Below, one piece after another: positions 1-64,000 of a DNA stretch of 64,000 nucleotides. The notes beneath the pieces were generated by a model. The model ran no database searches, was not told where the DNA came from, and worked only from the letters and a program-made list of their open reading frames with translations. The DNA comes from Fimbriosthenelais zetlandica. Lineage: Eukaryota. The stretch is from NCBI GenBank assembly GCA_977030845.1, contig OZ365109.1:45818001-45882000 (forward strand). The letters run 5' to 3'. The stretch's first letter is position 1, and each line of letters starts with the position of its first letter. Position numbers and translations under genes: made by a program.

Positions 1-1445
1 TAGATTAGGTAATATAGACTTGACATCTTATCTACCTTATACATCTTATCTACCTTACACTTCTTACCTGCCTTATACATCTTATCTACCTTACACATCT
101 TATCTACCTTACACTTCTTATCTGCCTTATACATCTTATCTACCTTACACAACTTATCTACCTTATACATCTTATCTACCTTACACTTCTTATCTGCCTT
201 ATACATCTTATCTACCTTACACAACTTATCTACCTTATACATCTTATCTACCTTATACATCTTATATACCTTACACTTCTTATCTGCCTTATACATCTTA
301 TCTACCTTACACAACTTATCTACCTTATACATCTTATCTACCTTACACAACTTATCTACCTTATACATCTTATCTACCTTACACTTCTTATCTGCCTTAT
401 ACATCTTATCTACCTTACACAACTTATCTACCTTATACATCTTATCTACCTTACACAACTTATCTACCTTATACATCTTATCTACCTTACACTTCTTATC
501 TGCCTTATACATCTTATCTACCTTACACAACTTATCTACCTTATACATCTTATCAACCTTATACATCTTATCTGCCTTATACATCTTATCTACCTTACAC
601 TTCTTATCTGCCTTATACATCTTATCTACCTTACACAACTTATCTACCTTATACATCTTATCTACCTTACACTTCTTATCTGCCTTATACATCTTATCTA
701 CCTTACACAACTTATCTACCTTATACATCTTATCAACCTTATACATCTCATCTACCTTATCTATCTTTTACATCTTATCTATCATATACATATAATCTAC
801 CTTACACATCTTATCTGACTTATACATCTTATACCTTATCTACCTTATACATGTTATCTACCTTATACATGTTATCTACCTTCTCTACCGTATCTAATCC
901 ATGTCTTATCTATGTTACGATCTATTCCATTTAATCTATCTAATCTATTTTATCTATCTTATATATCCTATCAAGTCTATCTTATCTAATCTTCTATATA
1001 ATCCATCTTATCTACCATATCTACCTTATCTACCTTATACATCTTATCTACCTTATACATCTCATCTTCCTTACACATCTTATCTACCTTACACATCTTA
1101 TCTACCTTACACATCTTATCTACCTTATACATCTTATCTACCTTATATACCTTATACATCTTATCTACCTTATAGTCTTATCAGTCTTATCGGTCTTATC
1201 AGTATTATCGGTCTTATCAGTCTTATCAGTCTTATCCATATGCCTTATACATCTTATCTACCTTACACATAGTATCTACCTTATATATCTTATCTACCTT
1301 ATAAATCTTATCTACCTAACCTTATACATCTTATCTACCTTATACATCTTATCTACCTTATCTACCTTATACAACTTATCTACCTTATCTATCTTATACA
1401 TCTTATCAGTCTTATCGGTCTTATCGGTCTTATCCATCTTATCTA
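1..1445. repeat. 18-bp minisatellite (consensus ACATCTTATCTACCTTAT), truncated by the window start and degenerating after ~750
   Basis: Continuous 18-bp periodicity. The + strand is almost free of G. The 304-aa (PYTSYL)n ORF is simply its translation. Confidence 0.97.
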
Positions 1446-1589
1446 TCTCATTGAACTGTGTCCAATCTTTACTTTTGATAAACCTGAACCTTGGCCTAAT
1501 AATTTGGCCTAATGGATTTTCAAAAGCAATAGAACTTAAATAATTCACTCAGGAATTGCTGTTCGATTCCCGGAGCTGCCCAATGCATT

Positions 1590-2185
1590 TTCACCCCTAC
1601 ACCTCCACAATTGTACCTACATGGCTACTCCTACACCTCCACAATTGTACCTACACGGCTACCCCTACACCTAGACCTACACCTCTACCCCTACACCTCC
1701 ACAATTGTACCTACACGGCTACCCCTACACCTAGACCTACACCTCTACCCCTACACCTCCACAATTGTACCTACACGGCTACCCCTACACCTAGACCTAC
1801 ACCTCTACCCCTACACCTCCACAATTGTACCTACACGGCTACCCCTACACCTAGACCTACACCTCTACCCCTACACCTCCACAATTGTACCTACACGGCT
1901 ACCCCTACACCTCCACAATTGTACCTACACGGCTACCCCTACACCTCCACAATTGTACCTACACGGCTACCCCTACACCTCGACCTCAACAATTCTACCT
2001 ACACGTTTACCCCTAGACCTCTACACCCACACCTCTACCTACATACACCTTTACCCCTACACCACTACGCCTACACCTCTACAAATCTACCTACACCTCT
2101 ACCAACATACACCTTTAACCCTACACCTCTACAAATCTACCTACACCGCTTCCCCTACACCTCTACTTACACCTCTACCCCTACA
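1590..2185. repeat. Composite minisatellite: 34-bp unit CTACACCTCCACAATTGTACCTACACGGCTACCC, alternating with a 26-bp unit to give a 60-bp repeat
   Basis: About four 60-bp copies at ~1631-1870 (lines 1681, 1741 and 1801 are identical), flanked by 34-bp copies and a degenerate tail. ORFs 1556..2305 and 1611..2189 are repeat translations. Confidence 0.95.
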
Positions 2186-2688
2186 TTAATGAACAGAAAT
2201 ACACTATACAAATACATGAATATACAAATACACAAATATAGACAAATACACAAAAACTCATGTATATTGATTGACAAATACACAGATTCAATTAATATGC
2301 ACTGAAAATCATACACAAGTACACTTTTGTCTTCGCCAAAGGACACATTGTGTCTGCAAATTCTAGTTAATCAGTAACAGAGATATAATATTATGTGTGT
2401 TACTATTTCATGTGTGTCACTTAGTAGGTTTTTTGAATGTGTAAGCTAGACTTATAGTAAATGTAGGCTACTTGGAGTCTCAATAATATTATTCGGCCTG
2501 GGCAGGCCGCATCCATGGACTCTAGATTGACATTGATACTAAAAATGTCATCATTACTGATGATGTTATCCGAAGTAATCATCTTGAATGGCATCAACTC
2601 ATCAATAATAAAGCTCATTACTAGGTTATGACCTAGTGACCTAGCTGAAGCCCTAAGGTTCAGAGACTGGATTAGCTCATCAACTTAA

Positions 2689-3050
2689 AGCGGCACTATC
2701 ACCGATCAGTGATGACATTAATAAACCTAGGCTTAATCATGCAACTTTCTGTGCAAGTCTATGCAACTCCTATTCTAGTTTTCTCTTCTCTAGTCTAGTT
2801 TTCTCTTCGTTAGTCTAGCTCTTCTCCATTTTGTTTCTCCAAAGCATTTCTCTCCTAGTCTTTAATAATCCTTAAATTTTCTTCCCTAGCATTATTTCCT
2901 AGCATTATTGTATTTCAACTAGTTATTCAGAAACCAGGCTATAACCAGACCCCCTTTAAATAGATCGAAGATCCCTGATCAGTGTACATGAGTGTGAAAG
3001 GACTATATTATAGAGCATTATGTAAATGTCCTAATGGTGATAGAGCGGCT
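2689..3050. mobile_element. Non-autonomous DNA transposon (MITE), Kolobok-like
   Basis: TTAA|AGCGGCACTATCACC ... GGTGATAGAGCGGCT|TTAA. The TIRs match 13/15, both sides carry TTAA, and the AG..CT termini fit Kolobok. No ORF. Confidence 0.7.
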
Positions 3051-6000
3051 TTAACAGTGGCTTATGTCTAGCACGTCTTTGGAATGGAACACACCCCTGG
3101 TAATGTTTAGATTATAGATATAGAATTGCTGGAGGCAGGATAAAATAATCAGGTATTTTTATGAATACATGGCCTGAGTTTCACTTCATGACACCTGACA
3201 TGATAAATGCTGTTTACTGTCATTGACTGACTAAGACAAGAAATGAAAGACAAATCTCATTGACAGCCACCTACAGCTCCCCACCACATATAGCTTCCCT
3301 GTCACTCACAATTCCAGTAACTATAGCAACCACTTGTTTTCCCATCATGTAATGTCCTTCAGTCCAAGGACAGCATGTCAAATTATCAAACGGTGGGAGG
3401 GAATGGGGAGAAAGATATGTGTAAATAATTGAATGAATACTGGTAGAAGAGTAGAGAGTGACAGGCAGACAGAAACATCGGTCGAAGAGAAAATGAATAC
3501 AGATGAAGATGGATCCGAAGAAGAAAACGAGGTTTAGCAGTTCATTGAGATGGATTATTAAAAAGTCACTAATACATTGTACAGTGAAAGTTTAAATAGT
3601 CAGTCTATAAAATAGAGAGAAAATAGAGAGGTATATTGATGTGATATGTATACAATGGAATGATTGTATATTTTCTGTCAGGACCATTATTACATTATTA
3701 CACATCATTATGTTTTTTGAGAGGACAGGTACATTAATCTAATGGAGTATTATGGGAAGACCTGTCCACCAAAAAGAGCTTCTTTTTAATTTTTACAATT
3801 CATTCATCTTTTTTGCAACAAGAGCAATGGGGGTATTCTCAGACGGCGGGACACCAAATTACACACTTGTATAGGCCTACATTAGGTAGTAATATAGGCT
3901 TTTTGAATGAGTAAAGACCGTGGCATTACGCTGTGACCAAAATGAAGAAGGGATAGTCTTTTTCTGCTAAGTTGCACAACTATACAGTTTAAGTGCACTA
4001 TTTTTGGCGACAGTCTCTGGTAATATAGCCCCAGTAATTTGTATGTAAAACATTCCTTTCATATCACAATCATTCATGATCAAGCAAGAGACATTTCTTG
4101 TTGATTCCCATCAGAAGATGAAAAAGAAAGTGTAGGCAATGGCTGCATTTGGGACAATCTGGACTTCTCTGTCATCAATTGTGCCTAACGCACTTCCTCC
4201 ACCAAGCCAATTAGTTGTCTCAAATTGTGTTTGTACTCGGTAATGGGAGCCGTACATTGAGGGAGAGCGCCTCTGCTGTCTAAAACTAACAAAGGATGCT
4301 CCCTCGGCACTGACGGCAACAAGCTTAGCTAATGTAGGCAACGCCTGGCTGGCTCTGAGTGTGCTTTTTGCGGTATATAAAGTTGTTCCCTCGCGTTTCC
4401 AGCTCAAACAAGTTAATGGTAAAACAATGAGCCTACGATATTTCTTTAGGGAAAGTCCAAGAATTCAATAATTATTACTTTTCTCCCTTCGGAGTAATTT
4501 GGATTTTGTATTTTAGAAGAAAATCTTTTATTTACATAGGTCTGAAAATGTCGAGTTGCATCAGGGATATACATGTATATTCTTTTAGTATATGGGATTT
4601 TGGGCTTTTGGGCTTTTGGGCCTTCGGGCAAGAAACCCTAAATACTATAGAGCAAGAGTCCTCATGTCAACTAACAGATGCTCTATTCTCTAAATAGGGT
4701 TTTGGGAGCCAACTGTCTTTATTTTTTAAGACCTGACAGCCTTCGTTGAAATGGAATTTCCTATTATTATTTAGACCTACGTTTGATGAAACTGGCTTTC
4801 TACGGATAAACTGAGTGGGTGCATTAGTAACCCTCCATCCAACCCCTTCCAGGCCTGCCGTGCACTCTTATGTGAAGTGTGGTCAGTATTGCCTCTATTC
4901 CCAACGGTCCGGTGGATCCATTTCCTCTGTATTAGCCAAGGTTTTATAAATTAATTATGGAAAAACCAATAGTGTTCAATGGGGCTGGTTGGTCCCCGGT
5001 GAGGCGGACGGGCGTAGCTATAAGAGTCTGTTTAGGGAATGGACTCATGCAGGAAGGGAGGTTTCTGCTCCCTGAAGTGGGTTCAAGATCGGTCCCCTTC
5101 AGACAGGAAAATTCAATGGAAAGGCACTGAACATAATTGAGGGCTTATTGTAAGGTCAATCCATCAAAATGCTTGACTTCATTGACTTCTGCATGCAACA
5201 TCAATAGTTTGAGCGCAACTTTCTTTTAAAACGGGTCTCAAGCAGGAATTAGCAGGGATAAAAGCGAATCCTACACTACAGTATATAAAGTGAATGATGT
5301 TTGATTCTATATAAATAAAACAGGATGATCAAAGCAGTCAACAAACTAGATCTGCTATATGGGAGGTCCCTGAAGGATGAAACCATCAAGTGATCCAGTT
5401 CCATACTTTATGGGCTGGCTGAGAATAAAAGTTGACAAGCAACTTCTGACAGGTTTCCTTGTGTGGTGCCTTCCTGAACCATCCCTGGTCACCCAGCCCT
5501 GTCTCGTGGGAGTCGTTGGCGATCAACTTTGTTGAAGGTATGAAAAGACCTAATGAAGACAGGTCGGTCCTGGGGGCTTCCTATCACCCAGCCACCACGT
5601 GCTGTTTATCTGATAAGCTCCCATCATCTGCATATCTTATCTCACACAGCCACGTGTGCTTAATCTGCCATGACCAGACGCATTGAGCACTGCCTTTCTC
5701 TCACCTCTCCATTTTCTATCGGGAGTGACTGGAGTCCAAGACCTGAACAAATAATGATGAATGACCACACCCTGATAGCTTGGATAATATCAATCTGAGC
5801 ACTACATGGTTACTGTTTGGTGTTGATTTACCTCAATTGGTATTTACCCACCTTTTTGGTTGCTCTATGATTCAAGGGCTCATTCAGTTCATGACCCAAA
5901 TGGTACTTTTCGTTTTATGAGGTTAATATTAAGGTAATCAGACTGTTTCATCAGTTATTCTAATTGTCTATGGGTTTCTAATTGTTTAGTCCCACGGGGG

Positions 6001-8429
6001 TTCTTTGCCTTTCGAGTGTTGTGATCTTGCAGCTAGCGATTTTGTTACAGCTAGCTGGCCTCAACTTGCAGAAGATGCGGCAGTCGCGATAGAAAATACA
6101 GCTACCCCATTAATTGACTTCCTTTTTTGCTATATTTCCCTTTTTGACCTATAATATTGCTGACCCTGATGCGGAAACGTGTATGGATCCTCAGGAGCAG
6201 TGACTGAGATAGCGATCGAGTAGTCAATCAAATGAATTCCTTTGAAGGCTAGAGAACATTTCATTGTTCAAAGGGGTGAAAATCTGGAGCGATCCACCCA
6301 CTGCACATCCTTTCTACTCTAGTGATTAAGCACATGTGATGGATCAGCCTCCCTTGGATGAGTAGAGGATGATTAAGGTCAACGACAAAGCCATTGGTTG
6401 CCTATAATAGAAGATCTTTTCAGTTTATGATAGTGATGCATCATTTTAGGCCTATAGATAACGTTAAAGCCACAAAGCCTTTTACACTAAAGGTATAGGC
6501 GCTCGAGCCATACACTAATGTGCATATCATGTTCCTGTTCCATGGCCTTTTATGCATGCATGCATCATGGTGTTGTTATGGCACTGAGGGCCATCATGCA
6601 TTGTTATAAATGGATAATGTTATATTGATTTTATATTTGAATTGATTCAAGCAAAGTAAAAGGCAAGCGTTTCGAGAGGCAACCAGCAGGTTTTAAATTC
6701 ATTGCATTCAGTAACATAACTGATTTTTCTTCTGGCTATCATTATCATGTCATTATCATGAAATTATTGCTGATAATTACATTTATAATGGAGAATCAAA
6801 TGAATGTACCCTCCACCTATAATAGTAGGGATCAGCGAGGGTCAATAATAATAGCTGTGATGTGATCTGTGCACAAATTACCATAATTCTCCTTTTGCTT
6901 GGAATGGGTAGTAGTAGTAGTATTTGAAGAAGGGATTTGAAACAGTGTCGGACTTTCAGTCTACGTTCTATACACAATTCTATATGCTCTGCGCGAGAGC
7001 AGGACTGAGAGAGCAAGACAAAGAGGGAGTGAGATACGGAGAGAGAGCAGGATGGAGAGGGAGTGAGAGAGGGAGGGTCAGAGGGATAGAGGAGGAGAGG
7101 GAGTGAGAGGAAGAAAGACGAAGGAAGAGTTGGGTTCCTGACATTGCGTGGGTGGTAGGAGTGTTTGTGGGGAGAGATGGGTAAACTAGCCCTCGTCTTC
7201 ATGACAGTGACTGACTGAGTCAGTAGACGTCCAGTCAGCAACTTTCCGCGAATAACAGGACGAGAGGGAAACACACTGTCGGTACACAATGATCTGCTGC
7301 TTTGCTGGGGTCCTTGTACATATTACAACAGTCAGAGGGAGACATGACCTATAGATGGTCTTTGATACGCCAGTTAGCAGAACTGAGTGGAGAAAGTGAG
7401 TGGATTGTTGATTTTATTGATTGATCAGTGGAAGCAAAAATTAAAAAAAACTCAAAGACGGGCAAGTCCGGGAGAAGGTCTGAAAGACTCCACTGATCAT
7501 CTGCTTATACATATGAACTGTCAATTATTTTGCTTCATCTATTGTCTGAAGCTATGACAACCAAGAAGGGGGTGATGAATATTTGATAGAACAGCTCTTT
7601 ACATGCCTCATTCTCATATCAATACTTCATTTAATTAATCAGCCCATGACTGTTAGGAATTAAAGTATTGATATCCATATTACAGGTACCCACACACTGT
7701 GAAAATAGTTGTTCGGAAATAGACATTTCTTCAAAGGGTCGCAAATTAGCTGATGTATCTTTTGACCAATCCCGTATATTAGACACCTTAAGACCTTCAT
7801 GTCTCATTAAACACTATAGACCCAAGTGATGTACAGGAGGTTCCATGTATGCCATTAAGAGGTGCAACATGTATGAGCTTCTTTCTTCATGCTGTAGCTT
7901 GTAGTGCCCAAGGGTACAAGCTCCAATGTTCTCGACTCTACTCTGTTTTATTTTCAACTGAGGTAATTCATACTGAATCCTGGGCTGCAGGAAAACTAGT
8001 TATGTTTTGCCTCTGACAAATTGGACTTCAAGGCTGGCATAAATATTCGGGCTGTCAGTGTCAGAAATACATTTTGAAGGCAAGATGCAAGAAATAGGTC
8101 ATGGGATGGCTGGCCTTGGGATATTTCAGTCTTGGAATTGAGAATCATTGGTTGGATTGAATTTCTGTTTTAAGGGGAAGAGGTCAGAACCCCTCGAGAT
8201 CCATTCAACAAAAAGTCAGATTAAAATTGAATCACCTCGAGGTTCCAAAGTCTCCAGTGCAAGGTTTCGCAGAGCAGTATTTACACCATATTTGTAGCAG
8301 CCGTTATCATGATGCCATTATGACGACCTAGAGCAACGACCCCAACCTGCTGCATAACAAACATTATGATGTACATCCAAGAGTGCTTTAATGTAATTAT
8401 GTAGACCAAGAAAAGCACTGTGATAAACT

Positions 8430-8900
8430 TAATCTGATGGCGGCCATGTTTTGGAAATCTACAACAGGAAGTAATGTTGTAGGCGCCCCTGACCAATTAG
8501 AGAGGTGAAAACCATCCAATCGGCTCATCCAACATGACCAAGAACATCTCAAATTTAGATACCCTGCTAGTGTTGAATAGGCCTTATAGAAGTGGCACTT
8601 TTTACATAATATACCTATTATAATTATGAAGACTTTCGTCTTTTTTAATGTACATACATAGACTGATGGCACAAAAACTGCATAATTGACGCTACACCTG
8701 ATTCCATCGGCGCCGGCAAAGCTCGAAGCGCCCCCTAACGAGTTTGCCTGGTGGTGAGCGAGTGGCGCGATCACATTAAGGCGGGAGCAGCTCAAGCCTT
8801 GGCCCCGAGCAGATCTCATTACTGGCTGGAGGCCCGTCCCACCAGCAGATTTAGACCTCAGCCTGGCTACACGGCCCACAATGAATACTGATTGGCCGCA
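8430..8900. promoter_or_regulatory. CpG-rich promoter-like patch
   Basis: Local CpG enrichment (8690-8900), YY1-like ATGGCGGCCATG (~8438), ETS-like CAGGAAGT (~8465) and a CCAAT box CTGATTGGC (~8888). No transcript evidence. Confidence 0.3.
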
Positions 8901-10042
8901 CTTAGAAACAAGCCGGAGAGGACATGACAAAGAGGAGTCTCTACAGTGTAAATCGTGGTCATATCTCAGCCTGTTATGCTCCTGTTTACCATAGACTTTC
9001 ACAGCACATAGCCCGTGGCATGTCGGCTCATAAATGTCTATCTTTCAAGAAGAAACCGGTGGATCGAAAGGCAGATTTTTACACCAGTATATCCCGGTGA
9101 ATTTCCTGGATTGAACATTTTACTTGACTTCTAGCTTTGCATTAATCATTCTTATTAATTGAAGCTAAACGTCCCGTTGAAAATATCTCCAATTAAGATA
9201 GCTAATTATAACCGATGGTTGGCAGTCTGGGCTGTGAAAGGCTTGAAAGGAAAAGGTGTGGGTTTTTTAGCTTTTCATTTAGAAGTCTGAAGTGTTAGTG
9301 AACTTTGTTGCTTAATATGCCTGCGTCCAAGGTCCCACCCTCTTCCACAGGCCATGAAGGGTGGGAGGAGTGACAGGGGGAAATTGCCTGACTTAAAAAG
9401 TGGGAAATCTCCTTTCAATGGACAATAATTTTATATTGGTTCTACCCCAACAGTCCCTCTTGCCCCCTATACACCCCCGCAAGCCCGTATTATAGTCTGA
9501 CTAAGTGATTGTTGGAATACATGCAGGAAGGCACAAATAACCTCTACCATTCGCGCAGATTTCAATGGCTGATAAAGCCAGAGACCTGCCTACTGGTTAA
9601 TGAATAAGAGATCGATTTAGACAGGATCCATTAAGTGAACAAGCCAGGGCCTTAATTAGAAAGCTATATCTCTATACCACATCCCATTCTCAGCTCAATG
9701 TCTTCACATCTGATCATCCCTTTCCAATCAATATTTAATACGTACAGGCAAAGGAATTTTGCACCACCTATAAGAATAGACCTTTGTATACATAAAACTT
9801 TGTATATTAAGATTAAAATATGAATTATATATGTATCAGATTCTGTTATAATAGCCCATACATAATGTGTTTGACAATTTAGAATATATTCAGGAGGAGA
9901 GCTGCAAGAGGTTCTGTCAGCGCATGATCTTTTCCTTGTACAGAGTCATATTTTTAGTTTATCAAACTTAGTCTCAAACACAATATAATATAATTTGCCA
10001 GCACTTTGTAAGGCATAAGGTTGGAAGTTCAAAGTTCGACTC

Positions 10043-10068
10043 TAATCGGTGATAGCGCCGCTTTAATT
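10043..10068. mobile_element. Solitary terminus of the same Kolobok-like MITE family
   Basis: CTAATCGGTGATAGCGCCGCTTTAA is the near reverse complement of the left end at 2685-2708. I saw no partner end. Confidence 0.55.
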
Positions 10069-13000
10069 ACCCTATATATACACATATAGCTGTATAGCTG
10101 TATTATATACATGTATATGATTGTATGTATATAACTATATACATGTATAGGCATTAGGCATATTGGGGTAGTACAAAATGTTTAAAAAATAATTTTAAAA
10201 AACAATATATGCCAGTAACAATTGCCTTGATGTGGGCAACTGTCTCTTCACTAATATTGTAAATAATATATAAATTTTAAAAATTATATTCATGAATAAT
10301 TATAATTTGATGACATAAAAACGTGGACTAAGAGACTTCTAACCCCATAGCTACCATTTATCCCTTGGTATCTTAGGAAGTTATTTCCCATAATAATATC
10401 ATAGGAAAATCCAGCTTATGTTACTGCATGTATACTTTGTCTCAAAGGTCCAGTATCTATATTTCATATTTCTTGTATGTATGCATTACTGAACAAATAT
10501 ACCCCATGTAAGCCCACGCCCAATCCCGCTGCAACATAATACCGAGATCTCTGATGGGGGGCTGGTTTGTTGGCTTAGGAGTAAATCCTATAATCTCGAG
10601 AGTACCTATTGACCTATTGAATGAGCAGCTCATTTACAGTCTGCACTTAGTAACTTGGCATTTTCAACTTTCAGGCCTTTATATCAGCAAGGCACTAACT
10701 AAATTGCAAAGCCAATCTATCCTGACATTCATGAATACATTGAGCGCTTCATTGGAATATTGTAGGCAAATTTACAAGTACTTCACGAATAATGACGAAA
10801 TCTCGATTATTGACATCAATGCTAATATTACCGCCTCAATTAATCTCAATAATCGAGTCATTATTTTGTAAGTTATTTGTAAATCCATAATCACAACCAT
10901 GTGTTTAGGACCAATACCTATCAGAGATTATTTTGCCCATCAAAATAGCTTTTTTTGTTTTGATTTTGTGTGGGTTTCTTGTTTGTTTGTTTAATGTGTT
11001 TGTGCACTAAAATGAGTGATAAGATCTGAAGGAAACTATTACAGCTAGTGTAATCCATATCACTTAAGTGTATCCATATGACCTAGTTCCTGAATAACAT
11101 AAATGTATGCGAAATTCAAATGGATCTGCAGGATCTCCCATGCTTAAAAGCTTATAATTAGGAAGCTTGTCAGTTGAAATTTAGGTACTGCACTCAATAA
11201 ATGAGCAACACTTTGGAGGGGAGGTAATGCATATAACAGCGTGGCTCAGAGTGACTCAGTCTGTTGCCTTCACATGTAGCTCTTGGTATGGGACCAGCTG
11301 GCCCAGTCCCGTCATTGGGATTTGGCCCCAGTAACAGCTCGGTTTATGTGCTTACATTGCACTAACTCCTGGAGATCCAGACGCTGGGGACAGCTACTAT
11401 TTTAGCCAGCAGGATTTTCCCAAGTCGAAAAGTTCCACTTGGTTATTTTTTTTAATTCCCCTTTACAGTTGAAAATCAAGGAAAAACTCTTGATTAGCAA
11501 TGATGGCAACATTCCAGCTTTTACCAATCGCTCATGCGGGGGAATATTGTCCTGCGATAATTACATCGTTGTAATTGATTTGGCCAGTTTTAAAAGAAAG
11601 CTGTTGTGTTCACTCGTTTAATTCCTTCCGCTAGTTTAAATATGCCTTCCAGGGATGGTGCTCACACAGACTCATAACAGTTCTTCCCAATTTCCCCTTA
11701 AAACCAACATTTGTTTTGATTCGTTTTAATGTGATCGTCGCAATAATTTTGTTCCAATATTATCAGATTAATTAGCAAGGGACGATTGCTCACGGGTTGG
11801 CGCACTGCAAATTAGTGAGGCCATTCTCTTAATGTAGTTTAATTAATTGGAGGTCGACTCTAGACCTTTCCAATGAGACCACACACATCAGACATATTAT
11901 GCCTAGATATGATGATTATTATATTGAATATACTCATCATTATTGCCTTTAATAAAAATAAATCAACCTTTCTATTTAATTTCAGACAAATGCGAGGACA
12001 TGCAGTGAAATAAGCCAAAAGCCCTGTCTATATGGAGGTAGGTACAATATTAGCTATATATGAAATCTAATATTGACCCAATCAATTATGTGGAATAATG
12101 ATTTTTATGACCTAACAGGGCAGAATCACAGTATCATTCACAGAATATGAGCAAATCTGGTCATAACTACTGTGTCACAGATCAGCACAACAATCGGTAT
12201 TGTGCGTTATCAGTCATAGATGTTACCTTTAAGGCTGGTATTGCAAAAGACACTTGCATACAAATCTAGCACCCATGGCGGACACCATGCGGGGATAAGA
12301 TCAATATTATTTATACCCCTACCAACCGGTTGCAGAAGGTCCTACTATCTAAACGCCCTATAAGCCCCCAGTAGAAGTCCCTTAATCCTACTCCTGTTGG
12401 CCCCTCTACGCTCATTTGTCTGCACTAATTGATTTCTAGCATCAATCTTAATGCATTAAGGGAAAGGATTGAAGGGGCATTCAAATCCCCCTGCTTTTGC
12501 GGCGTGATTTTACCTGGGGCAAAATCATTTGTCTCAAGATTTCCTATTGTATTTGCAGTAATAATGCGATGTATCAATCATGATGATACGAACAGTCTTC
12601 ATCATTTCAAAATCCTCAAAATAAGTTTGTTTTCTCCTAAGATATCAGTAACAGCGTATTTTAGGCTATTTTCAAACAGATTTGCCAAAAGTTAATGTTA
12701 TTAATATGGCATTTACCATCTATTCCGATAAGACAGTGTTTAGCCGGGGTTGGGCAATCTTTCGATACTATTATTTATACAGAAAGATTATCTGCATTTA
12801 CATATGAAAGCCTACAACCAATAAGGGGAGAAAAGCAAAGTTTGACCCGGAATATTTTTTGTAGATGAAAATGTACCATATCAAATCACTCTTCAAGACG
12901 TGATGAGGATGTGGTTTTTGGCACATTTCTGACACCAGGGGTGTGGTTTGGTCACGATGTCCCAGAAGGTCAACATGTGTGACTTTCTTGTATATTATGA

Positions 13001-16000
13001 GTGGGACAACATGGAGGTGATAGAAAGGGGAGGGGGTACATAATTGTGAGAACAAGTTTTTTCTAAATCTTCTTCTCTTTCACTATATTCTAACTTACTC
13101 GGGAATTTAGCTCAATATAACCCAAGAGTTACCTACAATTTGTAAATCGAATCCTAATACTTGAATTGAACTCTAATAGTGTTAATTAATATTATGACTA
13201 GTTTCCTTTTTAAAAGCTGTTTTAACCAAGTATTAATGGGGGAATATATATTTTGTATTATTTGTCACTCATTGATTAATAATTTAGCCTGTTGTTTCGC
13301 CTACATATACATAGAAAGCTACAGAGTGATTTTTTGCATAGGCCTACATAAGATCGGACACTCATTTGTATCATAATGCAATAGATACCATGACTCAGGT
13401 TTCATTTAATTATTTATCAATGTAGGTTCACTCAGCAGATGGAGTGCATAATGTTAACATTATAAGTTGCACGGGGTGAGGTTCCTCTTTTAGAACCTAA
13501 AACTGATTTATTACTGCCTGTCATATGCCAGCATCATTTTCCCTTGTGGCAGCCTATACATATTAATACAATACATAACATGCAGACAGATCCTATTGTG
13601 GGCACGTACTAATGGCTTGTTCTAGTACCTTTACCACAGTAACAGTCAGCCAGTCTGATGTAACAGTTATAGTTAGTATTAGTGTCACATTCTATGTGGA
13701 TGTCGAACAGAATCTGGACCACATTGCTACATCAATCTATGGAGGAAGCAACTTTCTCCAACAAGCAACCCACTTATCCACGTCAGTCATGTTTACACCA
13801 ACATAAATGTTTGTGTATCTAGTTTAAGGCTACCGCAGGGATCGAGGTGCTGAGGCCACTTCTTTATGCCAAGGCCGGTACATAACATATACAGAGTAGC
13901 GATATGGGTGTGACTTTTTCTTCTTTTTTTCCCTTCTGGAATATCATAGAATAATATATACATTGATGGATAGAGTGAAAAATTGCGTTTTTAGATCAGG
14001 TAATCGGCCGAATAGTATATTATATTATCTGGGTCTTGCTTACGAAGAAAGATGTGTTACATTATCCATGGGCATCCCCCCTCCTACCTAGAAATTAAAA
14101 ATGGCAGGGAAAGGGAAGGGGAAGTATGGAATGTAAAAATGAAAGAATAGAGACGAAAAGGTTGCAAAAGGAAAAATGTCATAGCTCGATCCTCAGAGAA
14201 ACCAAATTAATGTACAGCGTTCCTGGTTGGGGACCTGACTCAAACACTTTTGAAAAATATATTAATGAGGAATAGGGCTTACATATCTATAGTTGGTTTG
14301 GGCAAATAGGCTAATTTCATAATAATATGCCTTATGAATTAAAATGAATCTAATAACCAACAATCTTTTCTGACGGTATAAAATTTCTTCAAATTTTCCT
14401 AACCAGACACGTTGCTAGCGCATTATTTTTTTTTTTTTAAACACCCCCCTGAACAATGTATTTGCCATAATTTTGTTGCGTTTAGTCTATTATTATGAAC
14501 TGATTATGCTTGGAATTTCTAGTCCTATTGAATTGCATGTCAGTCAGTGGCCACGGTGGAGCTTCCTTCTCCAATAAACCATCTAACTGTTTAATCATCG
14601 CCGCCATTAATTGAACATTAAAATGCTATTGGACATCCGGGCCTGCCCGTTAATCATTGAAGTGAATTACCTCATCATTCAATGAAGATTAATTTCCTGT
14701 GGAACACCAGTCCACCTTTGTGGGACCTTAATTTTCATTTTGTTTAGTCTGGAATCGAATTTACATCATCAAAAAGACACCGGGGGATGGGTTGACTGGG
14801 ATGCATTGGCTCCCGTCTGCAAATCATGTGCGGAGGCTGCGCAGTTCTGGCTGCCATTAGGACAAATTAATGTGAATGCGAGCAGGGGAGATCAAACTAG
14901 AGTCAGTAATTGTTTGAACAGGACTTATTTCACAGGGATAATTGTTGATATTGTTTGGCCCGAATGAATAGTTAATCTTTTAAATGATGCTATCATCTAG
15001 CCAGCATGGATCATGATCCATGCACCGAGAGCCATGATGCAATGATGCAGGTTATACATGAGCCTTATGTAAATGTGATTAGATCGGAAGCTGTCTTCTA
15101 TTTCATGAACATGTACAATGGAGATTTTTGAAAATTTGATCCTTCCGATTCTATACTTAAACAAAATACAACTAGAACTATTTTTTTCCCAACTGGAATC
15201 CCATTAGCTCAATCAGTAATTATTAAATAGGCTAAAATAATAATTATGAATGTACAGGTCTACAATGAACACGATGGTTAAATGTTGGTATCACATGTAT
15301 ACCATATCGCCAAACCAGGGTAGGGCTTAATTTAGAACTGTTTCAAAATAGGACATAAAACCATAATATTATAATAGAAACGTGTGTCAGGCTCCTTTTT
15401 CCCACAGAATTCTTCTCCCTCTGAATAGTCATGATCAATGCCAAAGGAAAAATACATGGAAAAACATTGTAAATCAGAACAATCATCTGAAATAGGAGTT
15501 TTTGTCGGGAGAAAAATACCAGTTAGAGCTTCATTGCGATGCGAATATGGCATGTGTGAACCGCTATAATATACCCGTATGTTACATATGAGACCACCAT
15601 GAGGTTACAGAAACAAAAGCGTCGTATCGTTATTAGTTTTCCTCGTATATATGTCCACAGAAGTAAATCTGTTTAAAAAAAGATAATGTATCACCACAGG
15701 TTGGTTCATTTGTCATAGACAGAACAGCATGTAATGTGTACTGTATTATTGTGAGTAAACTTCCCGAGGCAGAAACAGAAGTGACTCGATTAGAAAATCG
15801 GGATAAGAAATAGGAAGAGTTTGAAAAACATAATTATTCCTTGTGAATTCATAAAACCTTGAGTGATATGGCCACATATTATCTGTTCTAAATCAAGAAC
15901 GTAATTTTACATTTTTTACAGAATGTAATTTTTTAAAAATACGTGATTAAATTCCGCTCTGTATTAGGGAAATATTACTATCAAATGATCCCATGTTGAT

Positions 16001-19000
16001 TTTTCATTCAAGAATCAGGAGGATTCAATGACACCACATGCTATAATTAGGAAAAAATTGTCATGGAGATATTCATAGGGGAAAGCAATGGGTTTCCCAT
16101 AGGACGCGCCTGGAGGTAATTGCAATAGATCTGAATATAATACATACCAGCATGTTTTATATGACAGTGTTGATATTTGATGACATGTTTTTATATGACA
16201 CTTTTCTTTATGATGCCTTCTTGATGTAAATCAACAGTGATTGATGTCATGACAACAGCGAAACAGACAAATCCTTCCCACCCAGAAAAATACACTATTC
16301 ACAAAAAGTAGGGAATATAATAATACCAAAGCGACTTTACTATCATGATAAGGAATAAACAAGATTATAGAACTTTCTGATTTGATATATAGAGTAGGGC
16401 CTAATCATTTGTTTACGTAATTGCTTTAAGTGTTGGCGATCACGAAAGTTACATATGTATTGTCTATTCTTTATAATTGTCCCTCACTTCTTTGTTAATA
16501 CGACTTTACATCTTTATACAATATATTTCTTGAGGGCCCTGAGGCCATCTTATAAGATGGCTTCAAGAAATGGGACATTGATAAAAATCTTCAATATATC
16601 ATATAATGTATTTGCCATTTCATTACATTCCTTCAGGCAATACTGTTTTTCTGTGTATCCAAAACATTTTTAAACCTGTCTCCAAACTTAATTTTCAAAT
16701 AACCTGATAACAGAACTAGATTTGATCTAAGACATGAAGAAGTAGTTCCAATTTCCATCACCTCTCAAGTGGAGAGAACTTTAATTAAGCACATTGCTTG
16801 CTCAGCTTCTAGCAGGAGAGCAATTGCGAGCAACTCGTCCTCTCCTATTTAGTCCCACTATGCAGACGAGCCGTATCCTACTTGGCGACCTGACACCCTG
16901 TCCAATTACCATGTTAATTTTCTCTAGTTTGCTTGTAACAATAAAATGCTCCCTGGACAAAAGAATCATTCCCAGTCTCCACAACTGCCCTTTTAAGTCA
17001 AGTCTATGCAAATGATAAATGCTTAATATGCAATTATAAATTTCTGAGTAAAGGTTTGAACAGAAATGTGCCGACCGGAATACCCCTGGTAAGAAGTGGA
17101 TGTAAATGAATTGCTATATCGGCTGGTTATTCCGAAATATAGCTGAATGGCACCCTAAGGTTGCCCTTTCTGTGACTCAGCAGTGGACAAAAATTAAGGT
17201 TGAGCTATATGTTATGTACCGGCCTTGGGATATAGAATAGCATTGTAATGGTCGATTAAAAGCCGTATTTCTTCCATTTATTAACAATTTTTAATCGTTT
17301 TTTGGTGGTCAAAAAAAAACTCGGGGCTACGCCTCGTCAATACCAAGCCCCTCGGTGGTGTTGATATGGCCCCCCGTCCCAAACCTCGGTCGGTTCTATG
17401 TACATATCTATTGCATCACCAATGTCTCTAAGACGACCACGTAGAATATTACACAGGGAAAAAAGTCTCTACTTTGTTTAAATGGATATTCAAAAAGTAA
17501 TTTTTCAACAGTCAATAATTTGTAGTAATGAAATACATTAATAAATTGTTAACCTAACAGTTACTCAGAAATACCAAATAATCAGGTAAAATTACCCAGA
17601 GGCTCAGCCCAAGTCATTTAGACCTACTGTGACCCCGGAGCAGACCGAAAGGAAATGGCTGACCTTTCATTCATCACGGTCGCAGACAGTCAACCTTTGC
17701 CTGTCAGGAGTATATTATGTTTACAATGTTGAAACCCCATACCTTCCAAAGATAGGAGCAGCTCAAGCACAAATCAATCCAGTCCATTTTGTGAATTCAA
17801 GACACAAAATTGAACAAAATTGTTTCAAACACAAAGACTTATAAAGATCTGACTCTGTCTTAAATGGGTTGAAGCAATAAAAAAGCAGGATGGGGCTTTT
17901 GGGAGCTGGAGTGGTCGCATTGCAAGGCTGGATGCAGGAATTTCAAGGAGGAAGGGGACGGGGTCCTAGCATTGATGCCCAAAATATTACCAAAAATCCT
18001 CAATGGCCAAATTTAAATTATGCTAATTCTAGACGTACATGCGCACGCGACAAAGTATATAATTTCCTCCCTTCAACGATGCAATGTTCTGAATTGACAA
18101 CGGCAATGGTGGCGATGCATGCACCTAGGGAGTGAGCGCATTGCATGACAATAATCCATTTCGTTCAAACCAAAAAGCTAACAACTTTCTCCCGTCCATT
18201 TTGGTTCATGTAAACATGGCATCAGTGATTCTCAATATAAAAAAACAACCTCTATCACTCACACGAAAACTGTCTTCTTGAGATTAATGTTTGAGCGCGA
18301 TATCAATGTCGTCCTTGGGAACAACATTGGATCCAAATCAATAACTCGTTCCGTGTGACGGAGGTGTCAATTAGGTCGAAAGTATTGATCAAATCAGCGT
18401 TCCCAGATAGTATTGTCTTTCCTTGAATAGAGGCCTGAAACCCAAAGAAGGATCTATAGGAAGAAGTCTCAACTGTCTACATGTCTTGCCTTCATTAACC
18501 TAGTTTGAGCACAATACACTGCTAAAACAATAATAACGCACACAAGTTTAGCTGATGAAATGATGTCTTGAAAAACAGAAGGGGTGCAGTTTATGTTCAA
18601 GATAGGAAATTTATTATAGTCGTAAGACAATGGCAACTGTGATTCATTAATTAATCTTAATTGAATAACAGGAAGTAAACAAAAGGATTTACAAAAGAAA
18701 AATTGAGCGCAGCCCATACAAACTTCCCGTTGGCTGTGCAAAGAAACAATTCCAAATTTTCAATAGTCAGTGGCTTTCATAAAAAGCAATGAAGGAAGGA
18801 GCAGCTGGGATTTCTGTTTCAGAAAAAAACTGCACTACAATAATGGCCATAGTCTTAACATTGCTAATTATGGTTGCCCATAGAAACAGGCTCCTGAAAT
18901 ATTTGCCTTTGACTTCCCAATAAAGCTAACCAATAAATAGAATCATATTACGATCCAAATTAAATCTGAGCAGACGTGAACTTATCGTTAACTAATGACC

Positions 19001-20945
19001 AGAAATCAAGAACCCAATATAAAGAGAAAGGGGAAAGAGGAGAAAAATAATAGTTGGAGAAGCGAGAATGATGATGAGCAGTTCAAAATAGATCACCTCT
19101 GAGCAGATATGAGCAGGTCGTTAACCAGTGGTCAGAATAAACATTGATCGCTGGGGCAGTGCATTTCGGTTATGAAACAGATTACTTTTTGGTTGCATCC
19201 ATATATCTTATGGGATAAAGGAGCTGGAAAGGACAAAAAAGAAATCGGGAGAAGGCGGCACTATCATCAGCAGTTCATAACAGCTAATTTACTTCTGGGC
19301 ATATGTGAGCAGGTCGTGTACCAATGGCTTACTCGAATACAAGGACCCTGTGCATGAGCTGATGGAGACAAAGCTGCAGATATATCAGTGCCGAAAAACC
19401 ATGGCAATAATAAAATAAGATCAACTGATCATACCAATAGACATTGGTTTTGCAGCGTTGTGTTTCTGTCCATGATTTTTGTCACTACTGCCACAGGGGA
19501 ATTCTCCTCACAGTCACAGACTAACAGAGTCCATATCTGTGGCATTACTTATGCATGTACTAAACTCATGGCTCCCCTACACACAAGGATAAGCTAGAGT
19601 GTATGTGGATCACGCTAGAGTCAGGAGTTAGCTGGCTATCGGGACCTCCAGGTTCATAGGATGAATGTAAACGACGCATTCTGGTGACCATTGCATCTAT
19701 TGTTAAACATACAAACATGCTATAATAGGCATACTAGTTACAGTGCAAATGAGACAGTGATAAGCATTGGAAAGCAAACTATTTTTGTCAAATACTGTCT
19801 TTTTGTCAAATCTGTTGTAGGCTAGTTAAACTGACGGTTTCAACTGCTGTCATTAATGAATCTAGTTTTCTTTTGTGATTTAACTAGACATACAGTGTAT
19901 ACATTCAATTAGCTGACAGTTTTTAGACCTCTTTAAGCCTTGACAAAAAAGGTAAGCTTAGAGCAAGTTTACTGTATATGCAAAAATTGTATTCGATTCC
20001 ATTGGCAACCAAATACCAGTCAAATAAGCTAGTCTACACCTGTGACAGAAGATCAACTATATCAATAACAAAAAGCCAATATGGTGTGAAAGAGAGAAGG
20101 ACACACGTATGGGTATACATCAACGTGAAGGCCAATGCTTAATGGTATAAACGTGTATGTGGGTTGGAATTCGCGGAAGAAGCTGTTACTCAGCCTTGCG
20201 TGATGGATAAGGATTGTCAAAGTCAGGCCATGGATCGGTGGGAAGTGAATTGTGAGGGCAGTGTGCACTGCAGTCACACTTTTCCCACATTCCCCCACAA
20301 CAAGAGCCATCTTTCTCAGAAACATAAGATCCAAAAATCAATAAAGGCTCACCACCTGAAGACATTCATGGATCTTTCAGACTTTTTACTAACAGTTCCC
20401 AATGCATCTAAATGTCAAATTATCGTCACCAAGCAAGCAATTCAGCCTCTACACGCTCGGTTTCACTGCCTATACAGACCAACTAAACATCCATTTAAAG
20501 AGTTGAAACATCTCAGTAAAACATGATTGATTGTATTTCCATAATGCATCGATACTCTACTGTAGATATATCAATTTTAACTTAAAAGTGTGGACGACAA
20601 AGTGGAAGCTCGAACATTATTTATAGGCTTCATTTGATTTGTTTGTAATTTTAATCAGTCTATTGTTTATGAATTGTTTAAAATACACTTCTCAAGTGCT
20701 ACTTACAGTACGACTGTGATTTGGATTGCATGCGACAAAATACATGTACATAGGTGCATGCGACAGGCGATGTGCTCTCTGGCGTTTCAGCCATATTGGA
20801 TAGCACAGGTAAGAGGATTAAGAAATTAGGGAGATCCGTATACGGGAATCAACCAATCATATTGGTTAAATAGCCTATAGGCTATATCAAGTAGATCCAC
20901 CTTTAACTATTGAATAGCTTTATACAGGTGTTTACATAATATTAT

Positions 20946-21043
20946 ATTATAGCTATTTAATTGGACCTATAATGAATGTGCACCACTCAGATTGATTATA
21001 GCTATTTAATTGGACCTATAATGAATGTGCACCACTCAGATTG
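20946..21043. repeat. Perfect 49-bp tandem duplication
   Basis: ATTATAGCTATTTAATTGGACCTATAATGAATGTGCACCACTCAGATTG at 20946-20994 and 20995-21043. Confidence 0.95.
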
Positions 21044-22289
21044 ATACAACCCGTTTGGGGCAAAAATTGTATACTTGCTTTATTGATAGGACAACCTCTG
21101 AATATTGCTTCAGTCCAACCTGAATATTTGCAAGTGGGACACCATTGAGAAGCTGGCCATGCAGCCCAAAATTATCAGAGTAAAATTGCTTTGTTCATTG
21201 CAGATCCATTTTGTTTATCATCATTATAGAGAAGTCAGTCTATCCATCATCAGAGATGGCATTCTAGATACTCAATGCCTGGCACCTGATTAATCGATTT
21301 AGATCATTATTTTCCCCCTGCCTTGACTTTAATACCATGTCTCGACCTCGGGCATTGATACTCTAGATACTAAGGCCATAGGATTAAAGTCTGGCTACAT
21401 GAAGCTGACTGTCCATCCGATCCAATGCCTCCAATGTCCATGGGTAAGAATTAACGTGATACTGATACAGAACTACCAAATGGCTGGCAAAAATCGACAT
21501 AGGCTTAAAAAGGGGGACCCATGTACACCCCTAAATGACAAAGTTTACTTTGGGGAAGGTGCAAAGCATATATGATGGCTATTGGAAACTCAGGAAAGAT
21601 AATCGGCCCTGTGTCAGTAAAACGGAGCCTCCACTCTCACAATATAAGTAAGATTTATAAGAAAATTATTCTCATTCAAATTAAATCAATTTAGTCCAAA
21701 TAAATTCAGATTTGAAACAGTTAGGCCTATTCCGAAACAGTTAGGTCTATTCCAAAATGAATTAGAACTGGCTATATTGTAATCCTAGGTGTTGTAATTA
21801 TCCTAAATATACTCCTATTTTAGTTCTTGTCGTGATATTGGAGGTCATCTTTTGTCAGAAGGGGAAGTTGCATAATGGCTATAGGTAGGGCCTATTAGGA
21901 TTGACAATCGGTTTGGTGACATCCAGACATAGGCCTATGGGCGAGAAGCTCGAGTCAACCTTGCCCTATAGTCATAGTATGGAACAAGGTCACGCTAGTT
22001 TTGGACATGAGAGACCGCTCAGTGTAATTCAAAACGGATTATCTTCAAGGACTTGTGGAAATGAGAACCCTTAGATGACATTCTGTGTCCCTATTATAGG
22101 ATCGGCCTACACAAAGCTTTGCTATTTGACTATTTTTGGCTACATAACATGGCCTCATCCACGTGCACGTGGTGTGTGGTGCCAACTTCACGCCCCAGAA
22201 GCACATAAATCACAGTAAATACGGATTGTACAATCAATTCAATACAATAGTTATTAAACTGGATATTTACCTTATACTTATGTCCTTTG

Positions 22290-22480
22290 TCGTGTAGCCT
22301 ACTGCGGCGACTCAGGTGGCGATTTTTCATTAGAATAATAGTCCAATGTTTCTTCACCCTGTTCCAAGCGATGCTTCTTCACCCCTGCCGTGTAGTCAGG
22401 TTCCCTGCGTTATGTTTTAAACATGGCGGCTGTTTGTGAACCCGCGTTCAGGGGTCACAACCAATTCCCGCGCTGGATAC
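22290..22480. promoter_or_regulatory. CpG-rich promoter-like patch with YY1-type motif
   Basis: Local CpG cluster, AACATGGCGGC at 22420-22430, a minus-strand donor AAG|GTAAAT at ~22270, and TAGGCCTA-type motifs on both sides. Confidence 0.35.
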
Positions 22481-25400
22481 TAGGCCTATTAGGCTTCTTT
22501 TATGACTAAATGTTATTGTGAGCCATTGTTAGGCTATTCTTTTGAACGGAAAACATAATTGACGTCATATTGAAACTTTAGAAATTATAATTTTGGATAA
22601 TGAATGCTCCGGTTTTCCTGACACAACATTGGGGAGGCCTAGGCCTATGGGCTATCACAAAATGGAAACATGGTAGGGCCTACTGTACATATTAATTTGA
22701 CCTATAGCAGATATACGACCAGAGCGTCAGTCGTTCCTGTCACAGATCTTTAATATTTAGTTTAAGGCATAGACATAGTTTATGCCTATTATATTACATG
22801 AATAATATGGCATCTATAGCTGGAAGATTGCTGATCAATCGTTTATAAACGACTATCCACTGACTCACTCACTATATCTTATCACATTCCTTATTTAAAT
22901 AACCTAGTCTGGTTTTTCTCAAGATACAAATAATTACTTGATATTGAATGCTTATAGGAAACGTTCAAAATTCCATGCTTCAGTGATCATGGAACTACTG
23001 TCAAAAGACGCTAATCACATCATCTAGTTCCTCCGATACTCCAGCTACTTCTTTTGATTTGTGAAGCAGACAAAATGAGGGCTTTCTATCAATTCTTTTC
23101 ATTATATATTGTCACTACCGCGCACGACCAATACGGTCAATGTCCCATGAAAGGGGACAGCCTGAGACATAAAATCCATGAAGCATAATAGGCCTACACG
23201 CATACTCACACGGCCAGTGTACTGACTTTTTAAAAAGACAAAAAAATGGATGGTCTGTCATCTAATAAGCCACCTATATAGATGTACAGTACAGCACTTG
23301 CCTATATATAAGGAAACCAACCGTCTGTTTTTAAGCTTTAATACAAGACACGTGTTTTATTGATAAATGGATAATAAATAATGACCAGTAAAACCAAACG
23401 AGATTCCGAGTTATCAATCAGCTTTTTACTGGTCTGGTTTAAAATAGGTTTTGAATCATACCCTTAGCCCCCTCGATCAAGGCATACAATCAAGGCATTT
23501 AATCGATGAGCAACACCCATCACCTTCCTGTTTTGCCATTGTATTTCGGAGGTCAAGGAAAAACTTGCATACAAGTATCATGTACATGTATGTACATTGT
23601 AGATGCATGCCTTCCCATGCCATCCATCCAAATAGAAAAGTTATGAAAACACTTTCAAAATGTGGGACTTTTTTTATCCCCTTCAATGCCACATTCCCGT
23701 GGAGAGAACATGAAGTGGCAGTTATCCCTGGCGGCCATGCTCTACCGGCATCCTCAAATCAATAAGATCAATGAGGATTCTTGTCCTCTGACATGAGTGG
23801 GGGACTTGCATGCTCAGCCGAGTGTGAACATGAAGCGGAGAGGCCCAGGAAGTGTCATGGCCGATTTAGACTACAGGCCATGGAGCCGATAAGAAACGTT
23901 TAAACTTCACCAACTTCACCAACAACTTCATCTGACATGAAAAAAAGATTAACAGGCACTTCCCTGAGTTGTAATCTTTCAATTGGCAGTTTCTTTTTGT
24001 GTGGTCACTGCTGTTCGTTTCCCATGTGAAGAAGGAACAAATTGTCTGGGATGTTAGTTGTTGGCTTTTAGGTAAATGAAAAATAATAAGAGACCGTCAA
24101 TACACCGAGTGGTGGGTGGGTCGATTTGTGTGGCCCGAGTGGAAGACTGGTTCCACGAGTGACTCATGCAGAGAGTGACTTCCATGCCCCACGAGTATAT
24201 CAACTTGCTGATCACACCACCTTGATTAAGTTCTGTTTTTCACTCACATATGTACCCTAATTCCCTCTTCCCTCGCTCGATCTCCTTCCCTCCCTCTCTT
24301 GGTCATATCTGTCTCCTTCCTTCCCTCCCTCCCCCTTCCTCCCTCCCTCTTTCCCTCCCTCATTCAGCCCCTCCGACTTCTTTCCTCCTCTCAGTATACC
24401 TTCCCCCTCCCTCTTATACCCACCCACACCGTTAAAAGCTCATAAACATTTTCATTATGTTTTCCTTCTCCCTGAGAATCAAAAAGTGAAACTAATTTAA
24501 CGCGTTTCATTGGAGGATGTAATATTTGTTTTATATGGGTCCTACATGCGCGAAATTATGATCTTGTTTGTGCAAAAACAGATCTGGTGATTGAAATACT
24601 TCAAACAGACCAATGTGCATCAGCCACTTTCATTTTCTTCCTGAAACAATTATCTCAATGTCTTTGGAAGCCCAAGAGAAAATTGGACGAAAAAGAAGCC
24701 AGAGAATTGTCTTTGAAGAGTGATTATCTAGGCTGATAGAATGAGAGGCGCCGAAAGCAATCCACTTCAGAAAATGTCATTAATCACAAAAAGAATAAGA
24801 TTGTCAGTGACTCTCCTCTGCTGGAATAATGAAATCGATCTCCCCAGTTACTCTCCCTTTTGATCCGATTACAATGCCAACATATAACTTTAATTATACC
24901 TGTATGGGGCAACCATTTGCAAATTTTTACACTCAAACTGGCAACGGGGCGTCTCTGAAATATCGACCTTTAACTTGCCTAATTTTATGTTAATTGCTGG
25001 AATGAAATGCCATTATAGAAATAATGATAAAATACAACAAAGTAGAGAACTTAAAACAAGACATGAATCCAAAATGTGTCCAATTGCTGAAAATGTTTTC
25101 TCCTATGCGAATGATCCAGTAAAGTTTTCTTTATGAGGTCAGTTTGATCCACTCCTTGTGAAAAATGTATGGCCTATTGAAAGGGTTTGCATGGTCTCTT
25201 GAAGAGAGGTTTAAGGTCCATGATGGGGTCCATTGTGACGTATACAGAAGGTTCAATTCGGGTATTATCTGGGTTTTAAAGGGGGATGCGACCCAAGGAC
25301 CAATATGTGGATATATGGAGCAATTTTCTGTTAGAGTCCTGGTCGGGTCCGAAGGGTCAATGGCTTATCTGAACAGGGTTGAATGCTTAGTAATCGTACG

Positions 25401-25914
25401 GTCGGTTCCCTTTAAGTACGGGGCTTGGGGCAGCTGGGTAATGTGTGGAAAACGACTGATTAAAGGTCGAAATTGTGAACCCAACCTTTGTTCAGCAGTC
25501 TCATTTTAGGAGCTTCAATATTTCAAAGGAGAGAAGAAATGTTTTGTTGGTGGGGGGAACACTGTTTATTGCACTTTGTGGGTGAGAAAATGTCTCTTTC
25601 TTTTCATCACGTAGGCTACAGCTAACGCATGCGTGACTTTCAAAATGTAATGCCTTTATAGAGATTTATAAATAAGTGGTAAAATTATAACGTGAATTTA
25701 CAAAATGGATTATTATTTTGTTATGGTTATTATTAAAGGGAAACAAAATTAAGTCATAAGTTCTAAGCTATATAATTATAAATTTGCAGTGAATAGGGTC
25801 GCACGTTTCCTGTGTAATTAGATAAAATTATGATACATGCCCCTGTAACTGTTAGGTCAAAATAATAAATGTCGCGCCCGCAGGTATGGAACGCCATAGG
25901 GACATTTATTCTGT

Positions 25915-26556
25915 ATTTGAAGATATCTTCAAATGATTTGCAGATATCTTCAAATGATTTGCAGATATCTTCAAATATTTGCAGATATCTTCAAATATTT
26001 GAAGATATCTACAAATATTTGAAGATATCTTTAAATCATTTGAAGATATCTCTAAATCATTTGAAGATATCTTCAAATCATTTGAAGATATCTCTAAATC
26101 ATTTGAAGATATCTGCAAATCATTTGAAGATATCTGCAAATCATTTGAAGATATCTGCAAATCATTTGCAGATATCTACAAATCATTTGATTTAAAGATA
26201 TCTGTAAATGATTTGAAGATATCTTCAAATGATTTGAAGATATCTTCAAATGATTTAAAGATATCTTCAAATCATTTACAGATATCTTCAAATATTTATA
26301 GATATGTTAAATATTTAAAGATATCTTCAAATCATTTGAAGATATCTGTAAATGATTTGAAGATATCTTCAAATCATTTGAAGATATCTTCAAATCCTAT
26401 GAATTACAGATATCTCTAAATCATTTAAAGATATCTTCAAATGATTTAAAGATATCTGTAAATGATTTGAAGATATCTCTAAATCATTTGAAGATATCTC
26501 TAATTCGATTTGAAGATAGGCCTATCTTCAAATCGATTTGAAGATATCTCTAAATC
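25915..26556. repeat. Left-arm array of 20-21-bp palindromic monomers (ATTTGAAGATATCTTCAAAT plus 0-1 bp)
   Basis: About 30 copies. The monomer is its own reverse complement, hence the KISSNHL ORFs on both strands. Confidence 0.95.
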
Positions 26557-27680
26557 GAATTAAAAATGCATATCATTTGCATACTTGTATACCAACTCAC
26601 TCCCTTCTGGAAATTCCCCAGTAAAAATGGGGCACTGATGGGTTATTTATATGGGGATTGTGCCCACTAAGGGATTTCCCAGGGCCTTTTCTCCAGGAGA
26701 CGACTAATATTCGTTAAAACATTCTCCCTATGGGCAGGTCTACAGATCTACCGAAGGCCTTGCGGGGGGAGGATGGGTTAAGATTAAAGTAAGAGGCTAG
26801 GTGAGAGCAAAAACACTTTGATAAAAACCTAAAGATAACATATTTGGGGTAGGCCTATACTATAGTATTTTATTGATACCGGTAGTGTTGGCTAGTCACA
26901 GACACAGTTCAGTGTAGTTTGGAGTCAGTTTGGAGTAGGTCCTACACGCAATGCTTGGTTATATGAATATTAGACTAAGTTCTTTATATTTAGACTCAAA
27001 ATTACAAAAATCTTTTAATAAGAATGGACAGACACCTCGCATGATATGACAACATAGTTATAGATAAGCGTGTCCATGTCTATGACGACAAGTTGTGTAT
27101 TGAAACATTGTAACAACTCCCGTCCCCCCCGCTCCACCTTCAGACGTCACTGACAGTACCGTACTGTCCCTTTCTGTGAGGATTTTAGTACTTTAATGTT
27201 CAATTAACACCTAATATTTGTGGAAAAATGAAATCGGATGTTTCAGCAACCTGTATGTGCAAAATATATACTTTCAACATGAACAAAGGGCTCAAATAGA
27301 GCAATGTTTTAATGTATCTAATTTAGTAATTATTCTTTGTGCAAAGAGAAATATGAAGCAACAACATTGACAATATTAATAAAAAAAAAAATGATCATGA
27401 TTGAATGATTGCTGTAACTAAAAAGTCCCCTATGTTTTCCTTATTTACGGCGATTTTATTGATAGAGCCAAAATTTTACTGATACTGACAAATAAGGCAA
27501 AATTTTACTGATAACTGATAACAGAGTGACCCCCTTATAACCCCCATGATGCATTGCGCACCCGAGATTCCCCCATACATTATGACATCAGAGGATGTTT
27601 TGCAAAGTGGTGAGGGAAGTCCACGGGTAAGCCCCCATCGGGACCTCTTTAGGGGAGGATACGATAGCTTTCTGCACTCC

Positions 27681-28200
27681 AAATATGGTATTTGCAGATA
27701 TCTTCAAATACCAAATATGGTATTTGCAGATATCTTCAAATACCAAATATGGTATTGGTATTTGAAGATATCTGCAAATACCAAATATGGTATCTGCAAA
27801 TCATTTGAATTAGAGATATCTTCAAATCATTTGAAGATATCTGCAAATCATTTGAATTAGAGATATCTTCAAATCATTTGAAGATATCTGCAAATGATTT
27901 AGAGATATCTTCAAATCATTTGAAGATATCTTCAAATACCCAATAAATGTCCCTATGGCGTTCTTTATTTAAAGTTATCTTCAAATGATTTAGAGATATC
28001 TCTAAATCATTTGAAGATATCTCTAAATGATTTGAAGATATCTTCAAATAAAAACGATTTGCAGATATCTCTAAATCATTTAGAGATATCTCTAAATGAT
28101 TTGAAGATATCTTTAAATCATTTAGAGATATCTCTAAATCATTTGAAGATATCTTCAAATATTTGCAGATATCTTCAAATATTTGCAGATATCTTCAAAT
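27681..28200. repeat. Right-arm array of the same palindromic monomer, with a GGTATTTG...CAAATACC variant at its inner end
   Basis: About 20+ copies. The variant units lie at 27681-27790. Confidence 0.93.
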
Positions 28201-29235
28201 ACAGAATAAATGTCCCTATGGCGTTCCATACGCAGGCCTGATTTTGATTTTATCGCCAGTAATACAATCGTCCCGGCGAAATTTAAGAAAGGTCCTGCAT
28301 GTTGGGTTCGCCCTAATGGTTGCGTAACGTTACGTATGCAACAATATTGTATTCACTTCTCTGTTTTTGAATATAACTATTAATTATATTAATTAAATGT
28401 CATGTGTTGATCCATATGCCTATAAAATGTTACGGTGTTGTTGCAGGTAGTTGTTCAGAACCTTAGTATATAAGTGTTTATTCATAGGAGGACACAGTTT
28501 CAGTACAGATTCTTTGTGCCTTTTTCCTCAATAAACTTGAGCACCTGAACCTCCCCCTGCGAATAAAGAGTTTTGAAAATGTATATTCCTTCATATATAG
28601 CTCGAGAATTTCCCCACTTGAGCAATGCTGACATTCTATTACTATGAAATTCAAAGGCCAGACTATAATATAGATCCATTGAAATTGGCAATTGCAATAA
28701 ACTGGTGTGCTGTTTCAAAAATCAAATATAAAGCATGGATTTTTGTCATATTGACAGTTATTTCAATGAATCGAAAATTCCCACACGATTTTTAAAAAAA
28801 TGTAACACTTAGTTTAACCTCGCTTTACTCCCTAGTACTACTGTCCCACTAACTACCTTTGAAAGTATAAAAGTCTTTCTTTGCAATAGTTTTCTTTGCT
28901 CAAACTCATAGGGGATTATTATTTTTTCAGATCGGATTCGTGAAAAATGTTTCAAAATACAATAATAATCGTTTTATGTTATCTGTAAGTGTATGTAGTC
29001 TTTCTGATATCAATCAAATTCTTAATAACTTTAAACAATGAATTCGATCGAAGGTGTGGGTGTTTCCCCAGAATATTATATTCACTCTAGCTCCATTATT
29101 ATAGGCTATTTTATCTACTATTTTTATCTGATAATCTCGGAAATAAACAGCATTACGTTTATAAAACAAGTACTCGAGTAACATGCTTCAGTATAAAATA
29201 GTATACATGTGAATCAGTAGGTTTACGCTTTAGCT

Positions 29236-29937
29236 TTAAACGGCGCAAGGAAATAGTTTTCCCGTTTTCATTCCATAGTCAATTTGTAGCAAAATTAATA
29301 CTTTGATAATGTGATCATATTTTATGTCAATCCTCCTCCCAGTTGGCTTGCTTTCATCGATCGTCGTGCAGAAATGGCAGAGGAATTCCCTTGAAGACAG
29401 TTTTAGGAGGATGGCTTTGGGGAATGGCATTTTGCAGTTGGGGCAGGATGAGGAGGAAGCTTCATTAAATACATAGAAGGAAGGAGAGAGTGAAGTGGGC
29501 GCCGAGAGCTGCTCGGACTCGCCTGTGTGGGAGTAATTTACAGATGCTCTAACGTGTTGCACATGGTTAGGTCAGCTTTATAATGTGCTGAGAGCTTCCA
29601 GGCTATACTGCTGGCGGACATCAGGTCTGTAGCCTATAAATGATGCTATAGTCATTACTGCAATTAGAAGATCTAGGAAACTAGATTTCCTCCCAGGGAA
29701 TTTGGAATTCCACATTGAAACATCCCTTACGATAAAGATGAAAGTCATTTGATTTTTATTTATTGGTTTGATGGACTTTCGTTCAATTTCAGACACGATC
29801 TAATAATCGTTTGAACGGCTTGTCAAGGCTTTGAGGACTTTCATATTTTCCTGCCAGTTCAGAGGAATTTATCTGAAGCTTCCTTCCTTATGATCTGCCG
29901 CTGGAGCGATAGGCCCCTATATCCCTTCTCGGATTTT
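29236..29937 (-). pseudogene. Possible decayed coding frame ending in a CxxC-x15-CxxC motif (origin unknown, possibly TE-derived)
   Basis: Track ORFs 29578..29796 and 29236..29562 are in the same frame. That frame extends to ~29937 with five stops in ~234 codons and contains CPNCKMPFPKAILLKLSSREFLCHFC. No family recognised. Confidence 0.25.
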
Positions 29938-30519
29938 AAAGCTCAGATCAAAAGAAAGGTAAAATATATAGCGATCTAGTTTCTTTATGGATCAATATCT
30001 GGAAACGTGTTCAAGAAATTAGGCCTAATTCTGACAAAACAATATTGTCCAACTGAAATGTCCTTGCAGCAATTTAAAGGTCTGGAGCTACAGGCAATAT
30101 TTGGTATGATCCATACCAATTTCTTACCAGCAAAATATTATTACACGTATAGGAAGCCTCTCTGTCCAATCCTTCACCGCGAATATAGCCTATAAGTACA
30201 GTTATGAGAATAAATGGACTCCCTGCATAAAATAGACCTACTTATAGGTGCATGTCATGACCACCTCAAGATTTGCTCTCAGGCAACTGGGAAGCTGAAA
30301 GATTGCATGGGCACGCGTGAGAGATGGAGAATTCTGGGAAGCACCCTTTACAATCTCACGAATGAGATATGATGATTTTGCTGTGATTCGAGGCGGGGAA
30401 AATTGCGATTAAAGAGTAAGGGTCCATGAGAGATGGAATGGTTCACTAGCTTAGGTCCATATCATGAAGATTTCCAGCAGATTAGATTCGCTTTCTCAAC
30501 ATTAAACTTGGTTTGGGAT

Positions 30520-31380
30520 GTAGGCCTACGGAGGGCTTTGATAGCCTAGATCGATCGTGTTGCCATGTGAGATGGCTGGTAGCCTATATATGTTTCCCAG
30601 AGTATTTTCACGATAGTCCTATTCAGAATAGGCTAGGCCTAGAAATGAAGACATGTATAGGCTAGCCCATTTAGGCCTACCTATAGGCATAGGCCCTATG
30701 CATAGGCCTAGGCCTATACCCGGTAGGCCTAATTCATAATTCGTGGTGGACTGGTGAGGGTGGGTGGGGGGGTGATGATAGACCTAGGCGGCTAGGCACT
30801 AGGTCTTTAATGGAAATCCCATCAAGATGAGGCTAGGCTTCTCATTGAAGACACACAAACGTTATCTAGCCTAGAACAGTAGCCTACAGGCCTAGGCCTA
30901 ACATAGACCTAATTATAGGCCTCCAAATAGCCTAAATCTCCATAGGCCTGGGCCTAATTTTGAGCTTTCTGCACATGGTCGTTAGGCCTATGAAGAATTT
31001 AGTGGGCCTAGGCCTAGGTAGAATGGCATAGGCTCCTTACGTAACAAAGGCATAGGTTCCTATGCCTACCTGGACTAGAATAGGCCTACTTTAGGCCTAG
31101 GCCCCTACTGAATAGGCCTAGACCTAGGCTTAGTGGAATGGTGGCACGAGGAAAGAAATTTTCATGTCTGGAGCAAAAGACCCACTAGGTCTAGGCCTAA
31201 TGCTTTGACTAGATGGAATCGGGCAAGAGGTCCATTAGGCTAAAGAGGCAAGAGGCCTACACCTGGGCGTTCTGTCCCTCATTAAAAGTAGGGGCCTCGG
31301 CCTAGGGCCTGGTCCTAGCCTATGACCTTGGCCTAGGCTACGGTATAGGCCCAAAGTCTAGGCCTAGGCCTAGGCCTATG
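30520..31380. repeat. Dense non-periodic cluster of TAGGCCTA/AGGCCT/CCTAGG palindromes
   Basis: About 20 or more occurrences in ~860 bp with unique spacers, ending in TAGGCCTAGGCCTAGGCCTA at ~31359-31378. Smaller clusters occur at ~21720-22690 and ~32560-32690. Confidence 0.85.
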
Positions 31381-31389
31381 TCCTTGTGG

Positions 31390-31745
31390 GTCCCTCACCC
31401 AGCTGGCGCAGAACGCAGTGAATCTACCGCTAGTTCCTGGTTTGCTTGCTAGGAGCGCCAGCGTCGGCTGAGCGTTGTATCTGCTTGTGGTTGCAGCCGG
31501 TTACATTCAGTACCCACACAGACACCACCCAGTTCACAACACGCGCTGGATCTTGAGCATAACATTGGCGGCCGTTGACACGCTTGTCCATCACCTACAC
31601 ACCCTTTCTGGACCTTTACTCGATCGTGGATAAACAGTCTGTGACCCCAAGATTAACTTGAAAGGCGGGGTTTACCTTCTGTGCACGTCAAACCACTCCG
31701 AGGTACCGAGTGTCCCGTTGTTACACTTCCATTGACTGAGACTCT
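31390..31745. promoter_or_regulatory. CpG-rich promoter/first-exon-like patch, possibly bidirectional
   Basis: About 20 CpGs in ~350 bp against a CpG-poor background. There is a minus-strand donor TGG|GTGAGG at ~31398 and a plus-strand donor AAG|GTAGGT at ~31784, with TAGGCCTA clusters on both sides. Confidence 0.4.
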
Positions 31746-33715
31746 GAGTGGTCAGGACCTTTTGTTTTGAAGGCAGATATAAGGTAGGTTCACAACTTCA
31801 GAAAGGGATTTACAAATATTACAACAGATACTTTCATTCATGGGGTCCCCATCTAGTATTTAAGGTATCAGGAAATGCGCTGGGTCATGAAATTAAACCA
31901 GGTTGCGCATCTTTTAGGGCATTTTATCCAGATTGTAGGCAGGCATGATAGCGTCTTGGGTTGGGGCCCGGGTGGGGTGATTCACACTGCCCGTGCACTG
32001 CCAAGGCATCCTCCGTCAACTGAAAACTAGCCTGGCAGGACTGGGCTGGGCTGATTCTTTGGGTGCCTTTTCCAGCATAGAGCAAGCAGTTTGTCTGATA
32101 TCCCGAACAAATAGCATTCACGAAGGAAGGTGTGGTTTTGCGAGGTTCCAAATGAATCTGACTGCGCACTGCGATATCTTTGAACCATCTTCTGACTTTC
32201 ACAGCTGGAGACTGGTCTGGAGGGATGATCATGACATGTGGGCGTTGTCCAAGCGTGTTTTCTATTGAAGTTTACATGTGTATTCCCCAAATAAAATGTA
32301 GTTCAGGATACCTTCTCTATTCAAGATCCATAACGTGAGGCAAGTAAGAAGCTCTAATTTTCTAAATGAGAATATTATTTAACTTTAAAGTTTAGCTTAG
32401 CCTGGCTAAAGCCAATGGTTCTTTATTTGAGCCTGAGCCTGAGGTGCCCAGAGAAGCTGGAATCTATGATGATTTTAGAACGACTGCAAATAATTTACCC
32501 ACTTTAAGTTCCACGTGTCTTGTGTGAAGCTAGGCCTCTGGAACTGGTTCCTATCCAATTAGGGCTTCTGGGGCTTATGGCCATGTTCTTGAAGATGTAG
32601 GGCTACGGCCCGGGTACCGGTAGGCCTACATTGTAGGCCTAGGCCTATAGCTATATAGGCAATACGTAGGCTATAAATATAGGCCTAGTAGACATAATGG
32701 AATTTTAACAAGGAAATAATCGAGAATACAATTTATAGAATTTTAATTTTAATTAGCCTAAGCTTAATTCCATGACCTGAACGTTGTCGATAATACTTTG
32801 AATAATGATTTTATATTACTTTAACCATCAATCATAATTATTCCATCATCTGACTCATATCAGTGTATTGAAAATGCTTAGAACTTGAAAGTAGGCCAAC
32901 GAAAATAACGCCATTGCCATTGGCCCCACTTTGTGTGAAACCTCATCCATATAATTGTCAAATCGTTGTCATTTGCTCTAGTAGGAAGTCAATGCCTTAC
33001 ATTTAAACACCCCACAGTAATGACAACACACCTGGATTCTCACTGCTTTATTAGTCGGGGTTTTGGAGCTTCTCCAAACCTCCTCTCTGCACAGCACTGA
33101 CTGCTATGGTCTATGGCTATTGCTCTAATACACAAATCTTCTTTATCCAATTTTCCACACTGGAAAAAAACTTTGAGATCTGGTGTTCGACTTTTAGTCA
33201 TTTAATGTTTCCTTCACAATGATACAAAGAAGCTCTTGCCTGATAGAAATTTCTTATTTGTGAATTATTCCTTCCTCGATAGGCCTGCACAAGGTTTTCA
33301 TGTCGGTATGATGCAGTTACTAGCAGATGCCCATTAATTATCATCTGCTCTACCTCAAATGTTATACACATGTGATACAAAATAATAAGTGATCCCAGAA
33401 TATTTAGCCTACCTTGTGGTATGTACGCGATCTGAAGGCCTACATATGGAATTTATCATCCAATAGACCATGCTGTCGATAATGTATAAATTCTTTGATA
33501 ATCTATTGTCATCCATGCTGCTACCTATTAATTTTCATAGATACAATCGTCTACCGGTATTATAGGCTACTACAAAGAGCCTGTTAAAAGCATAATCGTT
33601 TGTGTAATTTGTGTACCTTTCTATGACATGACATAGGCTATTTAATTTACAATTTCACCTAAACTTAAGCCCCTATTATAGATATCATGTGAATGTAAAT
33701 TTTTGGACATTGGTA

Positions 33716-34447
33716 CAGTAAAACCTCATTATAGTGACCAACTTGGGGGCTCCGAAAAAGTTTACAATTTTCACTAAATTCCATAATCAATGTTTACTAA
33801 AATCCAGAAGTTCCATAATCAGACTGTCATAATGTCACTTTTACCGTCATATTCTACCTCGCCACATCATGTGGACCAAACCCATTGAACATGGGAAAAG
33901 CTTATATTATTGGACGCTATTATGAAACTCCCACTCATCCTCCTTCCCTTCCAACCCCTGGGCTATAAGTTTACATTAAAGGCATCTAACGGCAATATAA
34001 TGCCTGTCCAGGCCATTCAGGATATGACTAGAAGGCAGGGGGAGCTTTGATGAGTGCCAGGTAGCCTATACCTTATTACTGACCTGTGTAATCATGATAG
34101 GTCAGTCCTCACTCGCCCCAGGTAATAGTAGAGCCTATTTATAACTATATTATAGCACTATAATATATATTTCATCATTATTTATTTAGGCACCAATGGT
34201 ATAATATTTCCCAGAGCTGAAGATTGAATTTCTAATATAGAAGATGGAGAAATTCCCATTTTGTGAGTCCCTCCAACGAGTATAGAATGATTCTATACCT
34301 ATTGGCCCCTCCAAAGAACACATCTGCATAGTGAAGATGTTTTTTAGTTCTTGAGATGTATCATGTAGTGAATTTATGATTGTCTCTGTAAATATTGAAC
34401 ATTTTCTTTGAGTCCTAAAATTTTCCACTATACAAGAGGCTTTACTG
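33716..34447. mobile_element. pogo/Tigger (Tc1-mariner)-like MITE
   Basis: TA|CAGTAAAACCTCATTATAGTG at the left and an imperfect inverted copy ...GAGGCTTTACTG|TA at the right. TA flanks both ends. Confidence 0.5.
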
Positions 34448-36873
34448 TAAAGTTCAGACAGTAGGCCCACAATTTTTATTGATCAATCTAAATAATTACT
34501 GCATATATTATGTACTGTACATTATTCTGTACTTAGCTAACGCTTGCATACAGGCCATTGTAAAACTATAGGCTAAAACATTGCTTTAAAATGCTGCCCT
34601 GTTCCTATGAATACATTAAACACTTAAAACTTTATTAGCCCAAACTGGAAAACTTTGATTGGTCAACCTAAATAATTGTGTTATTTATTTTCTGCATTTA
34701 TATCAAGGATACTCTATGTGTCAAAAGTGTAATATGTGTTGCATATATGTGCAGTACTTGATACCATTGTTCTACGTTATCATATGTGTACTCTGGTATG
34801 AATTATGTTTCACTTTTGTCATGCTCAGATGGCTTCTGGTAGAGGTGAGGATTGATATGGTGGGGTGGTGGGGTTGCTTGGTAATATACATGTGCAATTG
34901 AGAACATTATCGCGTGCAGATTTCTCGTGATAGCACGGGGCGAATGGGTTACATAGTAACACTATGATGGGACTGAAAATAGCAGAACATGCTGAGCTAG
35001 AATGATAAGGATGATACACCAGATGAGGGGTCTAGTCTGTGATAAGCACATGTATGTACTCTATACTACTAGTATTACTAGATAGCATGGAGTTTAGCAT
35101 TTTGGGTGTGAACACAACAGTACCCCTATCTTAAAGTATAAATGTTATTTTGACATGATTCAAATAGGGAAATGTGAGAAATACTCCTTTGTAAGTTATA
35201 GACCACCTGAAAGTACATATAATATGATGAACACATAATTCTGCATTTGGTTGAACTATTACGAAAGTCTTTTTTAACTTAAAAAAAGCCTTATTATGAC
35301 TAGTCATTGAGGCTGTCTCATTAGCAGGCTCGGTTTCCACTGAGTTGATTGACCTATGAAGACACACACAGAAATTTCACTGGGGACATAAGCGATATTA
35401 ATTATTTAATAATATTAAATATTTTCATTAGGGGTACAGGTCTAGAGGAGTTTTGGTGTTTTAATACATGGGGTATCCTACACCGTCTCCACTAAGATCA
35501 GATACGGTCTATAACCAAACTCTCCATCCCTACCTTTACTTTCGCCTCAAATATCACCTTAGTTCAGTCCATTCATTAATGTCTGGGTGTTCATTTAATA
35601 ATAGATAACAGAACAATAGATTATGAAAGATCCAGGCTTCTGGGACCCTTTTCATAATCAGCTGAGCATAGCCATACCGGGGTATATATTTCTGTTATGA
35701 AACCGGCTTCAGGATCTCATTGGTACAGGAGGGTATTTGTACTAGGCTCCCTGATGACTCATTAATTTATGATTAACCTGTTAAGTCAGCCCTATTGTAA
35801 GTAATTACCTTAATTAGATTCGGTTGAATTATCCCATGAGATCAGAAATAATACCTTCACGCTCGTGTACCGTGTCTTATTGTGATATGATTATAAATGA
35901 TCAACATGTACCTTTATGGTACAGATTGTTGTGTGGAGGCAATGACCCAGGAACAGTATTTCACTTCATGAGATATTCTATCTATTATATCGTTAATTTC
36001 TCTTGTGTCAAGTTATGATTTGAACGGATATTAACATTATTTTATACGATAATTACTTGTGTACACGGAATAACCAACTATGAATATTTTTATTAGTACG
36101 TGTATATCTTCTTAATTGAATCTCAGAGCATTCTGTGCCGACAGTGTGTTTCCTCTTTGTCCTGAGATACCCGGAAAAAATTGCTGACCAGACGTAACAA
36201 AATATTCTCTTACTACAAACTTTACAAGTAAATTTTCCCACATTAGGCCTAACTTTAAAAAATGACTTATTTATAAGCCTAATCATTCATAACTTAAAGA
36301 AAGAAAAATCTATGTGTTTTAGATCTATTCACAGTGAATGGTAGCAGCTCTAAACGCCTGGGTTCTGGAGACAGTGAGTAGCAGTTTGCTTAATACATAC
36401 ATGTCTCCTGTGTCTGGCTGATGTGGGCATCAGGTGCACCTCTTTTACCTCTCCTCATCGCTGTTAAGTGTTGCATGATGAGGGGGAAGACAGATCACTT
36501 GTGCTAAAGCCCTGTTGTTTGGTTACATATGTATGATTTTCTCTCCTACTATTTTGTCATTCATATATATAGGCCTAAATAATTGATCTATTTTTTTCGA
36601 CCATCAGTGAGTACTCTGCAGAGAATAGTGTTAAAAAATCACTTATGAGTACAGCAGAACTTGACATGCATTCGGTTAAAAAATTCACTTTATATGTGTA
36701 CAGTGCTCAGAACTTAGCATGCATTCAGCACTGTCTCCGGACTAAAGAAACCGTGCAGGCATACAATTTCGGAACAAAACACTATTCATTTTACAACCAA
36801 CCCGTTATACATCAAAAATATGTTCAGTCCTAATCCAAGGGTTGTTGTCAGGCAGCTAACTGCTATACAACCA

Positions 36874-36927
36874 ATATACGACGAGGACACAGGCATATAT
36901 TTGGCAGCAGTATTTAATAATTCCTCC
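36874..36927 (-). repeat. Split direct repeat B2 (54 bp), 3' terminus of the element
   Basis: Identical to B1. Confidence 0.95.
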
Positions 36928-36963
36928 TGGTATGAACAATGAATACACATAAAGCAGAATTAA

Positions 36964-37099
36964 AAAGTTTTTGATGCGGGTGCTGGCGCCTAACGGACAC
37001 TGGTCGAACGTGACGTAGGGCCTTAACGACAACCAGACAGTAACCATGGGCCAGTCTCTCTTGGCGATATATCTAGCGACTCGGGGCGGTCGCTAGGAC
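36964..37099 (-). repeat. Split direct repeat A2 (136 bp)
   Basis: Identical to A1 and directly abuts B1. Confidence 0.95.
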
Positions 37100-37153
37100 A
37101 TATACGACGAGGACACAGGCATATATTTGGCAGCAGTATTTAATAATTCCTCC
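37100..37153 (-). repeat. Split direct repeat B1 (54 bp)
   Basis: ATATACGACGAGGACACAGGCATATATTTGGCAGCAGTATTTAATAATTCCTCC, identical to 36874-36927. Confidence 0.95.
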
Positions 37154-37199
37154 AAACTGCCAAATATAACCGAAGTCAAGTCAAGTATGAGCACACCAT

Positions 37200-37530
37200 T
37201 TCCAACCTCAACTCCTGAGATGTAGAGGGTTGAATGTAAGAGTTAAACAAGAGGATCTCCAGCGACCCCTTAATGTTAATTATGCTTGACACACTGAACC
37301 TGAAGCCATATGAGTGGCTCTAGTATTGAAGTAGTAGTAGTTGAATCTGGCAGAGTGTAGTCTAAAGTCTTTCACCATATATCCAGTGCTTGATATCACT
37401 TCATAGATATATGGAGATAAGTAAAGTTCACAAGTCATGAAGTCACTTTCCACTGATGAGTAGGACAGTCTAGACAAATAACAGCCCAAGAATCGGAATG
37501 ATAAAGTTAACATTTGCTTCCAAGGCACCC
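37200..37530 (-). pseudogene. Decayed C-terminus of the tyrosine recombinase
   Basis: LHSAR (HxxR, 37357-37346), then RATHMA, a TAA (37282-37280), LTLRGRWRSS (GRW at 37267-37259), a 1-bp frameshift, and YIQP (Y at 37238-37236). This matches the HSxR...GRWxS...YI pattern of DIRS/Ngaro recombinases. Confidence 0.7.
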
Positions 37531-37649
37531 TCGTTTGTGTCTGACACCACTAATATATATAAATCTAAACAGTCTAAATAGTGAAACACTGAAAGATGAA
37601 GGCACGACGACAATGTTTCACCAACAAATCTGAAAATGCTGTTAAGATA

Positions 37650-38321
37650 ACATGGCCCATTGGCTATTTCCTTAGATACAAACTTGTACATTTGTGGTAT
37701 AGTTTTATCAGAAAGTACGGATTGATAGTTCCTCTCATCATATGGAGTCACCTCAGTGTCGAGATCACTGACACTAATATTATCTATCAAACTCTCAAAC
37801 ATTTTTACACGGGCAATTGATGGCTTCACAAATCCGCCATACAACATATAACCAAGCCTACACGGTTTGAGCTGACTATTTACACCATCTAATGTAAATT
37901 TGCAATTACAAATACCTAGTGAACACGACTTTAAAACATCAATAGAAACGCCAGCGGGCGATAATGGGGCTTTGACTAACAAACGGTCATCTCCCATCTC
38001 AAAGTTAACATTTTTACAAGCATAAGCAGGTGGTTCTGTCTCACCCAAGCCCCTGTCACAAGGGGCACTATACGAGCTTATAGAAAATACATTGTACTCA
38101 CATTTATTTTGAGAAACCTTACAAGTATTAAAGTGAGAAGTGGCCTCTGCTGCATCTTGACCGCCATCTTTACGGGAGCAGCTCGTTTCTGCATCATAAA
38201 CATCCGGGTCCGCATGAGGGACCAGTTCATGATAACTAACAATATTTTCGCGGGCTGTCACAACATGGCAAACATCTAGGTCTACACTAGCACTATTGAC
38301 CAACTTCTCACTGGCTAAATC
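37650..38321 (-). pseudogene. pol: Truncated pol (N-terminal, pre-RT region), cut before the RT core
   Basis: Open frame directly after the gag stop. YDERNYQSV...KEIANG resembles the segment preceding RT in DIRS-order Pol. No RT (Y/F)xDD motif or RNase H follows, and the rest of track ORF 37470..38303 looks like read-through past a deletion. Confidence 0.65.
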
Positions 38322-39206
38322 CTATCTAGATTTACCCGATATGTCCGTAGGTTTACAATCCTTGAGAGAGTGACTCTCCGAGTTGCATGCGGAGCAGCGA
38401 TGAGTGTAGAGGCAGGACTTGGAATGGCATCCGTTGTCAGTGTTGAAGCGGAAGCAGATCTTCATAGACATAGCTTCGTTACTGGACGAAGTGGCCGGTT
38501 TCACTGAAGCCTCCTTACTATTTTCAAAAGAAAAGAAGCGGAAGGAATCCTCGGGAGAGGGTTTGTCAAACGCTCTTACTCCTATTTGTTTCGCTTTCTT
38601 CCGGGTTTCAGCATCATACAATATGAAAGCACGATCCTGGAATGATCCTGTAGCCGCCTTTTCACACAGGCTCAATGTGTACTTTATGATCCCTTGTAAA
38701 GCCTGACCATCCTCATTCAGATCCTTCATGGTTTTAAGAGTTACCACCATCAAAGTTTCAAAAGAGGTGATGCTCTCACCTTTAGTAAGATGCCTCGACG
38801 GTGAAAATAATTTCTTGTTTGTTTTCCTCCGACGTCTCTTACTTTTACGCCCTCTGGACTTTGAGCGAGAACTACTGCGGGATGACGAGCTTGAACTGTC
38901 AGATTCCTCGCTGTTTGAATAGCAATCAGAAGGAGACGAGCTAGAACTATCTCTGGTTTTCTTGCAGTGTTTATCCTTCAGAACCACACTGGCTACTCTG
39001 TTAAGAAGTTTCTCCATTTTCCCAATGCGGGTCTCTTCCAACACAGATGCACGGACAGATGCGCCTCCTTCCCTGGATGGTTGAACTGCCTCCTCCACGG
39101 TTGGCTTCTCAAACTCGGCAGAAAATTGACATTTTTCTCCCGTAGGCGGCGAATGTGTGTAACCACACTTGTGGCAGCTCCTAGCCCCTTTCTTCGGCCT
39201 ACCCAT
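38322..39206 (-). CDS. gag: Gag-like ORF1 of the Ngaro element (294 aa from MGRPKK)
   Basis: Uninterrupted ORF. It has an N-terminal CHKCGYTHSPPTGEKC finger, a Ser/Arg-rich linker, a YDAETR motif (like the YD..FR of DIRS-order gag), and a C-terminal CFRFN..GC....C.YTH plus CSAC....HSLKDC double zinc finger. Confidence 0.85.
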   Translation of the reverse strand: MGRPKKGARSCHKCGYTHSPPTGEKCQFSAEFEKPTVEEAVQPSREGGASVRASVLEETRIGKMEKLLNRVASVVLKDKHCKKTRDSSSSSPSDCYSNSEESDSSSSSSRSSSRSKSRGRKSKRRRRKTNKKLFSPSRHLTKGESITSFETLMVVTLKTMKDLNEDGQALQGIIKYTLSLCEKAATGSFQDRAFILYDAETRKKAKQIGVRAFDKPSPEDSFRFFSFENSKEASVKPATSSSNEAMSMKICFRFNTDNGCHSKSCLYTHRCSACNSESHSLKDCKPTDISGKSR

Positions 39207-39256
39207 GTTCCAAGACGGGAATATGATAGGAATTTGCAAGGAAAACTCGCAGCGGC

Positions 39257-39392
39257 AAAGTTTTTGATGCGGGTGCTGGCGCCTAACGGACACTGGTCGA
39301 ACGTGACGTAGGGCCTTAACGACAACCAGACAGTAACCATGGGCCAGTCTCTCTTGGCGATATATCTAGCGACTCGGGGCGGTCGCTAGGAC
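39257..39392 (-). repeat. Split direct repeat A1 (136 bp)
   Basis: Base-by-base identical to 36964-37099. Confidence 0.95.
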
Positions 39393-41391
39393 GAATAGAT
39401 CTGTTCGTTCCTAAGACAAGGGTAAGGGTTGTTGCCAACCAGCTCTACAACCAGAAGTTGTTCAGTCCTAAGCCAAGGCTGATGGGTTGTTGCCAACCAC
39501 CTGTACAATCAGAATTGGTTCCGTCCTAAGCCAAGGGTTGTTGTCAACCAGCTGTACAACCAGAGTTTGTAAGGATTCTTATATTCCTCTGTACCTACCA
39601 AACGAATTCTGTACAATTCAGCAATCTTTAGACATCTGAAATTAAGTTCTATTTTATGTCTTTTTAATTGTAATAAATTAAAGGAAGGTTTTGGTTGGAA
39701 CACCCCATGGAAACTACATAATATTCTGGAAAGTGTAGAATGTCGAGAACCACTTCATATTGATAGTAGGTATGGAGTTCACAATGGGTATATCTTTGGG
39801 TACACATGGCATCTGAATTTTTATTCATTGAACTATAGAAGTCATAGTCTATACAAATGTAACATATACGTCAGGGACTTGCAGTGTGTGACATAGACAT
39901 GCCATGAGTTTCATCCCACGAGGAATTGTTATATACGTACTCATTGTGGTACTCACACCCATAGCTGTGCTTAAAACAACATCCCATTCCAATAGTATAG
40001 GACGATCTACTAAATGGCCGTGCGTCCATGTTTTGAATGCCAATTCTCCCAGACAAAAATGGTCGCAAAAATCCCTCTTGTATAGATCTATTTTATTATG
40101 AATCGGAGGGAGAAATAGCAAATAGTAGGACGATTTAATTATATAGCTTGTATTCATGGTATTTCATGAAAATTCTTCCAGACCAAAAAGTCTTCCTCCT
40201 GTATACATATTTGTGAATCTGATGATAAAATTGATATCATTTTCCCAGCTGTTTGAATGGTGGTGTTAAATAATATGAATTACTCGCTGGTTTCACAGTT
40301 ATGAACAATGGACCTCTTGCACTGTTAGCATGACAAGTGTATTGCTAGATTCAAGTACTCGTCTGTAGTCAGACTCAATCTTGAGCTACATACGGGGTTT
40401 TTATGGCCCTTCAACCTCTGCTTCTTACACGTATATAAAAGGCAAGTCGTTAAAGCCTCACCCAAGCGACAGTTCTATACACTCACATAAAAGACTAAGG
40501 TATTGCACCACCATATTCACTATAACAAGCATTTACCGCAGTAAACGCTCGAGTACTACTTCTTTTTATTGCCAGGATCGGTGAAAGGTATAGACTCTGC
40601 TTTATTGGAATTTTTATGTATATATCGCCACTAGTCACTGCGTAGTTCCTGCGGCTACTGAGGCTGATGAAGCCAATGCAAGATGAAACTTGCCATTCCC
40701 TCCACATCAATCCTCTTTGCTAAATGTCACGCAAGGAGTAATTGAATTGCTGGCATTTTTGACATTTATGCACAGATTTCCTTCACGGTTATTTTTTTTT
40801 AAAGATTGTTTTCTTTGCAAGGCTACCATGTTATTATCTGTAATATGGGAGACATACATGTGATGGCCATCTGAAGCTATTCCTGGAGGTACATGTATAT
40901 GAACCATTGCGTATCCGACTTGCTCCTATGCAGAATCATCAATGAGAAAAACGCTAAACTTGACTCGCCCTTGCCTCTCTCTATCAAGACCAAAGTTTCA
41001 GCCCATGTCAGCAATGCCAATATAATTTAGCCCTTGGAAGTCTTTGGGCCTGTTTTCAGAGTCTGAGAGAGAAATTCAAATACTAGGTACCACTATGTGG
41101 TACATGATTCCGACAACTTTCCTTGAGTTAGTAGGCCTAACACTTCCCCCCTGGTTTGGACCAGTTTTCGCCCCGGTGTACCAGTTCTAACGTACCCCCT
41201 GTCTAATGTACCCCCCGGTATAATAAACCTAGGTCTAAGATACCGGGGGTAACTTTGGCCTGGGTGCAATATACCCCCGGGGGTACTTTAAACCTAGTTC
41301 CAATATACCCCCGCCAGTTTCAAGTTACCCCCGGGGGTATATTGAACCTAGGTTCAATATACCCCCAATATATGAATAAATTGTAATACTC

Positions 41392-41990
41392 CCTGGGGGT
41401 ACACTAAACCTAGGCCGAATATACCCCCCTTCTGACTGAATATTATGTTTGAAGTTATTCCCTGGGGGTACACTAAACCTAGGCCGAATATACCCCCCTT
41501 ATGAATGTACATTATGTTTGAAGTTATTCCCTGGGGGTAAACTAAACCTAGGCCGAATATACCCCCCTTATGAATGTACATTATGTTTGAAGTTATTCCC
41601 TGGGGGTACACTAAACCTAGGCCGAATATACCCCCCTTATGAATGTACATTATGTTTGAAGTTATTCCCTGGGGGTACACTAAACCTAGGCCGAATATAC
41701 CCCCCTTATGAATGTACATTATGTTTGAAGTTATTCCCTGGGGGTACACTAAACCTAGGCCGAATATACCCCCCTTATGAATGTACATTATGTTTGAAGT
41801 TATTCCCTGGGGGTACACTAAACCTAGGCCGAATATACCCCCCTTATGAATGTACATTATGTTTGAAGTTATTCCCTGGGGGTACACTAAACCTAGGCCG
41901 AATATACCCCCCTTATGAATGTACATTATGTTTGAAGTTATTCCCTGGGGGTAAACTAAACCTAGGCCGAATATACCCCCCTTATGAATG
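41392..41990. repeat. 69-bp tandem array, ~9 near-identical copies
   Basis: Unit starts at 41392, 41461, 41530 ... 41944. Core GGGGGTACACTAAACCTAGGCCGAATATACCCCCC. The 23-aa repeat ORFs are artefacts. Confidence 0.97.
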
Positions 41991-42011
41991 TTGCAATTGC
42001 TATGTATCTTC

Positions 42012-42400
42012 GGGGGTACATTAGACCTAGGCTGAATGTACCCCAAGTACATTGAATCTCAATTGCAAGGTATCCCCCAGGGGGTACGTTAGACCTAGGC
42101 TGAATGTACCCCCAGTACATTGAATCTCAATTACAAGGTATCCCTCAGGGGGGGGGGGGGGGTACATTAGACCTAGGCTGAATGTACCCCCAGTACATTG
42201 AATCTCAATTGCAAGGTATCCTCGGGGGGGGGGGGGTACATTAGACCTAGGCTGAATGTACCCCCAGTACATTGAATCTCAATTGCAAGGTATCCTGGGG
42301 GGGTACATCAGACCTAGGCTGAATGTACCCCCAGTACATTGAATCTCAACTGCAAGGTATTCTCGGGGGTACATTAGACCTAGGCTGAATGTACCCCCAG
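42012..42400. repeat. ~66-78-bp tandem array, ~6 copies with a variable G tract
   Basis: Core GGGGGTACATTAGACCTAGGCTGAATGTACCCCC plus AGTACATTGAATCTCAATTGCAAGGTATCC. Confidence 0.93.
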
Positions 42401-44953
42401 GAGTTGAATCAAAGTTAAGTTATCAAAGAAATAATGGGGGGTACTTTAAACCTGGGGGGGGGGGTAATTTAAACCTCAGGTCTAAATGACCGGGGGGGTA
42501 TATCAGATTGGGGGGTAAGTTAGATCTGTTACACCGGGTCCCTCATCAACTTAATTTCCTGGAGTGCAAGTTCACGCGAAACCCGAGTTGTCATTAACTA
42601 GGAATAGTTCAAAGGCCGTGTGCTCTTTGTAACATGAAAAGAAAACATTAAAATTAAATTTTAATTCCCAATAAAAACAAAATCACTTTACTGTGTCTTT
42701 TTTGTACATGTTGTGCCTTGAACGAACCAGCGCCTTGCATTTGGAAATATTTCTTCATAATTCCATAGTGTTTTCTGTGAGCTAAAATTTGATATTTTTT
42801 CACATATGGATGGTTTTAAGGCATAATATTTCTTATCTTTCATGATGTATCGATAACCACCGGCTGATGAAAAGTGTCTGTTCAAGGTTTCTATCTCTGC
42901 CCTTCACATGATGGATGGGTCTGCAGGAGGTATCAGTGACTGTGGCTGGGGGGTGGGGGGTTGTGTTAGGCTCATGCACTCTGCATATACATATGTATAC
43001 TTACTTACATCATCATGTCTTGGCCAGGGTCGGAGTGGAAGGTATAGGTGTAAGTCCTAAACCCATCAGGTGAACATTGGAACTCCCCATGTGGTACATA
43101 CCTCACAACTGATTACTGTTCCGGCCTGTTTATATGCCTTGTTTTAAGCCCCTCACATACCAAGCCGACAAATGCCAACCGAGCGTCAGATTTGTGCCAG
43201 TCGATCTCTCGGTTTTAGAACGAATATCCAAACCGCCAAAAGGAACACGGGTCTAGATTTAATATTTCATAGAGTTGGATAACTCATCAAGTTATCAGGC
43301 GGTTTTTTCCAAAGTTTGCTAATCTCGGAATTTCACATTGGCGTGGACCTAATTTTACCTGGTCGGATTTGCATTCTTTGGTGAATGGTTGGAAAGAGTT
43401 GGAAATTGGAGGAAACTAGAAATTATTAATAGACGGAGCTGATACTAAGAAAAATTACACCATCTCGGTTGTTGAAATCGAGATGGATTTCAAATAATAT
43501 TTAATCAAATTAAAAATCATAAATAATATTTAATCAAATTAAAAATCATATTACACAATTGCCTCCATTGGCACACTTGGATATTGATAAGGAACAACAA
43601 CTTCTGTTGTATGTTCTTGCAGTTCGAAAATTAATCTGGTTTAATAAAATAACAAGATTGTATAATAATACGTACACTATTATTCCATAACGTCTTCCTG
43701 TTTTACATATACGCATGTAACAGCAATAGACACTCCTTATATCTTACGGGCTTGTATAACTTGTCCCCGTGGGCGTTGATTAATTTTTCTTTGATGAATG
43801 AGATGCATTATAAAGATGAGGCATCTCTGGTCTCAAGATCAGCCAGCGGGAGTGGGCATCATATAGGGTGTCGAGTTGCCTAGCAATCTAGTTTACTAGA
43901 TATTGCTCCCCGAGGGGAATGCATCAGGGGGTTCATGCCATGATATTTGGTGCCAAATCTGCCATATATATACACCAAAATCAATCACTTGTTTTGATCA
44001 ATAGTTTTGCATAATGACTTTCCTAGTATTGTTGGCTCACGGTCGCAATAATTTACAAGCATCTTCTAGTAGTGTATGATCTTACTTTGGTAAAAACAGC
44101 ATTTTTTAGGTTACATAAATCGATATCAATTGAAATCAATAATATTATAGTTAACAGTTTGGGAGACGAGAAAATGTTCGCAATTCGCAGGTGTTCCTAG
44201 ATTACAAGTATTCACTACTTGAAATGTAGAAAAGGCCAACCTTGTCTTCCACTATTTATGGTCGGAGGCATTTAAAGGAACTATTGAGAAGAACAGGACA
44301 TTTTATGTCAACAGGGTGCTTCGATCGTACCAAGTTGTTCTCGTCCTGAATAATTGCCTATACTGGACGTTAAAGAATATTCACTCATCTACTGGCTCAC
44401 TCACTTACTTACTCACTCATCCCCTCACTCACCAACTATCTCACTTAACCACTTATCTCAATGTAATTGAGGTTTTACTTGTCAGTGCAAATCTGTCCCT
44501 GTACTGTAGAGATCTCCAAAATATATTGATCTGATTTTCCAGTGAAGGTATAGCGACTTTGACAAGTTTGTTCTGGCTCTGATACTGCCAGGGCACATAT
44601 GAGGCACACCGATGTAGTAGTATCCTTGAGACTGGATGATGAACCGAGTAGGTGAGAGTAGTATGAATTGGCCTCAAGGCAGTGTCTACAGGGTGGTGGC
44701 CCCCAGTGCAAAAAGGGTAATTACCTCGATGAAATGGTTATAGTCTGGCCTACCTGCTTCCCAAAGTCTAACATTCTACATCCCACTTACATGGCTGGTA
44801 ACTCAGACGCGACTCTCTCCATCAATCTGCCATATAGTAACACGTTCTCATGTACACTTCAATCAGGGCATATTTTTGCGACTAACTGGTCGCAAAAATA
44901 AGTTCAAAGGCCGAAAGCTCCTCATCAACATTAATTTGTGCTTAATGTGGTCC

Positions 44954-45250
44954 CATGCACAATTCTGAACTTTCTGCTTAATATGTTCTCATGCAAACTT
45001 CTGATGTTGGAACATTGTACTTAATAATAATAATAATATTATCATGTTGTCATGCAAACTTCTGATTTTTGGAAATTTATGCTTAATTATATTGTCATGC
45101 AAACTTCTGATTTTGGAACTGTATGCTTTATTATGCTCTCATGAATGCAAACTTCTGATTTTGGAACTTTATGCTTAATTATGTTCTCATGCAAACTTCT
45201 GATTTTGGAACTTTGTCCTTAATATGCTCTCATGCAATCTTCAGATCTTA
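44954..45250. repeat. ~44-bp degenerate minisatellite, ~7 copies
   Basis: CATGCAAACTTCTGATTTTGGAACTTTATGCTTAATTATGTTCT repeated. Confidence 0.9.
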
Positions 45251-48200
45251 GGACTTGTTTCACAGCTTAACTTAACAAAATTTGAGTATATTGGGATAAA
45301 TAAATGTTTTTCCTTTGTATAGTATAGTATAGACAGCGCCGTATTGCACATGATGAATTATTGTTATGAATAATCAGCCTATCAGGCGAGCCCCATGCGA
45401 CAATATCTCGCCTAAGATAATGAGAGACTAGATCTATAAAGGAACCTACCCACTGTTCCTGTTATCGCTTCAATTCTCGGCTTAGTGGCGTCCCGACATT
45501 ATGAACCTAATCACACGGTTCATAATATTTACTAGCGGTCATGTAGAGATTTATGCTTCACGGTATGTATATGTATCTCTTGTATGAATATACTGTGATG
45601 GCCAGATATTTGTTTGCCTCGCGCTGGTGAAGTACTCAGTGAAGTAACTGCCACTTAAATCACCTATCACAGGTGCTTTTACAACAAGATATATGTTGGC
45701 CATTAGGATTGCTCTGTTTTGCTCTCTTTCCACAGGCCTACAACCAAGCGTTAATCAAGTTATGCAGTTGTTTGTACTGTTCAAAGGTTTTTCCACTATT
45801 GTTGGACATACCATTTCCTCAACTTTCTTCCAGATATATGTCTATCTCCTTTCGGTCGGTTAAGGAGGCCTAGATGTCAAAATAATAGTAAATCTAGGGC
45901 CTATTTCAGAAGAAAAATGTGCTATAAATGGCTCATTGATTTGGACAATGGCTTATGTAGTGCATGCTTCTTATGAAATGTGCCCCTTATTCGGATTGTA
46001 TAATTTTCCATCCTATATTTATCTTATATTTATGAGAGAAGATAACATCTCTCACTATTTTCTCAAACATTTTATGATTCACTGTAACTTTGCTCGCAAT
46101 TGCTTTCACATCACATTAGTAAGGAGCATGAACTCTTTTAACAAGAAACCCATTCTGAAGTAAAACTGAAGATAGGGTTTCCAATGCAATTGCTGGAAAA
46201 GTTCCAGCGAATTTCTGAACAAAAAAGTGAAAGGTGTATTACTTAGGCCTATATGAACTCCTGTATATTATATATTCACTATCTATGTACACTATTATAC
46301 ATATAATGTGATATATATGACCCTGGGATCTTAGAAGGAATTGGAAGAAAGTCCAGTCCATATCCTGGATATGTTTATGAAACTGGATAAGGAATTGATG
46401 TAGTCTCGGTGGTTTCATCCGGGCAGTTCAGTTTATTTATACAATATCAAATTCCAGTCTACTGTTCCACCTCCAGAAACTTAGGATGAGATGAGGTGAA
46501 CTCAAGGATGAGTAGGGAATAGTTATAAGATGATATCATCATTGGTTTACCTGCACCGTTATTCAGCCACAAACTCGTGATATGGCCTGGCTATATATAA
46601 ACAACTCTTCATTTGATTGTCTTGTTCCCATCATTTCTTTTCATTTGCACTTTTTTCCACCAGTGTTTGTCCTGCAAATGACGAGTTTCATGGAAAACAT
46701 ATTGTCTCTCAGAGTGAATGATGCCTACCTATTATCTTTGACAAGTGGTTGTTCTCAAGTTTTGAATAGGAAAAGAGGCATTGTTTTTTTCATGCTAGAG
46801 TACAAAGCAAAAAATATGATGAACAAATTGATTACCAAAAATTTTGAATTTGACTATGTATATGCTTCATGGATTGTTGCTGTCATAAAATTGAATGGCA
46901 CACATGACTCTTAACAACTTAGGAAGATGTGATTAATTAGCAAATTGCGAATTAAATTTAATGTATTTTGTTTCATTCGCAAATTTCCATGTTCCCATTT
47001 CGAATGTCTAATGAGTGTATTGTCCAGTTTTCTTTTTGTCTAGCAGCTCATGTGGGACTAGTAGCTATTCTACTCGTCATCGTATTAGTTGCAACTCATC
47101 CTGTCCACTGCTTGCCTGTCCTATCATCCTATTGTTAGTTGCACAAGGACATTTCTGGCCGAGTCCCAAGTTTGAACTGAACTAGATCAGTCAGTGCCCA
47201 CCCATTATACCGAGCAGGACACACTGGCTTAACCTGCACAGTTGTGGGTGCAAATGTTTTATTTTTGCATTTCCACCTTCCAATCACACCCAGTTTTTTC
47301 TGGGATGTCTGAGATATAACCTTGTTGAAAAATAACATTTACACTCAACTGTTGAGTAGGTACAACAGGTTGTGGTCGAACACCCAGTACAGTTCAATAT
47401 TCAAACTCTAAATATAAGGTCCATAGTCTGGAAGCTTTCCGATAGTATTAAATTGTTTATATTGCACTATAACAAGGCTTTCAATTCTGTTAGTTTAACA
47501 AGGATAAATGGTTAAAATGACGAATATGCAAGGGATTTGTCACTTCCGTATCTTCCTATGAGATCTGAGAAAAAATTCTGGTCAGATTTCACTGACAATC
47601 GATGGCCAAGCTGCCACTAAAACTATCGAGTGAAAACCCCTTAATGCAATTGGATGGATACACCGCAAACTTAAAATTAACCGGTATGCCTTTAATAATG
47701 TTTTTTTTGCCAGATGGCGGGATTTAACTCAAAAGAAACACAATTGCCAAGTTTCAGATTCTGAGGAGATAATTAAGTGGAAAGGGTCGGTGAATGAAAC
47801 CTTTCTTTCTGTTGAACTGCATTGAATTTTTTCCCTTCCCTTTTGATTTTGAGGAAGAAAATTTCCAATTCCCATGCGCATTTTATCTCTTCTTAAACAA
47901 AGTCTCGTCCATGCAAATAAAAAAAGTCAAGTAAGCTTCATTCTGTCAACAAGGGACACAATGCAAAATAGGGCGATCCCATGAGAAGCGAAGTTTTATA
48001 TGGGTTGCATATATATAGAATGAAGGACTTTTTTATCGTCAATATTGTCATAGTACTGATTTGCTGACTTTTCCCAGAGGGAATCCAGGTGCATATTTAG
48101 AGAATACCTAGAAGGTAGTTTACCCCGGATGATCCTAACTAAGTCTTATGATTTGGGTCAGTAACCAGATGCTCTGTGTCAAGACTGCTACCTTTACAGC

Positions 48201-50549
48201 TCTTGACAGCGATGAATCAAACCAGACGGAATACACCACCGTAGCCTCTCTGATCAAACCATTCATTTCTGTGACTGTAAAAGCCTAAAAGGGCTAAAGT
48301 ACACTCGTATATATGCAGCGGTGATGTGTCGATGTATGGCATTAATGGCATTGCTGATATATGTTTACTTTCATGCATACTCAATATTACTCATACTTAC
48401 GCCATATATAGGTGCCCTCTTTTAGATAATGTCCCCCAATCCATATACTGTACATACGTACGGAGCTAAAGAATATATAACATATTATGTGTAAGCCAAA
48501 TGTCGACGGTCTGTCATAGAATGAATGGACCTCCAGAACTTTACTCTTTGAATGATACTATGTTTGAGATTTTTAAATATAAATTTATGTTTCGTGTGAT
48601 TGGCACTTTACATGCAGATAGAAATTTGGTCAATATCTTATGAGAAAAACTTTCAAGAAAATATCTGAAACTCAAGCGCAGGAGCATAAAAACAAGAAAA
48701 CAGACAAAACATGAATTTAATTCACTTTCCCCATTTTCCACCTTCATAATCTTCCCAGGCTCTAGTGCGTGCTAAGTACCAACCAGAACGTAAACTGTCA
48801 TTCATATATATGTACTGTTTTTTCCAATTGTTTTTCATAACTCATCCGAATTTCCATTCATTTTCAGGTGAGTACACCCAGTTGGCCTCTTCCCACTTTT
48901 TCACTGGTAAATATACACCACTACTTCTTACTTGGTTCCACTCGGCTGCACCCTGCTGCTCCCCTATTCTTGTGCGACTCGGAGCTCCCCACCTATTGAT
49001 CAAGCACTACACAAAGGGGAGTCGATCGTTACCATGGCAAAAATTGAATGAGTAACCCTTGCTTGTTTCATCAAGCTAAGTGTTCCCAATTTTTTTGTTG
49101 GGATGAGAGTGTAGGCGGAGCTAACGAAAAATCAAAGTGATGTTTCAGGTCATGGGCACTGACTCGAGGGATGAAAATATTCTTTATTACCCCCTTTTGG
49201 GAACTTCTAAGGGCATAGAAAGGTTGGCAGATAGGGCCATTTTGATGACCTTTTGGGGGCAGTCTTCACACGGTTTTAACACAGGCTTTTCTATAATATA
49301 ATTTCCCATAGGGACTTCCCTAATAATCCAAAGCCTGGAGTTTTCCCATGAAAGCCTATTGATACCACGGGACCCCTATTGATGTGAGGTTAATACATTT
49401 TCCTCCCCCTCAAAGATTCTCATGTTTAAAAAACATTGATTAATGATAAGCCTTATGGATTTACAAAACGCTCGGTGGGGCCATTGGCATCTTTTCAAAT
49501 AATATTCAGAATGATTATATTTGGGATGTTTTGAATGTGAAAGGCTGTAGCCTCTTATAGAGAAAGCATCAGACCTAACCTTGTCCTTATTTCATTGTCT
49601 AAAATTACTTTGGCACGGTTTCATTTGTATATCATCCAAGTGTCTCCCATATGTGTGTGGGCCGCTTCGTTTGGAAAAGTTTACCCCTGTTCAATGGATC
49701 TTTTCTATATTTTTTCCTTATAAAACATGGGACCCATCGATAACTTGTAAAGAGGGGTTAACACGGTAAATCGCGTGATGAAATTAAAAGACCATCACCT
49801 TTGTACCGCGGGGTATATCTCACCGTTTTTAATTCATTAATGCCACATAAACCGCCATTTTTAAAAAATAAGTTGAAAGAAAACTTTCCACTCGGACGGT
49901 AACCATCACATGTTTCCTCTCATAAATTGATAGGTTTTGTCGAGGCTTATTCAAGACGAAAATAAATTAAGTTTTTGTTTGATAATGGCTTAAAAACTAA
50001 CGTTCAGGATTGGTATAGATAAGGGTGATTTCTTCAGTAAAAACTAAAACTTTATGTGGGAAACTGAAAAAAGGTTAGATTTATAGTTTAATTTATGCAT
50101 GTGGAAATACGGTTGTGCTCTTTAATGGGTACAGGCACACACATTTGCATCTTTAGTCAAAATTCGTATAAGACACTGGCAGGATTTGTTAGTGTGGACT
50201 TTTTAGTTATAATAAGGAACTTCAAATTATATACCGTACATTGTATATCATATCAGGTCAGCTATGTATGCTGGAAATTCCTCTAAAGGGACTTTTGCCA
50301 GTGGTGTTGCCCTACCGAGTAAGCCTATTTGGTAGGGTGGTCTATGGAATTGAGAACGTTGATTAATTAAACAGGAAATAATCAGCAGCAGAGGTTCATA
50401 AATATAAGCTATAGTGTACATATGCCTGATAATACATTACTTAATACTTAATAAATATATTGCTTCACTGTTCATTACCTGTCCATATCTCTAGCAATAC
50501 TAGAATCAAGCATCGCTAATGTATATGGATCGAGTTCCATTAGTCATTA

Positions 50550-50795
50550 GGCCAAACAAGATATTACATTTGTTTCTGGTCACTGGACCGACCGTCATAC
50601 AGTTGCACAGACAATGACCGACGTCGGTCATTTTTTAAGGTGGAAGCAGCCAAAATAAAATCTAAAACTTCGGCTGTTATCCACAGGATCAGGAGTTAGT
50701 TTATCAGTACCGTCCAATATTTTTGCAACGAAACTATTATGCCAACCGACCGACCCATGTTATTCATGTTACAAATGTAGATTTTTGGTTTGGCC
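50550..50795. mobile_element. PIF/Harbinger (Tourist-like) MITE, 246 bp
   Basis: TTA|GGCCAAACAAGATATTACATTTGT ... ACAAATGTAGATTTTTGGTTTGGCC|TTA. Imperfect ~25-bp TIRs with TTA on both flanks. Confidence 0.7.
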
Positions 50796-51010
50796 TTACC
50801 ATTCTATATAGAAAAATATAATGAGTTATGTTTTCAAAACCTCTCCCCCATATCGTTTTCCTGCTAGTTTTTCATTATCAAGGTTAGGCTACTTCCTTGT
50901 AAAAGGACACCACGTCTCCATGTCCCCAATGAGGGCTCAATGTCAAATATTTTTTATGGTCCACATTAGAATTGTCACAGTCTAAGATTTATTTTATCAT
51001 TGATTTCTGA

Positions 51011-51065
51011 GGCGCAGGCGGTTAAGTGTTCTACTTGAATATGGCAGATCCTTAGTTCAATTTCC
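51011..51065 (+). other. Degenerate tRNA-derived (SINE-head-like) sequence
   Basis: A-box-like GGCGCAGGCGG and B-box-like AGTTCAATTTCC about 32 nt apart. No complete cloverleaf. Confidence 0.2.
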
Positions 51066-52560
51066 CAACTTATTCTGAATATTTGCCATTCGTCCCTATG
51101 CAAACAGTACATCTAAGTGTTATGCCAAAGGCCAACCATGTCACTACCTGTGATGAGAGGTATGTGAAATAATCATTGAGCATGCGCTCGGAGAAGAGAA
51201 TCAATTGTGTGCCGACAGTGTGTTTCTTTCTCATCCTGAGATAGCAGAAAAATGGCTAATTGAAAGTTAAACAAACTGTATTCACTCACTCCACTCAAAA
51301 CAAGAAACATGGATGAAAAAAGTGGAAAACCGAAATGAAATGAAAATGAATGGGAGATGTTGGTCAGTCAATTCATGGAGGTAAGAAGTGACTCTCTGTC
51401 CCTCTCTCCTCCACGCCCTTTCCTCTCCTGCTGGTATGTCGAGCGTTCCTCCTGTGTTGTCCCCGCCTAATGATCAACACCTGGAGTTTTCATTCACTCC
51501 CCGCACGGCCTATTATCAGCCCTCCCATGACCAAACATTACATATATACATAAAACATTGGCGTATATACTTCTGTTATTTATATAAACATAAAAATGTA
51601 ACAAATGTTATTCTAGTAGATATATTAGACCTATGAAACCTGGATCAAGATGCTAATGCAATCGGGGGATGTTTTGGACAGTGCCCTTGATATGCATGTG
51701 AATTGGAAAAATTGTATTCCTTAACATCATTTACTTGCTAAGAAACTTATATACCGTCAAAAAATACAATCAAATCAGCTTGACAGTCTTTTAAACAAAA
51801 TATTGACTATTAGTTGTAGAATTATCCCCCACTACAATGTCCCTACACAACCTACTACGTGGTTGTGCAATGGGGGATTATAATACATACTGTATAGGCA
51901 TATCTATAGTCAAATATTTTTTTCTTTGAGCATCAATGTCAGATATTTGTAAATTGAATAAGTTGAACTTGAAGACTCTGCAATGCTGAAGTTGAAGATT
52001 CTGCAATGGAGCCCAGTGCCTTATCATCAGGGGCCTCTCATGAGTATAATATGTCCCACTTAAGGCCCATCTTCATCTTTATTATGAAACCGACCCCGTT
52101 GAGAAATAAGTGAGATGGTGTTGTTGCCATGCTCAGCCCCTGCAGCCTCCCATGTTTTTTTTTGTTGTATTTTGATGTTTGGTCTTCACCTGAAGCAATG
52201 TTAATTTTAGTGTCGGGCCCACCAGCCCTGCCCACATTGTGTCTCCATTCTACAGCTGGCCCGGGTGTTTGGCTGATGGGTAACATAGCCAGTCATAATA
52301 TATTAACTCGGCACTTGGTCTATCTGCTCCACTAAAACAAGTAGAGGAGCTGATTCAGGACTATTCACGCCTGTGCCTGTCTGGTTTTACTGCATGAATT
52401 GTGCTACATGTGGTCAGGATGTGTTAGCCTAGCCACTGTAATATCATACATTAGTACTTCCCAGACGTCGATCTCACACTTTTGAACTTGACACTACAGC
52501 ATGAATTTCTGGAAAATTTTCTAAATACATGTACACTTAGCTCGTGGTCCTTTCTGAGCA

Positions 52561-52960
52561 AGGTTTTATCAGTCAGCCTTGGTTCTGTCAATCAGCTCTG
52601 GTTTTATCAGCCAGCCTTGGTTTTATCATAATCAGTCAGCCTTGTTTTTATCGTTCAGCTCTGGTTTTATCAGTCATCCTTGGTTTACAGCCTTGGTTTT
52701 ATCAATCAGCTCTGGTTTTATCAGTCAGCCTTGGGTTTATCAATCAGCTCTGGTTTTATCAGTCAGCCTTGGTGTTATCAATCAGCTCTGGTTTTATCAG
52801 TTAGCCTTGGTTTTACCAACAAGTTTTGGCTTTATAAGCCAGCTTTGGCTGTATCCATCAGTTTTGGTTTCATCAATCAGTTTTGGTTTTATCAATCAGC
52901 AGTCAGCCAAGGTTTTATCAACCGGTTCTGGCTTTATCAGTCAGAGCTGCCTTTTTCAAT
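52561..52960. repeat. 19-bp minisatellite (GGTTTTATCAGTCAGCCTT alternating with GGTTTTATCAATCAGCTCT)
   Basis: About 20 degenerate copies. The three overlapping plus-strand ORFs are artefacts. Confidence 0.92.
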
Positions 52961-55167
52961 CAGCTCCAGACGCCAAACAAATATTCCCCCATTACAAACT
53001 AGTGTTTGTTCATGACCATCATGGTCACATGGACAATGGATCCATGTTCCTCTAATAGCCACCACCCAGGTGTGGATATCCACCTGGCATGGGTCAGTCT
53101 GGTACACTCTCTATCAAATGTCAGCTTAAACTTAGAACCCATCTCCACTACACATTAATTATCTTTGGCGATTCATTCATAGATATCCCCAACTGCTTTG
53201 CCATTATTTGTCACTAGTTTCCCAACAGTCTTAAACAGAAAAAATAATTACGAGTAAGTTGACTAAATTTCTTGGTAATATTGGACTAAGTTCTTCCTAA
53301 ATTACCATAAACATGTTGAAGCACAGTGCATCTGGGCTTTAAGGAGGTAACCTTTTCCAGTCTACGCCTCGTCAGGTTAGGCAGGATGAAGTCAAGCACC
53401 TATATGGACCAGGTGGTCAGAGATACGGTATTGATCACTTATTCAACATTTTACCTGTCGATGGCTCTGATTATTGGTCTATTTTCAGTAAAGTACAGTT
53501 TATTTATAAGTCCTGAGTGTATTTATGAATGGATGGTGCCAATGTAGATTAGCTTCCCCGAGGGCTCTATGTGTCTGTTTACAATAGGACTATAGAATGG
53601 CAATATAATGTTGAATGTGTGGTCCTACAATTTGTTCACAGTTACACGCTTCCTAATGAAATAGGTAAATTGCTGCACACTCGAGATTCATAGAAAAATA
53701 ATCAATTAAATTTGTCAATGCATACAGCCTACTACAACAGTAGAAAACCATATGTAGCAGAAAAAATAATTGAGGGAATCCACTTGAGAAAAGTCTTTGG
53801 TAATACAATTTCTGAATTTAGTGCAAAACAGTTCAAGCTACCCTAGTCTACTTTTTGTTCGAGAATCAGAACAAACGGAGAAAAATGATAGATAAGCATA
53901 TTTTTACGCACCCTTGGATTACGCTTGTCTGGTTGGCAAGGGTGCCAGTGGTTAGCTAAGTCTTGCTGAGATTTGACCCTTTACACAGCCCACACATACA
54001 GCAGCTGGCTTAGGTCTGTCATACTGCTTCAAACCACGCAAAATCTATATACTCAAGCTTAACTAGCCCTGTGACAATCTCTTGCATAATGTCTGGCAGA
54101 AGAGATATGGCTTGCATAAGACCATTACGATAGCTCTTACGAGGCCAAATTATGGCGAGAGTACTGACAAGAGCCTCGTGGCTGAAGAACTACCCCCTCC
54201 TCCAGGCGCTGTCTCCCTCTCTAGCAGTCCTCCAAACTCATCCTGGAAAAAAGTTTTTAAAGAAATATTTGAGCTTAGAGAAAAAGTGAAGCGTGCGTGG
54301 CTATTTTGGTGCCTGTTGTTAAAGGCTGGCGGAGTCTTTTGGAGAGTCTTGCCTTGTGGTTGAAACGAGGAGAGAGAAGAAAGAGCGAGTTTGCCCGGTA
54401 AAAGGATGGTTAAGTGTCCAGAGGAACAAGAAGTAAACTCGCCTGTCGAGATGGATACTGCCCATAATGTGGCTTTCATGTTGGAAGCATAAATGTCAAA
54501 TATTCCCTGACAGTGCTCTTACCATCTTGTCAATCCCGGCCACTAACTTCCTCTTACCACTTCACTCCCATTACGCCATGCCACACGATCGATCCCAGCT
54601 CATTAAGCTCCATAGATATCGATCCATATGAGTCCCTTTATTTTGCCAATTCCTCTGTCCACTCTCTGTGGCATTAATAAGTAATGTTTAATAATAAGAA
54701 AATAGGGAAGAGAAACGTTGAGATTTGTCTGGAACAGAAGCGATTGCATTTAACATTTTTGATAGAAAGTCCATATATACTTTAAATTAATATAGATATG
54801 AAATGGAAACTGAGATATCCATCTGAATCTATTTCATGTTAATTTAAAAGCACACACGAAATACCTCCAGTACATTTCCATTAAGCCTGACATCACCCTT
54901 TTATGTATATATATGTATCTTTTTTACGGTTTATAGCGGAAATCATTTTTCTCTTGGACATTTGGCCAATCTTGTTTAGCATAAACTCACCCAGGTTGAT
55001 TGCTCTCAAGTCGAAAAGCAAGATAAGGTATAGTCTATGACTGCTGACTTACGATGAGCTAGCCTAGGAACATGTTTATATAATCCAGTCCATCATAAAT
55101 CCAACCTCAGAGTGTTGATAAAAATTGACAAAAATAATGAACTCAGCTCTGCATCTATATCAGTTAA

Positions 55168-55369
55168 GACAGGACTTCACTGCTGCGATTTAGTTCTCGA
55201 CACGACTGCAATAAAGGTGAATGATAGTGTCACAAGATGTACTATAGTCGAGGATGGCCGCCCTCAGGCCATGGACACTTCAATCACAATTTGTCAATTT
55301 TATTACGACAGAGCATCACCTTTTTCGCAGTTGTGGCATCAGCAAAATCGCAGCAGTGGAATCCCAGCT
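55168..55369. mobile_element. Old MITE (TTAA at left flank, Kolobok-like), copy 1
   Basis: Imperfect ~50-bp TIRs (CACTGCTGCGATTT...AAAGGTGA and TCACCTTT...AAATCGCAGCAGTG). Homologous to 59699-60076. Confidence 0.6.
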
Positions 55370-57250
55370 TTGGTCAGCACTGCAGAGTGGAGAGTTCGCC
55401 ATTAAAAAAAGATAGACCTGGAATGGGGCCTAAATCAGTCTATGTGTATGGGCCTAATGGGAAGATGATGTTTATGGTTGGAGATATAGGCCTATAAATA
55501 GAGCTTCAACATCTGTAGAATGTTCTGTGTTACTCTGTATCATAGTAAACGGATGAGCTGAATTGGCAGACTGTTGAATGTGAGACTTGAATGTGGAAGA
55601 TCCCCGGTTCTATTCCCCTTGGAAGCGTTATAACTGCCAATATACCATTGTCCTTCTCCATCAAGTGTTTCTAACTGAAATATCAAAGGCCATCCATGTC
55701 TCCCACTCAGCCCTCTGCCTATGGTGAGACCATTGTTGCCATTCGAGAAGAGCACACCATTGTGTTTCTTACACATTCCGAGATAATTTTCATTTTCCTT
55801 GTCAAACAGATAATTTATTAAGTAGATAAATTGTAGCGATGAAACCTGTTCGCTGTGGCCATAAGATGAGCTTATCTGAATCTTTGGGTTGTAATTATTG
55901 TGACCCAAAAAATGAGAGATACGATGAGGCTTCAATCAGTCTAGTGTCATCTTAGAGCCGTGCCTGTGGTTAGATGCAAGTTTAGCCTGCTTTTCCACAA
56001 TAGACATGCAGCTGGTTTGAGGTTTGTATTGTTTGCTTACACCAAACCCCGAGCCCAATGTTATCCAGACCAGACAGAGTAACTGTGATTTCTGCTCCTC
56101 ATCTTCTTATATACTGTAAGGTGGGTCAAGCTTTCCTACCCTTACATTACCCTACATATAAGTGGTAGGCATACTTCTTGGGAAAGAGATATTTTGATTT
56201 TTTTTTTAAATTGATGGCAATTTTTGGGGCAGGTGTAAATGATCAAGATTCATTTTTAGGGGAGGAGATTTAATTTATAGGCAAGAGCAGTCTAAAATTA
56301 TCCATTTTTTTAAAATCGCTGCCATCCGATGGGAGGAATAACCGGCCTTTTGTAGAATTTTTCGCATAGAAAGACGTCACTGAGTTCTGCTGTTGGGGCA
56401 AGAGCTGCTCTAAATTCTGGTTTATTGCTATAATAGATTTTCTTAAAAAGAAGATCAATTTTAGAACATATTCAAGTGAAATTGGGTACACTATATATCT
56501 TTTCCTTATGTCCAAATGTGGAGAGAGACAGAAGCAGAATTTAGACGTGATGGGAAACATGTCAAAGTATTATACGACATATGAGATTTCACGATATTTT
56601 ATCCCTGGAGCCCAGTAGCTAACAGTAGCCACTAGTCAAACATTTATTTTGGATTAACCAAACATTTTTATGGGCCTCTTTATATGATATTTAAATGCGT
56701 TATGGTTTGGGCTTACAGTACAAGGGAAAGGTGAATACTCAATGTCAATACAAAAACTGGTCATGTTTACTATGTTACTAGACAGTTAATTACCCCTCTC
56801 TGTCTACAACATGAATAATGTATGTGCAATCTCTACTGGTTAAACACTCTGAAGGGATGGGGCCGTGTCTTATGCATGGCAGGCCCCTGGTTCAATTCTC
56901 CAAACAATATTCAAATTTGCATTAAGTTCGCCATCCATTGCTCCTGGGATATATAAAGCATGTCTCCTAATGCCTTTCAATAATTGCAGGCATTTTTACT
57001 TAAAACACTGAATTCAATAGGACTTAATAAGGTGTGAGGCTTTTGAAGACTGGAAACGAATGATGAACCCAAAATTGTTTTTCTCCCGAATTACAACCAT
57101 TTCGATGCTGCTTCTGACTTCCCTTCCAAGTAATACGGATTCTTGCCTTTTTGTTTTCCATCGGCCTTGGGCACTGGGCCCATAACCATCGTGTAAATCA
57201 GTGCAACTTCACCCTTTATATTGAGTAATGCGTGTTCTCACCAAGGAAAC

Positions 57251-57330
57251 AGGTAAGGCGATACAGCCTTCACGATCTGTTATGTCCGCCAGGTAAGGTG
57301 ATATAGCCTTCACGATCTGTTATGTCCGCC
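57251..57330. repeat. 40-bp tandem duplication with 2 mismatches
   Basis: AGGTAAGGCGATACAGCCTTCACGATCTGTTATGTCCGCC at 57251-57290 and a near-identical copy at 57291-57330. Confidence 0.93.
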
Positions 57331-59172
57331 AGAAAGGCATAAAACACCAGCCTCGACGTCTATTGATACCAGATGGCTCTTCTTAAGAGAACTTACCTGT
57401 CTCACAATTGAAGGCTATATATAATGTGCCTTTATATAACGTCCGAGGGAAATCAATATTATCAGGCCTCCATCAGGATTCCATCAGGGACAAGGTTTTC
57501 AGATCCATTACAATACAAAAGCCTAAGGTGACCTTTAAATAACCGATCATCCTTGGGGGAAGTGTTTCTTGTTTCTTGTTTCTCAGCAATGAACCCCGGC
57601 AATCCCAGATCTTGCTTTAGATATTTGACTGCTAATTACAACATTACAGTGCAAGATAGCTGACGGCTGTCACAACCTGATGTTGTGACCGTCGAAGTAG
57701 GCCCAATATTCTTGCTGTAGCAAATTATTTCAAGCCCAATTTGCAATGTGGATACCCATCTGTATGGGGTTGGTACCAAGCCTTCGATTTGAATACGATT
57801 TGAGTCCCTGGTTCAACTTTCCAATCATTCTCCAATCTTTTCTCCGCCCATTGCTGCTAACTGGGATATCAAAGGCCATAGATGTCTCCCACTGTCTGTG
57901 TATGGTGATATAAAATATCCATTACTGCCGTTCGTACTATACAAACCACTGCACAGGCGTTTGAAAAAGCATGTAAAATAACTTGCTGCCATTGTGTACC
58001 AACACAGTGTTTTCTTCTCGTCCGGATATATTCTCTCTCTCTCCCTAAGCTATATACAACCTGTGGCCATCCCATTGAACTGTCGTTTCAATATGTATGG
58101 CCTTATGATGACAAAAAGCTCTAGAATTGTTTAGTCTCTCCGCCCATTTTTTGCCCCATACTATCTCTATCCCCACTCAGCAGTGGCCCTTCATAATACA
58201 TACATCACATGGCTTTTTAGCCAGTCACCCTGTTATAACAGTGATATAAATCTACCCGTCTTGGTGCTTTATGGGTCTGTTGATAATTCATTTAACGTAT
58301 GGTGTGAATGTTCTCACTGTCCTTGGCAATAACCAGTCTTTACCAGCCAAGTTCACAGAACCGATTCAACACTTATGCTTTGTTGCATAAAAACTGATTT
58401 CGCAAGTTACATTTAATTTTAATACTATTTTAGCATAAAATTCTGAATTTCCCCTCCAGTATAGATATGCTGCCGAGACCAGTTCTGCCTGATGGTGATC
58501 ATACCATGGGGTTTGTCAGTGGCGTGAAATGTGATGTGGGTGGTAGTAGGGTGTTGAGTGGGGGTTGGGGGTTAGGGGGGGGGGGGGGTGTTCGGTGTCG
58601 GGGTAGGAGGCGGGATGGATTGAGGCTGGATCTGGAGGTGGAGATGAATCTGCTGACCACAGACAGGCGAAGCTTTTTGCGGGTTAAATTCCTCCCTGAA
58701 GGAAGGCCGCCAGAAATTGCGGCCAGACGTCTGGGGGATTTGAAAGAAGGCAATCGGTGCTGCCATGGTAACCTCTTCAGGAAGCTGTTCCCTGATTAAT
58801 ATTCACCTCTCATTCCTACCTCTCTGATTCTCTCATTTTCTCCTCTTTCTTGCCGTTGCTTCTTTCACTCTCTTTTAATTTCCACTTTCCTTTAATTTCC
58901 CCATACAGTCTTGTACTCCCTTGGAGATAGCCTAGCCTAGGTTGCCAGACTCAATACCCATACCGCCCATGCATCCTTGTCCTAGGCTCTAATCTATGTT
59001 GTCTCCCTTTATAGTGTATGTCATTTTCTCCTGCCTCTGGCCTATATCCCACTTTTCCTCCTTCCCTCAAATTCTATTGTTTCTCACTCTTCTCTGCCTG
59101 TCACTTTTTCTCTACCTCTGACACGTTGTCTGGCTCAATGACTCTGGTTCTCTCTATCTTCTCACTCTCTAT

Positions 59173-59179
<7 letters not shown>

Positions 59180-59230
<51 letters not shown>
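59180..59230. repeat. (CT)n microsatellite in a pyrimidine-rich tract
   Basis: About 25 perfect CT units. Confidence 0.97.
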
Positions 59231-59236
<6 letters not shown>

Positions 59237-59698
59237 TCCTTCTATAGTATGACATTTTCCATCCAAGCTTCACGAGATGCTAGATGAAAGCCACTCCTGC
59301 CCATCTGAGAAAGGCAACTTACAAATTCCATTATCTCCCAACAAAATAATCATCTGTTTTGTCAGGTGTGATGGGAGCGGAATGTTAAAAGCTTTTGTGC
59401 TTTACATCTTCCCACATATTCTATAACATTGATTTTCCTGTAAAACTATTTTCACTTTTTTGACGAGTTTCTCACTTTTGACATATATTATTACACCATT
59501 CCTCCTATACAAGCTTTATACCCTTATACTATGTATCATCATAAACATACATACCTCGTATCACCCCGTATATCACAGATACACGGCGCCAACCGTAAAG
59601 ACTCCGCTCGTCCCTCTGGAAATCAGAAGTCCAATACAACAAAAAAACGAGTTAAAATTATCACCTTGGCCGTGCGTCTGGGGGCCTGGTACAGTTAA

Positions 59699-60076
59699 AC
59701 CAGGACTGCTCTGCTGCGAATTTGCTTGCAACAATACTGCATCAAACTTAATGAGGTGATGCCTGTGTCACAATAAAATTGATAAATTGTGGTCGAAGTG
59801 TCCAAGGACTGATGGGTAGCTGCATCCACACTGTTCACCTTGTGGATGCAGCGATTTTTGATTGCGATTTTCTACTGGTTGACTGCGGGACCTCAAGTCT
59901 TGCAAGATATGAATTCTCCCAAGAAATTGTGAGCATTTCGGTACTTGCGGTTAATATGTTGCAATGGAAGCAAAAATTTCGCATCTGCCATACAGAACTC
60001 AACCGCAAGAGCTAGCAAGCAACAAGCATCATATCACCTATGCCACAAGCAAAATCGCAGTAGTGGAGTACCAGCT
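59699..60076. mobile_element. Old MITE of the same family, copy 2, in the opposite orientation
   Basis: Its first ~120 bp align to the reverse complement of ~55250-55370. Its right end AGCAAAATCGCAGTAGTGGAGTACCAGCT matches the TIR. TTAA at the left flank. Confidence 0.6.
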
Positions 60077-62800
60077 TCAGAGGCGTGGCCTTCTGGATGA
60101 GCTACACCAGTGTTTAGACACCTAGGAAGCGTTAGATGTCAGCAAGGTAACGAGCTCCCAGGTTTACTCTATGGGGGCATGATGCAGACCTTGCAATAGG
60201 TTTTTGATGGAGTTGGGGATGGTACTTCTTGAGGAGGTTGTAGATTGTGACAGGATCTGCTGATCATGCACCTTGCTCAGCTAAAGATGGTATGCCGTAG
60301 TAAGCCCTGTAGGAAATGAAATGTTGGTCTTTGGGTTTTTGAATCAGTTGGTTTCGTTATGTAGTCTTGGATTTTTTTTTAGTTTAAACTTGCTTAATTC
60401 ATGATACATCGCCCCTAAATGTGAAGCTACATAATAGACTAAAGGCAACTAGATTAAATCTTGTGTAATATAAAGAAAATCTAAAGAATGGTAAAGAAAA
60501 ACATATATAAAGTAAGGCATTTGACCCTTGTTGCAAGTATTATTTACATAAATGTGTCTCCCTTCTCCATTTTCACATTAATAACTGACCCGCCTAATGT
60601 TACGGAGATTACATTTTTTTTCTTTTTCGCAATCAAAATTAGAATTCCCTATATGATGCCAATAAAAACCCACCATTTATTGGACTGACGTCGCCGTTTA
60701 TCGCGGGGAAGGTGAGAGACTTGTGTTTTGTTTCCAACACATGTACACACATTAACTCTGTAATGACGCCTGTGTTGCTGTTCCCAGGCTGCCAATACCA
60801 ACAGTAGAGGTGATGGTCGCCCGCCGCAGTACACCACCTCTCATTATTATCTTCTACCAGCTTTTTTTTTAGTCCTCATGTCATTTTTGTCCTACATTTT
60901 TTTCCCCTAGTTAACTCTGTTAATGGGAGAACCTCTGTGTTGTGTGCCATAGAGTGCAGGTCTTTTCCCCGTGATAAGTATTCCATACTTCTTGCTTGGT
61001 TTGGCTGGTCTTTCAGAAAAGTAAATATACCTTTTCATGTCAGATTGAAAGAAACATAATGAAATGTCTTCCAGAAAGGGGCTGATTATCAGCTTGGTGT
61101 CTTATTTTTTAACTCGATTAAAAAACAACCTTTAATATAGTAGCATAGTTGGAGGATGTGTGAACTTTTTATTTTGTAGAACATCGGAAATATAGGGGGA
61201 CAATATTATTCGTATAAATCAGTCATGGCTTGCCAAGCCAAGAATTTCAATTTATTATTCCTTTTCTCTCATTTCTTAAATCAACTGGCTGTCTAAAATT
61301 TAATCAAAATTTGTTCTAACATTTAAGCTAGTGTATAAATATCGTTGATACCTGGTTATTTTTCTCAAATGAATTATTCAACCCTATTAATCCTTACTCA
61401 ATTTTAATGTTTTCAAATCTATTTAGGTTCAGTATATACTGACTGACATCATCAATTGAGAGAATGCTCACAAATTTATCAGTTGATTCTGTTTCGGGAT
61501 TCCGGCTAGCATGTGACAGACGATGACTTGTCTATTATGTAGCACATGGCTTGTATATTATATATTTGACCAGCCATCGCTCCACCGTATAGAAAGACAG
61601 ATGATCCCGTTTGTAATCAGATTAGCAAATAGGCTGCCGCATCGACCAATATTTATACCTGGGCTAGGGTCGCTCGCCCCTACCCTCCATCCTGCACATC
61701 CCTCATGTTGGGCAAACACTGGAAAAGCAACACGCAGATGTCTGCTTATAACATACACTAGTGAGTCGGTGCAGATCTCATTGCATGTGTTCTTTCTTGA
61801 TTGCATGTAATGAAATGATGATTCTGCATTTGCACCTGCTAAAGTTCCTGACCCATGCATGATATCATAAATGTATGAGGTTTTATTCATTGCGTGAATA
61901 TGAAAGTCTTAGGTTCATATTGCGTATATTATATGTGGAAGATTTGTATTCTATCTGTATTCTTAACATGAATTCACTCAGTCCACACGGGAGGATGTTC
62001 CAAAATGTTAGCCTTTGATTTATGTGTGCTGAGTCACAAGGACAGGAGTTCACTTGTTGTTCTAATACATTCAGTCCACATAAGGACAGGAATCCATAAT
62101 GTGAAAAGTCAATGTAAACTGCCATCATGTACCAGCCCCTGCTCAGTGCCACTGACATATGTACAAGTATATTCATCAACAGTTACTTAGTCGAAAAAAA
62201 AATATCATCTTGAATCATCACTCAGTAAAAGTTACATCTCCCGGAGAAAAAGGGAGTGCGAAAAAGAAACGCTAACACTAAGAATCCCTCGCTTCCTCCG
62301 CCTACTCCTTCATACCTGGGGGTTAAATATGTATAAGAAGGCGGAGAGAAAAATGAGACGGAGATGAAAAATTACGATGAAAAAATCAACTGGAGTATAG
62401 TGTCACATCGTGATTACACAATCCATAGAGATTTTTACCTTTAACTTAACATCTGGTCATTTATAGAAAAAGTTACATCTGCGTCTCACCACGTTATTTG
62501 CCGATGATTTTTTGGGGTGAATCACTGAAAAGGAATCCGCCGAGCTCTCTTTTTGGAAGTGAGTGACGCAGTTTCTGTTTTGCTCAAACTTTCTTTTTTG
62601 TAGTGAAGTAAACTTGAAGCGCTGTGAATTTGGCTCATCGTTCTAAATTCTGACCCCAGGTCAGTTTATAGTTGCTACTTGTTTGTTTATGACTTCTTTT
62701 TAGGGTAAAAAATATATTCCTTGATCCCTTCCACAGGAAAGCATGAGCCAGTTGTGTTATATATTTTAACCTCCAAGTTGTGACTGTCAGGTACAAGGTT

Positions 62801-62877
62801 TGGCTCAGTTGGTTTCGAGGGCCTGTTCCATGACATCGTTAGTATGCTATGTTGCGAAGGGTTGGCAGTTCAACCCC
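62801..62877 (+). other. Degenerate tRNA-derived (SINE-head-like) sequence
   Basis: Good A box TGGCTCAGTTGG (62801-62812) and weak B box AGTTCAACCCC (62867-62877). No cloverleaf. Confidence 0.25.
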
Positions 62878-64000
62878 GTGAATTGTCCTGAAGTCTTCTC
62901 ACTCCATCCCTCCCCTAGGGTGTTCTGTTGGTTTTGAAGCGCCAGCATCTGAGACATTTCTCAAAGGAAATGGAAGATAAAGGAAATATTATTGCAGATG
63001 TAAGTTTATAAAAGCCCAATGCTGCAAATCACTTAAAAAAAGAATTGAAAAATCAAATAATTAATCGTTAGATATTCCTGTATCAACATTTTCTGTGTGA
63101 AAACTGTACAAAGGACTGTAAAATGTAGGACATGCATGGTAAGAAAGGCCCATCTTCACTTGAAACACCCACTTAGCAACCAGCCTCCAATCGTCAAGCA
63201 AGCACTCCTTCAAAAGATAAAAATGACCATATCCTTCATTTCAAAATTCAGGAGAGAAACTCAAAAAGAAACAAAAACAAAATTCCAGCAGCTTCAGCGG
63301 GAGTTCGGGGGAAGTGTAATGGATGGCTTGGAACATAAAATCTGCTTCATTTCATGATTTCGGAGGAACTCATGGAAGAACACACACATCACAAACCCTC
63401 TATAAAACACACTGTCACCACTCAGCCCTTCTAGTCAGGTCTGGCTTGTAGTAGGCAGACATGTTATGACTGGATTTTCATCAGTGGGCAATTGCCATAC
63501 ATTTGGACAATTACCCCCGACAAAAGGTCAAAATGTACGCCCGTGTCTTGTACAAGCCTGGGACCATGTAGAGTTCAGCCAATTACCTATGGGTGCGTAT
63601 TGCCCAGCAGCCAAGATGAAGTTGGGATTAATTATATATTGACAGAGCTGCTAACTGCCCTATCAAAGGCCAGCCATGTCTCCCATGTTTGCCGTTCGTT
63701 CTGCGATAGCTGAAAAATAGCTGACTGGATGTTAAACCAATGTCCGTCCATCCGTCCATCCAACCATCCATCTATCCACCCAGGCTCTCCTTCTTGCCAA
63801 CCACAGACCTTCGTCTTACACAGCGAATTCATATAAAATTAGCATAAAATATTCGGAATTGAATTCTTTGTGGATCAATCCCTCTGGCAAATATGAATCC
63901 AAAGACCATTTATTACCCTACATATACAATTTGGAGTGACAAAACATAACACCCCCAGCCTGTTATTTATGAGACAAAAATTGAAAATCACAGATCATTT

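What the first reader, a model, noticed from the sequence alone, without database searches (positions are those of the whole stretch)
36874..39392. Young, gag-retaining non-autonomous Ngaro retrotransposon
Seen: A1=A2 (136 bp) and B1=B2 (54 bp) with no mismatches, and gag is intact. RT/RNaseH is deleted, and the recombinase tail carries a nonsense codon, a frameshift and an apparent short insertion. Known: terminal repeats of DIRS-order elements are homogenised during replication. Inference: the enzymes decayed before the last transposition, so this may be a propagating gag-only parasite lineage that borrows RT and YR in trans while keeping its own RNA-packaging protein. I do not know of this being well described for Ngaro elements.
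Basis: partly seen in the sequence, partly recalled or inferred. Interest (0 to 1): 0.75.

Follow-up and report, generated by a model that had tools for sequence, protein, structure and literature searches.

The report
Gag-keeping non-autonomous Ngaro retrotransposon
This is a young 2.5-kb jumping gene that has lost its own copying and insertion enzymes but still moved to at least two places in this animal genome, so it must borrow those enzymes; this makes it an uncommon but not revolutionary variant of a known transposon type.

Summary
On the minus strand, 39392-36874 is an A1-ORFs-B1-A2-spacer-B2 element. A is 136/136 identical and B is 54/54. It sits in a ~58-bp tandem unit with no target duplication.

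- **gag:** 294 aa, intact, and keeps all 21 family-invariant residues.
- **Pol remnant:** a single TAG is followed in frame by 283 codons. These are a conserved 218-aa pre-RT domain plus a 57-aa RT piece (YLDD changed to YLDC).
- **Deletions:** two deletions removed the RT core, RNase H and about 4/5 of the recombinase.
- **Recombinase tail:** it is real (20 bits against a family profile; the best of 2000 shuffles scored 6.6). It carries a stop, a frameshift and an insertion.

A second copy on another chromosome shares every deletion and lesion. It has different flanks and the same A/G variant in both B repeats, so the crippled form transposed. Full-length relatives with RT and recombinase exist, but none with matching ends was found.

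Selection on gag is only suggestive: 4/4 indels keep the frame, while substitutions are too few to judge. "Gag-only" is inaccurate. A sister lineage arose by different deletions and also keeps gag plus the pre-RT domain.

The parts
36874..39392 (-). Whole non-autonomous Ngaro-like element (2519 bp); 5' end at 39392, 3' end at 36874
   Evidence: Boundaries come from the repeats and from the exact end of similarity to the C10 copy, whose flanks differ. There is no target-site duplication.
39257..39392 (-). A1 repeat. It begins with a stem-loop (TAGCGAC...GTCGCTA) followed by ATATATCGCC.
   Evidence: 136/136 identical to A2. The stem-loop folds at -18.8 kcal/mol, z -2.4. The homologous stem in the C1:29.83M relative shows compensatory changes.
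38322..39206 (-). gag ORF, 294 aa plus a TAG stop. It has an N-terminal Cys/His knuckle, a Ser/Arg-rich stretch, a C-terminal CCCH finger and a CX2CX4HX4C knuckle.
   Evidence: Open frame. 105 gag matches in the genome. All 21 invariant columns of a 13-sequence gag alignment are kept.
37668..38321 (-). Pre-RT N-terminal pol domain (218 aa), in the gag frame directly after the TAG. It has a conserved Cys core (C133, C138, C140, C154).
   Evidence: Matches the pol N-termini of 77 loci. All 14 invariant columns of 35 sequences are kept. The AF2 core at aa 110-218 has pLDDT about 90, with no PDB fold match. The gag-TAG-pol context is conserved in 12 relatives.
37656..37667 (-). Deletion junction D1: an in-frame loss of about 112 aa, the N-terminal half of RT
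   Evidence: tblastn of 12 relatives' pol proteins. Pol N-terminal similarity ends at 37656, and the RT piece starts at 37667 about 110 residues further along in every relative.
37470..37667 (-). RT remnant (about 57 aa, YLDD changed to YLDC plus a 4-aa insertion) and the stop of ORF2 (37470-37472)
   Evidence: Alignments to L022, L037, L028 and L020 pol.
37194..37522 (-). Tyrosine-recombinase C-terminal remnant (profile positions about 212/246-300 of 305). The second deletion junction D2 is at its upstream edge. It has a TAA stop at 37280-37282, a frameshift at about 37244, and an insertion at about 37328-37345.
   Evidence: tblastn with the L079 and L080 recombinases gave E 0.015 and 0.002. 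In hmmsearch the frame-2 hit continues in frame 1 at the next profile position. With X at the breaks it scores 20.4 bits, and 0 of 2000 shuffles exceeded 6.6.
37100..37153 (-). B1 repeat
   Evidence: 54/54 identical to B2.
36964..37099 (-). A2 repeat
   Evidence: 136/136 identical to A1.
36928..36963 (-). 36-nt spacer between A2 and B2. The equivalent spacer is 28 nt in the C13 sister lineage and 168 nt in L079.
36874..36927 (-). B2 repeat; the 3' terminus ends in ...GTATAT
39402..39536 (.). Flanking ~58-bp tandem array. A further related unit lies at 36797-36857 on the other side, and the element interrupts one unit precisely.
   Evidence: TRF, repeat family D2, flank reading.

Best explanation
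This is a young insertion of an internally deleted, non-autonomous Ngaro-type (split-direct-repeat, tyrosine-recombinase) retrotransposon.

**Shown**
- Two deletions removed the RT core, RNase H and about four fifths of the recombinase.
- What remains is the terminal repeats, an intact gag and, behind a family-typical in-frame TAG, a conserved pre-RT pol domain.
- The same crippled structure sits at two unrelated loci, so it moved after losing its enzymes.

**Inferred**
- Its RNA was reverse-transcribed and its DNA integrated by RT and recombinase supplied in trans by one of the many full-length Ngaro families in this genome.
- Recognition probably uses the conserved ...ATAT|GT... end junction and the 5' stem-loop of the A repeat.
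- The replication model for these elements regenerates A and B from single templates, which explains their identity within each copy.

**Open**
- Whether gag and the pre-RT domain are kept by selection, because they act preferentially on the RNA that encodes them. I put this at about 40%.
For: **Architecture**
- A 136/136 and B 54/54, and the B1|A2 junction equals the joined ends.
- The same A1-gag-pol-YR-B1-A2-spacer-B2 plan is seen in a full-length public relative, L079.

**Family**
- Relatives have gag, a TAG, then a 650-720-aa pol with RVT_1 and RNase H. A PF00589 recombinase lies just downstream and there is no methyltransferase.

**Losses**
- The deletion map is, and the recombinase remnant.

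**Mobility after the losses**
- The C10 copy is colinear with the window copy and differs by 9 substitutions in 2519 bp (0.36%).
- It shares both junctions and all lesions, has different flanks, and carries a later nested 999-bp TIR element.
- B1 and B2 differ between the copies at the same position but are identical within each copy.
- The window insertion is precise, with no duplication, inside a tandem unit.

**Donors exist**
- Several Ngaro subfamilies have 98-100% identical copies with open gag and pol. Open recombinase frames of about 250-340 aa lie about 2 kb downstream of other relatives' pol.

**Shared cis features**
- The closest RT-bearing relative (C1:29.83M) has a homologous start to the A repeat, with compensatory stem changes.

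**Hints of constraint**
- 4 of 4 indels between the copies are multiples of three (p about 0.012).
- Both frame-disabling lesions (the stop and the frameshift) lie in the 316-bp tail rather than in the 1536 bp of gag plus pre-RT (p about 0.03).
- gag and the pre-RT domain keep every family-invariant residue.

**A second, independent case**
- A derivative lineage (L025, C13/C15) made by different deletions also keeps gag plus the pre-RT domain.
Against: - There are only two full copies, so this is hardly an amplified lineage.
- No autonomous element with similar A/B repeats is in the assembly. The nearest gag is 53-56% identical, and the only related termini are a 3' fragment at 82-86%. The donor is therefore unidentified, and cross-mobilisation by such distant enzymes is undemonstrated.
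- Substitutions between the copies (gag 1 synonymous and 2 non-synonymous; ORF2 the same) look neutral, with no statistical power.
- Segment-by-segment identity to relatives does not show the RT remnant diverging faster than gag.
- The lesion-placement and indel tests are post hoc and rest on very small counts.
- No expression data are available.
Confidence: 0.82

Rival explanations
1. Strong version of the first reader's idea. This is a long-lived parasitic lineage whose gag (and the read-through pre-RT domain) is maintained by purifying selection because the proteins act in cis on their own RNA, while RT and recombinase are always borrowed. It would be the tyrosine-recombinase counterpart of plant TR-GAG or mammalian HAL1 elements.
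For: - Both frame-disabling lesions (the stop and the frameshift), and a 6-8-codon insertion, are confined to the recombinase tail, while 1536 bp of gag plus pre-RT are clean.
- All 4 indels between the copies preserve the frame.
- All invariant residues are kept.
- No close autonomous parent is left in the genome, which implies the lineage outlived it.
- An independent sister lineage keeps the same two modules.
- No public protein spans the D1 junction, so the form is private to this genome.
Against: - Only two copies exist.
- Substitution counts are neutral-looking and powerless.
- In the C15 copy of the sister lineage, the stretch matching ORF2 holds two stops, and its gag match and open frame are shorter (272 against 303 aa).
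- Internal deletions in pol and the recombinase may simply be the ones that leave the 5' and 3' cis signals intact, so keeping gag could be incidental.
- The element was flagged because gag is intact, which is an ascertainment bias.
Confidence: 0.35
2. An ordinary dead relic. One decayed genomic copy was duplicated by a non-transpositional DNA process such as segmental duplication or ectopic recombination, and no borrowing of enzymes was involved.
For: The copy number is only two, and no partner element was found.
Against: - Similarity between the copies stops exactly at the element ends, and the flanks are unrelated.
- The window copy interrupts a tandem unit precisely, without loss or duplication.
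- The B1/B2 difference between the copies is concerted.
- A and B are perfectly identical in both copies.
Confidence: 0.04
3. DNA-level mobility only. A borrowed tyrosine recombinase excised and re-integrated a circular DNA form, Crypton-like, with no reverse transcription.
For: - The element keeps the exact B|A junction that a circle would carry.
- The insertion has no target duplication, as expected for recombinase integration.
Against: - A circle made by recombination between the A or B repeats would carry one A and one B. Re-integration would not rebuild the full A1...B1-A2-B2 set seen in both copies.
- Both copies persist, so the process was replicative.
- This rests on the published replication model (PMC6681497), not on a test done here.
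Confidence: 0.06
4. A host gene domesticated from gag, with the repeats being leftovers.
For: The gag ORF is intact with three zinc-binding motifs.
Against: - There are two near-identical copies at unrelated loci with full transposon termini.
- The insertion sits in a tandem repeat.
- No conserved public orthologue was found.
Confidence: 0.02

Closest known systems
Ngaro-like tyrosine-recombinase retrotransposons (order DIRS), as defined structurally in PMC4157794, PMC3783388 and PMC6681497
   Same: - Split direct repeats in the order A1...B1-A2-B2, with the internal repeats downstream of the recombinase.
- A gag-like ORF with zinc-finger motifs.
- An RT/RNase H pol without a methyltransferase.
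- A PF00589 recombinase as the last gene.
- No target-site duplication.
- Repeats identical at insertion.
   Different: - This copy has lost the RT core, RNase H and most of the recombinase.
- In this clade gag and pol share one frame across a single TAG.
- The pol starts with a conserved Cys-rich pre-RT domain of unknown fold.
- I did not find either of those two features described in the papers I read.
SIRE, the short non-autonomous derivative of VIPER in Trypanosoma cruzi (PMC6681497)
   Same: A truncated derivative of a split-direct-repeat, recombinase-encoding retrotransposon that depends, if mobile, on autonomous copies.
   Different: SIRE is about 435 bp, made of element ends only, with no gag. 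The element here keeps a full gag and 283 codons of pol.
TR-GAG elements of plants (non-autonomous LTR retrotransposons that keep only gag; e.g. PMC13570524, PMC6022998); from my own knowledge also HAL1, the ORF1-only LINE-1 derivative of mammals
   Same: A non-autonomous retroelement that keeps its nucleic-acid-binding structural protein and borrows its enzymes.
   Different: - It belongs to a different order of retrotransposons, with different termini and integration chemistry.
- The copy number here is tiny.
- A piece of pol is kept as well.
Sister lineage in the same genome (L025 703-3254 = C13:27995903-27998454; further copies on C15 and C13)
   Same: About 2.55 kb, with the A1-gag-TAG/TGA-pol remnant-B1-A2-spacer-B2 plan, an intact gag and pre-RT domain, homologous B repeat and A stem-loop, and young copies at 98-100% identity.
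   Different: - It arose by different deletions: the RT start is kept, while the RT core and the whole recombinase are gone.
- Its gag is only about 54% identical.
- It has more copies and older relatives, one of which still has a recombinase N-terminus.

Membership tests
Ngaro-like YR retrotransposons | Split direct repeats A1 ... B1-A2-B2, with the internal pair downstream of the recombinase | tested here: met
   A 136/136 and B 54/54, in the order A1-ORFs-B1-A2-36 nt-B2. The full-length relative L079 has the same order.
Ngaro-like YR retrotransposons | gag-like first ORF | tested here: met
   A 294-aa ORF homologous to 105 gag loci in the genome. It has CCCH and CCHC motifs and keeps all 21 invariant columns.
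Ngaro-like YR retrotransposons | pol with RT and RNase H | tested here: inconclusive
   Relatives have RVT_1 and RT_RNaseH. This copy keeps only the pre-RT domain and a 57-aa RT piece with YLDC, and has no RNase H. It is homologous by descent but not functional.
Ngaro-like YR retrotransposons | Tyrosine recombinase (PF00589) encoded after pol | tested here: inconclusive
   Only the last ~55-90 residues survive, and they are broken (20.4 bits). Relatives have a full recombinase directly after pol.
Ngaro-like YR retrotransposons | No methyltransferase domain (distinguishes Ngaro from DIRS1-like and PAT-like) | tested here: met
   Pfam finds only RVT_1 and RNase H in the pol of 5 relatives. In L079 the recombinase ORF overlaps the pol end, which leaves no room for a methyltransferase.
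Ngaro-like YR retrotransposons | Integration without target-site duplication | tested here: met
   Both copies lack a duplication, and the window copy splits a 58-bp unit cleanly.
Ngaro-like YR retrotransposons | RT and recombinase group with reference Ngaro sequences in a tree | not tested
   No named reference sequences were available from the tools. The classification rests on structure only.
Non-autonomous gag-retaining retroelement (TR-GAG / HAL1-like concept) | No functional polymerase or integration enzyme of its own | tested here: met
   The RT core and RNase H are deleted, YLDD is mutated, and the recombinase is reduced to a broken tail.
Non-autonomous gag-retaining retroelement (TR-GAG / HAL1-like concept) | Copies at different loci share the same deletions, showing mobility after the loss | tested here: met
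   The C1 and C10 copies are colinear, share all lesions and have unrelated flanks. There are only two copies.
Non-autonomous gag-retaining retroelement (TR-GAG / HAL1-like concept) | An identifiable autonomous partner with matching termini | tested here: not met
   No element with similar A/B repeats plus RT and recombinase is in the 447-Mb assembly. The closest RT-bearing relative shares only about 70% of the first 56 nt of A.
Non-autonomous gag-retaining retroelement (TR-GAG / HAL1-like concept) | gag under purifying selection within the non-autonomous lineage | tested here: inconclusive
   gag shows 1 synonymous and 2 non-synonymous substitutions. 4 of 4 indels are multiples of three, and the lesion-placement test gives p about 0.03.

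The most novel reading that the evidence does not exclude
In this Ngaro clade, gag together with the read-through pre-RT pol domain may form a module that must be supplied in cis. Selection would then keep it open in non-autonomous lineages that borrow only RT, RNase H and recombinase. This genome would hold at least two independently formed lineages of that kind, a tyrosine-recombinase counterpart of TR-GAG and HAL1 that has not been described.
Probability: 0.3. Interest if true: 0.55.

Novelty: new variant of a known kind. Interest (0 to 1): 0.38.

Why it matters
Non-autonomous derivatives are well documented for LTR elements, LINEs and DNA transposons. They are hardly documented for tyrosine-recombinase retrotransposons, whose replication is known mostly from models.

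A crippled element that still moved shows three things about Ngaro replication:
- RT and recombinase can act in trans.
- The sequences needed in cis lie within about 2.5 kb: the A and B repeats, gag and the start of pol.
- There are concrete candidates for the recognition signals, namely the ATAT|GT junction and the 5' stem-loop.

If gag and the pre-RT domain prove to be required in cis, the unknown pre-RT domain would gain a functional handle. As it stands, this is a small, tidy example rather than a surprise.

Tried and rejected
- **Pfam on gag, ORF2 and the 82-aa tail ORF:** no meaningful family.
- **Genome search with the 82-aa tail piece:** it found only the two copies. The recombinase homology became visible only with a family profile and with X at the breaks.
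- **Fetching more sequence:** I therefore could not read the recombinases of in-genome relatives, full autonomous copies, or the other non-autonomous elements noted by the scan.
- **Loci with fragments of A or B (L004-L009):** no gag, pol or recombinase next to them, so none is the partner.
- **Word search with gag:** it was swamped by the Ser/Arg-rich stretch and gave two distant hits.
- **Exact-sequence look-ups of gag:** nothing on record.
- **Exhaustive search with ORF2:** 76 representatives, best 43% identity, none spanning the D1 junction.
- **Fold of the pre-RT domain:** the core model is confident, but Foldseek and VIA-align found no match (best Z 2.4).
- **Segment-by-segment identity to relatives:** it gave no clear excess divergence of the RT remnant.
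- **Strict motif scan for the ATATC box upstream of gag in 17 relatives:** it hit only three copies (C15, of the C13 sister lineage; C21:0.23M; C10:13.68M), and the latter two hits lie inside the gag open frame, so no 5' box was found in the more distant subfamilies and the shared 5' signal cannot be generalised to the whole family.
- **Surroundings:** Rfam (30000-46000) and Pfam on three other long ORFs of the window (two of them near 41.4-42.1 kb) found nothing relevant.
- **Rejected readings:** segmental duplication, domesticated gag gene, assembly artefact.
Full report
**What is there**

Read on the minus strand, window 39392 to 36874 is a 2519-bp element with this layout:

| Part | Window coordinates |
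|---|---|
| A1 | 39392-39257 |
| 50-nt leader | 39256-39207 |
| gag (ATG to TAG) | 39206 to 38324-38322 |
| ORF2, 283 codons, same frame | 38321-37473 |
| Non-coding tail | 37469-37154 |
| B1 | 37153-37100 |
| A2 | 37099-36964 |
| Spacer, 36 nt | 36963-36928 |
| B2 | 36927-36874 |

A1 and A2 are identical at 136/136, and B1 and B2 at 54/54. B1 runs straight into A2, so the internal junction (...GTATAT|GTCCTAGC...) is exactly the 3' end joined to the 5' end. The element splits one unit of a ~58-bp tandem array cleanly, with no duplication and no loss. This agrees with an earlier first-reader note on the same stretch.

**What family it belongs to**

The window lies on a 447-Mb, 79-contig assembly of an animal genome. 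That genome holds more than 100 gag matches and 77 matches to ORF2.

- In relatives, gag and pol share one frame across a single stop, with a conserved AAA-TAG-GAx context.
- The pol is 650-720 aa, with RVT_1 at about residues 260-430 and an RNase H at about 570-650. There is no methyltransferase.
- A PF00589 recombinase lies about 2 kb downstream of the pol start in many copies, and starts right at the pol end in loci I could read.
- A full-length public relative (L079, ENA ERZ25767047) shows A1-gag-pol-recombinase-B1-A2-168 nt-B2 over 4.8 kb. L080 has the same gene order.

[quoted passage not shown] I had no named reference sequences, so I did not test placement in a tree.

**What has been lost**

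Comparing twelve relatives' pol proteins with the element gave this map:

- ORF2 residues 1-218 are the pol N-terminus that precedes RT.
- At 37656-37667 there is an in-frame deletion (D1) of about 112 residues, the first half of RT.
- A 57-residue RT piece follows. Its catalytic YLDD reads YLDC and is followed by a 4-residue insertion.
- After about 37500 all similarity to RT and RNase H ends (D2).

For the recombinase I built a profile from 84 public relatives.

- Frame 2 matches the HxxR box and the RGRW motif. Frame 1 then continues at exactly the next profile position with the tyrosine-bearing motif.
- Read through with X at the stop and at the frameshift, the tail scores 20.4 bits. The best of 2000 shuffles scored 6.6.
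- The lesions are a TAA stop at 37280-37282, a 1-nt frameshift near 37244, and a 6-8-codon insertion just after HxxR.
- Only about the last fifth of the recombinase is left.

Its single junction at about 37650 is the first of two.

**What has been kept**

- **gag:** it keeps all 21 invariant columns of a 13-sequence alignment. These include an N-terminal Cys/His knuckle, a CCCH finger and a CX2CX4HX4C knuckle.
- **Pre-RT domain:** it keeps all 14 invariant columns of a 35-sequence alignment, including four cysteines.
- **Fold of the pre-RT domain:** the core model is confident (pLDDT about 90 for residues 110-218), but there is no match in the PDB. Only 76 representatives among 1.84 billion proteins match it, all consistent with pol N-termini. 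Its function is unknown.
- The label "gag-only" is therefore inaccurate.

**Did the crippled form move?**

Yes.

- The genome holds one other full copy, at C10:51055035-51058563. It is colinear over the whole element, and similarity stops at the element ends. The flanks are unrelated.
- That copy carries a later 999-bp insertion with terminal inverted repeats and a TA duplication inside ORF2.
- Apart from that, the copies differ by 9 substitutions (0.36%) and 4 indels. They share both deletion junctions and every recombinase lesion.
- One substitution is present in both B1 and B2 of the C10 copy. This fits the published model in which each repeat pair is regenerated from one template at replication (PMC6681497), and suggests a replication round after the copies diverged.
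- The remaining matches are a 3' B-A-B fragment at 82-86% on C23 and short scraps. None has coding sequence next to it.

**Who supplied the enzymes?**

This is unknown.

- No element with similar A or B repeats and an RT is in the assembly. The nearest gag proteins are 53-56% identical.
- Potential donors are plentiful. Several subfamilies have 98-100% identical copies with open gag and pol, and open recombinase frames lie downstream of other relatives' pol.
- The closest RT-bearing relative (C1:29.83M) has a homologous start to its A repeat. The stem-loop shows compensatory changes (AGCGAC/GTCGCT against AGTGAC/GTCACT), followed by the same ATATAT box.
- The C13 lineage and L079 show the same plan, and all three elements whose 3' ends I could read (this one, the C13 lineage and L079) end in ...ATAT.
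- This makes cross-mobilisation plausible. It is an inference, and the motif could not be found in more distant subfamilies.

**Is gag under selection?**

The evidence is suggestive only.

- *For:* all four indels between the copies are multiples of three (+9, -6, +3, +3; p about 0.012).
- *For:* both frame-disabling lesions lie in the 316-bp tail rather than in the 1536 bp of gag plus pre-RT (p about 0.03).
- *Against:* each ORF shows 1 synonymous and 2 non-synonymous substitutions.
- *Against:* identity to relatives, taken segment by segment, shows no clear excess divergence of the RT remnant.
- *Caveat:* the tests are post hoc and rest on tiny counts.

**A second case in the same genome**

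The closest gag relatives (C13:27.99M, C13:22.38M, C15:1.22M) belong to another short lineage.

- L025 703-3254 is a complete 2552-bp A1-gag-pol remnant-B1-A2-28 nt-B2 element, with A identical at 145/145.
- Its 393-aa pol remnant keeps the pre-RT domain and the start of RT. It lacks the RT core through an in-frame deletion at different junctions, and has no recombinase at all.
- It has three young copies (98-100%) and older relatives at 84-92%. One of these still has a recombinase N-terminus.
- Two further first-reader notes describe non-autonomous split-direct-repeat elements elsewhere in this genome. I could not read them.
- Repeated retention of gag plus the pre-RT domain fits a cis requirement. 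It fits equally well the simple rule that only deletions sparing the 5' and 3' signals survive.

**Literature**

- Split direct repeats and their expected identity at insertion are described for Ngaro, PAT-like and VIPER elements (PMC6681497, PMC4157794, PMC3783388).
- The one non-autonomous derivative that I found described for split-direct-repeat recombinase retrotransposons is SIRE of VIPER, which has no gag (PMC6681497).
- gag-only non-autonomous elements are known for plant LTR retrotransposons as TR-GAG (PMC13570524, PMC6022998). From my own knowledge, HAL1 is the equivalent for LINE-1.
- In four full-text searches I found no description of a gag-retaining non-autonomous Ngaro. That is a limited search, not proof of absence.

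**Verdict**

- Its stronger part, a propagating lineage under selection for gag, is unproven.
- One detail is inaccurate: the element is not gag-only.
- It is a new variant of a known kind and of moderate interest.

Broken frames were read only with X at the breaks.

Noticed in passing
L025 703-3254 (G000 C13:27995903-27998454, minus); copies at C15:1219759-1222262 and C13:22383772-22386033: An independent non-autonomous Ngaro lineage of 2552 bp. It has gag (303 aa) and a 393-aa pol remnant (the pre-RT domain plus the start of RT, with the RT core deleted in frame) and no recombinase. A is 145/145 identical. There are three copies at 98-100% identity, plus older 84-92% relatives on C10:13.58M and C19:8.71M.
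   Followed up: partly
L024 750-992 and 3254-3496 (G000 C13:22.38M): This copy of the sister lineage lacks its B1-A2-B2 end and is bracketed by a perfect 243-bp direct duplication of flanking DNA. The pattern resembles an earlier scan note about a truncated Ngaro bracketed by a 73-bp host duplication.
   Followed up: partly
window 38322-38324 and the gag/pol junctions of 12 relatives (e.g. L042 2227-2229, L037 1402-1404): gag and pol share one frame across a single stop (TAG in 11 relatives, TGA in one) in a conserved AAA-TAG-GAx context. This suggests programmed read-through across the family.
   Followed up: partly
window 39365-39388 (minus); L051 about 2486-2541; L025 about 3215-3250; L079 3640-3665: A stem-loop lies at the very start of the A repeat, with compensatory base changes between lineages, followed by an ATAT(A/C)T box. 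All three elements whose 3' ends I read end in ...ATAT, so the B|A junction reads ATAT|GT. It is a candidate recombinase or priming site.
   Followed up: partly
L016 4265-5263 (G000 C10, inside the second copy): A 999-bp non-coding element with about 24-bp terminal inverted repeats (GAGTAGTGGCGGG...) and a TA duplication is nested in ORF2 of the C10 copy. It is probably a Tc1/mariner-type MITE.
   Followed up: no
L005, L006, L007 (G000 C39:2.65M, 1.28M, 4.01M), positions 1501-1595: At least three copies (99% identical) of a repeat longer than 2.3 kb each hold a 95-bp piece of the A end, spacer and B start of this element at 94-96% identity. There is no gag, pol or recombinase nearby.
   Followed up: partly
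window 37668-38321 (minus) and alignment A1: The pre-RT domain of this Ngaro clade has four invariant cysteines and a confident predicted fold with no PDB match. It has only 76 representatives among 1.84 billion proteins.
   Followed up: partly
window 1-2300: This stretch has strongly skewed composition (GC skew -0.75) and long open frames on both strands, which is typical of a simple or satellite repeat.
   Followed up: no
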